Source: Bacteroidota bacterium
GTDB lineage: Bacteria > Bacteroidota > Ignavibacteria > Kapaibacteriales > UBA2268
Length of the DNA: 64,000 nucleotides
Reading direction: 5' to 3'
Assembly: GCA_022707965.1 (NCBI GenBank)
Contig: JAKIZO010000001.1
Location: 692 to 64,691, forward strand
Made by a program: the position numbers and the translations under genes
Notes under the pieces: model-generated
Told to the model about the DNA's origin: nothing
The model's input: the letters and a program-made list of their open reading frames with translations, nothing else
Database searches by the model: none
Shown: one piece after another, positions 1 to 64,000 of the stretch
Numbering within the stretch: position 1 is the stretch's first letter
Layout: each line of letters begins with the position of its first letter

Positions 1-612
1 GATTGGTTGATGAGTTTAGAACCACACTGGTTTTCGACAATTTTCGGGGTGTATTATTTTGCGGGAACATTTTCAGTTGCGTTAGCAGTAATCACACTAT
101 TTGCAATATACTTGAATGAAAACGGATATTTGGGCGAAGGTATCGGTGGCGACCATTATTACAATTTTGGAGCATTACTATTTGCATTCACAAACTTTTG
201 GGCGTATATAGCGTTCAGTCAGTTCTTACTGATTTGGTATGCAAATATACCGGAAGAGACATTCTGGTATCTCCACCGATGGGAAGGCAGCTGGGCAGTG
301 ATTTCGGTCGGAATAATCATTATTCATTTTATAGTTCCCTATGCAGTATTACTTCCACAACCAGCGAAGAGCGACCCGAAACGGCTAAAATTTATTGCGT
401 GGTGGCTTGTGTTTGCTCATTTTTACGACCTTTATTGGCTAGTGATGCCGACATATTCTGCCAGCGGTGCAGTATTCGGCTGGATGGAATTATATCCCGT
501 CTTGATTGCACTGGGAACAATTCTAATATTATTCTATACTTTTGCAAAAAATAAAAATTTATTGCCAATTGGCGACCCAAAATTGCCGAAAGGTATAAAT
601 TTCCATTTGTAA
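1..612 (+). CDS. Alternative complex III NrfD-like membrane subunit (ActF/ActC family), C-terminal part; 5' end lies outside the window
   Basis: The frame is open from base 1. Polytopic membrane product with HWFSTIFGVYYFAG and LLIWYANIPEETFWY segments that I recognise from ACIII quinol-oxidising subunits. Cytochrome c and caa3 oxidase genes follow directly. Confidence 0.6.
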   Translation, partial: DWLMSLEPHWFSTIFGVYYFAGTFSVALAVITLFAIYLNENGYLGEGIGGDHYYNFGALLFAFTNFWAYIAFSQFLLIWYANIPEETFWYLHRWEGSWAVISVGIIIIHFIVPYAVLLPQPAKSDPKRLKFIAWWLVFAHFYDLYWLVMPTYSASGAVFGWMELYPVLIALGTILILFYTFAKNKNLLPIGDPKLPKGINFHL

Positions 613-631
613 TTCATTAAATGGTGATGAT

Positions 632-1567
632 ATGGAAGAACTTAACAATAAAAAAATCGAGGAAGAAATAAATTTCAAGAATGTGCTGAAAACACCTATT
701 CGTTGGTTCGGAATAATTTATCCGTATTTCTTGTTTCTTATCGTTGTGGGCGGATTATATTACGTTTCGAACCTGAATAGTATAAACGAGAACAAGATAA
801 AACCAGCAATTATAGATAGCACGCGGCTTAAAACGGAATTGCCCGTTCGCCTGGCAGTAAAAATTGAAGGGGTGAAAGTGCAAGAAATTGCTAAACCGAC
901 GGCAGAACTGATTTCGAAAGGGCGTGAGCTGTATTTTGCCAGTTGTGCATCCTGCCACGGAAACGAAGGGCGTGGCGACGGAGTTGCAGGTGCGGGGCTT
1001 GTTCCACCACCAAGAAATTTCCTGGAAAAAGACAACTGGACAAACGGAATGACGCTCGCAGATATGTTCAAAACTTTGGAAGAAGGCATTTCGGGAACAG
1101 GAATGGCGGCTTATGAGTATATGCCGGTGGCTGATAGGTTTGCAATTATTCATTTTATTCATTCGCTAATGGGTGAATATCCCGAAAATACACCTGACGA
1201 ACTCGAACAATTGAACATTAAGTATAAATTAGCAGAAGGACGCACACTTCCAAATCAAATTCCCGTAGAAAAGGCGTTGAAGATAATTTCTGAGGAAAAC
1301 CTGCCAACGCTCAATAAAGCAATTGCCTATGGAAAGGTAATCAGCGTTAATCAAAATAAGATTGAAAGCTTAGCAAAAGCAATTAGCAAAGAAGATGTTG
1401 CGGCATACTACCTTACAAAAAATGATTTATGGCGTCGAAGCAATAATGAGTTCAAAGAATATGTTGCTTTAGGGCTTCCGACAAATGGGTTTAAAGCGGG
1501 TGTTTATCTGCTTTCGGAGGAAGAACTAACACAATTGCGAACATTTCTTGCTGATGTGATAAAATAA
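632..1567 (+). CDS. Membrane-anchored monohaem c-type cytochrome
   Basis: 311 aa with an N-terminal TM anchor (WFGIIYPYFLFLIVVGGLYYV) and a single CxxCH motif (CASCHGNEGRGDG). It starts 20 nt after the ACIII subunit gene. Confidence 0.75.
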   Translation: MEELNNKKIEEEINFKNVLKTPIRWFGIIYPYFLFLIVVGGLYYVSNLNSINENKIKPAIIDSTRLKTELPVRLAVKIEGVKVQEIAKPTAELISKGRELYFASCASCHGNEGRGDGVAGAGLVPPPRNFLEKDNWTNGMTLADMFKTLEEGISGTGMAAYEYMPVADRFAIIHFIHSLMGEYPENTPDELEQLNIKYKLAEGRTLPNQIPVEKALKIISEENLPTLNKAIAYGKVISVNQNKIESLAKAISKEDVAAYYLTKNDLWRRSNNEFKEYVALGLPTNGFKAGVYLLSEEELTQLRTFLADVIK

Positions 1568-1580
1568 TTAGGAGAAATAA

Positions 1581-2375
1581 ATGAGAAAAATCACATTGAT
1601 TTTTGCGGTATTTGTGGCAATTGTTCAGATGTCCTATTCAGAAAAGCCACCTGAAATTGGAATAGTAGAGAAATTAGGCAATCAAATTCCACTTGATCTG
1701 GAATTTACAAGTTCTGATGGGACGAAAAAGAAGCTGCGTGATGTGATTGACAAGCCTACTGTTCTCTCGCTTGTTTATTACAATTGTCCTGGAATATGCA
1801 GTCCATTGCTTACAAATATGAGCGAAGTGATGGACAAAGTGAAGCTGGAACCAGGCAAGCACTTCAAGGCACTCACAATTAGTTTCGACCATCGTGAAGG
1901 GGCAGACAAAGCAAAACGCTGGAAGGAAAACTATCTTGCTTCGATGAAACGACCATTTGGCGAAGAGAATTGGGAATTTATGGTCGGCGATAGTGCCTCA
2001 ATTCGAAAGCTCACAGATGCAGTTGGGTTCTATTTCAAGCCAGAAGGCAATGATTATGTTCATCCAGGTTCACTATTTATTCTAACACCCGATGGAAAAG
2101 TATCGAGGTATTTATTGGGCATAGAGTATAATCCATTTGATTTGCAAATGAGCATAAGCGAAGCTGCAAAAGGAAAATCTATGCCAACAGTAACAAAAAT
2201 TCTTCAATATTGTTTTAGTTACGACCCCGAAGGGAAGAAATACGTTTTCAATGTAACAAAGGTTGCAGGGACAGTAATATTTCTTGCAGCGGGAATTTTC
2301 TTTATTACATTAGTATTGATGGGAAAATCAAAAATGAAAAAGAAAAACAAGGAGGATATTAACAATGAGCAATAG
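1581..2375 (+). CDS. SCO1/SenC family copper chaperone
   Basis: 264 aa with a signal/anchor and a thioredoxin-like CxxxC copper site (YYNCPGICSP) with a downstream His. Located immediately upstream of oxidase subunit I. Confidence 0.8.
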   Translation: MRKITLIFAVFVAIVQMSYSEKPPEIGIVEKLGNQIPLDLEFTSSDGTKKKLRDVIDKPTVLSLVYYNCPGICSPLLTNMSEVMDKVKLEPGKHFKALTISFDHREGADKAKRWKENYLASMKRPFGEENWEFMVGDSASIRKLTDAVGFYFKPEGNDYVHPGSLFILTPDGKVSRYLLGIEYNPFDLQMSISEAAKGKSMPTVTKILQYCFSYDPEGKKYVFNVTKVAGTVIFLAAGIFFITLVLMGKSKMKKKNKEDINNEQ

Positions 2376-4005
2376 CAATTCGATACCGATAAAAAGTTTT
2401 TACGAATACGAGGGAAAACATAAAGGGATATTAGGCTGGATATTATCGACCGACCATAAGCGAATAGGTTTGTTGTATTTGTGGTCTATGGTAGGTTTTT
2501 TCCTTGTTGGTGTATTTCTTGGTTTTCTGATGCGTTTGGAAATGCTATCGATGGGACCAACGATAATGGGACCACAAACATATAACGCAATTTTCACACT
2601 ACACGGAATAATAATGATATTTCTGTTTATTGTTCCGGGAATACCTGCGGCATTCGGAAACTTTCTATTACCAATAATGATAGGAGCAGAGGACGTTCAA
2701 TTCCCTCGCTTGAATTTACTATCGTGGTGGCTATATGTAACGGGCGGCTTATTTGCGATAGTATCGCTATTTTTAAGTGGCGGACCAATAGACACGGGCT
2801 GGACTTTTTATGTTCCGTATAGTATTAGAACATCAACACAGGTGATATTGCCATTACTTGCGGCATTCATATTAGGTTTCTCATCGATATTGACAGGTAT
2901 TAATTTTATCACAACTGTCCATCGGATGCGAGCAAAGGGAATGACCTTTTTCAAGCTTCCTTTGTTTGTGTGGGCATTGTATGCAACGGGCTGGATACAA
3001 ATAATTGGCACACCTGTGATTGGAATAACAATATTGCTTGTGATAATAGAGCGAGTGTTCAGCGTGGGACTATTCGACCCGGCATTGGGTGGCGACCCAA
3101 TTTTATTTCAGCATTTGTTCTGGATTTATTCCCACCCCGCAGTTTATATAATGATATTGCCTGCGATGGGGGTTGTTTCCGAGATAATACCAACTTTTGC
3201 ACGCAAACATATTTTCGGATACAAGGCTATTGCATTTTCGTCGCTGGCAATAGCATTTATCGGGACGCTTGTATGGGGGCACCATATGTTCACAAGCGGA
3301 ATGAGCGACACAGCCCGCTGGGTTTATTCATTCCTAACATATATTGTAGCACTGCCGAGTGCAGTGAAGGTGTTCAACTGGGTTGCGACAATGTATAAAG
3401 GTTCAATCAGAATGAGCGCACCGTTTGCATTTGTGATGGCATTTATAGTATTATTCTCAATTGGCGGGCTAACGGGCTTAATACTGGGTTCGGTTGCAAC
3501 GAATGTACACGTTCACGATACATATTTTGTAGTGGCACACTTCCATTTTGTAATGTTTGGCGGGACGGGATTTATATTTTTCGCCGCAATGCATTACTGG
3601 TTCCCGAAAATGTTTGGAAAGATGTACAACGAGAAAATTGCAATGACAGCGGTAGGGATACTAACTGTCGGATTTTTAATGCTTTATTTCACAATGTTTA
3701 TTCTTGGCTACGAAGGGATGCCACGCCGGTATTATGATTATCTGCCACAATTTCAGTTTCTGCATATTTTTGCAACAGTTGGTTCGTGGGTGCTAATTTC
3801 CGGGCTATTGCTTATGTTCGGGAATTTGCTTTATTCTTTGAAAAAAGGTGCACCTGCAAAGGCAAATCCTTGGAATGGGATGACGCTTGAATGGATGACG
3901 TCCTCCCCACCACCGTTCGAGAATTTCAATTATCACCCCGAAATAAAGTATGGTCCTTATGAATATGAACATTATGATGAGGCGGTAAAAGATGAATACA
4001 AATAG
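2365..4005 (+). CDS. ctaD: Cytochrome c oxidase subunit I (haem-copper oxidase, caa3-type cluster)
   Basis: 546 aa polytopic protein with the LFWIYSHPAVYIMILP, WGHHMF and HDTYFVVAHFHFVM motifs. The start overlaps the SCO gene by 11 nt. Confidence 0.95.
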   Translation: MSNSNSIPIKSFYEYEGKHKGILGWILSTDHKRIGLLYLWSMVGFFLVGVFLGFLMRLEMLSMGPTIMGPQTYNAIFTLHGIIMIFLFIVPGIPAAFGNFLLPIMIGAEDVQFPRLNLLSWWLYVTGGLFAIVSLFLSGGPIDTGWTFYVPYSIRTSTQVILPLLAAFILGFSSILTGINFITTVHRMRAKGMTFFKLPLFVWALYATGWIQIIGTPVIGITILLVIIERVFSVGLFDPALGGDPILFQHLFWIYSHPAVYIMILPAMGVVSEIIPTFARKHIFGYKAIAFSSLAIAFIGTLVWGHHMFTSGMSDTARWVYSFLTYIVALPSAVKVFNWVATMYKGSIRMSAPFAFVMAFIVLFSIGGLTGLILGSVATNVHVHDTYFVVAHFHFVMFGGTGFIFFAAMHYWFPKMFGKMYNEKIAMTAVGILTVGFLMLYFTMFILGYEGMPRRYYDYLPQFQFLHIFATVGSWVLISGLLLMFGNLLYSLKKGAPAKANPWNGMTLEWMTSSPPPFENFNYHPEIKYGPYEYEHYDEAVKDEYK

Positions 4006-4609
4006 TCAAAACATAGCACACCACCGCGACGATTTCGGTTCGAAAATGGGAATGTGGTTGTTTCTCTTTACCGAGCTGATATTATTCGGTGGATTATTCA
4101 TAATGTATATGGTATATCGCGTTGAATATACGGAGCAGTTCCATCTTGCTGCGAAGGAATTGAATTTGGCACTCGGGACAATAAACACGCTGATATTGCT
4201 CACAAGTTCGCTTACGATGGTGCTTTCGATTGTAGCAATTGGGCGCGGTTCGAAGAAAGTATCAATTATATATTTGATTGCAACAATACTTTTAGCATTG
4301 GGATTTATGGTAATCAAAGCATTCGAGTGGGGTGCAAAGTTTTCGCACGGGCTATATCCTGGCGGGGCTGAACTTGCGAATTTATCGAACGGAGAGGTGA
4401 TTTTCTTCGGTATGTATTTTGTGATGACTGGACTTCACGCCCTGCACGTACTAATTGGAGTGGTAATTTTATCTTTTATGCTTGTTTTTCTATTGCGAGA
4501 CAAAATCAACAAGGACAATTTCATAAAGCTCGAAGCCGGGGGACTATACTGGCACCTTGTGGATTTAATCTGGATTTACCTTTTCCCACTATTTTACTTA
4601 TTACATTAA
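3992..4609 (+). CDS. ctaE: Cytochrome c oxidase subunit III
   Basis: 205 aa with about 5 TM helices and a C-terminal YWHLVDLIWIYLFPLFYL segment typical of subunit III. Overlaps ctaD by 14 nt. Confidence 0.85.
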   Translation: MNTNSQNIAHHRDDFGSKMGMWLFLFTELILFGGLFIMYMVYRVEYTEQFHLAAKELNLALGTINTLILLTSSLTMVLSIVAIGRGSKKVSIIYLIATILLALGFMVIKAFEWGAKFSHGLYPGGAELANLSNGEVIFFGMYFVMTGLHALHVLIGVVILSFMLVFLLRDKINKDNFIKLEAGGLYWHLVDLIWIYLFPLFYLLH

Positions 4610-4621
4610 TGGAGGGTGGCT

Positions 4622-4921
4622 ATGGAAGAAAATCTCGTTCATCAGGAACATAAGAATACGCCTGGGTATGGTTATAATATATTAATCTGGCTAACACTGA
4701 TTTCTCTAACTTGCGTATCGGTTGCGGTGGCGGGGCTTGATCTGGGAGCGTATATTTTGCTTACAGCGTTGGTAATTGCAACTATTAAATCAACATTGGT
4801 GATTAATATTTTTATGCACATAAAATTTGACGACCCGATATTTAAGTTGTTTTTTTCGTTAATAATATTCACTCTATTTGTGCTTTTTGTATTAACCGCT
4901 TTTGATATATTATATCGATGA
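4622..4921 (+). CDS. Cytochrome c oxidase subunit IV family small membrane protein
   Basis: ATG at 4622 lies 6 nt after GGAGG (4611-4615); the ORF-track GTG at 4616 is less likely. About 99 aa, 3 TM helices, with the KSTLVINIFMHIKFD motif of prokaryotic subunit IV. Confidence 0.7.
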   Translation: MEENLVHQEHKNTPGYGYNILIWLTLISLTCVSVAVAGLDLGAYILLTALVIATIKSTLVINIFMHIKFDDPIFKLFFSLIIFTLFVLFVLTAFDILYR

Positions 4922-4928
4922 GGAAATT

Positions 4929-5912
4929 ATGTTCGAAGGTGCTTCATATTATGCTGATAAAGTAGATACCACGATGCTTATAATCGTTGGTATATCCGTA
5001 TTTTTTCTAATAGGGATCGTAGCAGCAATGATTTACTTTGTGGTAAGGTACAACCATAAAAGAAATCCAGTTGCTACTCAAATTAAAGGGAATAATTTGC
5101 TTGAAGCAATATGGATAATTATTCCTCTGTTCATAGTATTAGGTATGTTCTGGCTTGGATGGAAGGATTTCAGCAGATTGCGTAAAATCACCGACTATGC
5201 GATGACAATTGAAGTTACGGGAAGAATGTGGAAATGGGACTTCAAATATCCCAATGGTAAGATGTCGGACACGCTATATGTTCCCGTTGGGAAAACAATC
5301 AAACTTGAGATGAGGTCTGCCGATGTTAATCACGCTTTCTTTATTCCCGCTTTGCGAATGAAAGAAGATGTGATAGCCAGCAGAAACACTTATATGATAA
5401 TTGAACCGCAAAAATTGGGCGAGTTCGATATTGCTTGTGCCGAATATTGCGGGCTAAATCACGCTTATATGTATACCAAACTGATAGTTGTGCCCGAGGA
5501 CGTATTCGAAGCGTGGCTCGCAGGTGATGAAGTAAGTCCGGAGGATAAGTTGCCTGCCCCAGCAATTGCAAAAATAGAACCTAAAAACGAGAATGAATAT
5601 TTGAAATATATCCGCAACCATAAAAATTTCGAACTACTGGTGAAATATGCTTGCGTAAGCTGCCATACAGTGGATGGCTCCGCGCATATTGGTCCATCGT
5701 TTGCCAAACTTGCTTCGGGGAAAACAGAGGTTATTAGAGATGGGAAGAAAATCACAGTAGAAATAGACGAAAAATATCTTCGCACTGCTCTGCTCGAACC
5801 AGATTATGAAATAGTTGCGGGATATAGCCCATACACTATGCCCACATTACGCGGCAGAATATCTGAAAACGACTTGAAAGCAATGATAGAACTACTGCTT
5901 GGAAAAAATTAG
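4929..5912 (+). CDS. ctaC: Cytochrome c oxidase subunit II with fused C-terminal cytochrome c domain (caa3-type)
   Basis: ATG at 4929 is preceded by GAGGAA; the ORF-track start at 4902 lies inside the previous gene. Two N-terminal TM helices, a CuA site (CAEYCGLNHAYM) and a C-terminal CxxCH (CVSCH). Confidence 0.9.
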   Translation: MFEGASYYADKVDTTMLIIVGISVFFLIGIVAAMIYFVVRYNHKRNPVATQIKGNNLLEAIWIIIPLFIVLGMFWLGWKDFSRLRKITDYAMTIEVTGRMWKWDFKYPNGKMSDTLYVPVGKTIKLEMRSADVNHAFFIPALRMKEDVIASRNTYMIIEPQKLGEFDIACAEYCGLNHAYMYTKLIVVPEDVFEAWLAGDEVSPEDKLPAPAIAKIEPKNENEYLKYIRNHKNFELLVKYACVSCHTVDGSAHIGPSFAKLASGKTEVIRDGKKITVEIDEKYLRTALLEPDYEIVAGYSPYTMPTLRGRISENDLKAMIELLLGKN

Positions 5913-5914
5913 GA

Positions 5915-6829
5915 ATGGATAAAGCCTCGATTGAAATAAAAGAAAAAGTAGAAGTGATTGAACGCGGGCATCTGCTTTCGAGCTTTGTTCAGCTTGCGAA
6001 GTTGAGAGTTACTTTTTTCGTTGCGTTATCATCGTTTTTCGGGTATATTTTTTTCGATGGGTTTTCACATCAGGCACTGCTTGTTGCCTCGGGTGTATTT
6101 CTGACAGCAGTTGCTTCCTCCGCTATTAATCAATATCAGGAACGAAAATACGATAAATTGATGACAAGGACACGCCAACGTCCGCTTCCATCGAATAAGT
6201 TGCGGAAAGAAGAAGCACTTATTTTTATAATTTTTTCGGGATTATTGGGAATATTTTTGCTTGGGCTGACTTTCAATTTCACGGCAGTCGGGCTAGCAGT
6301 ATTTTCGATTATATGGTATAATCTTGTATATACACCGCTGAAACGAAAAACTGCGTTTGCTGTGCTTCCTGGGGCATTGCTTGGGGCAATACCACCCGTT
6401 ATAGGTTGGACTGTTGCAGGTGGAGATGTATTTTCACCTAAAATTTTATTTATCGCTATTCTATTTTTTTTGTTTCAAATTCCACATTTCTGGTTTCTAT
6501 TTTTGATATACAACGACGACTATAAGCAGGCGGGCTATCCAACGCTAAAAGATACTTTGACTATTTCTCAAATTGGGCGAATTTCATTTGTCTGGATAGT
6601 ATGCCTTGCAATTGTGGCGGTCGCCGAACCTTTTTTCTTTGTGAATAATCCTTTGTTTCTGGCAGTGATATTCGGAATGTCCCTGATATTAATCTGGAAG
6701 AACAAATTTTTGCTTAATCTCGAAGAAGCAAATGAGACAAATAGTTATAGAATTGCATTTAGAACACTTAATATTTATGTTCTGATGGTTGTAGTATTGC
6801 TTACAATTGAAAAAATTATTAGTAATTAA
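5915..6829 (+). CDS. ctaB: Protohaem IX farnesyltransferase (haem O synthase)
   Basis: 304 aa UbiA-type polytopic protein with the NQYQERKYDKLMTRTRQRPLP motif. Starts 2 nt after the ctaC stop. Confidence 0.9.
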   Translation: MDKASIEIKEKVEVIERGHLLSSFVQLAKLRVTFFVALSSFFGYIFFDGFSHQALLVASGVFLTAVASSAINQYQERKYDKLMTRTRQRPLPSNKLRKEEALIFIIFSGLLGIFLLGLTFNFTAVGLAVFSIIWYNLVYTPLKRKTAFAVLPGALLGAIPPVIGWTVAGGDVFSPKILFIAILFFLFQIPHFWFLFLIYNDDYKQAGYPTLKDTLTISQIGRISFVWIVCLAIVAVAEPFFFVNNPLFLAVIFGMSLILIWKNKFLLNLEEANETNSYRIAFRTLNIYVLMVVVLLTIEKIISN

Positions 6830-6843
6830 TAAATGGTTCAATT

Positions 6844-8196
6844 ATGGAATTACTTTACAAACTTGTAATACCGCAGTCTGAAACAAATCTGCTGTTGCTT
6901 AATTTGCTGCAAATGATTTCGCTATCGGCTCTTATGATTTATTCGGGGATATTGCTTGGAAGCATATCGCTTTCGATATGGTTTTACAGAAAATCGATAA
7001 AGGAGAATTCGCTCAGATATGCTGAACTGGCAAAAGCATTGGCAGATTTGATAGCAAGCGGGAAAATGTTTGCTTTCGGGCTGGGAGTTGTGCCATTTCT
7101 GGCTATCATAATGGTTTATATACAGCTGCTGAACTTAACGGGTTCGTATGTGCCCAAATTTTTGATACTGTCATTTGTTCTGTGGCTTATTGCCATTGCG
7201 TTGATATTTATATACCATCATTCAACTGAGCTGAATTATTATCTGGAATTCTTCAAAACAAAAATGAGTTCAGAACGAGGAGATGATGATTTCTTGATGT
7301 TTCAGGAAAAAGCGGAACGTTACAGAACAAGAACGGGCTTTTGGGGAATAGTGTTGCTTGCTGTTTCGCTGTATATATTCATTGCGGCGTTAAATCTGGC
7401 GGTGGAGAATTGGCGTTGGGGTGCGGTGCATAATACATTCGAGTTGATTTTAAGTTTCTCTGCTTTTTTCAAGTATATGAGTTTTATCACTTCGGCTTTT
7501 GCAATAACGGGCATAGCGTTTCTCTACAAGAAATACAAATGGATGGAGGAGCCACCTTTTGCAGATGCAGAATTGAACGATTACGCAAAGCGTTTCAATT
7601 TGTCGGTGGCACTAATTGCGGGGATGTGTATGCCACTGTTTTACGTATTGAATTTGCTAATCACGCCAAAAACTGCAATAAACGACTTTCTTTTTGGTTT
7701 TGCTCTGCTGGGGCTTGTTTTGCTGTTTGTGTTGCTTCATTTCTTATATGAAATGGTGCGAAAGAGCAAGTTTATGTATATTTCCGCAACATTTTATTTG
7801 TTGATTGCAGTAATTGGCATTTCGCAGGTGAAAGAGCAGCTTGTATTCAAGTATGCAAATGCCGAACAAACTGAACGCCTCGCGAAAAATTACGAGGTAT
7901 TCTACCAGGATTTGCTTGCCAAAGCGGGGCGTGGCGAAGCGGAAATAAACGGTGAAGAAATTTACAAGGGCAAATGCGTTGCTTGCCACGATTTCGAACG
8001 CAAAGTAGTAGGACCACCGCATAAGTTGGTGCTTCCTAAGTATATTGATAATCCCGACGCTCTTGCAAAATTTATCTTGAACCCAGTAAAAGTAGACCCT
8101 GCTTATCCGCCGATGCCTTCGCAGGGATTACGTCCGAAGGAAGCCGAAGCAGTCGCAAAATATATGATTGAACATTACGGACCGAAAATTAAGTAG
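6844..8196 (+). CDS. Polytopic membrane protein fused to a C-terminal class I (c551/c552-like) cytochrome c domain
   Basis: 450 aa. About 8-10 hydrophobic helices, then a soluble domain reading GKCVACHDFERKVVGPPHKLVLPKY...PPMPSQG...EAEAVAKYMIEH. It is the last gene before a terminator. Confidence 0.7.
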   Translation: MELLYKLVIPQSETNLLLLNLLQMISLSALMIYSGILLGSISLSIWFYRKSIKENSLRYAELAKALADLIASGKMFAFGLGVVPFLAIIMVYIQLLNLTGSYVPKFLILSFVLWLIAIALIFIYHHSTELNYYLEFFKTKMSSERGDDDFLMFQEKAERYRTRTGFWGIVLLAVSLYIFIAALNLAVENWRWGAVHNTFELILSFSAFFKYMSFITSAFAITGIAFLYKKYKWMEEPPFADAELNDYAKRFNLSVALIAGMCMPLFYVLNLLITPKTAINDFLFGFALLGLVLLFVLLHFLYEMVRKSKFMYISATFYLLIAVIGISQVKEQLVFKYANAEQTERLAKNYEVFYQDLLAKAGRGEAEINGEEIYKGKCVACHDFERKVVGPPHKLVLPKYIDNPDALAKFILNPVKVDPAYPPMPSQGLRPKEAEAVAKYMIEHYGPKIK

Positions 8197-8217
8197 TAAA
8201 TAAGAACATAGAATAAA

Positions 8218-8250
8218 AGGCTGCCTGAGTAGGACAGCCTTTTTGCTTTT
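8218..8250 (+). terminator. Rho-independent terminator after the oxidase cluster
   Basis: AGGCTG...CAGCCT stem followed by TTTTGCTTTT, 22 nt after the stop at 8196. Confidence 0.7.
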
Positions 8251-8302
8251 ATTATAGGGCAATTCAAAAATCGCTCTCACTTTCGTTAGAAAATAGTTAA
8301 TA

Positions 8303-8338
8303 TAAAAAACCTTCGGAATGTTCCGCACCTTCCGAAGT
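8303..8338 (-). terminator. Rho-independent terminator after the ODP-like gene
   Basis: On the minus strand, a CTTCGGA...TCCGAAG stem (8331-8337 / 8311-8317) is followed by a T run (complement of the A run at 8304-8309). Confidence 0.7.
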
Positions 8339-8379
8339 CTAAAAATGTGAATTTGTTAGGATTTGAATTTAATGAAAAA

Positions 8380-9177
8380 TTAGCGTTTTTTCCACTTCAT
8401 CCAGACAGTTTTATTTAAGTCAGTAACTTCGGCACCCATATCCCATTTACCAACATCTAAACGTTCGAGCCAATCAAGAAGTTTGGTAACATTTTCCCCA
8501 CGGAAGATAGCGCCGTGCTGCGGACAAATCATTTTAGGATTAATCAAACGGACACGTTTTACCCAATTTTTAAGTGCGGTGGTGGAAGGCATCCAGCGAA
8601 GGTGGAATTTTTCCATTAGCTTAATGTGGCGTTCGAAATCTTCGACATACAATGGGTAATCAGGTGGAATTAAAGCGGCACCGATATCGCCCGAAAAAAG
8701 TATTTCAGATTTCGGGTCGTAGACCGAGAAATTGCCCGACGAATGGCAATAATGCGCTGGGACTAAATAGATATTAGAACGAGAGTTGCCAATCTGAACT
8801 TCCATACCTTCATCAGGAACGCCGATAAGAGAAAGCTTAGTGCCCATTCCGAAATGAGCAATAAAACCAGTCCAAATCCAGGAACAATAGACTTTAATAT
8901 TCGGGCATAAGTCTGTCCACATAGCAAGCGAAGATGAAATATCGGGGTCCTGGTGAGAGGAGATAATACAAGCAATGTTATCGGTGGAGATATGGCGAGT
9001 GATTTCAGTAAGCACCTGAGGGAAAATTTCAATTCCACCTGGGTCGAGCAGGCACGCTTGCCCATCAGAAACAATAATATATTCGTTTGTATCGATAACT
9101 TCTTCGGATTTTTCAGGGTCGCGACCTAAAACAATCCATTTGTGGTTATCACCATCAAAAATAACTTCACTTTTCAT
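8380..9177 (-). CDS. MBL-fold, flavodiiron-N-terminal-like protein (ODP-like candidate di-iron O2/Fe sensor); no flavodoxin domain
   Basis: 265 aa. SSHQDPD sits at the position of the FDP HxExDH motif. LFSGDIGAA and CPQHGAIF match later FDP/ODP ligand regions. Located 9 nt downstream of an MCP-like gene. Confidence 0.6.
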   Translation of the reverse strand: MKSEVIFDGDNHKWIVLGRDPEKSEEVIDTNEYIIVSDGQACLLDPGGIEIFPQVLTEITRHISTDNIACIISSHQDPDISSSLAMWTDLCPNIKVYCSWIWTGFIAHFGMGTKLSLIGVPDEGMEVQIGNSRSNIYLVPAHYCHSSGNFSVYDPKSEILFSGDIGAALIPPDYPLYVEDFERHIKLMEKFHLRWMPSTTALKNWVKRVRLINPKMICPQHGAIFRGENVTKLLDWLERLDVGKWDMGAEVTDLNKTVWMKWKKR

Positions 9178-9186
9178 AGAGCACCT

Positions 9187-9966
9187 TTATTTTGATTTTA
9201 ATTTAATTAACGTAGTAATAACACTATCACCATAAGACAAATCTTCCGAAATTTTCATCAGCTGTTCGTCCAAAATTTTAACTATATTTTTAATGTTTTC
9301 AACAAGTCCCGAGAAGCTTTTCTGGTCGGAAGAAAGGTAGGACGATTCGATTAAAATATTAGAGCCCATATAATTAGCAATGAAACCATTACGCTTGATA
9401 GAATCCAGTTTTTTCGAAGCTTTGTTCATAAGTGTGTGAGCATCATAAAGCAAATCATTAATCAGTTCGATTACTTTTTGATTTCTCGAAGCAAAACGGA
9501 TAATATTTTCTCTATCGTTTTGTGTAACATTTTTAAAAGCGGGGTGATTAGCGAGTTTGGCTAACACTTTTGGGTCGAGCAAGTTGAAATCGTCGGCAGT
9601 ATATGCAGTTCGTGAATATTTCAGAACACGAGCAATCAAGTTCCGAAGTGCTTCTGAATAATTCAAATAACGACGCACTGCGATTGAGCATAGAGTAAGC
9701 TGGCGGGCAAATTGAGCAGAAATTTGCTCTAATTCTTCGAGTTCAGGTGCAATTTGAACGGGCAAATCCGAGAGAAATCCGGAAAGAGTGATAAGCGATT
9801 GCCCTTGATTTGTTCCAATTTTTGCAGCCTGAACAATACCATTGATAGCCAGCAGCTTCAAATCCAGACTAATATTTTTCAGCGAACGAGTTCCATTAAG
9901 CACATCAACGCCAATTGCGAAGACTTTGGAAATCTCGTTCATATAATTGTTAGTAATCAAACTCAT
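9187..9966 (-). CDS. Soluble coiled-coil protein with a degenerate methyl-accepting chemotaxis protein signalling-tip motif
   Basis: ATG at 9966 (the ORF-track TTG at 9996 is an alternative). No TM segment. LKLLAINGIVQAAKIGTNQGQSL resembles the MCP hairpin tip [21 protein letters not shown]. The rest is helical and heptad-like. Confidence 0.5.
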   Translation of the reverse strand: MSLITNNYMNEISKVFAIGVDVLNGTRSLKNISLDLKLLAINGIVQAAKIGTNQGQSLITLSGFLSDLPVQIAPELEELEQISAQFARQLTLCSIAVRRYLNYSEALRNLIARVLKYSRTAYTADDFNLLDPKVLAKLANHPAFKNVTQNDRENIIRFASRNQKVIELINDLLYDAHTLMNKASKKLDSIKRNGFIANYMGSNILIESSYLSSDQKSFSGLVENIKNIVKILDEQLMKISEDLSYGDSVITTLIKLKSK

Positions 9967-10047
9967 ATTTTGGCTTCTAATAGTGGATTTTACCAATTGT
10001 AATTTTCGGTAAAATACGAATAAACTTAAATATAATTATACAAATTT

Positions 10048-10896
10048 TTACTTAATTAATTTCGCACTTTCAGCTTGAAGAATTTCATAATCAAGAGACT
10101 TGGAATAAACATAAGCTACAATTTGAATATTAGAGGGTTTCCAGTCCTTCGATTGAGGAATAATGTATGAATGATTGAAGTTGAATTTTTTGCCCGCAGT
10201 GATGTCGCTGGACGAAACACGTTCGCCCCAGGCAGAATTAATGCTACCACGAAGGACGTGATTATGAACATAGTCCAGAATATTTTGATTTTCGCCAAGC
10301 CTGTAATCTTTCTGAAATTGAATAATGCTATCTTCCACTATTAGCAGAACCAAATAATCTTGCGAAGTAGAATTTTTTAGATATTGCAAATTGGTAGAGA
10401 CATCGATTTTTCGTGTATTTTCGTTATATGAAACGTTCAATTTAATAGACAAAGAAGGTTCATTTTGAAGTTCAGTTGTAACAAGCGAAGCCCATTTTGT
10501 GTGGCGGGTAATGTAGGAATTGCTGAATTTCTTTCGGTTAATCATACCATTAGGAAGACCGGCATTGCTATTGCCGAAAAATGCGTCGTAGGCGTTGCCT
10601 TCGGGTGTGCGGAAATCATAAGGATGTTCGGGATAAGGTTCGGCGAAAGAACCGACGTGAATTGCAACGGGAATAAGATGCTCGCCATAAGTTTTTTCGA
10701 GTTGCTTGATAACATCGTGTGCTGCGGGACAGTTCCCGCAAGTATAGCCAGTGAAGTCTTCCAGAAGAACTTTACGAACAGAATTGTTCGACGAAGTATC
10801 GATATTTGGATTTTCAGTAACATCACCAGTTATTTGGTCGCAAGAAATAGCAAAAAGCAACAGAAAAGCAAACGCCAGAATATTTATTGTTTTCAT
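10048..10896 (-). CDS. Omp28-related outer-membrane lipoprotein with thioredoxin-like CxxC
   Basis: ATG at 10896 is preceded by AAGGAG; the ORF-track start at 10974 would overlap the upstream gene. Lipoprotein signal peptide (LLLFAISCDQ) and the FTGYTCGNCPAAH motif. Confidence 0.6.
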   Translation of the reverse strand: MKTINILAFAFLLLFAISCDQITGDVTENPNIDTSSNNSVRKVLLEDFTGYTCGNCPAAHDVIKQLEKTYGEHLIPVAIHVGSFAEPYPEHPYDFRTPEGNAYDAFFGNSNAGLPNGMINRKKFSNSYITRHTKWASLVTTELQNEPSLSIKLNVSYNENTRKIDVSTNLQYLKNSTSQDYLVLLIVEDSIIQFQKDYRLGENQNILDYVHNHVLRGSINSAWGERVSSSDITAGKKFNFNHSYIIPQSKDWKPSNIQIVAYVYSKSLDYEILQAESAKLIK

Positions 10897-10906
10897 AGCA
10901 ATCTCC

Positions 10907-12538
10907 TTAAAAAGATGAACTAATCGAGAGATACAAACCGTTTGATGCGGGCACTGTTCGGCAGACACCACCAACGCAAATTATACCTTGATTTTGTTTT
11001 CCATAAGTAAGTTGAATACGATTTGAGCCTACAACATAAGTGAAAGAAGCAGAATAGTAGTGTATTTTCAAGTCGTCAAATTCATTGCCATAGTTGTAAT
11101 CGTCGCTCACAGAGAAATAGAACGAAGGGGAAATCGAGTATTCAATCAAGGCGGTAATCCAATTACCATAACGAGTATCGCCTATATGGGCAGCGGAATC
11201 CTGTTTTGCCCATAAATGCTGCAATTCGAAGCGAATTGCATTTTTGTCGTCTATTCTATAAGTCCCGTCCATAATTAAGAAGTTGCCTTTGATTTTTCCG
11301 TATTTTGGTGCACCTTCGTTTTCTAAAATATCTTTGTCGTAAATCATATTAACGTATGAGAGACTACCTTTGAATTTAGATGAGAATTTTTTAGAAACGT
11401 TTATAGTAAAATCTTGATAGTATAATCTATTGCCAATAGCGAATAAATCTGAATTATACTTGTATTGGCTGGTATGAGTGGTATCGATAGATTGTATTCG
11501 TGAGAAATTAATATTGATATTAGTTCCGTATTTGCCGCCGAAAGCCGATAGAGCTGGCAAAACGTAGTTAATTTCTGCCTGGACGCCCGCTTCACCATTT
11601 AATTTAGTTGCAAAAGGAAACATATTGGGAAGTTTGTAAGGGCTTTGCTTGTTAATTGGGGGAATGTAGCTTAAAGTGAGGTTATTGCCAGCAGCAGACC
11701 TATCAGAACGGAAATCCATATTATCAAGTTTGTGAGCTGATAGAGCGAAACTAAACCCTCGTGTAAAATAAGAACCATTAAGCGACAACCCATAGCCATT
11801 GTTATAAGAATTATTATTTGTAGTATTTGGGTCGTTGTATTTATATCCGAATTCAGCATCGAACAGGAAACTGCTACCGGAAAGCCCTAACCGAGTAGAA
11901 TATGCAAGCACATTTTCAGGCAAACGCAGGAAAGGGTCGTCGTCCTTCTGATACCGGCTAACGACACTACCACCAAGTTTTATATCGAAAGGAAGTTCTA
12001 AATTGGCAAATTCATTAAGAGCGAGATTAAAGTCGCCACCGCGAACAATACCATCGCTCTTGCCCCAAAAAATACGTTGCTTGCCAATAAGCCCGGTTAT
12101 CTCTAAACCATCTGCGGGACGCAACTTAACGCGAAAACCTTCGACAGCGTTGTCAATTCCCAGGGCACGTTCTTCGTAAGCGCGGAAAATCATTCCACTA
12201 CCGAACTGCTCGTAGAAATCACCGACAGTTGCAGAAAGGAACTCATTGCTCCACGAAGCATAACGGTAGGAAACGCCATAACCCTTATATTGTGGGTCGT
12301 AGCCCAAAATTGGATTGAGATAAGCTTCGTAACGCAATCCAGCGTTGAAATTATCAAGTGTATAGTTCAGATTGAGAAAACCGTTAGAAAGGATTTTCTC
12401 TTTGACTTCGGGTGCACCGATGAGACTATCTTTCTTGTAAGTTTGAGCTTCGAGCTGAAAATTCCCACTGATTTTGCCAATATTTTGCGAGAACAAAACA
12501 GAAGGCACTAAAATAAGCAGGTAAATTAACCTTTTCAT
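10907..12538 (-). CDS. Predicted outer-membrane beta-barrel protein (DUF6029-like)
   Basis: 543 aa with a signal peptide (LLILVPSVLFSQ). Alternating beta-strand pattern throughout, aromatic C-terminus (LSISSSF). Upstream partner of the Omp28-like gene. Confidence 0.5.
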   Translation of the reverse strand: MKRLIYLLILVPSVLFSQNIGKISGNFQLEAQTYKKDSLIGAPEVKEKILSNGFLNLNYTLDNFNAGLRYEAYLNPILGYDPQYKGYGVSYRYASWSNEFLSATVGDFYEQFGSGMIFRAYEERALGIDNAVEGFRVKLRPADGLEITGLIGKQRIFWGKSDGIVRGGDFNLALNEFANLELPFDIKLGGSVVSRYQKDDDPFLRLPENVLAYSTRLGLSGSSFLFDAEFGYKYNDPNTTNNNSYNNGYGLSLNGSYFTRGFSFALSAHKLDNMDFRSDRSAAGNNLTLSYIPPINKQSPYKLPNMFPFATKLNGEAGVQAEINYVLPALSAFGGKYGTNININFSRIQSIDTTHTSQYKYNSDLFAIGNRLYYQDFTINVSKKFSSKFKGSLSYVNMIYDKDILENEGAPKYGKIKGNFLIMDGTYRIDDKNAIRFELQHLWAKQDSAAHIGDTRYGNWITALIEYSISPSFYFSVSDDYNYGNEFDDLKIHYYSASFTYVVGSNRIQLTYGKQNQGIICVGGVCRTVPASNGLYLSISSSF

Positions 12539-12578
12539 AACACTTCAACGATTAATAAAACAAACAGTGATTAACAAA

Positions 12579-13400
12579 TTATCTAACCGCTTCCCATTCC
12601 TTGGTAATAGACTTATTGAATAGCATAACAGTTACAGCATTAAGTCCCCAGTAGAGCAAAGTTTTGAAATATCCATATTTTCTGAAACGGCGGGTAGATT
12701 CGAGAACTACAATATTGCGGCAAAATTTCACTTTTGCAACTTTGTTAATACGGCGGTATAAATCGAAATCTTCGCCGGCGACAATTTCGCTATTGTAGCC
12801 ACCAACTTGTTCGAAAATGCTTCGCCGAACAATCTGGCATTCGCCGCGACCCATACCAAGCCCGATAAAATTGAGAAAGGCAACATATTGATTATGAAGG
12901 AAATAGAACACTTTATCTTTAAAACGAATTTCCGAAGGAAAGCCGCTCACATAACAGGCAATCGCCCCACAACAGTCCGATGTATCATTAGCCCAAGCCA
13001 AGATTTCAGAGAAGAATTTATCTAAATCTGCGGGATATGAATCGGCGTTGAGGAAAACCAGAACATCGCCAATCGCAACCGACGCACCATTATTTCGCCC
13101 GGCAGCAATTGTCTGACGTTTGTCGCAATCGTGCAGAACAATTTTATCAGCGTATTTTTTAGCAATTTCGACAGTTTTGTCGGTGGAACCGCCATCGGAA
13201 ACAATAAGCTCGAAATTGTATTTTTTTCGTATCTCGGGCGAAAATCGTTTTAATTGCTCTTCGAGAAGCTTTTCTTCCTGAAAAGTAGGGATAATCAAGC
13301 TAAGCTTCGTATCAATTTGCTTACGAGTTGAACCGATTTGTTTGAAATCAGGATTTAGAGCGATTTTCTCTTGTGGCTCGTATGATAATCTATAATGCAA
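12579..13400 (-). CDS. Family 2 glycosyltransferase
   Basis: LSLIIPTFQEEKLL...VSDGGSTDKT and a FLNADS (DxD-like) motif. Only a TTG start is available at 13400, so the exact start is uncertain. Confidence 0.75.
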   Translation of the reverse strand: MHYRLSYEPQEKIALNPDFKQIGSTRKQIDTKLSLIIPTFQEEKLLEEQLKRFSPEIRKKYNFELIVSDGGSTDKTVEIAKKYADKIVLHDCDKRQTIAAGRNNGASVAIGDVLVFLNADSYPADLDKFFSEILAWANDTSDCCGAIACYVSGFPSEIRFKDKVFYFLHNQYVAFLNFIGLGMGRGECQIVRRSIFEQVGGYNSEIVAGEDFDLYRRINKVAKVKFCRNIVVLESTRRFRKYGYFKTLLYWGLNAVTVMLFNKSITKEWEAVR

Positions 13401-13689
13401 CTTTTCCCTTTAAGTTATATACAAATTATAAAATTAATTATTTTTTCGCTATTATTCAACTTAAATATAATTTTGAATATTACAATTGAGAAAATGAACA
13501 ATATTAAATTAAGTTTATGAATAATCAATATAGAGGAAATTATGGTTTTAGTAAAAAGTTGCGATTTGGGTGAAGTCGAAAAAACACCTGAATTATAACC
13601 ATCGGAAATTTTTTCGCAATTTTATTTAGCCGAAATGTAATTAATCAAATATTTTGTGTCAATAACATAACAAAAACAAGAAAAAATAA

Positions 13690-13721
13690 TTTGGGAAAAA
13701 TTTGAAAAAATTGTATTTTTG
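13690..13721 (+). promoter_or_regulatory. Bacteroidota-type promoter (TTTG-N20-TATTTTTG) for rpmB
   Basis: TTTG at 13690-13693 and TATTTTTG at 13714-13721, about 40 nt upstream of the rpmB ATG. The same motif pair recurs at 25509-25539 and on the minus strand at 28245-28215. Confidence 0.5.
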
Positions 13722-13760
13722 TTTTCTATTGAAAATGAAATTACTTATTTGGAGATAAAA

Positions 13761-13982
13761 ATGGCAAGAAGATGTGAGCTTACAGGCGTTGGTCCAATGA
13801 CGGGCAATAATGTTTCGCACGCAAACAATAAAACACGCAGACGTTTTCTTCCGAATTTGCAGAAGAAGAGAATTTGGTTGCCTGAGGAAAAGCGTTGGAT
13901 AACAATCAAAGCTACTGCTCGTGCATTAAAAACTTTGGATAAGAAAGGCTACGCAGCAATGATTAAAGAATTAGCAAAGTAA
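13761..13982 (+). CDS. rpmB: 50S ribosomal protein L28
   Basis: [34 protein letters not shown] is a canonical L28 N-terminus. ATG at 13761 lies after GGAGA. Confidence 0.95.
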
Positions 13983-14010
13983 ACGCTAAGCAACAGATTT
14001 TTTTATATGA

Positions 14011-14042
14011 GCGAAAACACGGGGGTTTTCGCTTTTTTTTTA
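14011..14042 (+). terminator. Rho-independent terminator after rpmB
   Basis: GCGAAAAC-ACGGGG-GTTTTCGC hairpin followed by a run of at least 8 T. Confidence 0.85.
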
Positions 14043-14052
14043 GGAGAATTTT

Positions 14053-14940
14053 ATGTATTGGGGTGAAATAGCTGCATTGACAGCAGCATTTTTATGGGCA
14101 GCAGGTTCATTTTTATTCACTTCGGCAGTCAAGCGAATTGGCAGCATTCAGCTCAATATAGATAGGATGACACTTGCAGCAATCTTCATTGCAATTACAA
14201 TGCTGGCGGCGGGAATATCTTTTAGTTGTTCGTTAAATCAATTGCTATATTTAATTGGGAGTGGAATAGTAGGTTTGATTATTGGCGACACAGCATTATT
14301 TAGAGCATTTCGGGAAATGGGACCACGCATAAGTTTGCTAATTTATTCGTTCAATCCCGCATTTGCTGCAATTTTAGCGTTTATTTTGTTCGGGGAAAAG
14401 CTCCCATTTATTAGTATTCTTGGGATTTTTCTTACACTTCTGGGAATAATACTTGTTGTAACTGAAAAACCGCAAAAAGACAACCCGATGAATTTCAAAG
14501 TAACGCTGCCAGGTGTATTATTTGCGTTTATTTCAGCATTGGGGCAAGCAGGCGGACTAATTTTTGCCAAATATGCTTTTAATGATAGCTACATACATAG
14601 TTTTACGGCTACTTTTTATAGAATATCTACCTCCGTTTTATTGTTTCTTCCACTTGGAATTCTACTGAAAAGATATGTAAATCCTTTTAAATTATATGCC
14701 AGCGACAGAAAATCCTTTAAGCAAATATCAATTGCGTCCATAATTGGACCGTATCTTGGCATAACACTTAGTTTTTTTGCAATTTCACATACTAAACTTG
14801 GTATTGCTTCAACGCTGCTTGCAACGGTTCCGGTAATGATACTTCCAATGACAAGAATTGTATATAAGGAAAAGCTCACCTTAGTATCGGTGTCGGGTGC
14901 AGTTGTTGCATTTATTGGAATAGCGTTGCTCTTTGCTTAA
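14053..14940 (+). CDS. DMT superfamily (EamA-like) transporter
   Basis: 295 aa with about 10 TM helices in two repeated halves, typical of EamA-domain permeases. Confidence 0.75.
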   Translation: MYWGEIAALTAAFLWAAGSFLFTSAVKRIGSIQLNIDRMTLAAIFIAITMLAAGISFSCSLNQLLYLIGSGIVGLIIGDTALFRAFREMGPRISLLIYSFNPAFAAILAFILFGEKLPFISILGIFLTLLGIILVVTEKPQKDNPMNFKVTLPGVLFAFISALGQAGGLIFAKYAFNDSYIHSFTATFYRISTSVLLFLPLGILLKRYVNPFKLYASDRKSFKQISIASIIGPYLGITLSFFAISHTKLGIASTLLATVPVMILPMTRIVYKEKLTLVSVSGAVVAFIGIALLFA

Positions 14941-14983
14941 TAGAGCAATTTTCAAATTGCGTGAAAGGAAATTTAGATTGAAA

Positions 14984-16402
14984 TTACAATTTCATTATTT
15001 TGACGACATTTTCCGGGAGTGATGTTTTCTCAGATGTTCCTGTTACAAAGATAATCTTCTCCCCTTTTTCAAAAATATTGTTGTCTACCAAGAAATTGCA
15101 AATAGTTTTAACAATATCGTCGGAATTATTTAGTTCTTCGAGCCAGAAGGAACGCACCCCCCAGATAAGAGCAAGTTTTCGTTGAGTGTCTTTAAGTTCG
15201 GTGAATGCAATAATTTCCTGACGCGGTCTATATTTAGCAATGTTGATAGCAGTGAACCCGCTGGTGGTCATAGCAATAATAGCAGAAGCATTCACCTGCG
15301 CAGAGACTTCGCAGGAAGCTTTCGAAAGAGCATCAGAAAAATTATGGCGTTCGTCGGATGGGACAATACGAGGTTCGAGCATACGGTGAAAATTCTTCTC
15401 AGCGGTGCGAATAATTCTATCCATATAATTAACAGCTTCGCAAGGATAACTGCCCGTGCTGGTCTCGCCGCTTAGCATAACGCAGTCTGTTCCATCGATT
15501 ACAGCGTTGGCGACATCACTTGCTTCGGATCGGGTAGGACGTGGATTAGTAATCATTGATTCAAGCATCTGAGTGGCAACTATCACGGGTTTACCGTAAA
15601 AATTACATTTTTTGATAATGTTTTTTTGCAGAATGGGAACTTCTTCGGCAGGAGTTTCGAGCCCTAAATCGCCACGAGCAACCATAATTGCGTCTGATTC
15701 TTCGATAATCTCGTCGATGCGTTCGCAGGCTTCGTAACGTTCAATTTTCGAGATAATTCCAACGTTCTTTTTGAAGATTTTCATAGCAGTTTTTAGTTCT
15801 ATGACGTCTTTAGCAGAACGCACAAAGGACAGAGCAACGTAATCAACACCTAACTCCAAGCCAAATTTCAAGTCTTCTATATCTTTTTCGGAAAGTGAAG
15901 GAGCGAAAGATTTCACACCCGGGGCAATAATCCCTTTGTTATTCTTTAAGTTGCCGCCTTTAATCACTTCCGTAATAATATCGTTGCCAATCACCTGCTT
16001 AACTTTCAAAATTAAATAGCCATCATCGAGGAGTAGGGTGTCGCCCGCAGAAACTTCTTTGACAAGGTCTTTGTAGGTGGTGGAAACGCGATGCTCATCA
16101 CCTTCTTCGAGGCCGTCGGCAGTAATGATAAATTCGCTACCGGGAGAGAGAAACACAATTCCATTACGCACGTTTCGAGTGCGAATTTTAGGACCCTGCA
16201 AATCCTGAATAACGGCGATGGGCTTGCCGGTGATTTCTTCGGCACGACGGATATTCGCAAACATCTCTTGATGCTGCTGGTGAGTGCCGTGAGAAAAATT
16301 AAGTCGGGCAATATCCATCCCGTTTTGAATTAGCTCGACAAGTTTTTCAACATCAGCCGTTGCCGGACCTATGGTGCAAATGATTTTAGTCCTTCTGCTC
16401 AT
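14984..16402 (-). CDS. pyk: Pyruvate kinase
   Basis: MSRRTKIICTIGPA N-terminus, MVARGDLG and the C-terminal regulatory domain. 472 aa. Confidence 0.95.
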   Translation of the reverse strand: MSRRTKIICTIGPATADVEKLVELIQNGMDIARLNFSHGTHQQHQEMFANIRRAEEITGKPIAVIQDLQGPKIRTRNVRNGIVFLSPGSEFIITADGLEEGDEHRVSTTYKDLVKEVSAGDTLLLDDGYLILKVKQVIGNDIITEVIKGGNLKNNKGIIAPGVKSFAPSLSEKDIEDLKFGLELGVDYVALSFVRSAKDVIELKTAMKIFKKNVGIISKIERYEACERIDEIIEESDAIMVARGDLGLETPAEEVPILQKNIIKKCNFYGKPVIVATQMLESMITNPRPTRSEASDVANAVIDGTDCVMLSGETSTGSYPCEAVNYMDRIIRTAEKNFHRMLEPRIVPSDERHNFSDALSKASCEVSAQVNASAIIAMTTSGFTAINIAKYRPRQEIIAFTELKDTQRKLALIWGVRSFWLEELNNSDDIVKTICNFLVDNNIFEKGEKIIFVTGTSEKTSLPENVVKIMKL

Positions 16403-16410
16403 TTGGTTCT

Positions 16411-17400
16411 CTATTTAATTCGACCAATAAACACAGGATTTTCGTTTTTTAGTGTTTCCATAATGCTATAAGCATTTTGTTCGGTTGTAATTAGAACCAT
16501 TCCGATACCTAAATTGAAAACCTGTCGCATTTCATCTTCGGATACGTTGCCAGTTTTTTGAATAAGTTCGAAAATAGGCGGTCTGCGCCAGCTTTCCCAG
16601 AAAATTTCTAATTCGAGAGGTTTGCGGACAACACGAGAAGTATTGCCAACAATACCACCGCCCGTAATATGGGAAATCCCACTCAATAGACCTTTTTCAG
16701 CCATTGGATGGACAAGATGCAAATACGAACGATGAACTTTGAGGAGTTCCTCGCCCAGGGAGCAACCTAAATCTTCGATATAATCATCAACTTTATATTT
16801 TGCGAAAAGGACTTTTCGAGCAAGAGAATATCCATTTGTATGAAGCCCGTTCGATGGCAATCCAATCAAAACATCGCCCGATTTAACAGCACTACCATTT
16901 AGTATTTTCGATTTATCGACAACTCCAACAATGGTTCCGCTTACGTCGTACTCGCCGTCAGCATAAATTGAAGGCATTTCGGCAGTTTCGCCGCCGATTA
17001 AAGCGGTAGAATTTTCGCGGCAAGCTTTGACAAACCCTGAAATAACTTGCTCGGCAACAGTTGGTTCGAGCCGACCCGTAGCAAAATAATCAAGAAAGAA
17101 CAAAGGTTTTGCACCACAGGCAAGAATATCATTAACACAATGATTAACAAGGCACTGCCCGACAGTATCGTGCTTGTTTGCTGCGAAAGCAACTTTAAGC
17201 TTGGTTCCGACCCCGTCGGTGCTGGCAACAAGCACAGGTTCGGCATACCCCTCGAACTTTGCTTCGTAAAGCCCGCCGAAAAGTCCAATTTCAGAGAGAA
17301 CTTTTTCATTGAAAGTAGTTTTGACAAGTGGTTTTATTCTACTGACTAATTTTTCGCCCGCTTCAATGTTTACTCCTGAGGCTTTGTAAGTTTCGTTCAT
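16411..17400 (-). CDS. purM: Phosphoribosylformylglycinamidine cyclo-ligase (AIR synthetase)
   Basis: YKASGVNIEAGE...DGVGTKL...HITGGG motifs. 329 aa. Confidence 0.95.
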   Translation of the reverse strand: MNETYKASGVNIEAGEKLVSRIKPLVKTTFNEKVLSEIGLFGGLYEAKFEGYAEPVLVASTDGVGTKLKVAFAANKHDTVGQCLVNHCVNDILACGAKPLFFLDYFATGRLEPTVAEQVISGFVKACRENSTALIGGETAEMPSIYADGEYDVSGTIVGVVDKSKILNGSAVKSGDVLIGLPSNGLHTNGYSLARKVLFAKYKVDDYIEDLGCSLGEELLKVHRSYLHLVHPMAEKGLLSGISHITGGGIVGNTSRVVRKPLELEIFWESWRRPPIFELIQKTGNVSEDEMRQVFNLGIGMVLITTEQNAYSIMETLKNENPVFIGRIK

Positions 17401-17513
17401 TTTTTCTCCCTAATCAAAAAAACAAAATTACAATTAAATACAATAAGTTAAAAACAAGAGTTGAACGTTTTTCGATAATTAACAATAATTCATTGTAAAT
17501 TAATGCAAATTGT

Positions 17514-18593
17514 ATGAAAATTAATAATGTGGATTATCGCTCGCTCTGGGAAGAAAAGGGCAAAGAGCTTGCAATCAATGTAATAGACCAGCGATTATTG
17601 CCGTTCGAGCTTAAAATTGTAAAAATCACCAAATACAAAGATATGGTAATGGCAATAAAAGATATGACAGTTCGCGGTGCCCCGCTTATTGGAATAGCAG
17701 GTGCCTATGCAATTGCGCTTGCTTTGCAGGAGATGATACATAAGAAGCAACAGGCGGAAAAGATAAACGAAATAGTTGGAGAAGTGCGCTCGGCGCGCCC
17801 AACGGCAGTTAATCTTATGTGGGCAGTGGATAAAGTAGCTTCGATGTTAGATTTTTCGCTTTCGTTGGAGGAAAACTATGAATGCGCTCTTGCTACTGCA
17901 CGTCAGATATTTTCTGATGAAGTTGCTTCCTGCGAAAGTATTGCAAAATTTGGTTTTGAATTGATAGAGGATTTACACACTGAAAACCGCAGACCAATAA
18001 ATTTATTAACGCACTGCAATGCGGGATGGCTTGCAACAGTGGATTGGGGGACGGCACTTGCACCCATTTATTACGCACACCGCAAAGGAATACCGCTACA
18101 TATCTGGGTAGATGAAACTCGCCCAAGAAATCAAGGAGCGAAGCTTACATCGTTTGAATTGCTTGGCGAAGGCGTTCCGCATACAATAATCGCTGATAAT
18201 ACGGGTGGCTTGCTTATGCAAATGGGCAAGGTAGATGCTGTAATTGTTGGAGCCGATAGAGTTACAAGCAAAGGTGATGTTTGCAACAAGGTGGGAACTT
18301 ACCTGAAAGCATTAGTAGCAAAAGAGCATAACATCCCGTTCTGGGTGGCTTTTCCAACAAGCACCATTGATTGGGAAACTGATGATTTCAGGAAAATACC
18401 AATTGAAGCTCGTTCTACGGAAGAAATTGATTATATCGAAGGGCTTTATCAGAACAAAATTACTAAAATTCGAATTACACCGATTGGTTCGAAATCTTTG
18501 AATTATGCATTTGATATTACACCAGGTAAATTTGTTTCGAAGTATATTACCGAGCTTGGTGTGTTTGATGATATTCAAAAGCTAAGAGAGTAG
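17514..18593 (+). CDS. mtnA: S-methyl-5-thioribose-1-phosphate isomerase (eIF-2B alpha/beta/delta-like family)
   Basis: RGAPLIGIAGAY, THCNAG and VIVGADRVTSKGDVCNKVGTY motifs. 359 aa. Confidence 0.85.
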   Translation: MKINNVDYRSLWEEKGKELAINVIDQRLLPFELKIVKITKYKDMVMAIKDMTVRGAPLIGIAGAYAIALALQEMIHKKQQAEKINEIVGEVRSARPTAVNLMWAVDKVASMLDFSLSLEENYECALATARQIFSDEVASCESIAKFGFELIEDLHTENRRPINLLTHCNAGWLATVDWGTALAPIYYAHRKGIPLHIWVDETRPRNQGAKLTSFELLGEGVPHTIIADNTGGLLMQMGKVDAVIVGADRVTSKGDVCNKVGTYLKALVAKEHNIPFWVAFPTSTIDWETDDFRKIPIEARSTEEIDYIEGLYQNKITKIRITPIGSKSLNYAFDITPGKFVSKYITELGVFDDIQKLRE

Positions 18594-18703
18594 AAATATG
18601 GAAATATAACTCCTTTCCTACAATGTTTTCAATTACTTAGCGAAATATCAGGAAAACCTTCGGAAGGTTACAAAAAGAGGCTTTTGAGGCACCAATACAT
18701 AAC

Positions 18704-18733
18704 GAAAAAAGGCTGCCTTTTAAGGGGCAGCCT
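18704..18733 (-). terminator. Rho-independent terminator after the DUF1573 gene
   Basis: On the minus strand, a GGCTGCC-loop-GGCAGCC hairpin is followed by TTTTTT (complement of 18705-18710). Confidence 0.7.
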
Positions 18734-18772
18734 CGTAAGATATTGCAAAACAGTTTGTAATGGTTGCTTTTA

Positions 18773-19477
18773 CTAATTTTTGTTTTGTTTAGGGTCGATT
18801 GCACTTCCCCAGCCATTAATATCAATAGTTTTGGATTCTTCATTGTCGGTAGTGATGGAAACACGAATTGAATTAACACCGATTTGAGTGGGCGTGAATT
18901 TAACTTCGAGAGGTGTTTCTGATTTTGGTTTCAACACATCGTTAGCTTTGAGGTTTATTTTCAATGATTCAGGATTAGTCTTTATGTCTAAAATTTTAAT
19001 TGGGGCGTCAGTATTGTTTTTGAGCATAACTTTGGAACTGGCTTCCTGCATATAATAGAGCTCGTTGAAAGGAATATATTGCGGAACAACAACAATCGGA
19101 CGGAAGACATTTGCTTTGATATAGTAGTAGAAGGATTTTTTCTCGGGGTCGGTCGATTCAATCATAATGCTTTTGACAACGTTGTCGGAATAACCTGTGA
19201 TATTCAATGTAATATCCAGGTTGGCAGAATCGCCCGGAGGGAGGATTTTTTTATCAAGTGGAGCAGTGGTGCAACCGCAACCTGGCTTCACATTAACAAT
19301 GTGGAGTTCTTCGTTGCCGTGGTTGTAGATTTTAACAGTTGCTTTCAGCGGGTTATCGGTTGATTTAACCTTGCCCCAGTTATATTCATTCGGTGGGTAC
19401 ATTTCGAGTTTTGGCTGGGAATATGCAACTACACTCAAACCGATGAAAGCGACAAACAAACCTAATAATCTTCTCAT
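18773..19477 (-). CDS. DUF1573 domain-containing secreted protein
   Basis: Signal peptide plus the hallmark KPGCGCTTAPL motif of DUF1573. 234 aa. Confidence 0.75.
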   Translation of the reverse strand: MRRLLGLFVAFIGLSVVAYSQPKLEMYPPNEYNWGKVKSTDNPLKATVKIYNHGNEELHIVNVKPGCGCTTAPLDKKILPPGDSANLDITLNITGYSDNVVKSIMIESTDPEKKSFYYYIKANVFRPIVVVPQYIPFNELYYMQEASSKVMLKNNTDAPIKILDIKTNPESLKINLKANDVLKPKSETPLEVKFTPTQIGVNSIRVSITTDNEESKTIDINGWGSAIDPKQNKN

Positions 19478-19544
19478 AGCATACCTTTAAACAAAATTGA
19501 TGAAACTAACAAACAAACTTAATAAAAAAAATAATTATATCAAA

Positions 19545-20393
19545 TTAAGGTTGATTTTTTAGCAACATAAAAGTATCACGAATTGCATAAGCTGAACCAA
19601 CTACGCCAATTCCACCCTCGACGCTTCCGAGCAAAGGGTTGACAGAATTAACACCAACGTTTTGAAGATACCAGCGGACTAAATTCCAGTCTGCTGACAT
19701 AATAGCAACTTCGTGCTTGCCAAACCACTTAAAAGCAGACCACACGACGCGTGTTTTTGTTGCGGGAAGCAATCCCGAACCCGATTGCTCTTTGTAACGA
19801 TTTTCATTGATAAAAGGATTATACACCCTTCTGTTTTTTTCATTTGTCGGAGGGTCGAGATATTTGCCATATTCGAGTGTATCCAGACAAGTAATTGCAA
19901 TGATATAATAATTGAACCCGGACGCACGTGTCCAGGAAATCGAATCGCTTGGTGGAAGATTAATAGTATCTTTCGGATATTGAATGGTCTTGTTGATACG
20001 GGTTTGCCAGGAAATTTCAGATGGTGTAGTAGTTTTGCCGCTGAGAATGGTTCCATCGGGAAGTTTTACTTCAATTGAATATTCGGTATTTGGTTTTACT
20101 TTGTAATTTGCGTCGGGATAGTAATAGCCAGGTTTTACGGTATCATAGTTAAATATGAGAGGGAAAATTTGACCATCGCCTCTGATAATAACTTCTGCAT
20201 TTTTGATAAAAGCCTGGTAATGGTTATATTTGGCTGTTACAGGCTGAGTTTTTAAAACTGCAATATTCTGTATTGGTTCGCCGACAAGCAGAATTGCTTC
20301 GAGGACGTTTTCGGGTTTGTAGTCGGTCGGGACATCATCGCCACAAGCAGCAAGAAACACCAACGAAATTAATATATATTTGAGCAATTTCAT
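19545..20393 (-). CDS. Lipoprotein, DUF4249-like partner of the TonB-dependent receptor
   Basis: Lipobox (FLAACGDD). 282 aa. Starts 9 nt downstream of the receptor gene, the usual position for DUF4249 proteins. Confidence 0.5.
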   Translation of the reverse strand: MKLLKYILISLVFLAACGDDVPTDYKPENVLEAILLVGEPIQNIAVLKTQPVTAKYNHYQAFIKNAEVIIRGDGQIFPLIFNYDTVKPGYYYPDANYKVKPNTEYSIEVKLPDGTILSGKTTTPSEISWQTRINKTIQYPKDTINLPPSDSISWTRASGFNYYIIAITCLDTLEYGKYLDPPTNEKNRRVYNPFINENRYKEQSGSGLLPATKTRVVWSAFKWFGKHEVAIMSADWNLVRWYLQNVGVNSVNPLLGSVEGGIGVVGSAYAIRDTFMLLKNQP

Positions 20394-20402
20394 TTTCGCC
20401 TC

Positions 20403-22673
20403 CTAAAATTTAATTTCATAAGAAATAGTTGGTAAAATTGGGATTAATCGCACATCTTCAACCTTTGTTTCTTCTTCTTGCAGGTTGTAGTATCTGAACC
20501 AGATATCGCGCCGATTATAGACATTGTAAATATCGAAAATAAGCTTTGAATCTAAACCAAAAGACTTGAAGGAATAAGTAGCATTGAGATTGAGCTGGTG
20601 AGAAGGCGGAAGACGCAGTCCATAACGTTGAGAAGGAACGATTTTGCCACGACCGTAAGTTTGAGTTGGCAGGAATGACTGGAATCTTGAAGTCGCTCCT
20701 GTATATGATTGCCCCGATTGGAAAGTGAAAGTAGCACCAATATCCCATTTTTCGGATAAATTATATTGCATTACTACTTTGAAGTCGTGCAGTCGGTCGT
20801 ATTTTGGTCTGAACTCACGTCCGTAGTTGATACTATCGAATTTAGCGCGAATATAGCCGAGTGCATAGCCAGCCCAGCCGGTAAGCTTCCCTACTCGTTT
20901 TTGCAAGAATACTTCGAAACCATAGGAATAGGCATTTCCGATGTAGAAAACATCGCGAACGTTAGAACCTTGAAGAGCATTTTGGTTGAGTTCGCTTACG
21001 TTTCTATATTTTTTGTAATATATGTCGAAGTTTAAATCAAAGTTCTGAAAAGGCTTTGTTTCGACACTGAAAATGTAATGAATTGCACGGCTTGCAGGAA
21101 CTGTGGAATCAGTAGGCAACCAGGTATCGAAGAATGAGAAATCGGGCTGAGTGGCAAGGCGAAGGTTCTGACTGAACACACCCCAGGCAGCTTTCAAAGC
21201 AATGTTGTCAGTGAGAGTGTATCTTAAAGCCAAACGCGGATCAATCAAAATAATGTCTCTCATTTGCCAATAGTTACCACGCAATCCGGCTTGAATTGCA
21301 AATAGTTCTATCGGAGAGTAGTTTATTTGAGCGTAGGCAGAATAATTATAGTCTTTCACTTTTAGGTTTGTTGTTCCCGCAGACGAACCTACCTGAGTGC
21401 TATCGGTTTCGCCGGTGAAATTTTGCAGGAACTGAAAGTTGTAATTATTAATTTCGAGACCGAAATTATGAGTGATTTTTTCGTTAGTAAACCATTCGAA
21501 ATTAAGTTTTGCGGAATAATCAGTAATTGAATTTTCAATTAAGAATTGGTATCCCGTTTGGTCGCCGTCAAAGTTGTTGAAATAATGGCTTGCACTGAGA
21601 TTTAAATTGGCAAAAAGAGAATTAGAAAAAATATGTGTCCAGTTCATAGAAGCAAGCCTATTGCCAATGGACAAGTCCATATCAATACCGAAAGAGCTGA
21701 CCATAAGGTTGTCCTTGCTTATGAATCCGCTTAATGATAATTTATCGTTGCTACCAATGTCCTGAGTAATTTTAGCATTAACATCGTAGAAATTAAAGTC
21801 GGGAATTGGTTGCTCGGGATTATTATCGATTAAGCTTTTGACAAGTTCGAAGTAAGTGCGACGCCCACCAATGAACCAGGAACCATTGCCAAGCGGTCCT
21901 TCCAGAGTAGCACGAGAGGAAATAGCACCGATTGATGCTAACCCCTGAGTTTGGCTTCTGTCGCCATCTTTTTGAGTAATGTTCAGCACAGCCGAAAGCC
22001 GCCCACCGTATTGAGCTTCGAAACCGCCTTTGATGAGTTCTACGTCTTTGATTGCATCGGTGTTGAAAGTAGAGATAAAACCGAACAAATGAGTTGGATT
22101 ATAGACAGTCGAGCCATCAAGTAGCACTAAATTTTGGTCGGGAGAACCACCACGAACAAACAAACCACTGGAAATTTGCGATGAAGTGAGCACACCAGGC
22201 AGGTATTGCAAAGAACGGAATACATCGGATTCGCCGCCTATGCGTATTTCCTTAATAGTTTCCACGGGGACATTTACTTTGCTAATCATCACCTGGCGTT
22301 GCTCAATTTCTCGTTCGGCTTCGACCAGAACGTCTTGTTTACGAACGGCAGTTTCCTTCAATGAAATATCAAGGCGAAGTTCTTCGTTTGCTTTCAGAGT
22401 GATTTTTCTTTCGAAACGCTCGTATCCGAGGAAGGAGACAACAAGAGTGTAGCTGCCATGTGGAATGCTTGATATGCTGTAGAAGCCGTTTTTGTTCGTC
22501 CTTGTTCCTAATTTTGTGTCTTTGAGCATAACAGTGGCGGAAATGAGCGTTTCTTTGCTTCTTTCATCACGCACAAAGCCTGCTATTGATGCTGTATTCG
22601 GAGCATTTAAATTTGCACTGAGATTATAGAAGATAAGCACGCTAAAAAGACAAATTGAAATAATAATCTTCAT
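20403..22673 (-). CDS. TonB-dependent receptor with N-terminal carboxypeptidase-regulatory-like domain
   Basis: 756 aa with a signal peptide and a CarboxypepD_reg-like segment (GFVRDERSKETLISATVML...GSYTLVVSFLGYE). Plug motif DVFRSLQYLPGV and a terminal aromatic residue (YEIKF). Confidence 0.85.
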   Translation of the reverse strand: MKIIISICLFSVLIFYNLSANLNAPNTASIAGFVRDERSKETLISATVMLKDTKLGTRTNKNGFYSISSIPHGSYTLVVSFLGYERFERKITLKANEELRLDISLKETAVRKQDVLVEAEREIEQRQVMISKVNVPVETIKEIRIGGESDVFRSLQYLPGVLTSSQISSGLFVRGGSPDQNLVLLDGSTVYNPTHLFGFISTFNTDAIKDVELIKGGFEAQYGGRLSAVLNITQKDGDRSQTQGLASIGAISSRATLEGPLGNGSWFIGGRRTYFELVKSLIDNNPEQPIPDFNFYDVNAKITQDIGSNDKLSLSGFISKDNLMVSSFGIDMDLSIGNRLASMNWTHIFSNSLFANLNLSASHYFNNFDGDQTGYQFLIENSITDYSAKLNFEWFTNEKITHNFGLEINNYNFQFLQNFTGETDSTQVGSSAGTTNLKVKDYNYSAYAQINYSPIELFAIQAGLRGNYWQMRDIILIDPRLALRYTLTDNIALKAAWGVFSQNLRLATQPDFSFFDTWLPTDSTVPASRAIHYIFSVETKPFQNFDLNFDIYYKKYRNVSELNQNALQGSNVRDVFYIGNAYSYGFEVFLQKRVGKLTGWAGYALGYIRAKFDSINYGREFRPKYDRLHDFKVVMQYNLSEKWDIGATFTFQSGQSYTGATSRFQSFLPTQTYGRGKIVPSQRYGLRLPPSHQLNLNATYSFKSFGLDSKLIFDIYNVYNRRDIWFRYYNLQEEETKVEDVRLIPILPTISYEIKF

Positions 22674-22839
22674 AGTTCCTTGTAAGTTGTTGATAAATTA
22701 CCGAACTTAAAACGTAAATAATTATCAAAAGTTTCAAAAATATTATTGATTTACAATAATTAACGATTTTAACAGTGTATTATTAATTTGCTATTAATAA
22801 ATGAAGATTTAGATTGATTATATTAATTATGGTGAGAAA

Positions 22840-23634
22840 ATGAAAAAATACCTGTTTTTGCTTGGAGTTCTATTTTCTGTAAGTAATTTGTTTGCAATTG
22901 AACCATTGCTGTTTAAACCGCTTGTTGGGAATACGTTTGAGCCGCGGGTTGGAACAATTTACAATATTGATGATGAAAAATTGCGGTTGGATATTGGGAC
23001 TTCGATTGATTTAAGCACGTTGCATAAAACTGATTCGTCGGAGGTGCGCCTGGGCGGTGATTTTTTCACATATACACGGTTGCGTTCAGTAGGGCATTTT
23101 AAATTTCCGGTTGAGGCAAGCGATTATTTTTTTGGGGCAAATGTTTCAGGAAAGACCTATTTAATGGAGCAACCATTCGAATGGCGAGTGAGGTTAGCCC
23201 ATATTTCGGCACATCTGGTAGATGGCTATGCAAGCGATAGCGTATTTCTTCAACGTCCGTTCAGTTATAGTCGTGAATTTATTGAGGCAATCGGTGCAGT
23301 GCGTTATAAAAACGTAAGATTTTATGGCGGGACGACGTTTATTTTTTCCACTTTGCCGAAAAATTTAGGTAAGTGGGTGCCGCAATTTGGATTTGACGGA
23401 GAATACAAATTTTGGCGGAATTTATATCTATCGTATGGGTATGATTATAAAATCAGCAGAATAAAGAAAATCACAAAACTCAACGCAACGGGGCAATTGG
23501 GAGTAATATTTAAATCTACAATGAAAACAGGAATTGGGTTTTATATTTACAATCACAATGGCTGGAACGAACACGGAATGTTTTATGATAAAAAATTGAA
23601 TTATACGGGCATAGGATTTCAATTAATATTTTGA
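22840..23634 (+). CDS. Hypothetical outer-membrane beta-barrel protein
   Basis: Signal peptide (LLGVLFSVSNLFA), alternating hydrophobic pattern, terminal F (GFQLIF). Confidence 0.45.
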   Translation: MKKYLFLLGVLFSVSNLFAIEPLLFKPLVGNTFEPRVGTIYNIDDEKLRLDIGTSIDLSTLHKTDSSEVRLGGDFFTYTRLRSVGHFKFPVEASDYFFGANVSGKTYLMEQPFEWRVRLAHISAHLVDGYASDSVFLQRPFSYSREFIEAIGAVRYKNVRFYGGTTFIFSTLPKNLGKWVPQFGFDGEYKFWRNLYLSYGYDYKISRIKKITKLNATGQLGVIFKSTMKTGIGFYIYNHNGWNEHGMFYDKKLNYTGIGFQLIF

Positions 23635-23702
23635 AATTACAAAAAAATTTCGTTGATTTGAAAATTGTGTTTTTATTATCTTTTTAGAATAAGGTTAGAT
23701 AT

Positions 23703-24119
23703 ATGGCAAGAAGTGTTAACCGTGCCACATTAGTTGGCAATATTGGGCAAGACCCAGAATTACGCTCCACTCCTGGTGGGAGAAACGTATGCAGTTTCCG
23801 TATGGCAACATCCGAAGCTTACAAGGACAGCAACGGAGAATGGAAAGAAATTACCGATTGGCATACTGTTGTGTGCTGGGACAATTTAGCAGTGCAGGTT
23901 GCTGAAAACTTCCGCAAAGGCACAAAAGTATATGTCGAAGGGAAAATTAAGCACCGCAGCTACGAAGGCAAAGACGGTGTTACTCGCCACGTAACAGAAG
24001 TTATTGCTAACACCGTTATTTCTCTTGGTAGCCGTAAAACTAATGATAATCAGGAAAAAGAAACTTACGACGAACCTGATTTCAGCGAAGGCACACCCGA
24101 CGACGACGTGCCATTTTAA
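23703..24119 (+). CDS. ssb: Single-stranded DNA-binding protein
   Basis: OB-fold N-terminus (VNRATLVGNIGQDPELR) and an acidic C-terminal tip (DDDVPF). Confidence 0.95.
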   Translation: MARSVNRATLVGNIGQDPELRSTPGGRNVCSFRMATSEAYKDSNGEWKEITDWHTVVCWDNLAVQVAENFRKGTKVYVEGKIKHRSYEGKDGVTRHVTEVIANTVISLGSRKTNDNQEKETYDEPDFSEGTPDDDVPF

Positions 24120-24125
24120 GGTTCA

Positions 24126-24815
24126 ATGAAGAAAATTGTACTTTTTGATATAGATGGTACTATTTTAAATGTCGAAAGTTCGCTCGCCAGAAGTATCTTT
24201 ATTGATACTTTTGGCGAGATGTTTAGTATAGACATTTCTCAAAATATCCCATCATTCCACGGAAAAACTGATTTGCAAATAATTGCTGATATTGCTCAGT
24301 TATACAAAATTGATTACAGCAGTAGTATTGAGCAAATCTGGGAGAATATTTTCGAAAAATTTGAGCAAAGAATTTCAAAAGACAGCATAACGATTTTGCC
24401 AGGTGCAGCTGAATTAATCGAGGAGATTGACAGGGCAGATAATTTCGAAATGGGATTGGTTACGGGCAATTTTCGGAAGAATGCGTATTTGAAATTGTCG
24501 CTGGTGGGGCTGGATAGGTATTTCCCTTTCGGTGGGTTTGGGGACGATTGTCCAGACCGCAATAAATTACCAATAATAGCGATTGAAAGAGCAAAGCAAA
24601 GCAAAATTATCGACGAAAGCTACTCAATTTCTAATTCAGTGATAATTGGAGATACTTTCCGCGATATTCAGGCGGCGAAAAGCAATTCGCTCAAAGCAGT
24701 TGCTGTTGCCACAGGCAAAGCACCGTCAAGCGAACTGCGTCATTATACTCCTGATGTGTTGTTTGAGGATTTATCCGACTACAAAACAGTGTTCGATTGT
24801 CTGAAAAAATTATAA
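24126..24815 (+). CDS. HAD-superfamily hydrolase (phosphoglycolate phosphatase-like)
   Basis: LFDIDGTIL motif I, a VTGN motif II-like segment and GDTFRDIQAA motif IV. Confidence 0.75.
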   Translation: MKKIVLFDIDGTILNVESSLARSIFIDTFGEMFSIDISQNIPSFHGKTDLQIIADIAQLYKIDYSSSIEQIWENIFEKFEQRISKDSITILPGAAELIEEIDRADNFEMGLVTGNFRKNAYLKLSLVGLDRYFPFGGFGDDCPDRNKLPIIAIERAKQSKIIDESYSISNSVIIGDTFRDIQAAKSNSLKAVAVATGKAPSSELRHYTPDVLFEDLSDYKTVFDCLKKL

Positions 24816-24820
24816 AAAGT

Positions 24821-25492
24821 ATGAAAAAAATTGTGATTGCAATAGATGGTCCCGCAGGTTCGGGCAAAAGTTCTTCTGCAAAGATTGTAGCTGAGCGGCT
24901 TGGGTATATATACATAGACACAGGTGCTATGTATCGTGCTGTAACGCTGGAAGCAATTCGACGTGGAATAGCCGAAAACGAAGCTGAAATTTGCAAAATA
25001 CTTGATGAATTAAAAATCGAACTTCGCACCTCACCGCAGGGACAGCGAACAATACTCAACGGCGAAGATGTATCCGAGGATATTCGACTGCCGGAAGTAA
25101 CACGGTTGGTTTCCCCTGTTAGTGCAATAGGATGCGTTCGCGATAAACTTGTTGCAGAGCAGAGGCGAATAGGCGAAAGCGGCGGAATAGTAATGGATGG
25201 GCGCGACATTGGAACAGTTGTTTTTCCGAACGCAGAGCTTAAAATATATCTTGTAGCGTCTATCGAAGCAAGAGCAGAGCGGCGAGCAAAGGAATTGCGA
25301 GCAAAAGGCATCCCCGTAGAAATCGAGGAGATAAAGAAGCAAATTATCGAACGAGACAATTACGATAGTAGTCGGGCGATAAGCCCATTGCGACAAGCCG
25401 AAGACGCAATATTGATTGATACATCAGAAATGACATTGGAGCAACAATCGGAGCTAATCATTGAACTTGCTAATAAAATTATAAATTCATAA
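24821..25492 (+). CDS. cmk: Cytidylate kinase
   Basis: ATG at 24821 falls just after the HAD gene stop. IAIDGPAGSGKSS P-loop and MDGRDIGT motif. Confidence 0.9.
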   Translation: MKKIVIAIDGPAGSGKSSSAKIVAERLGYIYIDTGAMYRAVTLEAIRRGIAENEAEICKILDELKIELRTSPQGQRTILNGEDVSEDIRLPEVTRLVSPVSAIGCVRDKLVAEQRRIGESGGIVMDGRDIGTVVFPNAELKIYLVASIEARAERRAKELRAKGIPVEIEEIKKQIIERDNYDSSRAISPLRQAEDAILIDTSEMTLEQQSELIIELANKIINS

Positions 25493-25508
25493 GTTAAGAA
25501 AAAAAAAT

Positions 25509-25539
25509 TTTGTCAATAAATATTATTATGTTATTTTTG
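25509..25539 (+). promoter_or_regulatory. Bacteroidota-type promoter (TTTG-N19-TATTTTTG) for rpsD
   Basis: TTTG at 25509-25512 and TATTTTTG at 25532-25539, about 70 nt upstream of the rpsD ATG. Confidence 0.5.
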
Positions 25540-25608
25540 TAATCCGTTTATTTTATAAATTTTTATGTTGTTTGATATTATTTAAAATAACAATAAAAGC
25601 GAGGAAAA

Positions 25609-26211
25609 ATGAATTATACGGGTCCAAAGGTCAAATTATCCAGAAAATTAGGGATAAATTTAACCGTTAAAGCAAAAAAATACAGCAGCAGAAAACCAAA
25701 TCCTCCTGGTCAGCACGGAGCTGCAAAGAAACGTGCAAAGCTTTCGGACTACGGACGTCAGTTACTCGAAAAGCAGCGTCTTCGTTTGCAATATAACGTT
25801 TCTGAAAAGCAAATGGGCAACTACTACAAGAAAGCAACAAGAATGCAGGGCAACACAGCCGAAAATCTTGTGCTATTGCTTGAAACACGCCTTGATGCTG
25901 TGGTATATCGAGCGGGATTTGCTCGTTCGATTTATGCTGCTCGTCAGTTTGTTAAGCACGGGCATTTCCTGGTGAACGGGCGCCGTTTGGATGTGCCTTC
26001 GTATCAGGTGAAGACTTCTGATGTAATCCAATTGCGTGAAAAGAGCCGCAATATAGAAGCATTCCAGGAATCAATTCGCAATTCTGCACCACCTGCTTAT
26101 CTTGAAGTATCGAAAGCAGATTTTTCAGCGAAATTGCTCTATCCGCCAAAGAGAGAAGAAATTCCTGTTCAATGCGAAGTTTCACTTGTTGTCGAGTATT
26201 ATTCGAGATAA
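25609..26211 (+). CDS. rpsD: 30S ribosomal protein S4
   Basis: YTGPKVKLSRKLG N-terminus and an S4 RNA-binding domain (LETRLDAVVYRAGFARS). 200 aa. Confidence 0.95.
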   Translation: MNYTGPKVKLSRKLGINLTVKAKKYSSRKPNPPGQHGAAKKRAKLSDYGRQLLEKQRLRLQYNVSEKQMGNYYKKATRMQGNTAENLVLLLETRLDAVVYRAGFARSIYAARQFVKHGHFLVNGRRLDVPSYQVKTSDVIQLREKSRNIEAFQESIRNSAPPAYLEVSKADFSAKLLYPPKREEIPVQCEVSLVVEYYSR

Positions 26212-26233
26212 TTCTATCAATATATTGCTCAAA

Positions 26234-26266
26234 GCCCGCTATTTTTTGAAATGGCGGGTTTTTTAT
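26234..26266 (+). terminator. Rho-independent terminator after rpsD
   Basis: CCCGCTAT...ATGGCGGG stem followed by TTTTTTATT. Confidence 0.65.
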
Positions 26267-26338
26267 TCAAAAATTTATAAAATACTTTGTTAATTTATTC
26301 GATATAAGCATAAAAGTAAAACAATTTGGAGGTGTGTA

Positions 26339-26578
26339 ATGTTCTGGACCCCTGAACTTGCAGCATATTTAGAAGATGCACCCTGGCCTGCAACAAAAGA
26401 AGAACTTTTCGATTACGCTATGCGTTCGGGCTGCCCGCAGCAGGTGCTCGATAACATCGCCGAGCTTGAAGATAGCGACGAACTTATCGAAGGAATGGAA
26501 GATTTGTGGCCTGAATACGAAGATATGGCAAACGAAGAATATTTTTATAACGACGACGAAGAAGAGCAATACATTTAA
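26339..26578 (+). CDS. DUF2795-like small protein with acidic tail
   Basis: 79 aa. The YLEDAPWPATKEELFDYAMRSGCPQQVLDNIAEL pattern resembles DUF2795. GGAGG lies upstream of the ATG. Confidence 0.55.
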   Translation: MFWTPELAAYLEDAPWPATKEELFDYAMRSGCPQQVLDNIAELEDSDELIEGMEDLWPEYEDMANEEYFYNDDEEEQYI

Positions 26579-26586
26579 GCAAACAG

Positions 26587-26618
26587 TCGGGGCTTATTGC
26601 AAAGCCCCGATTTTGTTT
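26587..26618 (+). terminator. Rho-independent terminator (probably serves both convergent genes)
   Basis: TCGGGGCT-TATTGCAA-AGCCCCGA hairpin followed by TTTTGTTT. It lies between the convergent stops at 26578 and 26635. Confidence 0.75.
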
Positions 26619-26634
26619 GCGTCGCTATGTCACA

Positions 26635-27915
26635 TTATTTGACTATAGTTATTGGTATGGCAACAGTTTCTTTTTGATTGCTAAGGCGAACGAAAAATTT
26701 TCCGGCACCGATTTCATTCAGTTCTATTGTATTTGAATATAGTTTCCCTTCTTTTACTATTTTACCTTCCAGCGAAACAATTGAAAAATCATCGAAATTT
26801 AAATGATTAGCTTCAATTTTAATGAAAGATGTTGCGGGATTAGGATAAACTTTTATCATTTGTGCTAAATCCTTTACGCTTGCAAGCGGGCTAACCCAAA
26901 TGGTAACAAAGTCGTTTGCAGAATAATCAGGGTTGTTTATCAAGGCAGCAACGAATACATCATTATCATAATAATTTCCCCAGAGCATTCCTTCAACTTT
27001 TTTGCCTGCATTAATGGTAATGACGGGTTGATTTTCTGTCGTCTTGAATTCATAAATATTTCCATCATAAGCTGAAACTCTGAATTTTGTGCCTTCGGGA
27101 TTGAACACTAATTCACGGGGACCATCCCAACCAGTTGTCCCAACTTCATATTCGAAAGTTTCATCAATATCGAGAGCGTATCTGAACACTTTACGGCTTC
27201 CGTTAGAAACAACGTAGAGCTGGTTGTCTCTGATTTCAAAATAATTGCCGAATGAACCTGCGGGATAGGATTTAATTTCTTCTTTTGTTGATAAATCATA
27301 AACAGTTACGTAGCTGTCTTCTGCACCCGTTCCTTCGTTAAGCACAAACAATTTTTCGTTGAAAATCTGACACATTTGCACATTCATTTTGGCTTCAATG
27401 GTGTCTTTTGCTTCTTTTGTAGCAAGGTCGATTGAAATCACGTAATTGTGCTCGGGCGACCAGGAACCTGGTGGGGTTACGCGGGTTGAAACATAAAGCA
27501 AGCCATTATCAATGAAAAAGCCATAAACAGTGTGTTCAAATTCAATAGAGTCCACAAGGCTACCGTTAGTAATATTATACTTCCAGATATATCCATTAGT
27601 TTGAAGATAAAGGAATTCTTCATCGAAAAGTGCTCTTACGGGGAAGCTATTCAGTCCGAAAGGGAATTCAATGATTTTCGAAGCGGAAAGCGGTCCCATT
27701 CCAATCGGGTCATTACGCCAGAGTGAGGGCGGTTCGTCTGTGTCGGGGTCGTAATTGCCATCGAAATTGGCGTCGACACCTTTACATAATACATAAAAAT
27801 CGGAATTATAGTGATAAATCATAAGTGGCTGCAAGCCAACGGATACATTAATTTGAGCATTTAAATAGAAAATGCTGACAAACATTAATGCGAAAAACGC
27901 ATATAAATGCTTCAT
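26635..27915 (-). CDS. Secreted, possibly beta-propeller, repeat protein with T9SS C-terminal sorting domain; under cobalamin riboswitch control
   Basis: ATG at 27915 lies 8 nt after GGAGG. Signal peptide (FFALMFVSIFYLNAQ), repeated short beta-strand motifs, and a C-terminal type-A T9SS CTD (KVYPNPATSFIKIE...GKFFVRL...IPITIVK). Confidence 0.7.
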   Translation of the reverse strand: MKHLYAFFALMFVSIFYLNAQINVSVGLQPLMIYHYNSDFYVLCKGVDANFDGNYDPDTDEPPSLWRNDPIGMGPLSASKIIEFPFGLNSFPVRALFDEEFLYLQTNGYIWKYNITNGSLVDSIEFEHTVYGFFIDNGLLYVSTRVTPPGSWSPEHNYVISIDLATKEAKDTIEAKMNVQMCQIFNEKLFVLNEGTGAEDSYVTVYDLSTKEEIKSYPAGSFGNYFEIRDNQLYVVSNGSRKVFRYALDIDETFEYEVGTTGWDGPRELVFNPEGTKFRVSAYDGNIYEFKTTENQPVITINAGKKVEGMLWGNYYDNDVFVAALINNPDYSANDFVTIWVSPLASVKDLAQMIKVYPNPATSFIKIEANHLNFDDFSIVSLEGKIVKEGKLYSNTIELNEIGAGKFFVRLSNQKETVAIPITIVK

Positions 27916-28038
27916 AAAAGAAACCTCCAATTATTTAATATATCTATAAAATCTGAAGGAAATGAAAGAAATATAGTGTCCTTTCGCTTCCCTCATCCAT
28001 CAGTTTGCGCTGATGTACCACACCTGGTGGTCAATGAG

Positions 28039-28204
28039 CATTGCAAATCGGTCTTCTGACTTGAGCATCGAACCCTTGTGCTTTGCCTTCCCATTCTGTT
28101 CGAACAGTGGCTGCTTGCACGGATAGGCAAGCGTAAAGCCAAAGTAGCTCTTACAGCGGCGCAACCGTACAGGATTTTCACCTGTTTCCCGTGCATTTGC
28201 AATG
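28039..28204 (-). promoter_or_regulatory. Cobalamin (B12) riboswitch aptamer
   Basis: The minus-strand RNA has a 10-bp P1 (CAUUGCAAAU at 28204-28195 pairing with AUUUGCAAUG at 28048-28039). It also has GGGAAACAGGUGAAAAUCCUGU, GCCGCUGUAAGAGC, GCCACUG-hairpin-GGGAAGGC, and the B12 box AGUCAGAAGACC directly 5' of the closing strand. Confidence 0.9.
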
Positions 28205-28214
28205 GCATTATTCT

Positions 28215-28245
28215 CAAAAATAGAAAAATAATGTTATTTAGCAAA
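28215..28245 (-). promoter_or_regulatory. Bacteroidota-type promoter (TTTG-N19-TATTTTTG) driving the riboswitch transcript
   Basis: On the minus strand, TTTG is at 28245-28242 and TATTTTTG at 28222-28215, about 10 nt upstream of the P1 5' strand. Confidence 0.55.
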
Positions 28246-28302
28246 AGAAAATTAGTTTTCAATCAATAAAACAGCAATCAATTATAAACCATTGATAAAT
28301 AG

Positions 28303-29511
28303 CTACTTAAATCTCAATGCTGATACGGGCTTTATTTTTGCTGCTATCAAAGCGGGAAGAACCGAAGCAAGCAACACAAGCACAAATGTAATCGAAGCGA
28401 CAAGGACGTAATGCAATGGTGAAATAAATATTGGCAAAGCATCTAAAAAGTATATTTCACTTTTGAGATGAATAAATCTAAATTGTTGCTGCAAAACACA
28501 AAACATAAACGACAAAACGCAACCTGCAACAATTCCATAAAGCCCAATTTGCAAACCTTGATAAGCAAATATCTTGATAATACCAGTTTTGCTAATGCCC
28601 AGAGTTCGCAAAATTCCAATTGTGCGGGTTTTTTCGATTACGGTAATTATCAAAGTAGTGATAATATTCAGCATAGCAACAAGCGAAATAATTCCCAGCA
28701 CCAGTGGAATTGGCTCACGTTGAAGTTCAATCCAGGCGAATAGTGATGAATGAATTTCATAATAAGTCAAAGTCCAGAATGGGAAGCCCAAAAACTTCAT
28801 AATCGATTGCGAAACATCGCTTGCTTTGTTTATATCTTTGATGAAAATTTCAATCTTATTTGCAGAATTTAGTGGCAAACCATAGAAGTTTCGGGCAGTT
28901 GCCTCGGGCAAAAGCACAAGGGTTTCATCATAGATGGTCATACCCGTTTTGTAGGTGCCAACGATTTTGAATTTGTTGATTTTATATTTTGTAGCGTTAT
29001 CCTTAATGCTTATTGAGTATAAATTAACGAAATCGCCAATTTTCAGAGCAAGTTTTCTGAGTAATGGCTCGCCGACAATAACTTCATTGGCACTGTCACA
29101 CGAAAAATTTTTTTGTCCGTTGATAAGATTAGAAAAACCATTTGGGTCGTATTCGGGATTGTAGGTTCTGAACATAACGCCATCAACAAAGCCCGCCGCA
29201 CGGACAAGCCCCTCGCCTTCGATAACAGGATGGATTGCAGAAATGGCGTCGAATTTTGCACAAATTTGTTCGGTTATTGCTTTTGCGTTACCAATTGGGT
29301 CTTTGTTGTAGCTGAAAACCACGATGTGAGAAGTGAATTTTGTTGTGTTGTTGCGAAGTTCATTTTCGAAGCCGTGGAGAATAGCCAAGCTTATCAACAA
29401 AGCAACAACACCAAGCATAACACTCAGCAGCGACACCAACCGTGCAAATCGCAGAAATCGAGTTTTTCGTGATTTTGCAATTGATGAAGAAATGTATCTA
29501 TATAAATTCAT
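28303..29511 (-). CDS. FtsX-family ABC transporter permease (LolC/LolE-like)
   Basis: 402 aa with an N-terminal TM helix, a MacB-like periplasmic domain and a C-terminal 3-TM FtsX module (IGILRTLGISKTGIIKIF). Confidence 0.8.
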   Translation of the reverse strand: MNLYRYISSSIAKSRKTRFLRFARLVSLLSVMLGVVALLISLAILHGFENELRNNTTKFTSHIVVFSYNKDPIGNAKAITEQICAKFDAISAIHPVIEGEGLVRAAGFVDGVMFRTYNPEYDPNGFSNLINGQKNFSCDSANEVIVGEPLLRKLALKIGDFVNLYSISIKDNATKYKINKFKIVGTYKTGMTIYDETLVLLPEATARNFYGLPLNSANKIEIFIKDINKASDVSQSIMKFLGFPFWTLTYYEIHSSLFAWIELQREPIPLVLGIISLVAMLNIITTLIITVIEKTRTIGILRTLGISKTGIIKIFAYQGLQIGLYGIVAGCVLSFMFCVLQQQFRFIHLKSEIYFLDALPIFISPLHYVLVASITFVLVLLASVLPALIAAKIKPVSALRFK

Positions 29512-29645
29512 TTATCACTCAAAAACTTCAATTTAGATAAAATATAAAGACACAATTTAATAAATATAAATTAAATTTTGTTTCAATAATTATCATTATT
29601 TTGCGTTTCTAAATCAATAATTATTAACAAAATAGCAGTTCTTTG

Positions 29646-30416
29646 ATGGAGAAAAAATATAAGATTTTAGTTACAAACGATGATGGGATAGATTCGCCTG
29701 GAATTTTCGCATTGGCAAGCGCTATGTCGCAATTGGGAGAAGTCGTCGTAGCTGCACCAGACCGCCAGCAAAGTGCAGTTGGGCACGCCCTGACGGTTGC
29801 ACGCCCGCTACGAGTAACGAAAGTTAAACGAAATGGTGCGCTGTTTGGTTACGCCATAGATGGAACGCCTTCGGATTGTGTAAAAATTGCATTATCGAAT
29901 TTGTTGGAGGAGAAGCCTGATTTAGTTGTTTCAGGAATAAATCACGGGCAAAATACAGCAATAAATATCCTGTATTCGGGAACAGTTGCAGCGGCAACGG
30001 AAGGAATGCTTGCGGGCGTTCCGTCGATAGCAATTTCGGTTGCCTCGCACGATACGAGCGTCCCGATGGATGCAGCAGCGGAATATGCGCTCATAATTGC
30101 AGGGAAGTTGCTCGAAAGTAAGTTAAAGCCAAATTTTTTGCTGAATGTGAATGTTCCGGCTATCCCAAAAGAAAATATACTTGGTATAAAAGTTGCTAAA
30201 CATAGTTCATCATATTGGAAAGATACGTATGAAATGAGATTAGACCCGTTTGGAAGGAAGTATTATTGGTTTGCAGGTGAATATTACCTGGAAAGCGAAG
30301 ATGATATAGAAACAGACGATGCTGCATTAGCAAAAGGTTATGTTACAATTACGCCTGTTCATTTCGACTTTACAAAATATGATGTTCTAACTCAATTAAA
30401 ACATTTCGAGGTTTAA
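29646..30416 (+). CDS. surE: 5'/3'-nucleotidase SurE
   Basis: ILVTNDDGIDSPGI and SGINHGQN motifs. ATG at 29646 (the ORF track used the TTG at 29643). Confidence 0.9.
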   Translation: MEKKYKILVTNDDGIDSPGIFALASAMSQLGEVVVAAPDRQQSAVGHALTVARPLRVTKVKRNGALFGYAIDGTPSDCVKIALSNLLEEKPDLVVSGINHGQNTAINILYSGTVAAATEGMLAGVPSIAISVASHDTSVPMDAAAEYALIIAGKLLESKLKPNFLLNVNVPAIPKENILGIKVAKHSSSYWKDTYEMRLDPFGRKYYWFAGEYYLESEDDIETDDAALAKGYVTITPVHFDFTKYDVLTQLKHFEV

Positions 30417-30418
30417 AG

Positions 30419-30754
30419 ATGGCAAAGGTCATAGCAGTAGAAGACATACAAGATGGAATGATAATAGCAGAACCGATTGTAAATCGTTACGGGCAGGTTT
30501 TACTTGCTGCGGGGGTAGTGCTTTCGCAGCAGCATTCTACTTTTCTGAAAACCTGGAACATTCGGACGATAAAGGTAACAGCAGGTGCAGAAGATGAAGA
30601 AACATCGGAAATCTCGGAAGAGATGCGAAAGCAAATATTAGAAAGCATAGCTCAAAGAACATCCTGGACGCCGCGTATTCCAATAGAAGAAGACTTATTC
30701 AAAGTTGCTGTCTATCATCTTGCGAAAAAAATGTCTCACACAGAAAAGAAGTGA
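30419..30754 (+). CDS. Hypothetical small protein, translationally coupled to the HDOD gene
   Basis: 111 aa with no recognisable motif. Starts 2 nt after surE, and its stop lies 1 nt before the next ATG. Confidence 0.4.
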   Translation: MAKVIAVEDIQDGMIIAEPIVNRYGQVLLAAGVVLSQQHSTFLKTWNIRTIKVTAGAEDEETSEISEEMRKQILESIAQRTSWTPRIPIEEDLFKVAVYHLAKKMSHTEKK

Positions 30755-30755
30755 A

Positions 30756-31604
30756 ATGGATATTCTTAATAAATTAATTGCCCGTGCGGATGAATTCCCA
30801 ACTTTGCCAACAATATATTCCACATTGTCGGATGTGATGTCCAATCCCCGTTCTACTGCACACGATGTTGCAAATATAATTGCAGAAGACCAGGCAGCAG
30901 CAGCAAAGGTATTGAAAGCGGCAAATTCACCAATCTATGGATTTAGAGGCAGAATATCGACAATTTCGCAGGCAATAATTTTCATTGGTTTCGAAGAGGT
31001 GCGAAATCTGGTGATTGCAATGGGAATAATTGACGTTTTTCGCAAGATGAAGGGAAATTTTCCGATAAATCCGGTAGATTTGTGGAAACATTCAATTGCG
31101 GTAGGAATTATCACACGATTGCTCGGGAAAACTTTACGAATAACTAACCTCGAAAATTATTTTCTTGCGGGAATTTTGCACGATATTGGAAAGTTGCTTT
31201 TCTTGAAATTCATACCTGATGAATATGCAAAATCAATTGAATATGCAATGGAAAAAAATTTACCCGCTCGCGAAGCAGAAAATGCTGTTTTAGGAGTAAA
31301 TCACATTATTGCGGGTGAAATCTTAGCTGAAAAATGGAAGTTGCCACAATCTCTGAAAGATGCAATAAGATACCACGCCGTTGGCAAAAATGATAATGCG
31401 AATAATGTGCTTGTCGGATGTGTCCATATAGCAAATACTGTTGCTTCTCTACTTGAACTCGGGCAAGCAGGAGATGATATCGTCCCCACACCAAATCTTG
31501 ATGCGTGGAAAGCACTGAACTTACCTGACAACTTTTGGTCGAAAAATTATGATACTTTGATGCTCGAATATGATGCCGCTATTGGTATTTTTTTATTAAA
31601 TTGA
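30756..31604 (+). CDS. HDOD domain-containing signalling protein
   Basis: ATG at 30756. LPTLPTIYSTLSDVMSNPRSTAHDVANIIAEDQAAAAKVLKAANSPIYG and GILHDIGKL are typical of HDOD. Confidence 0.8.
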   Translation: MDILNKLIARADEFPTLPTIYSTLSDVMSNPRSTAHDVANIIAEDQAAAAKVLKAANSPIYGFRGRISTISQAIIFIGFEEVRNLVIAMGIIDVFRKMKGNFPINPVDLWKHSIAVGIITRLLGKTLRITNLENYFLAGILHDIGKLLFLKFIPDEYAKSIEYAMEKNLPAREAENAVLGVNHIIAGEILAEKWKLPQSLKDAIRYHAVGKNDNANNVLVGCVHIANTVASLLELGQAGDDIVPTPNLDAWKALNLPDNFWSKNYDTLMLEYDAAIGIFLLN

Positions 31605-31629
31605 TGTTAGGTATATATCGAATAAATAA

Positions 31630-33369
31630 ATGATTATTGACGAACAAACAGGTTACCTTCAAAGCATTTATTATGATGCTATACAAGAATTTATTGTAGT
31701 TAACAAGAAATTCAATAGGTTACCTGATATTATCAGAAATGGGCTGAATGTATTTATAAAATTTCCGAATTCAGTTTCTACGGCGATTTATCTATTAAAG
31801 AACAACTCTTTTGAGTTTGAATTAAATAGCTACTTCCCTGAAAGTGAAAAAAATAACCTTGAAAAAATATTCAATTCGTGTGTTCATAATGGAATAGTTG
31901 GCTCTGCACTTGCGAATGGTTCTATATCTTTTGGTTCGTCAGGTTTCGATGAATTGGTTACAATTGCGGTGCCTCTGGTTGCTTCATTTGGGGTGCTGGG
32001 AATAGCTTTAATAAATACTAATGATGACACTCTAATCAAAACTGAGCTTAACATTGCTACCACTTTATTTTCGAGGGTGCTTTCTGCCAGTCTGGAAAAT
32101 GTATTGTTGCAACATAATTTAAAAGCGACAAAGTCGAGTTTGGAGCAGATGGTTGCGGCAAAAACTATGGATTTAGCTCAAAGCAGAAGGGAGTTGAATG
32201 CGATTTTCGATGCCGTCCAGACGGGTATTATCGTACACGATTGGGATACATTTGAAATAACAAAAATTAATCCAGTTGCCGAGGGGCTCATTAATTTAGA
32301 TGGCAGAGAAATACTTGGAAGGAAAATATACGATTTTTTAGAAAAAATTGATTACAACGACCCTGATTTCTCATCTGAATCATATAAAAATTTCGAATCT
32401 TATTTAATTAATACCAATGGTGATAAAATTCCGATAATTCGCACAACTTCTTTTGTTAGCATTGGTTCTGCAAAAAAAAGAATTGACTGCTTCATTGATA
32501 TTACTGAGCTTAAAAAATATCAAGAAGAGCTGAAACAAATAAATCAAACATTGGAACTAAAAGTAGAAGAGCGAACGCAAGACCTGCAAATATTGGTCAA
32601 GAAATTAAAAGAGGAAATTGATCAACATCATAAAGTGCAGCAGGAATTAAAATTATTGTTAGATAAGGAAAAAGAGCTGAGCCAGTTGAAAACGCGCTTT
32701 GTAAGTATGGTGTCCCACGAATTTCGCACACCGCTTACAATTGTTCGTTCAGCTGCACAAATGCTTGAGAAATACCAGGACTCTCTATCCGACGAAGAGA
32801 GGCAAGAATACTTGAACAGAATTATGAAAACTGTGGACAACTTAACTGATTTAATTGAAAATATGTTGTTCATCAGCAGAGAAAAAGAGAAAGTTGTTGA
32901 AACGGACATTACCGAACAAATAGATTTAATTAAATTTACAGAAAATCTGATAAACGAATTTCAGACCACCTTGCTTCAAAGAAGGGATATATTTTTCATA
33001 AACATTGGTTACAAGAATACAGTCGAAACAAATGAACGATTGCTTAGATTGATACTACTAAACTTGCTTTCAAACGCAGCAAAATATTCATCGCCGGACA
33101 CACCAATAGACGTTAAACTATATTTCAATGAAGATAACTTTGCGTATGCAATAAGAGATTATGGTATTGGAATCCCCGATGACGAACAGGAGAAAATATT
33201 CGATTTATTCTATCGTGCCGAAAACGTCGGGAAAGTGTCGGGAAGTGGTATTGGATTGCAGGTAGTGCTAAATGCAATCAAAATGCTAAATGGCAAGTTA
33301 GATTTTACAAGCAAAATTAACAGAGGAACTACTTTTACAGTAACAATTCCATATAGTTCAGGTAATTAA
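31630..33369 (+). CDS. Cytoplasmic sensor histidine kinase (N-terminal uncharacterised sensor region, PAS, coiled coil, HisKA, HATPase_c)
   Basis: 579 aa with no TM segment. PAS-like region (LNAIFDAVQTGIIVHDW), H-box SHEFRTPLT, N-box LLSNAAKYS and G-box GSGIGL. Confidence 0.85.
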   Translation: MIIDEQTGYLQSIYYDAIQEFIVVNKKFNRLPDIIRNGLNVFIKFPNSVSTAIYLLKNNSFEFELNSYFPESEKNNLEKIFNSCVHNGIVGSALANGSISFGSSGFDELVTIAVPLVASFGVLGIALINTNDDTLIKTELNIATTLFSRVLSASLENVLLQHNLKATKSSLEQMVAAKTMDLAQSRRELNAIFDAVQTGIIVHDWDTFEITKINPVAEGLINLDGREILGRKIYDFLEKIDYNDPDFSSESYKNFESYLINTNGDKIPIIRTTSFVSIGSAKKRIDCFIDITELKKYQEELKQINQTLELKVEERTQDLQILVKKLKEEIDQHHKVQQELKLLLDKEKELSQLKTRFVSMVSHEFRTPLTIVRSAAQMLEKYQDSLSDEERQEYLNRIMKTVDNLTDLIENMLFISREKEKVVETDITEQIDLIKFTENLINEFQTTLLQRRDIFFINIGYKNTVETNERLLRLILLNLLSNAAKYSSPDTPIDVKLYFNEDNFAYAIRDYGIGIPDDEQEKIFDLFYRAENVGKVSGSGIGLQVVLNAIKMLNGKLDFTSKINRGTTFTVTIPYSSGN

Positions 33370-33370
33370 G

Positions 33371-34477
33371 ATGAAAAAGAAAATTTTAGTAATAGAAGAT
33401 GAAAATAATATCAGAAACGATATTGCAAGAATATTTAAATTAAATGGGTTTGAAGTATACCAGGCAGAAAATGGTAAAGAAGGAATAAATGTTGCCTTAT
33501 CAGTAATCCCAAACCTTATTATTTGCGATATAATGATGCCCGAAATGGACGGGTTAGCAGTATTAAAAGAACTGAGAAATTACCCTTCTACTGAACTTGT
33601 TCCTTTTATATTTTTAACGGCGAAATCAGCTCGTCAGGATATTCGGGAAGGTATGAACCTTGGTGCAGATGATTATATCACCAAGCCGTTTGATTTCGAC
33701 GAACTGGTAGCAGCAGTGCAGAAACGCTTAGAAAAAGCCGAAACAGCAGAGAAAAAATTCAACTCAAAATATGAGATGCTCGCAAATACTTTACGAAGCT
33801 ATATGCCTCACGAAGTTCGCACACCGCTGAATATTATTCTGGGATTATCTGTTTTTTTGCGAAAGCACTACGACCAAACAAATTATAGTGAAGCACGTGA
33901 TATTCTGCAAAACATAAATGAAGCAGCAAAAAGAATTCAAAGAATATTCGAGAATTATCTATTTTATTCAAAATTACAATTAATAATTTCAAACGAAGAT
34001 GAAGTATTGAAGTTGCGTCAGAAGAAAACACCGCTTGCAGATTTTCTAATTAGAGATATAGTGGTCTATTCGGCGGGAAATGCGGGACGCTCGAACGATA
34101 TTGAACTTGATCTGGAAGAGGCAAGTGTTGCAGTTCCGGAAGATTTATTTATGAAAACGATTGAGGAAATATTAGACAACGCCTATAAATTCTCCGAGCG
34201 AGGCAAGCCAATCAAAATCAGTTCAAACGTTTCGAGTGGTTATTACTTTATCCATATAACAGACTTTGGTCGAGGAATGACACAGGAACAAATTGCCAGC
34301 ATAGCACCACACATTCAATTCGAACGCGACACGTATGAACAGCAGGGCTCTGGGCTTGGGCTTGCAATTGTTAAAGCAATTGCTTCAATAGTTGGTGGTG
34401 ATATAATGATACAAAGCCAGCCGAATGTTTACACAACTGTTGCGATAAAATTCCCACTATTGAAATCTGAAAAATGA
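33371..34477 (+). CDS. Response-regulator receiver fused to a histidine kinase core (REC-HisKA-HATPase_c)
   Basis: REC domain (ILVIEDE...CDIMMPEMDG...LTAK). H-box HEVRTPLN and G-box GSGLGLAIV follow. Starts 1 nt after the previous stop. Confidence 0.85.
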   Translation: MKKKILVIEDENNIRNDIARIFKLNGFEVYQAENGKEGINVALSVIPNLIICDIMMPEMDGLAVLKELRNYPSTELVPFIFLTAKSARQDIREGMNLGADDYITKPFDFDELVAAVQKRLEKAETAEKKFNSKYEMLANTLRSYMPHEVRTPLNIILGLSVFLRKHYDQTNYSEARDILQNINEAAKRIQRIFENYLFYSKLQLIISNEDEVLKLRQKKTPLADFLIRDIVVYSAGNAGRSNDIELDLEEASVAVPEDLFMKTIEEILDNAYKFSERGKPIKISSNVSSGYYFIHITDFGRGMTQEQIASIAPHIQFERDTYEQQGSGLGLAIVKAIASIVGGDIMIQSQPNVYTTVAIKFPLLKSEK

Positions 34478-35433
34478 ACTTCACCGGTTGCATAATTGCA
34501 AAAAATGAAGAAAAACACATTGCAGGTGCAATACGGTCGCTTTTGCCAATTTGTTCGCAAATTGTAGTTGTCGATACGGGTTCGATAGACGACACACCCA
34601 AAATTGCGGCTAATTCAAATTGTGAAATTTACTTCAAGAAATGGAACAATGATTTTTCTGAAATGAGGAATTTTGCTTTGGGTTTCGCTCGAAGTCACTG
34701 GATAATTTTTCTTGATGCAGATGAAGTGCTACTTCCATTTTCATCCGAACAAAATCAAAAGATATTTCAAGATGATAGAATTGGTGGCGTTTCCTGCATA
34801 ATAAAAAATTATCTAACAGACGACAGAACAAGTTTTATAGAACACCGTTATACTCGAATTTTCAGAAATCACCCAAAAATTCGCTACCAAGGTGCAGTCC
34901 ACGAGCAAATTTCTGAAAGTATTTTCGAGCTCGGGCTGGAAATAATCGAAGCTGATATTACAATTGAGCATTTTGGCTACATAGATAATTCTACTGAAAA
35001 GAAGCAACGTAATCTGGAACTTATAAAGAAAGAGCTCGCACAAAATCCATCTGATTATTTGCTTTTTCATCTTGCAAATACCGAATTTTCGATGAATAAT
35101 CTTATAACTGCCAAGGAAATTTTTCTGAAAATTCTTTCTTCGCGTGATTTATCAGTCGAAAATTTGGAGCTTTCGCAATTGCGTCTGTTTCAGATTGCAA
35201 CAAGTTTGAATGACTGGAAATATATACTGGAACATCAGAATTATGTCTTTTCGAATAGCAATTACGAAGGTTTGAAACAGTTTATACTTGCAGCGTGCTT
35301 TATGCACCGCAAGCAGTGGGAAAAAGCATATCATTGCTTGCTTTCAGCGGAGAAATGCAATTCGAGCCTTGTCGATAGGGAACTGCTGAGAAAATCAATC
35401 GAAGCAGTCGAAAAATACATAGATTTCTTTTAA
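34474..35433 (+). CDS. Family 2 glycosyltransferase with helical-repeat (TPR-like) C-terminal half
   Basis: CIIAKNEEKHIAGAIRSL...VVVDTGSIDDT and FLDADE motifs. ATGA overlap with the upstream kinase gene. Confidence 0.7.
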   Translation: MNFTGCIIAKNEEKHIAGAIRSLLPICSQIVVVDTGSIDDTPKIAANSNCEIYFKKWNNDFSEMRNFALGFARSHWIIFLDADEVLLPFSSEQNQKIFQDDRIGGVSCIIKNYLTDDRTSFIEHRYTRIFRNHPKIRYQGAVHEQISESIFELGLEIIEADITIEHFGYIDNSTEKKQRNLELIKKELAQNPSDYLLFHLANTEFSMNNLITAKEIFLKILSSRDLSVENLELSQLRLFQIATSLNDWKYILEHQNYVFSNSNYEGLKQFILAACFMHRKQWEKAYHCLLSAEKCNSSLVDRELLRKSIEAVEKYIDFF

Positions 35434-35894
35434 TCCTTATTGCCCGAGGTTTTGTTTTTATGTTTTATTGCTTCAATTTTCGCAATAGTTTGATGTCGGA
35501 GTTCCTCTAATGTACGAGCAGAAAGCATTCGCAAGGCTTCCTCGCGAAGTTTTCCCCATTCGTCGTGCACGGGACACGGTTCATCGTTCGAGCAATTCGG
35601 AAAACCAAGCACGCAACGATGGAAAACGTCAGTTCCATCAATTGCTTCGACAATATCAATCAGTCTGATTTCCTTTGCAGGACGAGCTAAATAAAAGCCA
35701 CCTGATTTGCCTTTGCGAGAACCGACTATTCCACTTTTGATGAGCATTTGAAGAATTTTTGAGGTGAATTCTTTTGGAATTCCGATTTCTTCTGAAATTT
35801 CCAGAGCAGAAGTAGGAGCATCGTAGTCCTTATGTGCTAAGTAAAGCACTGCTTGCAAAGCCAATTCGCACTTTTTAGAAAATATAACTGTCAT
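35430..35894 (-). CDS. Rrf2-family transcriptional regulator with three-Cys putative Fe-S site
   Basis: ATG at 35894 (MTVIFSKKCELALQAVLYLA). Winged helix-turn-helix, and a Cys cluster CVLGFPNCSNDEPC. Confidence 0.8.
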   Translation of the reverse strand: MTVIFSKKCELALQAVLYLAHKDYDAPTSALEISEEIGIPKEFTSKILQMLIKSGIVGSRKGKSGGFYLARPAKEIRLIDIVEAIDGTDVFHRCVLGFPNCSNDEPCPVHDEWGKLREEALRMLSARTLEELRHQTIAKIEAIKHKNKTSGNKD

Positions 35895-35970
35895 CGTTTT
35901 CAATAAATATAATAATGATATTTTATTAAAATTAAGTATTTTTAACATATTTGAAAAGTATAAAATCATT

Positions 35971-36732
35971 ATGAAGCGATTAATTATTTTCTTACTGCTT
36001 GCATTTTCATTGAATTGCTATTCACAGGGGACCGCGGGAGATGCTGCTGCCTTTGAAACTCGCGACGTAGTAGATATGCCGACAGCGGGAGTTATTCCAA
36101 AGGGAGATTACGCTGTCGACTTGGTGTATTTCGATGGTGGAGGGCTGGCATTTACTTTCAATTATGCACTCTGGAGGAATTTCAATATTGGAGCGGCTAT
36201 TTCCGCACAGAATTTTGTTGGTTCGGGCGAAATAATTTTGCAAAATATTCCCGCAATACTATTAAAGTATAGATTTGTAAATGAAACAATTGAAGTGCCT
36301 GCATTTGCGGTGGGACTATCCACTCGTGGAGCGGGAATGTATTCGAACAGCTCGAACAGATATTCAGTTGCCTCGCCTGGTGTTTTCCTTGCGTTGAGCA
36401 AGAATTTTCGCTGGGATTTGGGTTCGGTTGCTACGCACGCGGGGTTGAATTATTCATTTGAGAACGTAGCGGATGATTTTTTCGTCAACTATTATGCGGG
36501 TATCGAGCAATCTATCGGGAAGCGAGTTGCAATAAATGCTGAATATAACGCAGGAGTATTCGAATGGAAAGCAGGAAGAACAAAAGGACGTGGATTTTTG
36601 AATACATCTTTGCGTTATTCGCTTGGTTACGGTTTTACTCTTCAATTTCAGTTCCGAGACCTAATGAAGAATTTCAAAAATTCAGAAGAAATTACTCGCT
36701 ATTTTGGAATTGAGTGGGTCGGCAAGCACTGA
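35971..36732 (+). CDS. Hypothetical outer-membrane beta-barrel-like protein
   Basis: Signal peptide (LLLAFSLNCYSQ) and an alternating strand pattern. Divergent from the Rrf2 gene. Confidence 0.4.
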   Translation: MKRLIIFLLLAFSLNCYSQGTAGDAAAFETRDVVDMPTAGVIPKGDYAVDLVYFDGGGLAFTFNYALWRNFNIGAAISAQNFVGSGEIILQNIPAILLKYRFVNETIEVPAFAVGLSTRGAGMYSNSSNRYSVASPGVFLALSKNFRWDLGSVATHAGLNYSFENVADDFFVNYYAGIEQSIGKRVAINAEYNAGVFEWKAGRTKGRGFLNTSLRYSLGYGFTLQFQFRDLMKNFKNSEEITRYFGIEWVGKH

Positions 36733-37148
36733 TGGATGCAGAAGAATTACATAATTTTTGTCTTTCGTTGCCTGAAGCAACCTTCGATTTTCCTTTCGAT
36801 GAGGACACAGTTTGCTATCGAATTTGTAACAAAATTTTTGCTCTTGGCTCGTTGGAGAAAGTTCCGCTCTTGGTTAACCTTAAATGTTCCCCCGATATAA
36901 TAGATGAGTTGCGAGAGAAATTCAGTTGTATCCGACCAGGCTACCATATGAACAAACGTAACTGGAACACTGTTGTGTTCGATGGGGTGTTATCCAATAC
37001 TGCATTGATAATTTTAATACAGCATTCTTACGCAATGACTTTTCGCTCACTTACAAAGAAGCATCAGGCAATTGCTTTGCAGCAATCGCCTGAAATCAAG
37101 CAAATCCTTGATAATTTCTCGACATTAGAATTAGAGAAAATACGCTAA
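36732..37148 (+). CDS. MmcQ/YjbR family protein
   Basis: ATG at 36732 overlaps the upstream stop (TGATG). LSLPEATFDFPFDEDTVCYRICNKIFA and PGYHMNKRNWNTV match the YjbR family pattern. Confidence 0.7.
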   Translation: MDAEELHNFCLSLPEATFDFPFDEDTVCYRICNKIFALGSLEKVPLLVNLKCSPDIIDELREKFSCIRPGYHMNKRNWNTVVFDGVLSNTALIILIQHSYAMTFRSLTKKHQAIALQQSPEIKQILDNFSTLELEKIR

Positions 37149-39283
37149 AATTGTATTGGCAAGCCTATTTTGAGAGACTCGACAGCATAGAAAGTTGCCT
37201 CAGTTGTTTTAATTATCTCTTCAATTGAGATAGGGCTTGGCTTTGCGGAACGAATTGCATCAATGAAGGCACGAACTTCTTCGGCTATACCTTTTTTGCC
37301 ATCAAATTTGAGAGTTTGGCGTTTCTGACTGAATAAATCAAGAGTTGTAAAATTGTTCATTATGGCAGATTTACGTTCGCAATGAACTTCGCAATATTCT
37401 TTTTCGAGCAAACTGCTACCATTTGCGAAATACAGAATATTAGCAATAGAACCGTCGGAAAATTTAAGATTAATGGACACATTGTCCGAATTTGGCATTT
37501 GCGAGTGGTCTGCTGAAACGCTCGAAGCAAAAACGCTAATTGGCAAAGCACCCGTAAGATATACGGCACAATCAATAAAATGGCAAACTTCACCGATAAT
37601 TCTGCCACCTTGCTCAGGGGAATGAATCCAGTGGGTGGTGGGAATAAATCCCGCATTAATTCTATAATTTATTACCATTTTATCCTGACGATTTGCGAAA
37701 AATTCCTTCATTTTTGCAAATGGAGCAGAAAAACGCCTGTTAAATCCGACAAGAAGCCTTGCGTCGGAACTTGCAATTGCTTCTTTGATGCTATCGAGTT
37801 GCTCGAAATTGACTGCAAGGGGTTTTTCGACAAAGACATTTTTCCCCGAGCGAAGCGATTCGACCACATAATGCGAATGGCTATCGTGGCGAGACGCAAT
37901 AAATAATGTGTTTATTCTTGTATCATTAGCAATTACATCAGAATTTGTCGTTGCTTCGTGGAAACCAAAGCGTTCAGCAACGCTTTTGGCATTAACAGGA
38001 GTTGCAGTAGAGACGCTCAGAAATTCAACATTGCAGTTTTTCAGTGCGGGCAGCAAATTGTTTTGTGCAAAATTGCCCGCACCAATAAAGCCAATCTTGA
38101 TGCTGTTTTCTTGCTTGAATTGAGATTGCTTGATTTTAATGGTGCTTTCGGGCTTAGAGTGTTCGTTGTAACGAAGAAGGATTCCAAGATAGCGTTCGTT
38201 GGTTTTGCCTGTAATCAAATTGTATGCATTAACTGCATCGGTAATTGGGAAAGTGTGAGTAGTGAGGGTGCGGCAATCCATTTTCCCATCGGCAATGAGT
38301 TGCAAGAAAGCCATCATATTACGATTTTCAGTCCAGCGAACATAGGCAAATGGGTAATCCTGACCGTATTCCTCATAAAATGGGTCGTAACGCCCAGGTC
38401 CATAACTACAAGAGATGCGATAATCAATTTCTTTTGTATAAAATAGGCTACGAGGAATATTCATACCGACAGCACCAACGACAACGATTTTGCCACGCTT
38501 GCGGCAGATGTTCAAAGCTAATTCAGTGGGTTCGTTCGAGCTTGTGCTTGCGGTAATAATAACGCTATCGACGCCATTGCCATTGGTGAAAGAATTGACA
38601 GTGTTCACAATTTCGGGTGAATTTTTTGCATTCAGGAGCAAATCGCAGCCGAATTTTTTCGCATAATCAAAAGTATCGGGATTAATATCCATTCCAACAA
38701 CGCGGCAGCCAGCAGATTTGAGAAGCTGAACAGTGAGCTGACCGAGCAAGCCAAGACCGACAACGGCAACTGTTTCGCCAAGGACGGGTTCAGCCTGGCG
38801 AAAACCTTGCATTGCAATTGCTCCGAGCGTTGTATAGGCAGCATCTTCGAAAGAAACACCTTCGGGAATACGGACAACAAGATTTTTCGGCACAGCCACA
38901 AATTCAGCGTGAACGGCATAACCTGCACCCGCTGCAGCGACTTTATCGCCGTGGGCAAATTCTTCGACATCACTTTCTACGACAACTCCGGAAACCGAAT
39001 ATCCAAGCGATTTATATGAATCAAGTTTATTGAGAACTTTGCCAATTGTTGTGCGAAGCCCATCGCGCTTCACCATATTAAGCACCTGACGCACCTGCTC
39101 AGGTTGCTTACGAGCACGCGACAGCAAACTTGATTGTGTGTTCTCGACAGAGGTTCGCTCGGTGCCCGCACTGATTAAACTAAAACGTGTTTGAATAAGA
39201 ACGCCACCTGCGGGACATTGCGGCGCAGGAAGTTCTGCTACTTCTAAACGCCCATCTTTTTGATATTGAACAACTTGCAACAT
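37145..39283 (-). CDS. Bi-domain oxidoreductase: N-terminal Zn-type alcohol dehydrogenase (MDR) fused to a Gfo/Idh/MocA domain
   Basis: 712 aa. The N-terminal half has MDR features (GGVLIQTRFSLISAGTE, VAVVGLGLLGQL). The C-terminal half has the Gfo/Idh/MocA Rossmann start (IKIGFIGAGNFAQNNLLPAL) and EKPLA. Confidence 0.8.
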   Translation of the reverse strand: MLQVVQYQKDGRLEVAELPAPQCPAGGVLIQTRFSLISAGTERTSVENTQSSLLSRARKQPEQVRQVLNMVKRDGLRTTIGKVLNKLDSYKSLGYSVSGVVVESDVEEFAHGDKVAAAGAGYAVHAEFVAVPKNLVVRIPEGVSFEDAAYTTLGAIAMQGFRQAEPVLGETVAVVGLGLLGQLTVQLLKSAGCRVVGMDINPDTFDYAKKFGCDLLLNAKNSPEIVNTVNSFTNGNGVDSVIITASTSSNEPTELALNICRKRGKIVVVGAVGMNIPRSLFYTKEIDYRISCSYGPGRYDPFYEEYGQDYPFAYVRWTENRNMMAFLQLIADGKMDCRTLTTHTFPITDAVNAYNLITGKTNERYLGILLRYNEHSKPESTIKIKQSQFKQENSIKIGFIGAGNFAQNNLLPALKNCNVEFLSVSTATPVNAKSVAERFGFHEATTNSDVIANDTRINTLFIASRHDSHSHYVVESLRSGKNVFVEKPLAVNFEQLDSIKEAIASSDARLLVGFNRRFSAPFAKMKEFFANRQDKMVINYRINAGFIPTTHWIHSPEQGGRIIGEVCHFIDCAVYLTGALPISVFASSVSADHSQMPNSDNVSINLKFSDGSIANILYFANGSSLLEKEYCEVHCERKSAIMNNFTTLDLFSQKRQTLKFDGKKGIAEEVRAFIDAIRSAKPSPISIEEIIKTTEATFYAVESLKIGLPIQF

Positions 39284-39464
39284 AGTTTGAAATTCATATT
39301 AAGAATAATCACAAAAATAAGAAAGTTCGGACACATTCTTATACGAAAAATAGTATTTTGATTATACTTCAATTACACTATTTTCATAAAACGGTATTAA
39401 TAGAAACAAATAATTTTTGAAAACAATAAATAAATAATATTAGATAATCTGCGTCAAGTAAAAT

Positions 39465-40751
39465 ATGAAAACATATAATTACATAGCAATAGTTTTAGTT
39501 TTGCTACTCAGTTTAGGGCAGGAACTTAAATCTGACGTAATTAAAATAAGCGTCGAGGGAGGAATTTCTCCTGCTACAACATTATTTATCAAAAATTCAA
39601 TTCAGTATGCGGAAGACAGAAAAGCAGAAGCATTGATTATTCAGCTGAATACGCCTGGTGGATTGCTCGACGCGACACGCGATATAGTGCAGGAAATTAT
39701 GGGTGCAAATGTTCCGGTGGTGGTGTGGATTGCTCCATCGGGCGCAAGGGCGGGCTCGGCGGGAGTATTTATCACGCTGGCGGCACACATTGCAGCGATG
39801 GCACCTGGAACAAATATTGGTGCAGCTCACCCGGTTGGTATGGGCGGGGAAAAGATTGATTCGACAATGAACGAGAAGATTACAAACGATGCTGCTGCAT
39901 TTATTCGCTCAATTGCGCACGAACGCAACAAGAACATAGATTGGGCAGAGCGAACTGTTCGGGAAAGCATATCCGCAACTGAGAAAGAATCGTTGCTTGC
40001 GGGTGCGATTGATTTTATTGCTCCAAATTTAGATAGTTTGCTTACGCTGATAGATGGATATGAAGTCAAAATTGCAAGCGGGACGAAGATAATTTCGACC
40101 AAAGGGAAAAAAGTTGTCGAAAAGCAAATGACCTGGCGCGAAAGTCTTCTATTCTGGTTGGCAAATCCCAATATCGCGTATATTTTGCTGATGATAGGAA
40201 TTTATGGGTTGCTTTTTGAGTTTTGGAGCCCCGGGGCAATGTTTCCGGGAATATTGGGGGCAATTTTGTTGATGATTGCATTGTATGCATTGCAGATGCT
40301 GCCGCTGAATTATGCAGGAATTGGGTTAATTTTAATCGCTATTATTTTATTTATACTCGAAATTAAAGTGGTGAGCTACGGATTGCTCACTATTGCGGGT
40401 ATTTTGTCGCTTGCAATTGGCTCAATTATGTTAATAGATGCACCAAATGAAATTATGGACATTTCTATGAATTTAATAATAACAGTTGTGATTATTACAA
40501 CTTTGCTATTTCTTGTGTTAATTGTATTTGGCATAAAAGCACAAACTCGCCGTGCAGTCACAGGAGATTTGGCATTAATCGGGCTGCGAGGTATTGCTAT
40601 GACGGATATTTCGCCGGCACAAAAAGGGCAGGTGAAGGTCTCTGGTGAGATTTGGAGTGCGGTATCTGATGAGGAAATAATGGAAGGAGAAGAAATAGTC
40701 GTGCAAAATGTTCAGAATTTTGTGCTAAAAGTGCGTAAATACATTGCGTGA
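39465..40751 (+). CDS. NfeD-family membrane-bound ClpP-class serine protease
   Basis: 428 aa with a signal peptide, a ClpP-like domain (LNTPGGLLDATRDIV, GSAGVFITLAAHIAAMAPGTNIGAAHP), several TM helices and a C-terminal OB domain. Confidence 0.85.
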   Translation: MKTYNYIAIVLVLLLSLGQELKSDVIKISVEGGISPATTLFIKNSIQYAEDRKAEALIIQLNTPGGLLDATRDIVQEIMGANVPVVVWIAPSGARAGSAGVFITLAAHIAAMAPGTNIGAAHPVGMGGEKIDSTMNEKITNDAAAFIRSIAHERNKNIDWAERTVRESISATEKESLLAGAIDFIAPNLDSLLTLIDGYEVKIASGTKIISTKGKKVVEKQMTWRESLLFWLANPNIAYILLMIGIYGLLFEFWSPGAMFPGILGAILLMIALYALQMLPLNYAGIGLILIAIILFILEIKVVSYGLLTIAGILSLAIGSIMLIDAPNEIMDISMNLIITVVIITTLLFLVLIVFGIKAQTRRAVTGDLALIGLRGIAMTDISPAQKGQVKVSGEIWSAVSDEEIMEGEEIVVQNVQNFVLKVRKYIA

Positions 40752-42122
40752 TACTTTTTTGCCAATTATTTGTCCATCAAAGTTTTCTTTGTATATTTCA
40801 GTAATATAGGCAAAGGCATCTACCTGGTCGTCGTGTTTGCCATCGGGGAATTGAGAAAGTTCCTGTTCGAATTCAGATAACCATTCAGAATAGTCAGGGA
40901 AGTAGATTTTACCAGCTTCGAGCATTGCGGCAATGGGAATCGCACGAGTGAATTTATCCGAGTAAGGTTTAATTTCTTTGACAGGAATTCCAAGAGAAGA
41001 AGCTTGACGGACCAAAGCGGATTGATATTGAACTGCCTCTATCCCCCACAAGCGAACGTTGTATTTCACTGATAAGCTTCTTAATATTTCAATGTGTTTT
41101 GTTGGTTGGCAGCGCGTGCGGACTATGTCTCTAATCAATACTGATTTTTCACAAGTAACAGAAAAGACCAGGAAAACGCTCCAATCAGCATTATGATTTG
41201 TGGAGATTGCCAAATCTGCAGTTGCGAAATTTATGCAATCAGTTAAATCAACCGACCGCCCGTCGAGCAGAACGTGGTCTCCAATTTGCTTGAAATATTT
41301 GAAATTTTCGCGTTTGAATAGAGAATTTGCGGTGTCGGAGGGTTCTTGTTGGTATAGAGCATTGAACCAATATGAGCCTAATTGCTTTTGTATTTGCTGC
41401 AAAGTGTCGATGGGAAAGCGTTCTTGCCATAGAGCTTCGCCGGGTTTCCTGCCGAGTGGGTCGTCGCTGGTTGCAATGGCAGGGATTTTCAACAGCTGCC
41501 AATCACTTGAAAAATCTTCGAGCAAACGACCGACTAAATCTTGCTTATGCCAGCGTGTCATAATAATAATGCAGGAACCGTTGGGTTCGAGCCGCGAATA
41601 GGCAGTGGAGACGAACCAATCCCAGATATTTTGTCGAATAGTTGGGCTGTGGGCTTCTTCGGCGTTTTTTATTGGGTCGTCTATGATGAGCAAGTCGGCG
41701 CCTTTTCCGGTGAGTGCTCCTCCGGCACCTGCTGTCATCATAGTGCTGTTGTTGGAAAGCTCGAAGAAGTTCGCAGCAGATGCTTCATTAGAGATTGCTA
41801 CGTTGAAATATTTGCCGTAGCTATCAATTAAAGCACGCACTTTGCGACCCCAATATGCCGCGAAATTTGCTTCATAAGAGGTAAGCAGTAATCTTTTCCC
41901 GCTGAAAGTGGTTAAATACCAGAACGGAAAATACTTCGAAATGAGTTCGCTTTTTCCGTGCCGTGGCGGCAAACATACAATCAAACGTTGTTTTTTGCTG
42001 AAACTGATGCGATAAAGAATGGTATCGATAAATGCAATATGTGGTGGAATTTGATAAACACCATTTGTTATGATTTTTGCCAGCAGAGCAGGCGAAAGTG
42101 TATATTTGCCGATTTCTCTCAT
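40725..42122 (-). CDS. Phage-type terminase large subunit (TerL-like), apparently intact and isolated
   Basis: 465 aa. Walker A (LPPRHGKSE), Walker B (ADLLIIDDP), nuclease-domain Asp region (FATADLAIS) and a terminal HDDQVDAFAYI motif. Confidence 0.8.
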   Translation of the reverse strand: MREIGKYTLSPALLAKIITNGVYQIPPHIAFIDTILYRISFSKKQRLIVCLPPRHGKSELISKYFPFWYLTTFSGKRLLLTSYEANFAAYWGRKVRALIDSYGKYFNVAISNEASAANFFELSNNSTMMTAGAGGALTGKGADLLIIDDPIKNAEEAHSPTIRQNIWDWFVSTAYSRLEPNGSCIIIMTRWHKQDLVGRLLEDFSSDWQLLKIPAIATSDDPLGRKPGEALWQERFPIDTLQQIQKQLGSYWFNALYQQEPSDTANSLFKRENFKYFKQIGDHVLLDGRSVDLTDCINFATADLAISTNHNADWSVFLVFSVTCEKSVLIRDIVRTRCQPTKHIEILRSLSVKYNVRLWGIEAVQYQSALVRQASSLGIPVKEIKPYSDKFTRAIPIAAMLEAGKIYFPDYSEWLSEFEQELSQFPDGKHDDQVDAFAYITEIYKENFDGQIIGKKVSRNVFTHF

Positions 42123-42341
42123 CGTCGCTTACTTTTTCCACAAAAATGAAATATTCGAGCAAACTGATTAAACAATTAATTTTAAAACGAGTTATATAAT
42201 TGAGCGGAGAAGAAGCAATAATTGAAAAATGAATGTAAGTGGAAATAAAGAATTGAAATAAAAAATGTCGCAATCGGTATAAATTGCTCAAATATAATAA
42301 TTTTTTTTTCAATTTTTTAATAATTATCTTTGTAAATCTTT

Positions 42342-42377
42342 TAAGTTGTATCGGAAAAAGATTAATGATACAACTTA
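42342..42377 (+). repeat. Perfect 11-bp inverted repeat in the serA-like leader
   Basis: TAAGTTGTATC (42342-42352) and GATACAACTTA (42367-42377) are separated by 14 nt. The repeat lies between a TATCTTTG box (42326-42333) and the ATG at 42412. Confidence 0.6.
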
Positions 42378-42411
42378 ATAATTAATATTAAGAATAATTT
42401 GGAGTAAAGCA

Positions 42412-43320
42412 ATGAAAATCTTGGTGTCTGATGGTATCGAAAAAATTGGTGCTGATATGTTGAAATCAGCAGGTTTCGAAGTAGTCGAGCAAAAGCTAAC
42501 ACCAGAAGAATTACTCAAAGAGATTGAAAAATACGATGCAATTATTGTTCGCTCCGCAACAAAAGTAACAAAAGAAGTGATAGAAGCAGGAAAAAATTTG
42601 AAAGCAATTGCACGTGGTGGAGTTGGTCTGGATAATATTGATGTAGAATATGCAAAATCCAAAGGCATACCTGTTCTGAACACGCCTGGTGCATCTTCAA
42701 TTTCGGTGGCAGAGCTGACAATTGCTCATATGTTTGCAGTTTGCCGCTTCCTCAATCAAAGCAATATTGAGATGCGTCAGGGGAAATGGCCAAAGAAAGA
42801 ATATTCAAAAGGTATTGAGCTTACAGGCAAAACGCTTGGTTTGCTTGGATTTGGCAATATTGGCAAAGAAGTTGCCAAGAGGGCAATTGGGCTCGGGATG
42901 ACGGTTATTGCTCACCGCCGATCTGTAACGCAAACTGATATGAACGTTCGCCTTGTTAGCAAAGAAGAAGTAATTAAGCAATCGGACATTATTTCATTGC
43001 ATATGCCACTGATTAAAGGTGAAGGACCAGCAGTAGGCGAAAAAGAAATAGAGATAATGAAAGACGGTGTAATAATAATCAATTGTGCTCGTGGTGGAGT
43101 AGTATCCGAAAAAGCATTGCTCGAAGGGTTGAATTCGGGGAAAGTGGCTGCTGCGGGAATAGATGTATTCGAAAACGAACCCCCAACTGAGGCACAGGCA
43201 GCGCTTATTAATCACCCAAGAGTATCAGTTACTCCGCATATTGGTGCATCAACAGTGGAGGCGCAAAATAGAGTAGGCAAGGAAATCGCTCAAAAAGTAA
43301 TTGATGTATTGAAAAAGTAA
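42412..43320 (+). CDS. serA: D-3-phosphoglycerate dehydrogenase-like 2-hydroxyacid dehydrogenase (short form, no ACT domain)
   Basis: 302 aa with the NAD site GLLGFGNIGKEVAKRA. Catalytic region NCARGGVV...HIGAST. Confidence 0.75.
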   Translation: MKILVSDGIEKIGADMLKSAGFEVVEQKLTPEELLKEIEKYDAIIVRSATKVTKEVIEAGKNLKAIARGGVGLDNIDVEYAKSKGIPVLNTPGASSISVAELTIAHMFAVCRFLNQSNIEMRQGKWPKKEYSKGIELTGKTLGLLGFGNIGKEVAKRAIGLGMTVIAHRRSVTQTDMNVRLVSKEEVIKQSDIISLHMPLIKGEGPAVGEKEIEIMKDGVIIINCARGGVVSEKALLEGLNSGKVAAAGIDVFENEPPTEAQAALINHPRVSVTPHIGASTVEAQNRVGKEIAQKVIDVLKK

Positions 43321-43344
43321 TTATCAATAAATTAGGTAGAAAAA

Positions 43345-44586
43345 ATGGCTGTATTCCGTCCTTTCAAAGCATTTAGACCAAAACCTGAACTTGCTGCCGA
43401 AGTTGCAGCAAAACCTTATGATGTGCTCAATTCCGACGAAGCTCGCGAAGAAGCAAAAGGGCATCCGCTTTCTTTTCTTCACGTGGGCAAACCCGAAATT
43501 GATTTAGACCCATCAATTGATTTATACGACCCACGCGTTTACGAAAAAGGTAAAGAAAATTTACAAAAATTGATACGCGATGGTGTTTTGGTCGAAGATA
43601 GCGAGCCGTATTATTATATTTATGCTCAAACTATGTTCGACAGAACTCAGTATGGGCTGGTTGGTTGTGCATCAGTAGATGACTACTGGAATGATGTAAT
43701 TTTGAAGCACGAGAAAACCCGCAAAGATAAAGAAGAAGACCGCTGCCAGCACGTTCGCGTAACTAATGCTCACACCGGACCAATATTTCTTACTTACAAG
43801 GACAAAGCTGAAATAGACGAAATCGTCAATAGATACATTGAGCAAAAGCCCAATACTGATATAATTACAGTTGATGGTATTCGCCATCAAGTGTGGGTGA
43901 TTTCCGATAAGAACGATATTGCGAAAATCCGTGAATTGCTCGCCGGTGTGGATAAATTCTATGTAGCAGATGGGCATCATCGCTCAGCTGCTGCTGCAAT
44001 TGTTGGACGTGAGCGTCAGCAGGCTAATCCAAATCACACAGGAGAAGAAGAATACAACTTCTTCCTTGCCGTGCTATTCCCGGCAAGTCATCTGTATATT
44101 ATGGACTACAACCGTCTTGTGAAAGATTTGAATGGGCTTTCGAAAGAGGAATTTCTTGCTAAGCTTGAAGATTTGTTTGTAATTAATAAGGTCGAAGGAC
44201 AATTTGCTCCGAAGAAGAAAGGACAAATCGGAATGTATCTCGACGGGGAATGGTTTAGCCTTGACGCAAAAGAAAAGCTGTTCCATCCCGAGGACCCTGT
44301 AGAAAATCTTGATGTTTCGATTTTGCAGCAGCACGTTTTAGACCCAATTTTAGGGATTGACGACCCACGCACAAGCAAACGCATTGATTTTGTTGGTGGT
44401 ATTCGCGGACTGGGAGAATTAGAACGCCGTGTGAATTCGGGCGAAATGGCTGTTGCTTTCTCAATGTATCCAACATCTATTGAGGAGCTAATGGCTATTG
44501 CTGATGCGGGCAAAATTATGCCACCAAAATCTACCTGGTTCGAACCGAAATTGCGTGATGGATTATTCGTTCATTTCTTAGATTAA
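43345..44586 (+). CDS. DUF1015 family protein
   Basis: 413 aa. FRPFKAFRP N-terminus and the ADGHHRSAAA motif I associate with DUF1015. Starts 24 nt after the serA-like gene. Confidence 0.7.
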   Translation: MAVFRPFKAFRPKPELAAEVAAKPYDVLNSDEAREEAKGHPLSFLHVGKPEIDLDPSIDLYDPRVYEKGKENLQKLIRDGVLVEDSEPYYYIYAQTMFDRTQYGLVGCASVDDYWNDVILKHEKTRKDKEEDRCQHVRVTNAHTGPIFLTYKDKAEIDEIVNRYIEQKPNTDIITVDGIRHQVWVISDKNDIAKIRELLAGVDKFYVADGHHRSAAAAIVGRERQQANPNHTGEEEYNFFLAVLFPASHLYIMDYNRLVKDLNGLSKEEFLAKLEDLFVINKVEGQFAPKKKGQIGMYLDGEWFSLDAKEKLFHPEDPVENLDVSILQQHVLDPILGIDDPRTSKRIDFVGGIRGLGELERRVNSGEMAVAFSMYPTSIEELMAIADAGKIMPPKSTWFEPKLRDGLFVHFLD

Positions 44587-44611
44587 ACAGACGGGAAATT
44601 ATACATTTTCG

Positions 44612-44643
44612 CAGGTTGCCCCACAAAGGCAACCTGTTTTGTT
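44612..44643 (+). terminator. Rho-independent terminator after the DUF1015 gene
   Basis: CAGGTTGCC-CCACAAA-GGCAACCTG hairpin followed by TTTTGTT. Confidence 0.8.
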
Positions 44644-44670
44644 AATTATACGTATTCGAAATAAATTAGA

Positions 44671-45633
44671 TTAGGCTTTGACACTTTCTTTTCGTAATTG
44701 ACGCAATTTTTCGAAAAGAGATTTTTCTTCGTCAGTTAGATTTTTGGGAACTTTAATCTGAACGTTTAGATAAAGGTCACCACGCTCGCCGTCGGAATTA
44801 TATTTAGGCATACCCAATCCTTTTAGTTTTAGAACTTTGCCTGAACTTGTCTCGGGTGGGATAGTAACTTTCACCATACCGCTAAAAGTTTTGATTTTAG
44901 CGGAACCGCCCAAAACAGCAGTAAATAAATCAACGGGCAAATCGAGATAAAGGTCGTCACCACGACGCTCGACTTTGTTGTGGGGCAGCACTTTGACTTT
45001 AACCATCAGGTCGCCTTTTTGCCCGCCGTAGTTTCCGTCGCCGCCCTGCCCGGGAATTTTCATTACCTGCCCATCGGCAATTCCGGGTTTGAATTTTACC
45101 TCGATTTTTTTGCCATTGACCTGTATCTGACGGGTTGTTCCGTTGTATGCTTCGGCTAAAGTTAATTCAACTTCGACTTCTATATCCTCGCCGCGTTGCG
45201 GTGGATATTTAAATCCCTGACGCGAAGAAAATCCCGAGCCGAAAATACGTTCGAAGAAGTCGGAAAGACCGCCACCAGAAGAGAAGAAATCGCCGACTGT
45301 CTGGTAGGTGGAACGAGTGCGGCGTCCGGCAGATTGCTGAGCCTCGGCGAACCAGCTTGCCCAATCGAAATCGTCGCTCGAACCACCCGTTTGACGATGA
45401 CGATTGAATGAATTATTCAGACTATCGTATTTTCTGCGTTTTTCCGGATCCGAAAGCACCTGATAAGCTTCGGAAATTTCTTTGAATTTATTTTCGGCGT
45501 TGGGGTCTGATTTATTCGAATCGGGATGATACTGACGAGCAAGTTTTCGATATGCTTGCTTAATTTCGTCAGCAGTTGCAGTTTTATCGACGCCCAAAAT
45601 TTTATAATAATCTTTAAATTCCACTAAAATCAC
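44671..45633 (-). CDS. J-domain co-chaperone, CbpA-type (no zinc-finger domain)
   Basis: J domain with HPD (YYKILGV...QYHPDSN) and DnaJ C-terminal domains. The CxxCxGxG repeats are absent. Confidence 0.8.
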
Positions 45634-45645
45634 CTCCCTGTGAAT

Positions 45646-47166
45646 TTATTCGACGAGAATTTTGCCTGTCATTTCCTCAGGTATCGCAAGCCCCATAATA
45701 CTGAGAACAGTTGGGGCGACATCGGCTAAAATACCATCTTTTGCTGTTTTGTATTCGTCTGAAACGACAACGAAAGGAACGGGATTTAGAGAATGAGCCG
45801 TGTTTGGCGAACCATCAGGATTTTTTGCATAGTCTGCGTTGCCGTGGTCGGCAAGAATTAACACAGTATAATCATTTTTTCGAGCAGTTTCGACAACTTC
45901 CGCCAAGCAAGCGTCCACTGCTTCGACTGCTTTGCGAATTGCGTCGTAAACACCCGTATGCCCCACCATATCACCATTTGCAAAATTTAGGCAAATGAAA
46001 TCGTATTTCTGAGTGTTAAGCTGTTCGACAAGTGCGTCTTTTACTTCGAAGGCGCTCATTTCGGGCTTCATATCGTAAGTTGGAACTTTTGGCGAATGAA
46101 TTAGAATTCTATCTTCATTTTCGAAAACTTCCTCTCGCCCACCGGAAAAGAAAAAAGTAACGTGGGCATATTTTTCTGTTTCGGCTATTCGAAGCTGACG
46201 CAAACCTGCTTTTGAAATAACTTCGCCAAGCGTGTTCGAAACATTTTCTTTGTCGTAAATTACGCGAACGTTCTGGAAAGTGTCGTCGTAGCGCGTCATA
46301 GTAAGATAGTATAAATCGATAGTATGCATATCGAATTCGTGCATATCTTTTTGAGTAAGAGCAATTGTAATTTCGCGAAGCCTATCTGTACGGAAATTGA
46401 AGCAGATGAAGACATCGCCTTCCTGAACCACCCCGATGGGATTGCCGCTGTCGTCCGTGCAAACAATGGGTTTGATGAATTCATCAGTAACGCCTTCGTC
46501 GTAAGATTCCTGAATTGCTTTTAGAATGTCAGTTGTCGGTTTGCCAATTCCTTTTGTAATTAAATCGTAGCTTTGCTTTATGCGTTCCCAGCGTTTGTCT
46601 CTATCCATTGTATAGTAACGCCCGCAGAGCGAAGCAATTTTTCCATTTGAATTTTCAAGATGTTCGAGCAGATTTTTAATGTAGCCATATCCGCTGCGAG
46701 GGTCGGTATCGCGACCATCGGTTAATGCGTGAATGAAAACACGCTCTAATCCGTAATCTTTGGTTAAATCGCATAATTTGTAAAGGTGCTTGTCGAGCGA
46801 ATGAACACCACCATCGGAGACCAGTCCAAGAAAATGAACAGCCTTGTTGTTTTCTTTAGCATATTTAAATGCTTCCACAAGAACGGGGTTTTTGTCGATT
46901 TTACCTTCGCGAATTTCTTTGTTGATTTTCACCAAATCCTGGTAAACGATGCGACCTGCACCAATATTCAAGTGCCCAACTTCGGAATTGCCCATTTGAC
47001 CATCGGGAAGCCCAACATTTTCGCCACAAGTTAGCAATTTAGAATTAGGATAGGTAGCAATCAATTTATCCCAATATGGAGTATTGGCAACGCTAATAAC
47101 GTCAGATTGGCTTCCATCACCAATTCCCCAACCGTCTAATATTGTTAGTAGAACTTTTTTTCTCAT
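45646..47166 (-). CDS. gpmI: 2,3-bisphosphoglycerate-independent phosphoglycerate mutase
   Basis: 506 aa with [22 protein letters not shown] and ADHGNA motifs. Confidence 0.95.
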
Positions 47167-47267
47167 ATTATTCCCAAATTAGTTTTCAGAATTATAAAGA
47201 CGATTTTCTAAACTATTAATTTTCAATAATTATTCTTAATTTGTAAGGATATATTAGGTGTAATTCG

Positions 47268-48416
47268 ATGAAAATTGGGTATTTATCATATTTTAATTCA
47301 AAGGACGTTCGTGCGTGGTCGGGTTCAATCTATTTCATACGTCGAGAACTTGAAAAACGGGGCGCCGAAATTGTTCCGATTGACGACCTTGGAAGTGTGC
47401 TTGACGAATTGTATAAGATTAAGTCGTTATATTACAAGGTGGCGGGGAAAAATCACCATCGATTGCGTGAACGCAGAATAATGCAAAGGGCAGCTCTCAA
47501 AGCCACAAGACTAATAGAAAAGCACCGACCTGATGTGCTATTAAGTCTTGGTTCGCTGGAAATATCGATGCTAAATTGCGATTTGCCTGCAACGTTCTGG
47601 ACTGATGCAACATTTCGCCAGCTTGTCGATTACTATCCTGAATATTCGAATTTATCGGCGACTTCGCTGCGAGAAGGTGAATATTTAGAAGAAAAGAGTA
47701 TTCAAAATGCTGCTCGAATGTTTTTTTCGTCTGAATGGGCGGCGGAAGGTGCGGTAAAATATTACGGTGCAGATGAGAAAAAAGTTAAGGTATTGCCTTT
47801 CGGGGCAAATTTGTATAATCCACCAACAGAAGCCGAAGTAGAAAGTTTTATTGAAAATAAAAGCTTTGATGCAATTGAACTGCTATTTGTTGGTGTTGCA
47901 TTCGAACGAAAAGGTGGCAAAACTGCTCTGGAAATTGCCCGCAAAATTAAGCAAAAAGGGCGAAAAGTGCGACTGCATATTATAGGTTGCCAGCCAGAAA
48001 TTGACGGAACCCTTGATTTTGTGGAAATTTACGGATTTCTGAACAAAGCCAAGCCTGATGAAATGAAAACAATTGAGGAATTGTATAGAAAAGCACATTT
48101 TTTTGTTATGCCATCGATTGCAGAGTGTTATGGAATAGTATTTTGCGAAGCAAACGCTTACGGGCTGCCCGTTGTTGGTGCCAATAATGGTGGTATGCCA
48201 ACAATAATTAAAGAAAACACAAACGGCTTTTTGTTTGATTATTCGAATTATGAGCAAAGCCTGGAAAGTATTGCAGATAAATTAATCGAGATTGGGGAAA
48301 GCCGAAGCGTATACCTGGAAGCGTCGCACAAATCGTATAACGAGTATAAATCACGGCTGAATTGGGAAGCGTCTGTCGGCAAATTAATAAGCGAGTTGGA
48401 GACGATAAGTAAATAA
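47268..48416 (+). CDS. GT-B fold glycosyltransferase (family 4-like)
   Basis: 382 aa. C-terminal motif PSIAECYGIVFCEANAYGLPVVGANNGGMPTII. Confidence 0.75.
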   Translation: MKIGYLSYFNSKDVRAWSGSIYFIRRELEKRGAEIVPIDDLGSVLDELYKIKSLYYKVAGKNHHRLRERRIMQRAALKATRLIEKHRPDVLLSLGSLEISMLNCDLPATFWTDATFRQLVDYYPEYSNLSATSLREGEYLEEKSIQNAARMFFSSEWAAEGAVKYYGADEKKVKVLPFGANLYNPPTEAEVESFIENKSFDAIELLFVGVAFERKGGKTALEIARKIKQKGRKVRLHIIGCQPEIDGTLDFVEIYGFLNKAKPDEMKTIEELYRKAHFFVMPSIAECYGIVFCEANAYGLPVVGANNGGMPTIIKENTNGFLFDYSNYEQSLESIADKLIEIGESRSVYLEASHKSYNEYKSRLNWEASVGKLISELETISK

Positions 48417-48569
48417 AAGCATAGGACAGCAATTGAACTTTGGAAGGTAATCATACGGGAACATATAAGGCAACATCTATTAAATACAATATCTATTACT
48501 TACACGTATTTTCATAGACAAGTGCTCGTATTCTCACAGGCAAGAATGTCTGTGCTACTTTGAATTAAA

Positions 48570-48608
48570 TAAAAAACCTTCCGGTGATTGGGGAACCATC
48601 GGAAGGTT
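48570..48608 (-). terminator. Rho-independent terminator after rpsU
   Basis: On the minus strand, an ACCTTCCG...CGGAAGGT hairpin is followed by TTTTTT. Confidence 0.75.
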
Positions 48609-48644
48609 ATGAGAAAGTTCTAATTTTAAGAATTTAAAGCAGAA

Positions 48645-48842
48645 TTAATCATTCATTTCGTGTGATAATTTCTTTTGACGACGAGCGGCTTTAATACGCG
48701 ACATACGTTTTTCGACCGAAGGCTTCACATAAGCTGTTCTTTTTTTGAACTCGCGTAGAATACCAGAGCGCTCATATTTTTTCTTAAAGCGTTTTAAAGC
48801 GCGGTCGATATTTTCATTAGTTTGAAGAGTTACGCCTATCAC
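48645..48842 (-). CDS. rpsU: 30S ribosomal protein S21
   Basis: 65 aa, GTG start. NENIDRALKRFKKKYERSGILREFKKRTAYVKPS is canonical for S21. Confidence 0.9.
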   Translation of the reverse strand: MIGVTLQTNENIDRALKRFKKKYERSGILREFKKRTAYVKPSVEKRMSRIKAARRQKKLSHEMND

Positions 48843-48891
48843 TGCTATTTTTCACCTACCTTTCGCGCAGATTTAATTTAGTTCAACATAA

Positions 48892-49293
48892 TTATGATAA
48901 TTTTTCAATTAGACGTTTTTCGTTGTTCTTTTCAAATTGAACAATAATAGAATGGCCACCATTGCTTGTAACTTCCTTTTTACTAACAATGCCCACGTCC
49001 TGCCAAACTTCGTGATAGATAACATCGCCGATTTTATATTCGTTTTTAGGGGAATAAGGTTTAGCGTCTTCACGAGTAATGTGGAAGACAGCTTTGGACT
49101 TATCCTGGTCTTGTTCTATGGCATCAAGATTAACAAGTTGAGAGTGGCGGCTTCGTGTGCATCTTGCCCATTGCTGGCGACCGTTTTCGGTTTCGATTGG
49201 TTCGCCGATGAGCTCGTGCTTGGTTTCTTTCATTAAAAAGGGAGAGTATAGAGTAATGTACTTAGCTCTACGAGACCTTCTTTTTATGGCCAT
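48892..49293 (-). CDS. Hypothetical protein
   Basis: ATG at 49293 (MAIKRRSRRAKY...). About 133 aa with a basic N-terminus. No recognisable motif. Directly upstream of rpsU. Confidence 0.4.
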   Translation of the reverse strand: MAIKRRSRRAKYITLYSPFLMKETKHELIGEPIETENGRQQWARCTRSRHSQLVNLDAIEQDQDKSKAVFHITREDAKPYSPKNEYKIGDVIYHEVWQDVGIVSKKEVTSNGGHSIIVQFEKNNEKRLIEKLS

Positions 49294-49423
49294 ATTAAAT
49301 CTCTTTATGAAAAAGAACAAAAATTATTTACAAAAATACGAAAAAATTTGTTGAAAATCAAAAAATATATTATAATGCAAAATTGTATTGCATAAAATGG
49401 AATAAAATGTTTAATTTTTGTGT

Positions 49424-50617
49424 TTAACTAATAAGCCCCAATTCTTTTCCAACTTCTGCAAATACCTCTAAAATTTTGTCCAGATGTTCTTTTTCGTGAG
49501 AAGCCATATATGAAGTTCTCATCATACTCATATTAGGCGGAACGCCCGGTGGAATGAAAGCATTGACGAACACGCCTTTGTCGAAAAGTTTTCGCCAGAA
49601 AATGAACGCAATTTCGACCTGCCCGACAATTACAGGAACTATTGCTGTTTTGCTTTCAACAATATGGAAGCCCAATTGCTTAAATCCTTCGCGCATATAA
49701 TTTGCGTTCCCGATTAATTTGTCGACAAGCTCGGGCTGCTCTTCCAGAATATCGAGCGCGGCAAGAGTTGCAGCACAGGAAGCAGGAGTTGGGCTGGCAC
49801 TAAAAATAATAGCAGGAGAATTATGCTTCAAATAGTTAATAACACGTTCGGGACCACCAACGAAACCACCCAATGAAGCGAAAGTTTTCGAGAATGTTCC
49901 CATAACAAGATTTTGTTTTACATCCATTCCGAAGTAGCTGTGAGTGCCACGACCACCTTCGCCAATGACACCTGTTGAATGAGCATCATCGACAAGCACA
50001 CGAGCACCGTATTTTTCAGCAAGTGCAACTAATTCGGGAAGGTTAACAATTTCGCCGGTAACTGAAAAAACACCATCGGTTACGATAAATTTGCCAGCGC
50101 TATCGGGAATTGATTGAAGGACTTTCTCCAAATCTTCCATATCGTTATGCTTGTAGCGTTTGAATTCGGCAAAAGCACCTTTTGCCATCATCGCACCGCT
50201 TACAATACAAGCGTGGTTTTCTTTGTCGGAGATAATCACATCGCCTTTTTGAGCAATAGTCGAGATAATTCCAAGAGCAGTCTGGAAACCCGTGCTGAAC
50301 AGGAGAACGGCTTCGGTTCCAAGGAATTTGGCAAGTCTTGCTTCCAGTTCGTTATGAAGGTCGAGTGTACCAGTCAGATAGCGTGAGCCGGAGCAACCGG
50401 TTCCGTATTTATTGATTGCGTTGTGGGCAGCTTGCTTTACTTTTGGGTGTGCTGTAAGTCCTAAATAGTTGTTCGAACCCGCCATAATCATTTTTTTGCC
50501 ATAAACAGAAACAACCGGTCCTTCGTTTTCTTCGATAGCGTGGAAATATGGGTATAATCCCTGAGCTTTTACTTCATCAGCACGAGTAAAGGCAAAACAT
50601 TTTTCAAAAACGTCCAC
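49424..50617 (-). CDS. PLP-dependent alpha-oxoamine synthase family enzyme (Kbl/BioF/serine palmitoyltransferase-like)
   Basis: 397 aa, GTG start. [16 protein letters not shown] and the PLP-lysine motif [12 protein letters not shown]. The subfamily cannot be resolved by eye. Confidence 0.8.
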
Positions 50618-50834
50618 AGTATGTCCTTTATGATAGTTTATTATTCACTCAAAACATACAAAGATATGAAAAAATAAAAACTTAAAAAAGAATTAACTTA
50701 CTTAACAGAATATTAATTAATAAATTAATAAATTAATGATTTATTCATATTTCATAATCTATTGTAAAATAAGTTATTTGTTGCGGCAATTCAAGAATTA
50801 ACTCTGGAATTTTGTTACAAATATTATAATTATT

Positions 50835-50873
50835 GCAAAAAACCTTCGGAGCCTTAAACTTCCGAAGGTTTTT
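50835..50873 (-). terminator. Rho-independent terminator after glgP (symmetric, possibly bidirectional)
   Basis: AACCTTCGGA (50841-50850) pairs with TCCGAAGGTT (50861-50870), with A and T runs flanking both sides. Confidence 0.8.
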
Positions 50874-50907
50874 AAATTTAATGTTAGTTGAAATGATAAC
50901 ACGATGT

Positions 50908-53478
50908 TTACTTTAAGTTTGCCCACTTGCAAAGGTACATTTCAGCGGGATGAACAAGATACTTGTGTTTTGGAAGAACACGAATTGTAAATCCTTGCAT
51001 ACCTGTATCGGGGCAAATGTAGCTGCCGCTGAAATAATGAACGTCATTTTCTGTTTTTACGTAAAGAAGTTCTTCTGCAACAGCATTCTGGAATTCGCCG
51101 TGGTGGTCGATAGAGCCATAATAAACTTGAACAGAAACATCATCAGGTTGAATTTCACCAAGTTTAACTTTGACTGAGATAGGCACTTTGCGTCCAACGT
51201 AATAATCGCGTTTATGTTCGAAATCGACTTGAAGAATATCAACGTTTTGCCAGTGCATACGGATACGGTCTTTCCACACCTGGAAATTTTTGGCTTCGGC
51301 AGCACCATTGTCAGCAAGAATGCGGTATTTTTCGGCAGCAGGTAGATAAAATTGGTCGGTGTAGTCTCGCACCATACGATGGGTGGAAAAGCGTCCCGCA
51401 ATAGTTGCGATAGAGTTTTTCATATATTGCACCCATTCTTCGGGCACTTTATTAGCGGAACGTTTGTAGAACATAGGAACGATAACAGTTTCGAGAGTAT
51501 CATAGAGCATATCAGCTTCGATATTTTCCATTTCGGGGCTATTGTCGTGTTCTTCGCCGGTTCCGATAGCAAAGCCGTTTTGAGAATTAAATCCTTCGTC
51601 CCACCAACCATCTAAGATTGAGAAATTCAATGTGCCGTTAATTGCGGCTTTCATACCGCTTGTGCCACTTGCTTCGAGCGGGCGAATAGGATTATTGAGC
51701 CAAACGTCGCAACCTTTGACCAGCATACGAGCAATTACCATATCGTAGTCTTCGAGGAAAACAACGTGTTTTTCGAGCCCCCATTGGCGGACACGCTGAA
51801 TAATAGATTGGATAACTTCCTTGCCCTGAATATCGTGCGGATGCGCTTTGCCCGAAATAACAACTTGAACGGGGTGTTCGGGATTGGTCAGGATTTTCTT
51901 CAATCTATCCATATTCTTAAACAGGAGCAAGGCACGTTTGTATGTAGCAAACCTACGAGCGAAACCAATTGTCAGAGTGTCGGGATTGAGCAATTCGTTA
52001 ATTTTGCTTACCTGGTCGGGCGGAAGCGAGTGTTTTTGCTTTGTATTTAGATAATTACGTGCAAAAAGGATAAGTCGAACGCGGCGGCGTTGCTTTTCGC
52101 GCCAGATTTCTTCTGATGGAATTGAATGCACCATCTGCCAGATGTCTTCCCTATCTGTTTCGGAACGCCAAATCGGGGACAGATACCTATCGAATAGTTC
52201 AGCAAATTCGCGAGCAATCCAGGTTTGAGTGTGAACGCCATTTGTAATGCCGTGGATTGGCACTTCGTTTTCCGGGAAGCATTTATAGAGTGAGTGCCAC
52301 ATTTTTCGTGCTACTCGCCCGTGCAATTTGCTAACCCCATTGTGATATGAAGTCATTTTAAGTCCGAGGACAGTCATCGAGAAGTTGCCCTCGGGATTGA
52401 AAGAACCGATTTGCCCCATTTCGAGGAGTTCTTCGCGAGATATACCAAATTCATCTTTATAATAGAGCAAATTATTCTCAATTCTGAAAAGTTCGAAAGT
52501 CTCGTTGCCGGCGGGCACGGGAGTATGAGTGGTGAATACGGAGCTTTCTTTGCATAAAGTTTTTGCGGAGCGGAAATCAAGGTTGTATTTTTTCATAAGC
52601 TGTCTTGTTCTTTCCCAGAGAGCGAAAGCGGCGTGTCCTTCGTTGATATGAAGCACTTCTGTGTTAATCCCCATAGCTTCGAGAGCACGCATACCACCGA
52701 TGCCAAGTATCATTTCCTGCTGTATGCGTGTTTCACGGTCGCCGCCATAGAGCTGGTCGGTAATGTCCTTGTATTCAATATCGTGGTTATCATCGATATT
52801 GGTATCCAGCATATAAAGGCAAATTCTGCCGATGTTAATTTTCCAGATTTGAGCAAAAACGTTGCCTTTTGGCAATTTCACTGTAATTTTGAGGGGTTCG
52901 CCATCATCACCACGAACAATTGTTAGCGGTAGCGAAAAGAAATCATTATAAATATACTGCTCGTTTTGCCATCCATTTTGAGTAATCCGCTGACGGAAAT
53001 ATCCTTGTTGATAAAGTAGCCCGACACCTACGAGTGGCAAACCAAGGTCGCTTGCAGATTTCAAATGGTCGCCTGCAAGCACACCCAGACCACCCGAATA
53101 ATTAGGAAGGCTCTCGTTTATTCCGTATTCCATCGAAAAATATGCAATCACACCATCAGTGGAAATGTGCTTGGACTTGTAGTATGTGTTCGCATTTATG
53201 TAAGAAAGGAATTTGCCGTGAATATAGTCAAGGTAGCTGACGAAATCTTGCGATTCGGCTAATTTTTTCAATTGTTCCTGCGACGTTTTGTTTATCAAAA
53301 GAACGGGATTATGATTGACTTCTTCCCAGAGACTTCTGTTTATTCGGATAAACAACTCACGAGCGTCGGAATTCCAGCACCACCAATAATTATAGGCAAG
53401 TTCTTTGAGTTTTGCAATGCGTGCGGGCAAATTTGCGGTAACAACAAACGAATGAAGTGGCTTCATATTCATCTCCAA
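50908..53478 (-). CDS. glgP: Alpha-glucan phosphorylase (GT35, maltodextrin/glycogen phosphorylase)
   Basis: 856 aa. YFSMEYG, GGLGVLAGDHLKSASDLG and the PLP-lysine region EASGTSGMKAAINGTLNFSILDGWW. The exact start among three N-terminal Met codons is unresolved. Confidence 0.9.
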   Translation of the reverse strand: MEMNMKPLHSFVVTANLPARIAKLKELAYNYWWCWNSDARELFIRINRSLWEEVNHNPVLLINKTSQEQLKKLAESQDFVSYLDYIHGKFLSYINANTYYKSKHISTDGVIAYFSMEYGINESLPNYSGGLGVLAGDHLKSASDLGLPLVGVGLLYQQGYFRQRITQNGWQNEQYIYNDFFSLPLTIVRGDDGEPLKITVKLPKGNVFAQIWKINIGRICLYMLDTNIDDNHDIEYKDITDQLYGGDRETRIQQEMILGIGGMRALEAMGINTEVLHINEGHAAFALWERTRQLMKKYNLDFRSAKTLCKESSVFTTHTPVPAGNETFELFRIENNLLYYKDEFGISREELLEMGQIGSFNPEGNFSMTVLGLKMTSYHNGVSKLHGRVARKMWHSLYKCFPENEVPIHGITNGVHTQTWIAREFAELFDRYLSPIWRSETDREDIWQMVHSIPSEEIWREKQRRRVRLILFARNYLNTKQKHSLPPDQVSKINELLNPDTLTIGFARRFATYKRALLLFKNMDRLKKILTNPEHPVQVVISGKAHPHDIQGKEVIQSIIQRVRQWGLEKHVVFLEDYDMVIARMLVKGCDVWLNNPIRPLEASGTSGMKAAINGTLNFSILDGWWDEGFNSQNGFAIGTGEEHDNSPEMENIEADMLYDTLETVIVPMFYKRSANKVPEEWVQYMKNSIATIAGRFSTHRMVRDYTDQFYLPAAEKYRILADNGAAEAKNFQVWKDRIRMHWQNVDILQVDFEHKRDYYVGRKVPISVKVKLGEIQPDDVSVQVYYGSIDHHGEFQNAVAEELLYVKTENDVHYFSGSYICPDTGMQGFTIRVLPKHKYLVHPAEMYLCKWANLK

Positions 53479-53579
53479 TTTATCTAAATAATTCTGTTCG
53501 AATAAATTATAATGAAGTTTAATATAAATAATTTATTTTAGAAAAATAAAAAAATTATTTCACTAAATTTTTTGTTGTG

Positions 53580-55109
53580 ATGAAGCGACAAAATTACATT
53601 TCACCATTTTTAGTATTTATTGCAGCATTCGTTTGGTTTCTGCTTGGAGCAAACTTTGGGTTAAATATATACGATGAAGGAATTGGAATAATTGGTGCGA
53701 AACGAATTCTAATGGGCGAAGTTCCATACCGTGATTTCTGGACAATTTATTCGCCGCTGTGGTATTATGTGTTGGGCTTGTGGATAAAACTTTTCGGCAA
53801 CGAGATATTTGCGATACGTTTGCTTACTATTTTGCTCAATAGCATAAGCATATCAATTCTGTATAATACGATAAAGTCTCAAAATATCAATCCATATCTT
53901 GGCACACTCGCAGCCTTGATGTTTTTGAGCATTTCGCCGTTTTACGGTAGGGCTATTCCGCTGGCATTACTTCTCGTCTTTCTTACGATTTATTTACTCT
54001 TGAATAAGCGAAAGGATAGTGATTACGTTATTATTGGTATTTTGGCTGCATTGATTTTTTCCACCCGGCACGATTTCGGAATTTATGCAATAGCATCAAC
54101 AATTTGCGTTGCAATATTTGAAAATAGAATATTAAAAGAAAAGAGAGCGAAGCAGTATTTGATTTATCTAACTACATTACTCTTTGTTCTTTGCCTGTAT
54201 TTTCTATTTTTGCATAAAATTGGGTCTTTGGGCGGATATTTCGAATATGCTTACAAGTTTGTGTTTGAAAAATTTGGTGTGGTGCGTTCGTTGCCTTTCC
54301 CAAATCCGTTTATTGCTTTGTTCGAGGATATCCCAATTACAAGTAGAATATATAATTTATGGCTTTCGGTTGTGTTTTATTTGCCGTTTGTGTTAATTGG
54401 CATATTGTTCTATTTGATAATCAAATCGAAAATAGAAATCAGCAGCGAGGGGAAATTTTTCGTAACTGTAACGTTATTTTCACTGATTTTCAGTGCACAG
54501 GGAATGGTTCGCTCGGGGTATGAGCATATTTTACCATCGTTACTGATAATAGTGATGTTGATTACGCCAATTATGGTGAAACTCAATCTGGCGAACAAAT
54601 TTTATTTGCTATTTTTGCTGATTTTCTTTTCGTTTCCGCCAATAGCAAAGAAAGCACAAGCATTGATTTACCTATATTCGGGCAAATCATCGGAAATAAA
54701 ATCGCATTCATCGAAATTCATCAAATTGCCGAAAGAAGAAGCAGAGAACTACAATAATCTAATCGAATATGTGAAAATTTTCGACCGAAGCGAATATTTA
54801 TACTCGGGTGTGCTGTACCACGATAAAATTTTCATTAATGATATTATGCTTTACCATCTCACAAACCGTTATCCCGCAACGAAATATCACGAACTTCATC
54901 CAGGGCAGGCGACCGAAGCAAGCGCTCAGCAGGAAATTATTGCACAATTGCAAAGCAAAAAGCCACCTGTAATAGTTCTCTACTACAACAAAGAAAGCGA
55001 AAAGCAGAAAATAATTGGCGAAAACTACCTTGATGAGTATATAAGGGAAAATTATATTTTAAGCAAAATATTCGGCAATTATTATCTATTCAGAATAAAC
55101 AAGGAATAG
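53580..55109 (+). CDS. Polytopic membrane protein, possible GT-C (ArnT/PMT-like) glycosyltransferase
   Basis: About 509 aa with more than 10 hydrophobic helices and a soluble C-terminal about 130 aa. Assignment rests on architecture only. Confidence 0.35.
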   Translation: MKRQNYISPFLVFIAAFVWFLLGANFGLNIYDEGIGIIGAKRILMGEVPYRDFWTIYSPLWYYVLGLWIKLFGNEIFAIRLLTILLNSISISILYNTIKSQNINPYLGTLAALMFLSISPFYGRAIPLALLLVFLTIYLLLNKRKDSDYVIIGILAALIFSTRHDFGIYAIASTICVAIFENRILKEKRAKQYLIYLTTLLFVLCLYFLFLHKIGSLGGYFEYAYKFVFEKFGVVRSLPFPNPFIALFEDIPITSRIYNLWLSVVFYLPFVLIGILFYLIIKSKIEISSEGKFFVTVTLFSLIFSAQGMVRSGYEHILPSLLIIVMLITPIMVKLNLANKFYLLFLLIFFSFPPIAKKAQALIYLYSGKSSEIKSHSSKFIKLPKEEAENYNNLIEYVKIFDRSEYLYSGVLYHDKIFINDIMLYHLTNRYPATKYHELHPGQATEASAQQEIIAQLQSKKPPVIVLYYNKESEKQKIIGENYLDEYIRENYILSKIFGNYYLFRINKE

Positions 55110-55124
55110 AAAAACGCAATAAGT

Positions 55125-55610
55125 TTATTTTTCGATGCTTTTCTTGATATTCAGAATATCTTCGAATAGTTTTTCCTCGTTCTGATAAGAAGAAAAGCGA
55201 AGCCGCAGGTAACGTTTTCGTTCGGGAAGTTTAATAAGTGCAATTTTAAATTTTGAACGGATGCGAATAGATTTTTCATATTTAATGATAATTCTTTCAA
55301 TGTCCGTAAATTTATACTTTTTCTCTTTTTTGCCGACACGGAAAACAATATAATCATTGCCGATTATGATAAATCTGCGTTTTATAGAATTAACAAGCAA
55401 TGAAATAGAGGCAATGACAATAAACAAAGCAAGCAAAATGGTAATTGGGTCGAGCAGGCGAATTGTGATGTATCCGCCTTCGATTGTGCCTCTCAAAATA
55501 CTGTAAAACACAAGCACAATTGCGTCAATTGCAATTGTCTGATAGTAGAAATCGAGCCTTTGAGGATAGATTTTTTCAAGGTTGTTTAAATCGTTCATAT
55601 TACAACTCAT
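55125..55610 (-). CDS. Hypothetical small membrane protein
   Basis: Two TM helices, then a basic soluble domain. Start is at ATG 55610 or 55598, abutting or overlapping the murG stop at 55600-55602. Confidence 0.4.
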   Translation of the reverse strand: MSCNMNDLNNLEKIYPQRLDFYYQTIAIDAIVLVFYSILRGTIEGGYITIRLLDPITILLALFIVIASISLLVNSIKRRFIIIGNDYIVFRVGKKEKKYKFTDIERIIIKYEKSIRIRSKFKIALIKLPERKRYLRLRFSSYQNEEKLFEDILNIKKSIEK

Positions 55611-56694
55611 AGCCAATTGTTTTTAATACTTCGATAGCAACATCACGAGCTGCATTTGGTCGAGCAAGTTTTCGGGCAGCGTCGGACATACGGGCTAATT
55701 TGTCATCGGAAAACAGTGAATTTATCATATCAAGCAGTATTGCCTCAATTTCGTCGTTCAGAATGATTTCGGCAGCACCATTTTTTTTGAGGATTTCGGC
55801 GTTGAAAAGCTGTTCGTTGTTGGAAGCAGATGGAAGTGGAACCAAAATCGCAGGTTTTGCTGCAACAGTGAGTTCCCACACGGTAGTTGCACCCGAACGG
55901 CAAACAACTAAATCGGCGGCTGCGTAGTAGTCGGCAATATCGTCGATAAATTCTTTAACAATCAGATTTTCGTGCTTAATGCCGTTGTACTGATAATATT
56001 TGCCAGTTTGCCAGAGGACGAAATATCCGCTTTCGAGCAGGCTATCGAGGTGCTTTTCGACGGCTTTGTTAATTGCGGAGGCACCCAGACTTCCACCAAA
56101 AACAAAGATAGTTTTTTGGTCGTGTGGAATGCCAAGTTTGCTGCGAGCATCGATTTTGCTCGGAAAGTTCAGAAATTGCTTGCGAATAGGATTGCCAAGA
56201 GTAACAATTTTATCGTGATATGATTTTTCGAAGTAGTTTATGCTTTCATCAAAAGATGTGATTATTTTCGTAGCATATTTGCAAAGCGATTTAATTGCTT
56301 TTCCGGGACGCACATTTGATTCGAGCAGGAATAGAGGCAAATTGTGCAAACGAGCAGCGTAACCAGGGGGGAAACTCAGATAAGCACCTGTTGCGATTAC
56401 AGCAGAAATATTGTTTTCGCGTATCAGTTTTCTACATTTATTAATTGCACTTGCAATTTGAAATGGAAGCAAAAGAATAGAGAGTGATTTCTTTATTCCC
56501 GAAATATTAATAGCATTAAAGTTGTAACCAAGCGACGGCACCACCCTACTTTCAATTTTATCAGCAGTGCCGACGAAATGGAAATCGCATCTGCCACCGG
56601 TAATATCATTGAGTTGCTCGCAAACAGCAATTGCAGGAAAAAGATGTCCGCCAGTGCCGCCTGCTGCAATTAATATGCTTATTTTATCATTCAT
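55600..56694 (-). CDS. murG: UDP-N-acetylglucosamine--N-acetylmuramyl-(pentapeptide) pyrophosphoryl-undecaprenol GlcNAc transferase
   Basis: ATG at 56694 (MNDKISILIAAGGTGGHLFPA). GGSLGA and the C-terminal GT28 domain are present. Confidence 0.9.
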   Translation of the reverse strand: MNDKISILIAAGGTGGHLFPAIAVCEQLNDITGGRCDFHFVGTADKIESRVVPSLGYNFNAINISGIKKSLSILLLPFQIASAINKCRKLIRENNISAVIATGAYLSFPPGYAARLHNLPLFLLESNVRPGKAIKSLCKYATKIITSFDESINYFEKSYHDKIVTLGNPIRKQFLNFPSKIDARSKLGIPHDQKTIFVFGGSLGASAINKAVEKHLDSLLESGYFVLWQTGKYYQYNGIKHENLIVKEFIDDIADYYAAADLVVCRSGATTVWELTVAAKPAILVPLPSASNNEQLFNAEILKKNGAAEIILNDEIEAILLDMINSLFSDDKLARMSDAARKLARPNAARDVAIEVLKTIGYEL

Positions 56695-56770
56695 ATTACA
56701 AATATAATAAAAAGTTGCGAAATATTTTTTTTTGAGAAGAAAATGTTTAATCATCAATTATTATTCATAA

Positions 56771-56803
56771 AACAAAAGGGGCAATCGAAGAAGGTTGCCC
56801 CCT
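56771..56803 (-). terminator. Rho-independent terminator after the vWA-OmpA gene
   Basis: On the minus strand, a GGGGCAA-loop-TTGCCCC hairpin (56802-56779) is followed by TTTTGTTT. Confidence 0.8.
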
Positions 56804-56834
56804 TAAAATTCATATCTAATTTGAAAAATTATCA

Positions 56835-58160
56835 TTAATTATTTTTTTCAGGTGAAGTAATGATGACAATTTCGGTTCGGCGGTTGAGCTGCCTGCCGAA
56901 TTCGTCTTTGTTGCTTGCGATTGGACGGCGTTTGCCATAGCCAACTATGGACATTCTACTTTTGTCGACGCCTTTCGAAGCAAGATAATTCATTACGCTT
57001 TCGGCTCGCTTTTGCGAGAGAACGTAGTTGAATGCGTCGGTTCCAACGTTGTCAGTATGCCCTTCGATAATAATTGAAACATTCGGCTTATTAATCATAA
57101 ATTCAGCGAGGATGTCGAGTTCTTTAATAACCTCAGGCAAATTATACTGTCCTGTTTTGAACAAAAGATTTTCAATGATAAGTTTACGTCCAAGTTCGAC
57201 AATTGGAATAACCTTTTTCACAAGCTTATTATCTGTCGGGTTAAAGAGAGCAATTTCAATTGAATCAGGAATAACGGGTTCGTCTGAACGGTAGCTAAGA
57301 ATATACAGATTAGTGAGTTGTTTGGAGAAATTATCTAAAATATTGGAAAAGGGCAAATCAAGGTCGAAAGCAGCACCACGAGTGGAACGCGAGATTATTT
57401 CGTAATTTTTCAAGCGAGGCGGGGCAATGCTAAAGACGCGTATGTCGTTTTTGATGAGCTTTTCGATAATAGATTGAGTGGTGTGTCGGGTTGTGCCCAT
57501 ACCTTTTTCGCCTGCTTGATGGTAAGGAGCGTCGGTGATAAGAACAACGCAACGAACAGCATCAGGACGGAAGCGGAAGCGGGTTGCTTCGTCGAGAGCT
57601 TCGAGAGCGTTTTCTTTTTCGTCGCCACCGCCAAAAGCACGCACGGGAGCGAGCCAACCAATGAAGTCGGCAACTTTATTTGTCGGTTTGAACACTTTGC
57701 TAATATCGTCGTCGAAAAGAATTAGTCCTAATCTATAATCAATACCGCGTTTAGTCAGATTAGTTGTAAAATCAGCAATATTGTCTTTTACTTGATTAAT
57801 ATATGTTTGCATCGAACCCGTAATATCAATGGCAAAAATAAAATCGACCAAAACATTGTCAACGACAGGGATTTTTTCGACTTTGGTGACTTTTTTTGGG
57901 ACGCCTTTTTCGAAAACGAATAGGTTATCGGATGTAAGAGTATCAACAGGTTCGCCGAGTTTATTATAAGCTTCTATTATAATACGCATTTCAGGGAATT
58001 TGGAAATATCCACGTTTCGGATGGAAATTTCAATTTCTTTCCGAGCCGATTCTACTTTTGTTTCCTGCAAAATTTCGATGCGATTGAACTTATCTTGAGA
58101 AAAAAGCGATGAAACGAAAAAAAATACGAACAAACTAAAAACTGATTTTCTGATAATCAT
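56835..58160 (-). CDS. Secreted von Willebrand factor A domain protein with C-terminal OmpA/MotB-like peptidoglycan-binding domain
   Basis: 441 aa with a signal peptide and a vWA MIDAS-like motif (FAIDITGSM, LITDAP). OmpA_C motif IIEGHTDNVGTDAFNYVLSQKRAESVMNYL...NRRTEIVI. Confidence 0.8.
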   Translation of the reverse strand: MIIRKSVFSLFVFFFVSSLFSQDKFNRIEILQETKVESARKEIEISIRNVDISKFPEMRIIIEAYNKLGEPVDTLTSDNLFVFEKGVPKKVTKVEKIPVVDNVLVDFIFAIDITGSMQTYINQVKDNIADFTTNLTKRGIDYRLGLILFDDDISKVFKPTNKVADFIGWLAPVRAFGGGDEKENALEALDEATRFRFRPDAVRCVVLITDAPYHQAGEKGMGTTRHTTQSIIEKLIKNDIRVFSIAPPRLKNYEIISRSTRGAAFDLDLPFSNILDNFSKQLTNLYILSYRSDEPVIPDSIEIALFNPTDNKLVKKVIPIVELGRKLIIENLLFKTGQYNLPEVIKELDILAEFMINKPNVSIIIEGHTDNVGTDAFNYVLSQKRAESVMNYLASKGVDKSRMSIVGYGKRRPIASNKDEFGRQLNRRTEIVIITSPEKNN

Positions 58161-58184
58161 TTTAATTCTTTATTTTATTTATAC

Positions 58185-58226
58185 ATAAAAAATTGCCCCA
58201 ACTGAATAGAAACAGTGGGGCAATTA
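58185..58226 (-). terminator. Terminator-like hairpin between the 486-aa gene and the vWA-OmpA gene
   Basis: On the minus strand, AATTGCCCCA (58225-58216) pairs with TGGGGCAATT (58200-58191), followed by TTTTT. It ends only about 25 nt before the ATG at 58160. Confidence 0.6.
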
Positions 58227-58241
58227 TAGAAATACACAGAA

Positions 58242-59702
58242 TTATATTGTAATTCTCAATAAAGGTGAAATCATAAAGAAGTTTTTGATTTCATAAGGAC
58301 GCTCGGTACGCAACGGAGTAGAATATTTTGCTTCGAGATAGAACCAGTTGCTAAACAGTGGCAACCAGATGCGTCCTAACATAATCTGATTAGAGTATTG
58401 AATGCTTGCACCGAATGGGAAAATTGCCTGATTGCGGTATTCAACTTTTGCAAACATCCAATCAGCAAATTCTTTTGGTTTGTATGTTTTAAGTCCCGTA
58501 ACATTTTCGACAGTAATTTCGTAGTTCAGTCCGTTTGTTGTGTTCGGGTAATGATAAAGAGCAGTTTCGCGAACTTCCGAGTAATTAATACCGAGGTCGA
58601 AACGGAAGAAGTTTTCAGGATTAGATTTGTCGAGCCACCAGTTATAGAAAACAGTTGCATAACCGGTAGAGCGAATAACAGGAGCGACAGCTGCAATAGT
58701 AGAAATATCAGCACGCACATCACCTTCCTTAAATTGGATTTGGTCGAAATGAGCTGGGACGTAGGTGCCGTAGGTTGTTCTATCAATGCCATAAGTAGTG
58801 AGCTGTTCGAGAGGAATTTCAGCGGTGAAGGCAACGCCTAATGCAGGGTGGAAAGGCATATGGAAATCAAAGCCTGCAATTAATTTTCCGCCGGGGGCTG
58901 CATTTAATACACGTTCAGGAACCCACGAGAATAGGTCGTTGTCGCCGAGCCCGGAAGTCATACGATATCCACCGCCTAAATAAGCATTAATCAAGTAAGG
59001 AATTCCCTGGCGTGTAGAATAATCGCTATTAACATATAGAGGTCTTTGGAGAATAATTTTGGATTCGCCAGCAGACCAGAATGGGTAACCTACGTGGTCG
59101 GAGCCAACTATCGAGCGGAGCCAAAATCCCGTTGCACCAACTTTAAGAGATTGCTCGAAAAGCGAAACAGTGAAAGCTTGCTTGACGTTTGTTGGTTGCT
59201 TTATATAATCAAGAATAACCTCAGCTTGGGAAGCTTGCAAAGGATATTCAATAGGAACTTCTGTATAGCAATAGTCTCTGCGAGCGACGTCTGCTGGAAA
59301 TCCTCTATCTTTTCCCTGATAAACATATTCACCTGTAAGGAAGCGAACAAGTTTATCGCCCATATAGTATTCGATTTGAACTGCATTCATCGAGGCTTTG
59401 CCACAAGTAATCATAAGCAGTTCATAAGGGTCGCGTTCATCTTCGCGAGGAGCGGCGAGGATTTCAATATTTTGCTCATTGAGGTCGCTTTTGCTGAACC
59501 CCATAAAGAGGAATGTTTGATAAATTTGAATTTGAAGGTCGGGTTCGCACACCTTCCAGCGAGGGAAATATTTAATAATTTCGGGGTCGATAGTTGTTAA
59601 GGAATCAATTATTTCCCTTTCATTAGTAATTCTACCTGTTTGAGCATTGACAACACTTAGTGCTGCGATTGCTAAGATAACTGTCAAGAAAAATCTTTTC
59701 AT
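58242..59702 (-). CDS. Hypothetical secreted protein with C-terminal barrel-like domain (paralogue of the upstream gene)
   Basis: 486 aa with a signal peptide (AALSVVNAQ). The C-terminal part shares FGASIQY..(8 aa)..IWLPL with the 579-aa neighbour. Confidence 0.5.
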   Translation of the reverse strand: MKRFFLTVILAIAALSVVNAQTGRITNEREIIDSLTTIDPEIIKYFPRWKVCEPDLQIQIYQTFLFMGFSKSDLNEQNIEILAAPREDERDPYELLMITCGKASMNAVQIEYYMGDKLVRFLTGEYVYQGKDRGFPADVARRDYCYTEVPIEYPLQASQAEVILDYIKQPTNVKQAFTVSLFEQSLKVGATGFWLRSIVGSDHVGYPFWSAGESKIILQRPLYVNSDYSTRQGIPYLINAYLGGGYRMTSGLGDNDLFSWVPERVLNAAPGGKLIAGFDFHMPFHPALGVAFTAEIPLEQLTTYGIDRTTYGTYVPAHFDQIQFKEGDVRADISTIAAVAPVIRSTGYATVFYNWWLDKSNPENFFRFDLGINYSEVRETALYHYPNTTNGLNYEITVENVTGLKTYKPKEFADWMFAKVEYRNQAIFPFGASIQYSNQIMLGRIWLPLFSNWFYLEAKYSTPLRTERPYEIKNFFMISPLLRITI

Positions 59703-59738
59703 AGTATTCTTTCTATTTAATTTAACTAATCTACTTAA

Positions 59739-61478
59739 TTAAAAAGTAAAAATAAATCTTGCGGTTGGCATAAACACACTGTTTAGTTCCCAATCGCGAA
59801 GTTTGCCCTTCATAGCAGCGGAATAGCCTTTAGCATCGAAGCGAACGGCAACGCGGTTGCGAACAATTGGAACAGACAGCCAGATATTCGCAAAGATTGA
59901 TTCATCAAAATACTGGATAGAAGCACCATAAGGAGTGCGTGCATTTTTAGCCATAAAGTCGAGTTTAGCACTAATGCCCGTTACATTATCAGAAGACTTT
60001 TTAGTATATTTAGTTTTTACAATTCCATTCTCTTCGTCTTCGATAACTTTGTTGTACCATCTATCGGCAGTATAGGTTGTTCCGCCGAGCCCAAAACGCA
60101 GCCAGTAGTCGTCATCGATAGCAATACCAAATGTATAGTGCAATGAAGCGTTAAATCTAATCATATAATCTTCGTCGTTGAATAAAGCATTTCGCATTGC
60201 AGCAATATCGGAATAATCATCTATGCTCTTTTTACGATTTTTGTAATCAGGTTCGTTTGCATCACCGAAAATGTAACCAAATGAGAAATTAAAGATACCA
60301 CTTTGAGGAATAACTTTAATCGGGAAATCGCCTGATGCAGAGATACCAACACTGCCGGAAGTAAGTTTTCTATCTACATCGTAGAAGTCTTTCGAAAGGG
60401 AAGCCCAACCGGAAGTAGGCAAAATGAAACCAAGTTTCACATTTTCCCAAATAGCCGATAGAGTTAATCTTTCGCTCCAAAGGCTTGGATAGTTTATTTC
60501 ATCGATACCGTATTTTAGCTCGACACCGTATTGAGGTAGGCTCTGGTTCGTAACAGTGGAAAGAGTATCGACATAACCGTCGGAATAAACAATCATAGGC
60601 TGTTCGTAGTGGCGCCAGCTAATCAAATCGGAGCTTAAAATTAATTCATTTTTGCGAAGTTCGTAATCAAGAGGTTGTCCATCGGAAATTCTCTTAAATG
60701 TTTGAACGTCGAAAGGAGTAATTTCGTATTCGTTTTTAACAAGCGATTGAGAAGTTCCGTAAACTTTTGGAGCAAATTTTTTGAAAGTGCCGAAGCCCTG
60801 AGCTTCGAGGGTTTTATTTTCAACGTTACCCTGACGGAAAGCAGTAACAATAAGTTCATACATATTGTATGCACGGTATTCATTTTCGTCGAGGGTAAAA
60901 GCAAAAAGTTCAGGATTAGTATAAACATTGCGAGGTGGCACCTGACGCAATGATTTTTCAATATCATCTTCGCTATCGTAGGAAACAAGCATTGCAATGA
61001 TAGATGAGGGGACAATCTGGTCGCGTTCCATACGAGTAGTAACAACGTAAACGTTCTGAACAGTTGCGATGGATTGACCTTGCGATTGCAAGCTCTGGAT
61101 AATACAATCGATGTCGTCGGGTATATCGTAACCACGTGCAAGCATTCCTTGCTTAATTGCAATATCGCTTGCACCGGCTTCGACCTGGGAGCGGACGAAG
61201 TCTACGATAGTTCTATCGGCATTTTTGACGCAAGCTTCGTCTGCAACAGCAACGGTGCGGGTAAGCGCTTCGTCCTGGACACGAATAGCTTTGCGAATAT
61301 CGCCAATATCTTTGATACGGTAGATAGAAATTGTTGAAAATCTGTAATTTTTGAACTTGTTTAAAATACTTTCGAGTTTGATGCGGAAAGATTCATCAAT
61401 TTGAGCATTAGCCTGGAAGCTCAAAGCGACCCCGAAAAGTATACTTAGAATTAATACCGATGATAATTTCTTCATCAT
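59739..61478 (-). CDS. Hypothetical secreted protein with C-terminal outer-membrane barrel-like domain
   Basis: 579 aa with a signal peptide (ALSFQANAQ). Beta-strand-rich C-terminal half ending in ARFIFTF (aromatic OMP-type terminus). Shares the YGASIQY..IWLSVP motif with the 486-aa protein. Confidence 0.5.
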   Translation of the reverse strand: MMKKLSSVLILSILFGVALSFQANAQIDESFRIKLESILNKFKNYRFSTISIYRIKDIGDIRKAIRVQDEALTRTVAVADEACVKNADRTIVDFVRSQVEAGASDIAIKQGMLARGYDIPDDIDCIIQSLQSQGQSIATVQNVYVVTTRMERDQIVPSSIIAMLVSYDSEDDIEKSLRQVPPRNVYTNPELFAFTLDENEYRAYNMYELIVTAFRQGNVENKTLEAQGFGTFKKFAPKVYGTSQSLVKNEYEITPFDVQTFKRISDGQPLDYELRKNELILSSDLISWRHYEQPMIVYSDGYVDTLSTVTNQSLPQYGVELKYGIDEINYPSLWSERLTLSAIWENVKLGFILPTSGWASLSKDFYDVDRKLTSGSVGISASGDFPIKVIPQSGIFNFSFGYIFGDANEPDYKNRKKSIDDYSDIAAMRNALFNDEDYMIRFNASLHYTFGIAIDDDYWLRFGLGGTTYTADRWYNKVIEDEENGIVKTKYTKKSSDNVTGISAKLDFMAKNARTPYGASIQYFDESIFANIWLSVPIVRNRVAVRFDAKGYSAAMKGKLRDWELNSVFMPTARFIFTF

Positions 61479-61530
61479 TTTATATCCCTTGTAAAATCAT
61501 AATTTCAATAATAATTTTTTAATTATCTGA

Positions 61531-61552
61531 GCGGAGGCATCGAAGTCTCCGC
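61531..61552 (-). other. Intercistronic GC-rich hairpin between the 759-aa and 579-aa genes
   Basis: GCGGAG (61531-61536) and CTCCGC (61547-61552) form a 6-bp stem with a 10-nt loop. No T run follows on the minus strand, so it is probably not a full terminator. Confidence 0.4.
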
Positions 61553-61567
61553 CCAGGAATATAATAA

Positions 61568-63847
61568 TTATCTACGTCTTGGACCGCCACGTTCAGGTGA
61601 ATAATCGATGCTAACAGTAACTCTTTGAGCACTTGAACGCGATTGTTTATTATTTATCGGATTAATTGCCACAACATTAACAGGAATTGTTAAAGTACCT
61701 TTAATTTTTGTTTCGCCGCGTGGCAAATTGCCGGACATTTCGAGGTTAATGTTATAAGTACCGTCGCCCGCATCTTCGATTTCCGGACCGGCAGCAAGTT
61801 CGTAAGCGTTTAAAGTACCAGTTTTTTCGGAAATAGTTTTAGCTTCGGCACGAACAGTAGCCAGAGTACCTTCGACGCCCGTAGTAGGTTTGGAAATTCT
61901 TATACCTTTGATGGAAATCTTTATTCTTTGTGGTTGTCCGGAAACTTCAACTCTCATATCGCGAGTATTGATTGAAGCAGGTTCTTGCTTGATTTCGAAT
62001 GTACGAGTTGGGAAGAGTTCCACTTCAACACCCGAAGCAGGCTGAACCCAGGTAACACGGATTGAGATATTATCTTTATCAGGAGTATAGACAAAATTCA
62101 TATTACGAGTAATTGCAAGCCCTTCAACTGGTGGCTTTTGCATATCTTTATCAAAGTATGCGTAAATACGGAACTGGTTAGCAGCAATTTTGTTGCCTGA
62201 TTCTGGTATTACATCAAGCAGAAGCGAACCACCATAATAAGCATAAGCATCGATAGTATTTACTATCTTACGTTCGCTTTCATCAGTCAGACCAGTTCTA
62301 AATATTCCGAGAGTAGCTGATTGAGTAGCACGGCGAGATTGTAAATTATGAACAACTTCGATTTTGTATTCTCCGGGTGAAAGTTTGGCTTCGACGGTAC
62401 CGCGATAATCACGTTTTTCACCCTGACGTGGTGTTGAGACACCCGAACCAGGAATTTCGTCCAATGCTTTGAAAGAAATTCTTGAAACAACATTTCCACT
62501 CTTATCAAGCACATTACCTGTAACAGTGTTCTGACCAGGCTGATAAGGAGAAATTGAAATATCGAAGACGTGATTAACTGCATCGAAGCAATACATAGCA
62601 GAAGCCATATTGATAGTAGGTTCTGCAATGTTCGGTTTAGGAGTAATTACACGAACGTTAAATTCGATGCTGCCACGGTTCTGGTCGAAATTGGAGGACA
62701 TACCAGGTGCCAGCAATTGAGCAATGTAGCTGAACAGCCTAATTTTACCAATTAGTTCAGTTGCTTCGCGGTCAGACATAGCAACTTCGATAGCAGCCTG
62801 GATTTTTTCGTTGAATTTATCAATATCGCGAGTTTTGATGAACTCATCAGCATCAGGAAGACTGAATTTTTCGAGATTATTTTGAAGTTCTTTGAGAACT
62901 TTTCGCAGATCGCGAACGGTCAATTGAACAGTACCGATATTGACAGTTGCATCGTCGCTAATATCGGCAGCACTCTGGTCTGAACGAACACCAAGAATAC
63001 GGTTAGTGCGAGAGGAGAAACGCAATTTATACCAACCTGCTCTGCTTGGTGGCTGGAAATTAACTATAAATGAACGTTTATTTAGCCCGCTTGCAGTAGC
63101 AAGTTTTCTTGTTTCGGTTTCGGAATAGAAAAATACGCTATCCTGAGATAAGTTTGGTGGTGCATACGAAGGACCAATGACAACTTCGCTGCTTTTAGGA
63201 TAAACAGGGGAAATATCAGCAGTTGATTTCAAATTAGCAAAAACAAGTCTATCGAAAGTAGCCCTTGAATCTAAATTAAGCTGGCGAACAGCAAGGAGTT
63301 CCCAATCTTCACCATTAGGACCGGGGAATTTTTGTCCCGGCTGCATTTTAAGAAAATCTATATTATTCTTCTTGATATATTCGTCTGTTTGGAACATTGG
63401 AGCACTTGTCGGGTCCTGACTGCTGCTGTAAAAGATTTGATATTGAAGTTCAGCAACATTAGCAAGTTCGACAAGTTTCTGCAAACGTTCGACGTGTTCT
63501 TTGTCGGTTTCACCCTCGCGTCTTTTCAGAGACGTGGTTACGTCAGTAACACCAACTTCAACACTGTAACGACGATAGGATTTGATGTCCGAGCCAATCA
63601 TTTCACGCATATTGATGCCAGGAGGAGTAATGGTGATTTCGTCCTGCGGACGAGTGTTAATTCCTTCGGTGCCGGCACCGGATTGAAGTTGAGTAAGAAT
63701 ACTTTCCACAATTTTCATTGTTTCTTGTTGTTTTTTGTGGAGATGCTCTTCTGCTTCGTCTCGTTCAACGATGATAATCAGAAGTTCCAATACAACGGCA
63801 AGATAAAGTACGAAATATACTTTCCCTGCTCCGCCGCCTTTTGACAT
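61568..63847 (-). CDS. Hypothetical bitopic membrane protein: short N-tail, one TM helix containing Glu21, coiled coil, long beta-rich extracytoplasmic region
   Basis: 759 aa. GGAGGG lies 8 nt upstream of the ATG at 63847. N-terminus MSKGGGAGKVYFVLYLAVVLELLIIIVERDEAEE. No family recognised by eye. Confidence 0.55.
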   Translation of the reverse strand: MSKGGGAGKVYFVLYLAVVLELLIIIVERDEAEEHLHKKQQETMKIVESILTQLQSGAGTEGINTRPQDEITITPPGINMREMIGSDIKSYRRYSVEVGVTDVTTSLKRREGETDKEHVERLQKLVELANVAELQYQIFYSSSQDPTSAPMFQTDEYIKKNNIDFLKMQPGQKFPGPNGEDWELLAVRQLNLDSRATFDRLVFANLKSTADISPVYPKSSEVVIGPSYAPPNLSQDSVFFYSETETRKLATASGLNKRSFIVNFQPPSRAGWYKLRFSSRTNRILGVRSDQSAADISDDATVNIGTVQLTVRDLRKVLKELQNNLEKFSLPDADEFIKTRDIDKFNEKIQAAIEVAMSDREATELIGKIRLFSYIAQLLAPGMSSNFDQNRGSIEFNVRVITPKPNIAEPTINMASAMYCFDAVNHVFDISISPYQPGQNTVTGNVLDKSGNVVSRISFKALDEIPGSGVSTPRQGEKRDYRGTVEAKLSPGEYKIEVVHNLQSRRATQSATLGIFRTGLTDESERKIVNTIDAYAYYGGSLLLDVIPESGNKIAANQFRIYAYFDKDMQKPPVEGLAITRNMNFVYTPDKDNISIRVTWVQPASGVEVELFPTRTFEIKQEPASINTRDMRVEVSGQPQRIKISIKGIRISKPTTGVEGTLATVRAEAKTISEKTGTLNAYELAAGPEIEDAGDGTYNINLEMSGNLPRGETKIKGTLTIPVNVVAINPINNKQSRSSAQRVTVSIDYSPERGGPRRR

Positions 63848-64000
63848 ACTAAATACCCTCCAAATTTATAGATTTTTCAAAATGTCTAAAATATTGTAGT
63901 GTAAAATACGACATATTTCAAATATTACTAAACAACTTATTAACGAATTTTTAAAAATCTAACAAAAAATATGTTAATTGCAAAATATATTTTCTCAATG

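Follow-up and report, generated by a model that had tools for sequence, protein, structure and literature searches.

A cobalamin riboswitch precedes a lone gene for a candidate corrinoid-capture protein, a T9SS-tailed, circularly permuted relative of BtuG

What does a cobalamin riboswitch control when no btu or cob gene lies next to the single gene behind it? The question arises from one locus in the 64 kb stretch of DNA analysed here (the window). The first-pass annotation, made from the sequence itself, had described a full cobalamin aptamer on the minus strand, a TTTG-N19-TATTTTTG promoter ahead of it, and a lone gene before a convergent terminator, whose product would carry a signal peptide, a possible beta-propeller body and a type-A C-terminal sorting domain (CTD) of the type IX secretion system (T9SS). 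It had also remarked on the absence of adjacent btu and cob genes. These elements held up under closer analysis and are placed as follows.

28215-28245, minus strand: Bacteroidetes-type promoter, TTTG (-33), N19, TATTTTTG (-7), an exact match
28029-28215, minus strand: cobalamin riboswitch aptamer (RF00174) with the GCCACUG/GGGAAGGC peripheral element, matching the full Rfam model
27916-28028, minus strand: expression platform, three conserved hairpins followed by the Shine-Dalgarno (SD) sequence GGAGG at 27924-27928
26635-27915, minus strand: coding sequence of 426 aa, with a signal peptide, a predicted permuted BtuG-like seven-bladed propeller and a T9SS type-A CTD
27853-27915, minus strand: Sec (SPI-type) signal peptide, aa 1-21, assigned by sequence inspection, with no lipobox
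26881-27852, minus strand: predicted seven-bladed beta-propeller, aa 22-345 (AF2 model, HHalign permutation test, rotation scan, contact mapping and motif census)
Within aa 22-345, minus strand: propeller signature residues Q29-P30, C44, E194-G195, N224, N238-G-S, G265-P-R-E268, E308 and Y331
26638-26850, minus strand: T9SS type-A CTD, aa 356-426 (PF18962 and TIGR04183)
26585-26612, both strands: bidirectional intrinsic terminator, an 11-bp stem (6 GC pairs) with a run of T on each strand

For the riboswitch, the match found by cmscan reaches 75.9 bits, well over the gathering score of 31.5 (E 6.6e-17), and spans model positions 1-189 of 189, as expected of a full-length aptamer; it is the only Rfam match across the 64 kb window. 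The motifs of the aptamer can be read directly in the RNA: GGUGAAAAUCC, GCCACUG...GGGAAGGC, AGUCAGAAGACC, and a 10-bp P1 formed by CAUUGCAAAU and AUUUGCAAUG. The promoter pattern occurs four times in the window, where 0.74 occurrences are expected, and it is conserved at the four closest orthologous loci (L010-L013) as well as at L018 and L027. From the 3' end of the aptamer, the start codon is 113 nt away on the same strand. The leader in between has a fold z-score of -2.5, and its hairpins and SD are kept in 10 orthologues with sparse covariation. Its last hairpin (27954-27995, GAGGGAAGCGAAAG...CUUUCAUUUCCUUC) is followed by AGAUUUUAU, and a terminator made of this hairpin and UUUU would fit the clade of the window, but not L001, L004 and L014, where a U-tract is absent as a conserved feature. 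A switch between SD and anti-SD (CCUUC against GGAGG) is possible. Because the U-tract varies in those three loci and the covariation is too sparse, we prefer neither termination nor SD sequestration.

The gene itself runs from an ATG at 27915 to a stop at 26635, is monocistronic and is the only one behind the riboswitch; the terminator at its end is shared with the next gene, a convergent one encoding a DUF2795 protein. Its product starts with MKHLYAFFALMFVSIFYLNAQ, whose hydrophobic core and A-Q cleavage-type end are those of a Sec-type signal by inspection, and the first cysteine is C44. The CTD exceeds the curated cut-offs of both models (PF18962 over aa 356-418, 34.8 bits for a cut-off of 27; TIGR04183, 31.7 bits for a cut-off of 23). 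No other ORF of the window matches the CTD HMM, and CTD proteins are plentiful in the Kapabacteria/Ignavibacteria loci that we fetched. The neighbours, named from Pfam matches at the syntenic locus L010, are an FtsX/MacB-type permease, SurE, the DUF2795 protein, rpsD, cmk, a HAD hydrolase and ssb. The gene has no btu or cob gene beside it; the window holds no BtuB, BtuG or BtuFCD gene, and an HMM scan of it gave no further match to a BtuB-like TonB-dependent transporter (TBDT), to canonical BtuG or to the protein of about 220 aa that accompanies them in the operons described below. The TBDT at 20403-22673, with its DUF4249 partner, was considered as a cognate receptor and ruled out: it is of the CarboxypepD_reg/SusC-like kind, reaches only 23 bits with the TonB-B12 model, lacks a riboswitch, and is separated from the gene by 4 kb that contain housekeeping genes.

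What, then, is the protein? Pfam and NCBIfam give only sub-threshold matches to generic propellers over its body (Tachylectin, PorZ, WD40), and a PDB search with the single sequence matched only the CTD. An AF2 model from a 65-sequence alignment (pLDDT 92.9, pTM 0.81) predicts 28 strands arranged as seven blades of four strands each, with a beta-sandwich CTD behind them. The top Foldseek matches are seven-bladed propellers of the YVTN, YncE and BtuG types, including 3dsm, 8ptf and 8bmx_D. Yet, BtuG ranks 13-42 with the two models searched, below YncE and YVTN, and since all seven-bladed propellers score alike, the fold alone cannot single out BtuG.

Profiles were more discriminating. The family profile recovers BtuG chains as its first matches among all PDB sequences (8ptd at 1.7e-7, and also 8blw, 8bmx, 8p97 and 3dsm), and profile-profile comparison relates the family to BtuG/DUF5074 with a probability of 99.9-100%. 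The Pfam model PF16819 (DUF5074), which is carried by BtuG1 homologues and by the canonical BtuG of the operons, does not match the window protein at E<=1. The order of the blades differs: HHalign aligned the body to BtuG with a score of 155.7 over 152 columns as it stands, and of 217.6 over 292 columns once residues 186-345 were placed ahead of 22-185, covering BtuG 17-338 (E 5.6e-31 local, 7.2e-40 global). Among 16 cut points, the rotation scan peaks just once, at residue 186. Family residues 186-345 thereby map to BtuG 16-178 (blades 1-4) and residues 22-185 to BtuG 185-338 (blades 5-7), and this permuted order recurs where the family HMM matches three more canonical BtuGs. An out-of-register match might be thought to reflect mere similarity between blade repeats. 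We reject this explanation because family residues 22-183 align significantly on their own to BtuG 185-337, and because the alignment after permutation extends over the full length and the scan is unimodal. Judged by these alignments, the family and BtuG/DUF5074 are related by circular permutation. The first-pass idea of a BtuG-like protein is hence supported in that the protein is homologous to BtuG from end to end after permutation, but it is not a plain BtuG.

Are the residues that bind the ligand among those in common? BtuG2 contacts adenosylcobalamin through E55, F58, Q93, N107, S131, S195, Y196, Q219, Y239, Y316 and Y335 (PMC13616437), a numbering that we verified on the 8bmy sequence. 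In the permuted family, E55 corresponds to E194 (conserved in 93 of 109 members), Q93, which is N in most BtuGs, to N224 (103/109), and N107 to N238 (102/109). S131 falls on G265, adjoining an invariant P266-R267 that BtuG also has (P132-R133), and Q219, again N in most BtuGs, falls on Q29 (76/109), adjoining the invariant P30. With S195/Y196, these two positions lie on or beside the conserved G265-P-R, Q29-P30 and Y331. Four of the ten aligned contacts are found among just 14 highly conserved columns of 294 (P = 6e-4). The match is partial. An aromatic residue (F or Y) equivalent to F58, which in BtuG2 stacks on the DMB base, is kept in 83 of the 109 members, the L018 protein with its EG-x-F among those that have it, and is deleted in the protein of the window and in its close clade, and the positions of Y239, Y316 and Y335 are not conserved in the family. 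The alignment supports the view that the permuted family carries residues of the BtuG binding site, as predicted corrin contacts.

The family is large. An exhaustive profile search found at least 871 cluster representatives at E<=1e-3, 109 of them at E<=1e-30; a word-indexed search had returned just 11 relatives, greatly understating its size. The best 159 of the 871 representatives include 148 with a CTD, 4 lipoproteins and 38 double propellers, and members are labelled merely as hypothetical or as T9SS sorting domain proteins. A locus search with a one-motif alignment gave 6 genomic and 3 metagenomic loci. Orthologues keep the riboswitch: RF00174 lies upstream on the same strand in all 24 loci with upstream sequence (the window and 23 fetched), the linked loci come from 13 or more lineages below 50% identity, and by nhmmer a cobalamin riboswitch precedes every further family gene for which 300 nt or more of upstream sequence exist. 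Because the Rfam covariance model is more sensitive than the one used with nhmmer, 11 btuG loci that had appeared negative were re-checked with Rfam, which found no riboswitch there either. Some BtuG-like genes of Kapabacteria thus lack the riboswitch, and the DUF5074-like proteins of this group are not all necessarily specific for B12. Several MAGs bear the label Hyphomicrobiales, which we disregarded; the 90%-identity cluster that contains the L018 protein also has a member annotated as Candidatus Kapaibacterium.

In many Kapabacteria/Ignavibacteria MAGs the permuted propeller is the first gene of an operon. About 17 distinct loci have the order riboswitch, permuted propeller, BtuB-like TBDT, a protein of about 220 aa and a canonical BtuG lipoprotein, the best NCBIfam match of the TBDT being TIGR01779 (TonB-B12). 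Other arrangements include operons without a recognisable TBDT and lone permuted genes; the lone-gene arrangement is specific to the clade of the window. In three of the MAGs with a lone gene, a different contig encodes a BtuG-like lipoprotein (L022/L064, L016/L074 and L020/L091). The mode of attachment also varies. The orthologues at L027 and L032 carry a lipobox but no CTD, in two operons both T9SS-tailed proteins are replaced by lipoprotein forms, and lipobox variants of the permuted family include P0028, P0040, P0043, P0103 and L032. The CTD-less orthologues of L027 and L032 show that lipidation and T9SS sorting are interchangeable for this propeller. The first-pass proposal of display by T9SS instead of lipidation stands in this sense, but does not extend to replacing the lid of BtuB: since the permuted propeller usually co-exists with canonical BtuG, it would be an additional capture component.

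We propose that the 426-aa protein is probably an extracellular corrinoid-capture protein that is repressed by B12 and would feed a BtuB/BtuG system. Five independent lines argue for a BtuG-like, T9SS-displayed capture protein, as first suggested: profile homology to BtuG, the conserved contacts, the linkage to the riboswitch, the operons of relatives, and the interchange of lipobox and CTD. At low intracellular cobamide, the leader with its riboswitch would permit expression of the mRNA, and the protein would cross the inner membrane via Sec and the outer membrane via T9SS, steered by its type-A CTD. It may then stay on the cell surface or be released. A face of the propeller would bind cobalamin or related corrinoids via E194, N224, N238, Q29 and the G-P-R (265-267) loops, and hand the ligand to a BtuB-type TonB-dependent receptor with a canonical BtuG lid. 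As the window has no gene for such a partner, we assume that it is encoded elsewhere in the same genome. Under replete cobamide, the aptamer would bind its ligand and turn expression off. A bolder version, which we hold to be possible at best, makes the protein a "cobalaminophore", a T9SS-secreted scavenger of corrinoids, diffusible or anchored to LPS, that would be the B12 counterpart of a hemophore. By moving the termini, the permutation would have let a sorting domain at the C-terminus take over from an N-terminal lipid anchor with the B12 face intact. In the lineage of the window the protein would be the sole btu component that a riboswitch still controls directly, and B12 would then regulate extracellular capture instead of transport.

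Two other explanations have to be set against a capture protein that feeds BtuB/BtuG. The protein could be the functional BtuG itself, tethered to the outer membrane by T9SS and closing a stable "pedal-bin" complex over a BtuB encoded elsewhere. Homology, conserved contacts and the direct adjacency of the permuted gene to a BtuB-like TBDT in operons would fit such a lid, as would the occurrence of TBDT-less operon variants and lone genes. Yet, the operons that also encode a canonical, collinear BtuG lipoprotein have a more natural lid at hand, MAGs in which the permuted gene stands alone also encode a BtuG-like lipoprotein elsewhere, and double propellers are hard to square with a single lid. 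In addition, because the permutation moves the termini, the anchor point is shifted by about three blades relative to BtuG. We regard this explanation as unlikely.

We give still less weight to the idea that the protein does not bind corrinoids at all and has another role on the surface, such as the capture of other tetrapyrroles or nutrients, adhesion, or an enzymatic activity useful only when B12 is scarce, in which case the residues in common with BtuG would be structural. Cobalamin riboswitches also govern genes other than transporters, e.g. those of B12-independent isozymes, which makes such a role conceivable, and the BtuG2 contacts missing here (F58 in the clade of the window, Y239, Y316 and Y335) point the same way. 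There is also a precedent in BtuK2, a propeller from a btu locus that does not bind cobamides (PMC13616437). But the residues kept in the family are polar ones in loops (E, N, N, Q, R) and coincide with corrin contacts more often than expected, the riboswitch linkage is universal over all the lineages sampled, and the gene shares operons with a BtuB-like TBDT and BtuG. Extracellular corrinoid capture thus remains our preferred reading.

The combination of a riboswitch with a permuted, T9SS-exported relative of BtuG points to an undescribed route of B12 scavenging in environmental bacteria. To our knowledge, BtuG-type B12 "piracy" has been described solely for lipoproteins of gut Bacteroides. 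The founding BtuG paper reported no homologues outside Bacteroidetes (PMC6143338), and we found no publication on the T9SS-tailed permuted family in the literature searched. Our analysis defines a large family of proteins labelled hypothetical, which combines residues of the BtuG binding site in a permuted chain with a T9SS route in environmental Kapabacteria and Ignavibacteria, and would give hundreds of genes behind riboswitches an annotation. It would tie the type IX secretion system to the acquisition of a vitamin and give a clean natural case of a ligand-binding propeller that has been circularly permuted, with the swap of anchors, from lipobox to CTD and back, visible among orthologous operons. 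The uncharacterised partner of about 220 aa is a second candidate for handling B12.

How does the family compare with known systems? The hallmarks of BtuG are femto- to picomolar binding of corrinoids and a stable complex with BtuB. B. thetaiotaomicron BtuG1/2/3 (PF16819; PDB 3DSM, 8BMX-8BN0, 8PTD, 8P97) are likewise seven-bladed YncE-like propellers, have the contacts E55, N93 and N107 as well as the P-R and G-x-[QN]-P loops in common with the permuted family, are controlled by cobalamin riboswitches and linked to a BtuB-type receptor (in the permuted family, in relatives of the window), and are, like the window protein, predicted to be extracellular. The differences are the permuted order of blades, to which the PF16819 HMM is blind, the Sec signal and T9SS CTD where BtuG has a lipobox, and the co-occurrence of the permuted protein with canonical BtuG in the same operons. 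The family is also found in Kapabacteria/Ignavibacteria-type MAGs rather than gut Bacteroides, and the window gene is lone and monocistronic and lacks the aromatic residue equivalent to F58.

In role, the protein likely matches BtuH, BtuJ/DUF4465 and BtuK1, the accessory surface B12 binders of Bacteroides that are encoded in riboswitch-controlled btu operons and feed BtuB-BtuG (PMC13616437), as by this analogy it would provide extra extracellular capture. In fold and anchoring it differs from them: BtuJ is a jellyroll, BtuH has a fold of its own, BtuK combines PKD and propeller domains, and all are lipoproteins. BtuK chains (4R5O, 9S6C) are absent from the PDB matches of the family profile, and the window protein has neither of the BtuK traits, a PKD domain or a lipobox. 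T9SS goes unmentioned in the review of Bacteroides B12 binders (PMC13616437). The best structural matches are E. coli YncE and the archaeal YVTN surface-layer propellers (PDB 3VGZ and 1L0Q; TM 0.72-0.74, normalised to YncE), and the layout of 1L0Q, a propeller plus an Ig-like domain, is reproduced here. These proteins are, however, absent from the sequence-profile matches and have no B12 context, T9SS CTD or riboswitch. In the literature searched, we found no T9SS cargo tied to vitamin B12 or controlled by a cobalamin riboswitch. With its Sec signal and PF18962/TIGR04183 CTD, the window protein nevertheless has the layout of type-A T9SS cargo, among which HBP35 of Porphyromonas gingivalis, which binds hemin, is a precedent for a nutrient binder displayed by this secretion system.

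The gene for the 426-aa protein lies on the minus strand of the window, with the following elements:

28215-28245, minus strand: Bacteroidetes-type promoter TTTG-N19-TATTTTTG, abutting the aptamer
28029-28215, minus strand: full-length cobalamin riboswitch aptamer (RF00174; 75.9 bits against a gathering score of 31.5, E = 6.6e-17)
27924-27928, minus strand: SD GGAGG, 5' of the start codon
27915 to 26635, minus strand: monocistronic CDS of 426 aa
26585-26612: bidirectional terminator, facing a convergent DUF2795 gene

What the first-pass annotation had observed held in all respects: the sequence and the cmscan alignment both show all the quoted cobalamin-aptamer motifs, the promoter is present ahead of the aptamer, a single gene precedes the convergent terminator, and no btu genes are adjacent. 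RF00174 is the sole Rfam match across the 64 kb window, where HMMs built here for the BtuB-like receptor, canonical BtuG and a ~220-aa protein of relatives' operons match nothing else. The TTTG-N19-TATTTTTG promoter pattern (four matches in the window, 0.74 expected) is retained at the closest orthologous loci, and the 113-nt leader between aptamer and start codon, with three hairpins and then the SD, is conserved in ten orthologues. ORFs of 67-89 aa span the riboswitch entirely in the window (27993-28262, minus strand) and at two related loci (L009:7708-7911, L010:5704-5910), where source pipelines had called them genes; here structured RNA has almost certainly been mistaken for coding sequence.

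The neighbours are housekeeping genes (FtsX-type permease, SurE, rpsD, cmk, HAD hydrolase and ssb; by Pfam on the syntenic locus L010). Synteny downstream is kept in orthologous loci (DUF2795, rpsD, cmk, HAD, ssb, DUF1207, TBDT, DUF4249, DUF1573), whereas upstream the window and L010 have an FtsX-type permease, and L001, L004 and L009 have RecJ (window 28303-29511 compared with 5744-7492 in these three); at this rearrangement boundary, promoter, riboswitch and gene act as a single unit. A conserved trio 4 kb away (18773-22673, minus strand) encodes a CarboxypepD_reg/SusC-like TonB-dependent receptor (TBDT, 756 aa), a DUF4249 protein (282 aa) and a DUF1573 protein (234 aa), with a TTTG-N19-TAnnTTTG promoter match just 5' of the DUF1573 gene (19514-19544, minus strand). 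Since the trio scores 23 bits to TonB-B12 and lacks a riboswitch, we regard it as having no connection with B12. Elsewhere, a run of large ORFs (55600-63847, minus strand) includes three without Pfam match at E<=1e-5 (759, 579 and 486 aa), adjoined by an OmpA/VWA-domain protein (56835-58160).

The protein has, as annotated, a Sec signal, which lacks a lipobox, and a type-A T9SS C-terminal sorting domain (CTD; PF18962, 34.8 bits, cut-off 27; TIGR04183, 31.7 bits, cut-off 23); no Pfam or NCBIfam family covers its body. AlphaFold2 reached a pLDDT of 75.6 on 11 sequences, and of 92.9 (pTM 0.81) on a 65-sequence alignment. The predicted model, in which 28 strands build seven blades of four strands each ahead of a beta-sandwich, agrees with the propeller suggested earlier. 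Foldseek places YVTN/YncE propellers at the top, and BtuG entries (3dsm, 8ptf, 8bmx_D) follow at ranks 13-35, so that the fold, a generic seven-bladed propeller, does not set BtuG apart from other families.

A word-indexed search gave just 11 relatives, and an exhaustive search with an HMM of the body minus its CTD revealed a large family of 871 cluster representatives at E<=1e-3 (245 at E<=1e-10, 109 at E<=1e-30), annotated at source only as 'hypothetical protein' or 'T9SS type A sorting domain-containing protein'. Its hosts are MAGs of Candidatus Kapaibacterium/Kapabacteria, Ignavibacteria and unclassified Bacteroidota, and it is Ignavibacteria and Kapabacteria MAGs that supply the proteins closest to that of the window, at 91-83% identity. 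Members share the motifs h-C-x-G-x-D-x-N-[FY], L-x-[VI]-L-[NCS]-E-G-x-[FY]-G, N-G-S-H, T-x-x-G-[YFW]-[DN]-G-P-R-E and K-x-E-[GS]. A T9SS-type tail is present in 148 of the top 159 representatives, four others of ~359 aa have a lipobox and no tail, and 38 of the 159 are tandem double propellers.

Against all PDB sequences, the family profile matches BtuG chains first (8ptd at 1.7e-7, then 8blw_B, 8bmy/8bn0/8bmx, 8p97 and 3dsm). The relationship to BtuG is, however, not collinear. HHalign of 109 family members with 37 BtuGs gives 99.4% probability out of register (family 186-362 with BtuG 16-195), and family 22-183 alone independently matches BtuG 185-337. When residues 186-345 are placed before 22-185, a single end-to-end alignment of 292 columns covers BtuG 17-338, and the score rises from 155.7 without permutation to 217.6 (E = 5.6e-31 local, 7.2e-40 global). 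A scan of 16 cut points has its single maximum at residue 186 and declines on either side, and the family HMM matches three independent canonical BtuGs (L015, L018, L027) in the identical permuted order. On these alignments, the family's propeller is that of BtuG in circularly permuted form, and this accounts for the failure of the BtuG model PF16819/DUF5074 to match the 426-aa protein. The double propellers (~780 aa) have both halves in permuted register (L019:4936-7254, L103:777-3236, P0014, P0018-P0020 and others), and the L019 gene is likewise preceded by a riboswitch. Circular permutations classically arise by tandem duplication, so these forms may bear on the origin of this one.

Contacts between BtuG2 and AdoCbl are tabulated in section 3.4 of a 2026 review (PMC13616437); we rebuilt the 8bmy sequence from an alignment, confirmed all 11 contact residues on their stated numbers and transferred them through the permuted alignment. 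E55 corresponds to E194, a position with E in 93 of 109 family members and in 38 of 38 BtuGs; Q93, which most BtuGs replace by N, to N224 (103/109); and N107 to N238 (102/109). S131 falls on G265, adjoining P266-R267, a pair invariant in family and BtuG alike; Q219 (N in most BtuGs) on Q29 (76/109), adjoining the invariant P30; and S195/Y196 on positions adjoining the near-invariant Y331. The residue that stacks on the DMB base, F58, has its counterpart in the F/Y of E-G-x-[FY]-G (83/109 members) and is deleted in the window protein's clade; Y239, Y316 and Y335 are unconserved in the family. Columns conserved in both groups cluster at or beside contacts, four of the ten aligned contacts lying on the 14 highly conserved columns of 294 (hypergeometric P = 6e-4).

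The riboswitch is kept in relatives: by Rfam, each of the 23 fetched loci of the family that include upstream sequence has RF00174 immediately 5' of the gene and in the same orientation. These loci differ in their neighbours and represent at least 13 lineages that share less than 50% identity. By nhmmer the riboswitch precedes every further family gene with >=300 nt upstream. Our survey anchored on the canonical BtuGs of L015, L018 and L027 (78 loci, mostly Kapabacteria and Ignavibacteria) and a local HMM census revealed a recurrent operon at ~17 distinct loci: riboswitch, permuted propeller, TBDT, ~220-aa protein and canonical BtuG lipoprotein. The receptor's best NCBIfam match is TIGR01779/BtuB, full length yet under the equivalog cut-off. 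Receptor-less variants exist, as does the classical riboswitch-TBDT-BtuG arrangement, e.g. in Pedobacter. T9SS-CTD/BtuG operons also occur in several MAGs labelled 'uncultured Hyphomicrobiales' and in single ones labelled Gammaproteobacteria or Chloroflexota (records including L015, L018, L032, L041, L042, L044 and L045); the 90%-identity cluster of the L018 protein contains one annotated Candidatus Kapaibacterium, so these labels look like misassignments.

The ~220-aa protein, between BtuB-like receptor and canonical BtuG (L027:10230-10901, L015:9173-10057, L018:9284-10162, L032:5339-6004), has no Pfam or PDB match and resembles the LIC_13355 lipoprotein family only weakly; we regard it as a candidate additional B12-handling surface protein. 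Its anchor is a lipobox in the forms of 221-223 aa and a T9SS CTD in those of ~290-307 aa, and is always of the same type as that of the permuted propeller: both have a lipobox and no CTD in L027 and L032, and both have a CTD in the other operons. This concerted switching between orthologous operons speaks for surface exposure of both proteins and for the CTD as a substitute for lipidation.

Three MAGs with a lone, window-like permuted gene under riboswitch control encode a BtuG-like lipoprotein on another contig (L022/L064, L016/L074, L020/L091), with no riboswitch by Rfam at the two such loci scanned (L064, L074). In many Kapabacteria MAGs neither a TBDT nor a cobalamin riboswitch lies near the gene for a canonical BtuG-like lipoprotein, which stands by itself or together with that for the ~220-aa protein:

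L062:5986-7068
L065:5989-7074
L070:5983-7068
L064:5001-7062
L074:5989-7065

Rfam found no cobalamin riboswitch at 11 such loci. These Kapabacteria have their btu components scattered, and at the loci examined the riboswitch is retained by the permuted propeller alone.

We think it probable that the window protein, most likely a permuted BtuG paralogue, is a B12-repressed, T9SS-exported corrinoid-capture propeller acting upstream of BtuB-BtuG. The propeller would bind corrinoids and, exported, be either retained at the surface or released, handing captured ligand over to BtuB-BtuG; the riboswitch would let B12 repress the gene, off-switch behaviour being the norm for its class. That the propeller is itself the lid of BtuB seems unlikely, since canonical BtuG co-occurs, the chain termini are relocated and double-propeller forms exist. 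A propeller with a non-corrinoid function is less probable still, given the enrichment of conserved columns for contact residues and the operon context.

The first-pass annotation did not recognise the arrangement as a described one, and a full-text search of the library used found nothing relevant linking T9SS or CTD to vitamin B12 or the cobalamin riboswitch, nor on DUF5074 or Kapabacteria cobalamin. The founding BtuG paper describes lipoproteins confined to Bacteroidetes (PMC6143338), and the 2026 review of the Btu relay treats lipoproteins only, T9SS being unmentioned (PMC13616437). BtuG-type B12 capture is thus the known part; the permuted, T9SS-sorted form, its environmental Bacteroidota/FCB-group hosts and, in the window, a detached lone riboswitch-controlled gene appear to be new. 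The proposed role is functionally akin to that of the Bacteroides accessory binders BtuH, BtuJ and BtuK, from which the window protein would differ by its ancestry as a permuted BtuG paralogue.

Follow-up and report, generated by a model that had tools for sequence, protein, structure and literature searches.

Among the systems closest to the locus described here, GldLM is known as a GldL5GldM2 assembly with an Arg9-Glu49 pair (bioRxiv 10.1101/2022.01.28.478170). The Agl-Glt gliding machinery of Myxococcus xanthus combines bitopic GltG/J, the mutually dependent barrels GltA/GltB and the vWA/MIDAS adhesin CglB, and its proton motor, AglRQS, is encoded apart from some of these partners (PMC9946355). 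Tol-Pal joins the inner membrane, peptidoglycan and outer membrane by means of a bitopic stalk, TolA, to which a 5:2 motor supplies energy, together with a peptidoglycan binder of the OmpA-like kind. An OmpA-like fold and motif likewise anchor stators to the wall in MotB/PomB, MotY and ZorB, and operons of the Bat or MoxR-vWA type encode vWA envelope proteins in the FCB group. BatA and BatB are membrane-anchored vWA proteins accompanied by a MoxR ATPase, DUF58 and TPR proteins.

The four-gene module analysed here, found in a window of 64,000 nucleotides (the whole stretch of DNA that was analysed), resembles each of these systems in part; at the level of sequence comparison, its combination of genes matches no described system. 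Our best reading is that it encodes a new trans-envelope complex, possibly one coupled to a motor. The features of the locus are as follows.

63848 to 64000, minus strand: AT-rich intergenic region upstream of A, ending at the window edge (sequence, GC content).
61568 to 63847, minus strand: gene A, bitopic inner-membrane protein of 759 aa (ORF, AlphaFold2 model).
61529 to 61556, minus strand: GC-rich hairpin without a U-tract in the A-B gap (fold of 61479-61567).
59739 to 61478, minus strand: gene B, signal-peptide protein of 579 aa (ORF, C-terminal homology to C).
58242 to 59702, minus strand: gene C, signal-peptide protein of 486 aa with a predicted barrel-like domain (ORF, AlphaFold2).
58187 to 58225, minus strand: terminator-like hairpin in the C-D gap (AATTGCCCC…GGGGCAATT), then TTTTTT (fold of 58161-58241).
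56835 to 58160, minus strand: gene D, secreted, non-lipoprotein periplasmic protein of 441 aa with vWA and OmpA domains (ORF, Pfam).
56769 to 56804, minus strand: terminator-like hairpin with U-tract 3′ of D, at the module end (sequence, fold).

A preliminary description had placed four consecutive minus-strand genes here, and all four were recovered as open reading frames of exactly the same coordinates and lengths, in the order A-B-C-D and separated by 89 bp (A-B), 36 bp (B-C) and 81 bp (C-D). The strong terminator that it reported 3′ of D is present as AAGGGGGCAA-N10-TTGCCCCTTTTGTTTT at approximately 56804-56769 (fold -18 kcal/mol, z=-2.17), an element missed by the automatic scan because its loop is 10 nt. 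The upstream region is AT-rich as described (153 bp inside the window, 19.6% GC), but "long" was an overstatement, since the full region, seen in the identical locus L001 from other assemblies, extends only 184 bp (17.9% GC) to a divergent HD-domain gene. This region presumably holds a promoter; it contains a sigma-70-like TTGAAA-17-TACAAT at 63921-63893, a consensus match only, and GGAGG lies 9 nt 5′ of the gene A ATG. Two further hairpins, both unmentioned previously, occupy the A-B gap (-26 kcal/mol, z=-4.25) and the C-D gap (-21.6 kcal/mol, z=-4.79); for each, 0/200 shuffles were equally stable. The one between A and B is possibly an mRNA-stabilising or attenuating element.

The neighborhood survey found strict synteny. 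A-B-C-D is complete, in identical order and strand, in 62 of 80 species-level genome loci; in the remaining 18 a prefix of the series is ended by the contig end, and there are no interruptions, so that no exception exists among the 80. The flanks vary, with the commonest neighbor family present in 21/80 loci, and the genes 3′ of the D terminator differ among genomes. The order is also kept in more divergent A clades, where identity in A is only ~30%, and in many genomes (e.g., L062 and L069-L071) the ORF spans touch or overlap. D is missing from one variant lineage, represented by L087, L090 and nine others among L092-L103 whose flanks are long enough. Complete genomes with all four genes include CP058732.1 and OY761611.1. 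All hosts are uncultured MAGs of the Kapabacteria/Ignavibacteria type. The four genes are inherited as one unit.

Each of the four proteins has one hydrophobic 19-residue window, at the N-terminus only. In A, K3 and K9 precede a transmembrane helix (residues ~10-27) that is followed by ERDEAEE, and A should therefore be bitopic with its N-terminus inside. Behind a cytoplasmic tail of 9 residues the helix is predicted to run on to residue 55; the AlphaFold2 model (pLDDT 84) continues with an alpha/beta region (60-310), a helical region (311-386) and beta-sandwich (Ig-like) domains at 391-516, 559-651 and 664-749. As modelled, a single helix fixes A in the inner membrane, and its predicted periplasmic region of ~730 residues has three Ig-like domains at its end, in keeping with the bitopic, beta-rich protein proposed beforehand; the "coiled coil" is predicted to correspond to a long helix at 8-55 plus the helical region 311-386. 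The best Foldseek matches of A are generic Ig-domain arrays, and no GldM/PorM entry is among its top 50 fold matches. Conservation is 0.89-0.94 in residues 1-80 versus ~0.5-0.6 in the remainder; E21 (inside the membrane helix), R29 and D30 are invariant, and the N-terminal motif is retained in relatives that otherwise share little. The 244-381 module of A is also present in two T9SS-sorted proteins, P0474 and P0479.

The secretion previously claimed for B, C and D is borne out by signal peptides of the cleavable type in B (…ANA/Q), C (…VNA/Q) and D (…LFS/Q), all without a lipobox Cys. C has a conserved alpha/beta N-domain (~40-170), in which Cys52 and Cys145 are invariant and Cys100 nearly so, and ends in …SPVLRLTI. 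Its residues 176-485 form ~14 long beta-strands in the AlphaFold2 model (pLDDT 80) and are predicted to be an outer-membrane beta-barrel-like domain: the top 50 Foldseek PDB matches are nearly all outer-membrane barrels (OccAB2, AlgE, TamA, FapF, BamA and others), with weak scores (best E=1.1e-3, TM at most 0.41; probability 0.84 for AlgE and 0.85 for FapF). B is related to C by BLASTP (E=5e-5) and by hhalign (88% probability across the last ~130 residues), with a further weak collinear hhalign match of B 319-400 to C 195-294; its C-terminus carries an invariant Phe in a motif, …ARFIVxF, conserved in the family, and an N-terminal region (~26-310) lies ahead of the C-like part. Of the two barrel-like C-terminal domains proposed earlier, that of C holds at the level of prediction and that of B by homology to C only. 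C, and by homology B, combines a signal peptide and a periplasmic N-domain with a C-terminal domain predicted to resemble an outer-membrane barrel.

D is the only one of the four to match known families. It consists of an N-terminal region (~25-100), a vWA domain (106-266), a linker and an OmpA/MotB-type domain (333-427), the two domains being those already attributed to it; Pfam scores both domains above cutoff (VWA, 42.8 bits against 23.8; OmpA, 70.2 bits against 27.2), with VWA_4 and VWA_2 matching as well. NCBIfam and PDB matches are to the OmpA-like domain only, all under the equivalog cutoffs. In 65 syntenic homologues the MIDAS-like residues of the vWA domain (D112, T114, G115, D180, E183, T209 and D210) and the peptidoglycan-binding motif (H368, T369, D370, N378, L381, S382, R385 and A386) are at least 95% conserved. 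D, predicted to be a periplasmic protein of adhesion type, has its OmpA-type peptidoglycan-binding motif intact, and its vWA domain carries a conserved metal-site-like motif.

Profile searches place A, B and C nowhere with confidence, as the preliminary description had anticipated in recognising no known system. These three proteins of the window matched nothing in Pfam or NCBIfam, relatives of each (36-40 family members) matched nothing in Pfam, and searches against PADLOC and of PDB profiles gave no match and no sequence match, respectively. In divergent relatives, a gene directly upstream of A encodes X, a polytopic membrane protein with its own membrane-embedded Glu and the conserved core AY.GAA.LI..IGLRGLK…AIsLE..LL…F.pE(E/D). 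X adjoins A-like genes on the upstream side in L106-L111, L116-L118, L163, L174, L177 and L194; X-A-B/C-B/C-D form one run in L106 and L107, and in L109 likewise until the contig ends before D. Three MAGs (RDXM01, JANYIG01 and CALCNX01) carry an X-A pair together with a separate A(-B-C-D)-type paralogue. The X-A pair of L118 adjoins a Wzi-like capsule-assembly outer-membrane protein. Probably the system has a fifth, membrane-embedded component that is missing at this locus. X was not found in the window, in 10 kb beyond it (L001/L002) or in the flanks of 80/80 canonical loci; a stator at this locus is therefore hypothetical.

GldLM/PorLM, the motor of type IX secretion and gliding in Bacteroidota, offers one close comparison. 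Like GldM, A crosses the inner membrane once, has Ig-like domains at the end of a long periplasmic part and could extend to the outer membrane; X precedes A in relatives as gldL precedes gldM, its first helix being rich in Gly/Ala and its second carrying a Glu; and both systems occur in one broad phylum. The GldM/PorM-type topology previously noted in A stands, as does the caveat that homology could not be demonstrated: models of GldM, GldL, ExbB/D, MotA/B and TolQ/R matched neither A nor X, and a direct profile comparison of A with the GldM N-terminus found nothing. When X was aligned by hhalign with GldL sequences taken from PDB entries, its core fell on GldL TMH1/TMH2 and its Glu on Glu49, a result that is not significant (P=0.019, probability 2.4%). 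The systems also differ in build. The Arg9 of GldM corresponds to Lys9 in A, which also has an acidic residue, Glu21, that GldM lacks, and an alpha/beta region follows the helix of A in place of the helical D1 of GldM; X exceeds GldL in size, and most of its members have two additional helices; A is partnered by two barrels and a vWA-OmpA protein in place of the GldK/GldN rings; and X is missing at the window's locus.

In composition, the module is also like Agl-Glt, which has a bitopic periplasm-crossing protein, a pair of outer-membrane barrels and a vWA protein of MIDAS type. However, CglB lacks an OmpA domain and is a lipoprotein of the cell surface, whereas D has no lipobox and, being peptidoglycan-binding, should remain periplasmic; GltG/J are TolA/TonB-like and A is not; the phylum differs; and M. 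xanthus glides, whereas no gliding is known for the module's uncultured hosts. With Tol-Pal the module shares a bitopic stalk and an OmpA-like peptidoglycan binder, but the OmpA domain of D scores 85.4 against a Pal cutoff of 125.35, D is not a lipoprotein, A lacks TolA domain III, and barrels and a vWA domain are absent from Tol-Pal; TolQ, TolR, TolA and TolB models had no match in the module. MoxR ATPase, DUF58, TPR and the other families of Bat operons named above were not detected in A-D or in the annotated neighbor genes. Matches of D to MotB/PomB, MotY and ZorB are limited to the OmpA-like domain, which those stators carry on a membrane-embedded subunit and the module on a separate secreted vWA protein.

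We suggest, with somewhat less than even confidence, that A-D belong to a single trans-envelope complex confined to bacteria of the Kapabacteria/Ignavibacteria type, in which A serves as a motor axle. The predicted locations (A in the inner membrane, C barrel-like, D peptidoglycan-binding) fit the original proposal that the parts could bridge the whole envelope. A, probably oligomeric, would span the periplasm and dock on periplasmic domains of the outer-membrane B/C barrel pair; D would tie the complex to the wall by its OmpA-like domain and use its vWA site to grip a partner, be it B, C, A or a ligand. Because A hardly varies in its membrane helix, with the invariant Glu, or in the 50 residues after it, we suspect that A is the axle of an ion-driven motor, GldM-like as in GldL5GldM2, and not a passive anchor. 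X, with its Glu in a GldL-like helix hairpin, may be the motor partner of A in divergent relatives; since it is not at the locus in the window's lineage, it would there be encoded elsewhere or replaced. At the outer membrane, the complex could serve for adhesion or surface movement, for export by way of the barrels, or as an active tether of the envelope. A conserved module, joined in distant relatives by the motor-like X, may point to a new machine, driven by energy, that spans the bacterial envelope. Counting against this reading are the terminator-like hairpin between C and D, the D-less lineage and the weak Foldseek scores of C.

The strongest alternative, unlikely but to be taken seriously, dispenses with the motor: A, B/C and D would form a static staple bridging the outer membrane to peptidoglycan and the inner membrane, supplementing or replacing Pal, OmpA and Lpp tethers and setting periplasm width. 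The complete peptidoglycan-binding motif of D and the long, rigid-looking domain array of A suit such a role, as do the absence of a stator gene from this locus and all 80 canonical loci and the uniformly negative tests for motor-protein homology. A staple would, however, leave unexplained why conservation of A peaks in the membrane helix and the stretch of ~50 residues behind it, with an invariant Glu inside the bilayer, and why the X gene lies in the same run in relatives; moreover, one lineage retains A and two barrels without D, the sole peptidoglycan binder.

We consider it improbable that the module is dedicated to exporting or assembling a surface polymer or protein, with B and C as outer-membrane conduits, A as an inner-membrane/periplasmic scaffold or co-polymerase-like protein, and D as wall anchor, on the model of AlgE (alginate), FapF (amyloid) or BcsC (cellulose). 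AlgE and FapF are among the better fold matches of C, which, in common with many such exporters, has a periplasmic domain at its N-terminus, and the Wzi-like neighbor in L118 points the same way; but the fold matches are weak and cover all kinds of barrels, genes for a synthase, glycosyltransferase, ABC transporter or substrate are not conserved beside the module in the 80 loci, and a downstream GT28 gene occurs in only 8/80. The export reading and the motor reading are compatible, not mutually exclusive.

More doubtful still is an accessory role in the organism's existing type IX secretion or gliding apparatus. Genes for T9SS cargo proteins with Por_Secre_tail domains lie at 26635-27930 and immediately upstream of the module, the sharing of A's module by P0474 and P0479 and the GldM-like topology of A would fit, and PorE also has a terminal OmpA-like domain (D versus PorE, 76.8 bits; cutoff 600). 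On the other side, gldK/L/M/N, sprA, porV and other T9SS genes are linked to the module at none of the loci, A, B and C match no T9SS model, and the module is confined to one lineage, whereas T9SS is phylum-wide. That four functionally unrelated genes are neighbors by chance, as the hairpins between A and B and between C and D, the latter terminator-like, might suggest, is very unlikely given the synteny, with order and orientation identical in 80/80 loci while the flanks change, and kept across clades with ~30% identity in A.

The positions claimed for the four minus-strand ORFs in the preliminary description agree exactly with the sequence. We refer to these genes, and to their products, as A, B, C and D; they and the hairpins that follow three of them lie as follows.

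Genes and hairpins of the module
61568–63847, minus strand: A, ORF of 759 aa
61529–61556, minus strand: GC-rich hairpin without a U-tract, 3′ of A; strong (z = −4.25)
59739–61478, minus strand: B, ORF of 579 aa
58242–59702, minus strand: C, ORF of 486 aa
58187–58225, minus strand: terminator-like hairpin with TTTTTT, 3′ of C (z = −4.79)
56835–58160, minus strand: D, ORF of 441 aa
~56804–56769, minus strand: hairpin with U-tract, 3′ of D

The A/B, B/C and C/D gaps (89, 36 and 81 bp) are AT-rich, and the GC content of the four genes (0.40–0.42) is like that of the window (0.394). The contig is present in digester samples (ENA ERZ27257417; JGI 3300010348 and 3300009768). The hairpin 3′ of D is the strong terminator reported there earlier. 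The upstream region described as long and AT-rich is indeed AT-rich (18–20% GC) but not long, measuring only 184 bp; in other assemblies of the same DNA it runs into a divergently transcribed HD-domain gene, which makes A the first gene of the module. With hairpins inside the module, A, B–C and D would seem to be expressed separately or at graded levels, and given those 3′ of A and C, transcription of D in the window's genome may be lower than that of A–C or separate from it.

In a scan guided by profiles, with each species represented by one genome, 258 genomes proved to encode a relative of A, and in the best 80 of those loci all six-frame ORFs were searched with the A, B and C profiles and with D. 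Complete A-B-C-D modules, in one order and on one strand, are present in 62 of the 80; the remaining 18 hold a prefix of that order ending at a contig end, and no interrupted or rearranged module was found among the 80. Synteny is thus conserved in relatives, the order being kept in every one of the 80 loci examined while the flanks vary. The order recurs in a further set of loci taken without sorting and in distant A clades (those of the A-related proteins P0414 and P0410, ~30% identical to the window's A). Among the carriers of the canonical A-B-C-D module are the complete or almost complete genomes CP058732.1, OY761611.1, JAVSMQ010000001.1 and OY762428.1. The ORF spans, which run from stop to stop and not from called starts, abut or overlap in several genomes (e.g., L062 and L069–L071, the L numbers denoting loci in genomes with relatives of A), consistent with tightly packed genes. 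The flanks hold an HD gene 5′ of A in 21 of the 80 loci, a murG-like GT28 gene in 8, and nothing commoner; since the flanks are variable, the conserved unit is exactly A, B, C and D. It seems very probable that the four proteins act together in the envelope, with A working from the inner membrane, B and C lying in the outer one, and D at the peptidoglycan.

Variants of the module help to define its core. In one Kapaibacterium lineage A is shorter (~540 aa) and is followed by two C-like paralogues without D (L087/L088, L090, and those L092–L103 loci with sufficient flank), and in loci of the P0433 type an A of 621 aa is followed by B-like and then C-like genes. These variants point to a core of A plus two paralogous barrels, D being usual and evolutionarily dispensable. 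Nearly all host titles are those of Candidatus Kapaibacterium/Kapabacteria, Ignavibacteria, Chlorobiota or Bacteroidota MAGs, all uncultured, and no cultured isolate occurs among ~200 loci. A search for a cultured host by DNA pattern gave ~120 matches to the A motif, all of them MAGs, including those titled 'Melioribacter roseus' and 'Chloroherpeton thalassium', which are not the type strains. A minority of titles, though on many records, name unrelated taxa ('uncultured Hyphomicrobiales', 'Chromatiales', 'Desulfobulbaceae', 'Chloroflexota', 'Patescibacteria' or 'Chitinophaga pinensis'; e.g., L011, L013, L016); these are probably labelling noise, from bins that were contaminated or given the wrong name.

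The view that A, B and C belong to no known family held up, in that profile and family searches returned no confident placement. The window proteins A, B and C have no match in Pfam or NCBIfam, and their families (36–40 members each) have no consistent Pfam match, those to Tail_P2_I and DHHA2 being noise with scores far under their cutoffs. Profile searches of PDB sequences with A, B and C stayed at chance level (NADH peroxidase, E = 0.16; PilQ, E = 2.1), named homologues of the three are labelled 'hypothetical protein' in every source, and literature searches turned up no account of the cluster and none of novel GldL-like families. PADLOC has no match for A, B or C; it matches the OmpA-like domain of D to ZorB and nothing else, and the module is therefore not a defence system.

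Each of the four proteins has one strongly hydrophobic stretch, always N-terminal. In A it forms a membrane anchor (K3, K9, a helix at ~10–27, then ERDEAEE), a pattern that puts the N-terminus inside and ~730 residues outside and that fits the earlier assignment of A as a bitopic inner-membrane protein. A model built from 40 sequences (pLDDT 84) divides the protein as follows.

Regions of A in the predicted model
Residues 8–55: predicted helix, anchor plus stalk
Residues 60–310: mixed alpha/beta region
Residues 311–386: helical region
Residues 391–516, 559–651 and 664–749: three beta-sandwich domains

The fold matches of A are generic tandem-Ig proteins, such as titin, which indicate no specific relative; GldM and PorM, parts of the proton-driven rotary motor of type IX secretion (T9SS) and gliding, are absent from the top 50. 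Conservation is concentrated at the N-terminus, where column means over residues 1–80 are 0.89–0.94 versus ~0.5–0.6 for the remainder. Between V10 and T72 the invariant positions form a nearly unbroken series, with Glu21 midway along the membrane helix and R29 and D30 where that helix ends; the N-terminal motif GAGKVYFVLYLAV.LELLIIIVERD.AE is kept in relatives with little else in common. Ion-driven envelope motors couple ion flow to movement through conserved protonatable residues in membrane helices (for GldLM, bioRxiv 10.1101/2022.01.28.478170). As a separate observation, two proteins of ~800 aa with a Por_Secre_tail domain (P0474 and P0479) share residues 244–381 of A, a conserved beta-sandwich-plus-helix module (E = 7e-20 and 8e-18), so this module also occurs on secreted or surface proteins.

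The signal peptides of B, C and D are of the ordinary kind: the cleavage site is Ala-x-Ala or Ser, Gln is the next residue, and a lipobox Cys is lacking. In a model built from 36 sequences (pLDDT 80), C has a small alpha/beta N-domain (~40–170), in which Cys52 and Cys145 are invariant and Cys100 is nearly so, and then ~14 long strands up to the C-terminus (pLDDT 80–90). Its fold matches are nearly all outer-membrane barrels (OccAB2, AlgE, TamA, FapF, PcoB, BamA), with low scores (best E = 1.1e-3, TM no higher than 0.41), so that C has no close structural relative. B and C are homologous over the last ~130 residues (BLASTP E = 5e-5; hhalign 88%, E = 3e-6), and a weak collinear match precedes this region. 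As their last residue, members of the B family have an invariant Phe (…ARFIVxF), the classic signal for barrel assembly, and those of the C family have Ile (…LRLTI). Barrel-like C-terminal domains had been attributed to both proteins: for C the attribution stands as a predicted model with weak fold matches, and for B it comes by way of homology. C is a candidate outer-membrane barrel protein, and B, as a homologue of C, may be one too.

D is, as first described, a secreted protein with a vWA and an OmpA/MotB domain; it has a signal peptide, and both domains exceed their Pfam gathering scores.

Domains of D
Residues 106–266: vWA domain (Pfam VWA, 42.8 bits against a cutoff of 23.8; VWA_4, 42.1 against 27)
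Residues 333–427: OmpA/MotB-type peptidoglycan-binding domain (Pfam OmpA, 70.2 bits against a cutoff of 27.2)

A MIDAS-like motif (D112-x-T114-G-S…D180/E183…T209-D210) is kept in 65 syntenic homologues, with D112, T114, D180, E183 and D210 at least 95% conserved. Compared with the consensus DxSxS…T…D, an acidic residue apparently takes the place of the canonical Thr, for which reason we rate metal binding by the vWA domain as probable only. The peptidoglycan motif (H368, T369, D370, N378, L381, S382, R385, A386) is likewise at least 95% conserved in the 65 homologues. The matches of D in NCBIfam, PADLOC and the PDB (there to the C-domains of Pal, OmpA, OprF and MotB) are confined to the OmpA-like domain, and D reaches no NCBIfam equivalog cutoff, including those of Pal, PorE, MotB and TssL.

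In kind, the module would be a trans-envelope complex, and membership in each named system fails wherever tested. The preliminary description noted that A has the topology of GldM/PorM and that homology could not be proved, and both points were borne out. Like these proteins, A has a single N-terminal membrane helix and a long periplasmic part ending in Ig-like sandwiches. Unlike GldM, it has an alpha/beta region where GldM has the helical D1, and it has Lys9 and the invariant in-helix Glu21 in place of a conserved cytoplasmic-end Arg; in GldM, Fjo Arg9 pairs with Glu49 of GldL, and the complex has the stoichiometry GldL5GldM2 (bioRxiv 10.1101/2022.01.28.478170). Neither A nor 40 family members, divergent A and its paralogue A′ match the curated GldM models of Pfam and NCBIfam at E ≤ 1. 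For profile comparison, five GldL/PorL and four GldM/PorM N-terminal sequences were recovered from PDB entries, and against the latter four A (residues 1–120 and full length) gave probabilities of 0.1–0.2%. Also unlike gldM, A in the window and in the 80 canonical loci (the best A-B-C-D loci) is preceded by a variable gene, and these loci hold no GldL-like gene.

The module is also neither Tol-Pal nor a Bat operon, in agreement with the preliminary description. D scores 85.4 with the Pal model TIGR02802 against a cutoff of 125.35 and has no lipobox Cys, and no tol gene was found in the loci examined; what the module has in common with Tol-Pal is the logic of a stalk and an OmpA-like protein. 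The families of the Bat operon (MoxR ATPase, DUF58, BatA/B, TPR) are absent from A–D and from the annotated neighbors in six assemblies of the locus. The closest parts list is that of Agl-Glt with CglB, which combines a vWA protein with a bitopic stalk and a platform of paired barrels (PMC9946355), a comparison of architecture only; the closest system in working principle is GldLM. The organism itself encodes Por_Secre_tail proteins (window 26635–27930, minus strand; L001, another assembly of the same locus, 3732–7529), one of them a 1265-aa Ig-repeat protein ~2.5 kb 5′ of the module, and therefore has its own type IX secretion system.

Divergent relatives supply a candidate fifth component, X, a polytopic membrane protein of 276–500 aa whose gene lies directly 5′ of an A-like gene, 3–300 bp apart; upstream of A these relatives have X and never gldK or gldN. 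X-A pairs occur in L116–L118, L163, L174, L177 and L194. In L106–L111 the arrangement is X′-A′-X-A, X′ and A′ being paralogues of X and A; L106 and L107 continue with two B/C-like genes and D, L109 with two B/C-like genes to the contig end, and L108, L110 and L111 stop sooner. The membrane pair is tandemly duplicated there, X′-A′ before X-A (L107 4433–9590; also L108–L111). An iterative search yielded 20 X ORFs, of which two are second views of L117 and L118; the window and the DNA flanking the 80 canonical loci gave none. Neither Pfam nor NCBIfam matches X, and single-sequence PDB searches with A′ and X′ gave no relevant match. The conserved core of X is a hairpin of two helices, AY.GAA.LI..IGLRGLK…P…AIsLE..LL.LLG.T.yF.pE(E/D), whose second-helix Glu is present in all 13 distinct primary X ORFs and, among five X′, is Gln in L108 and Thr in L110.

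Aligned with TMH1/TMH2 of GldL by hhalign, the X hairpin places GAA on GAA, its Glu on Glu49 and F.P.E on FEPVE, in a weak match (P = 0.019, probability 2.4%). Direct profile tests of X and A for homology to GldL and GldM are non-significant; the likeness of X-A to gldL-gldM is one of gene arrangement and motif and not demonstrated homology. The X′ hairpin (…AAFLLEALFLL…AFSPSED) looks more GldL-like than that of X, and A′ (L107–L111) lacks the membrane Glu and has an Arg-x7-Tyr-Leu before and in the helix, spaced like Arg9…Tyr17 of GldM. MAG DAIUAL01 (L117, L118, L209) has at least three A paralogues, two within X-A pairs, so the family has expanded in some genomes. The X-A pair of L118, without B, C or D, adjoins a convergent gene for a Wzi-like capsule-assembly outer-membrane protein (10261–11970, minus strand; Caps_assemb_Wzi, 50.5 bits).

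Among the clustered flanking ORFs of ~110 loci there is no MotA/ExbB-like candidate for a missing stator, no family reaching more than 21 loci. Three MAGs (RDXM01, JANYIG01, CALCNX01) combine an X-A pair with a separate A locus of the P0414/L158 clade, members of which carry A-B-C(-D) modules; in these MAGs the second A locus ends before any downstream gene, leaving B–D out of view. On this evidence a stator encoded apart from the module is plausible, X being known from relatives only and not from the window's species.

We suggest that a membrane motor, either X or some counterpart of it, would act on the B/C barrel pair by way of A, which would relay force or a change of conformation, and that D would serve as a clamp anchored in the wall. 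This motor-driven mechanism, which would work like GldLM, Tol and Agl-Glt yet stand outside those families, is the most likely one, and we hold it tentatively. More doubtful is the extended proposal that X, A, B, C and D form a novel ion-driven trans-envelope nanomachine of Kapabacteria and relatives, with X stator-like, A a periplasm-spanning axle, B/C an outer-membrane barrel pair and D a wall-anchored vWA clamp. Such a machine would be separate from, or very distant kin of, GldLM, MotAB, ExbBD, TolQR and Zorya, and would drive some outer-membrane process, e.g., motility, adhesion or export.

The chief alternative is a staple without a motor, structural in function only. The peptidoglycan motif of D and the lack of X in the window and canonical flanks are in keeping with it; the anchor of A is the most conserved part of the whole system, and a purely tethering helix would not face such constraint. 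We consider the staple somewhat unlikely. An export role for the B/C barrels, to which the barrel fold matches of C would be congenial, is improbable, and a T9SS accessory role, for which the GldM-like topology of A would speak and against which the null profile tests do, is more improbable again; either could coexist with a motor. Chance adjacency of the four genes is ruled out for practical purposes.

To our knowledge, few carriers of energy from the inner to the outer membrane are known (Ton, Tol, GldLM, the flagellar stator, Agl-Glt and Zorya), and each has opened a research field. As a motor-driven complex the module is a well-delimited candidate: three annotation-free families, a strict order kept across 80 or more genomes of species level, and an acidic anchor residue that does not vary. 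Together with the GldL-like partner gene of the relatives, these features yield predictions, namely an X-A complex of the 5:2 type, a need for Glu21, and contacts between A and B/C. If the proposal is true, this would be the first envelope trait to set apart the Kapabacteria, a widespread uncultured lineage of digesters, sediments and mats; a static tether would represent a new outer membrane-to-wall stapling by way of a vWA-OmpA protein.

Two other features of the window deserve mention. An ORF with Terminase_6N and Terminase_6C domains (40725–42122, minus strand) lies between NfeD-type and dehydrogenase genes, with no other phage gene adjoining. Next to the module (55125–56757, minus strand), the murG-like GT28 gene overlaps one for a small membrane protein of 163 aa and no family. 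In seven other loci the 163-aa gene again accompanies GT28, facing either way with respect to the module, and in an eighth (L050) it occurs without GT28; from this recurrent pairing, the two may be a functional pair.
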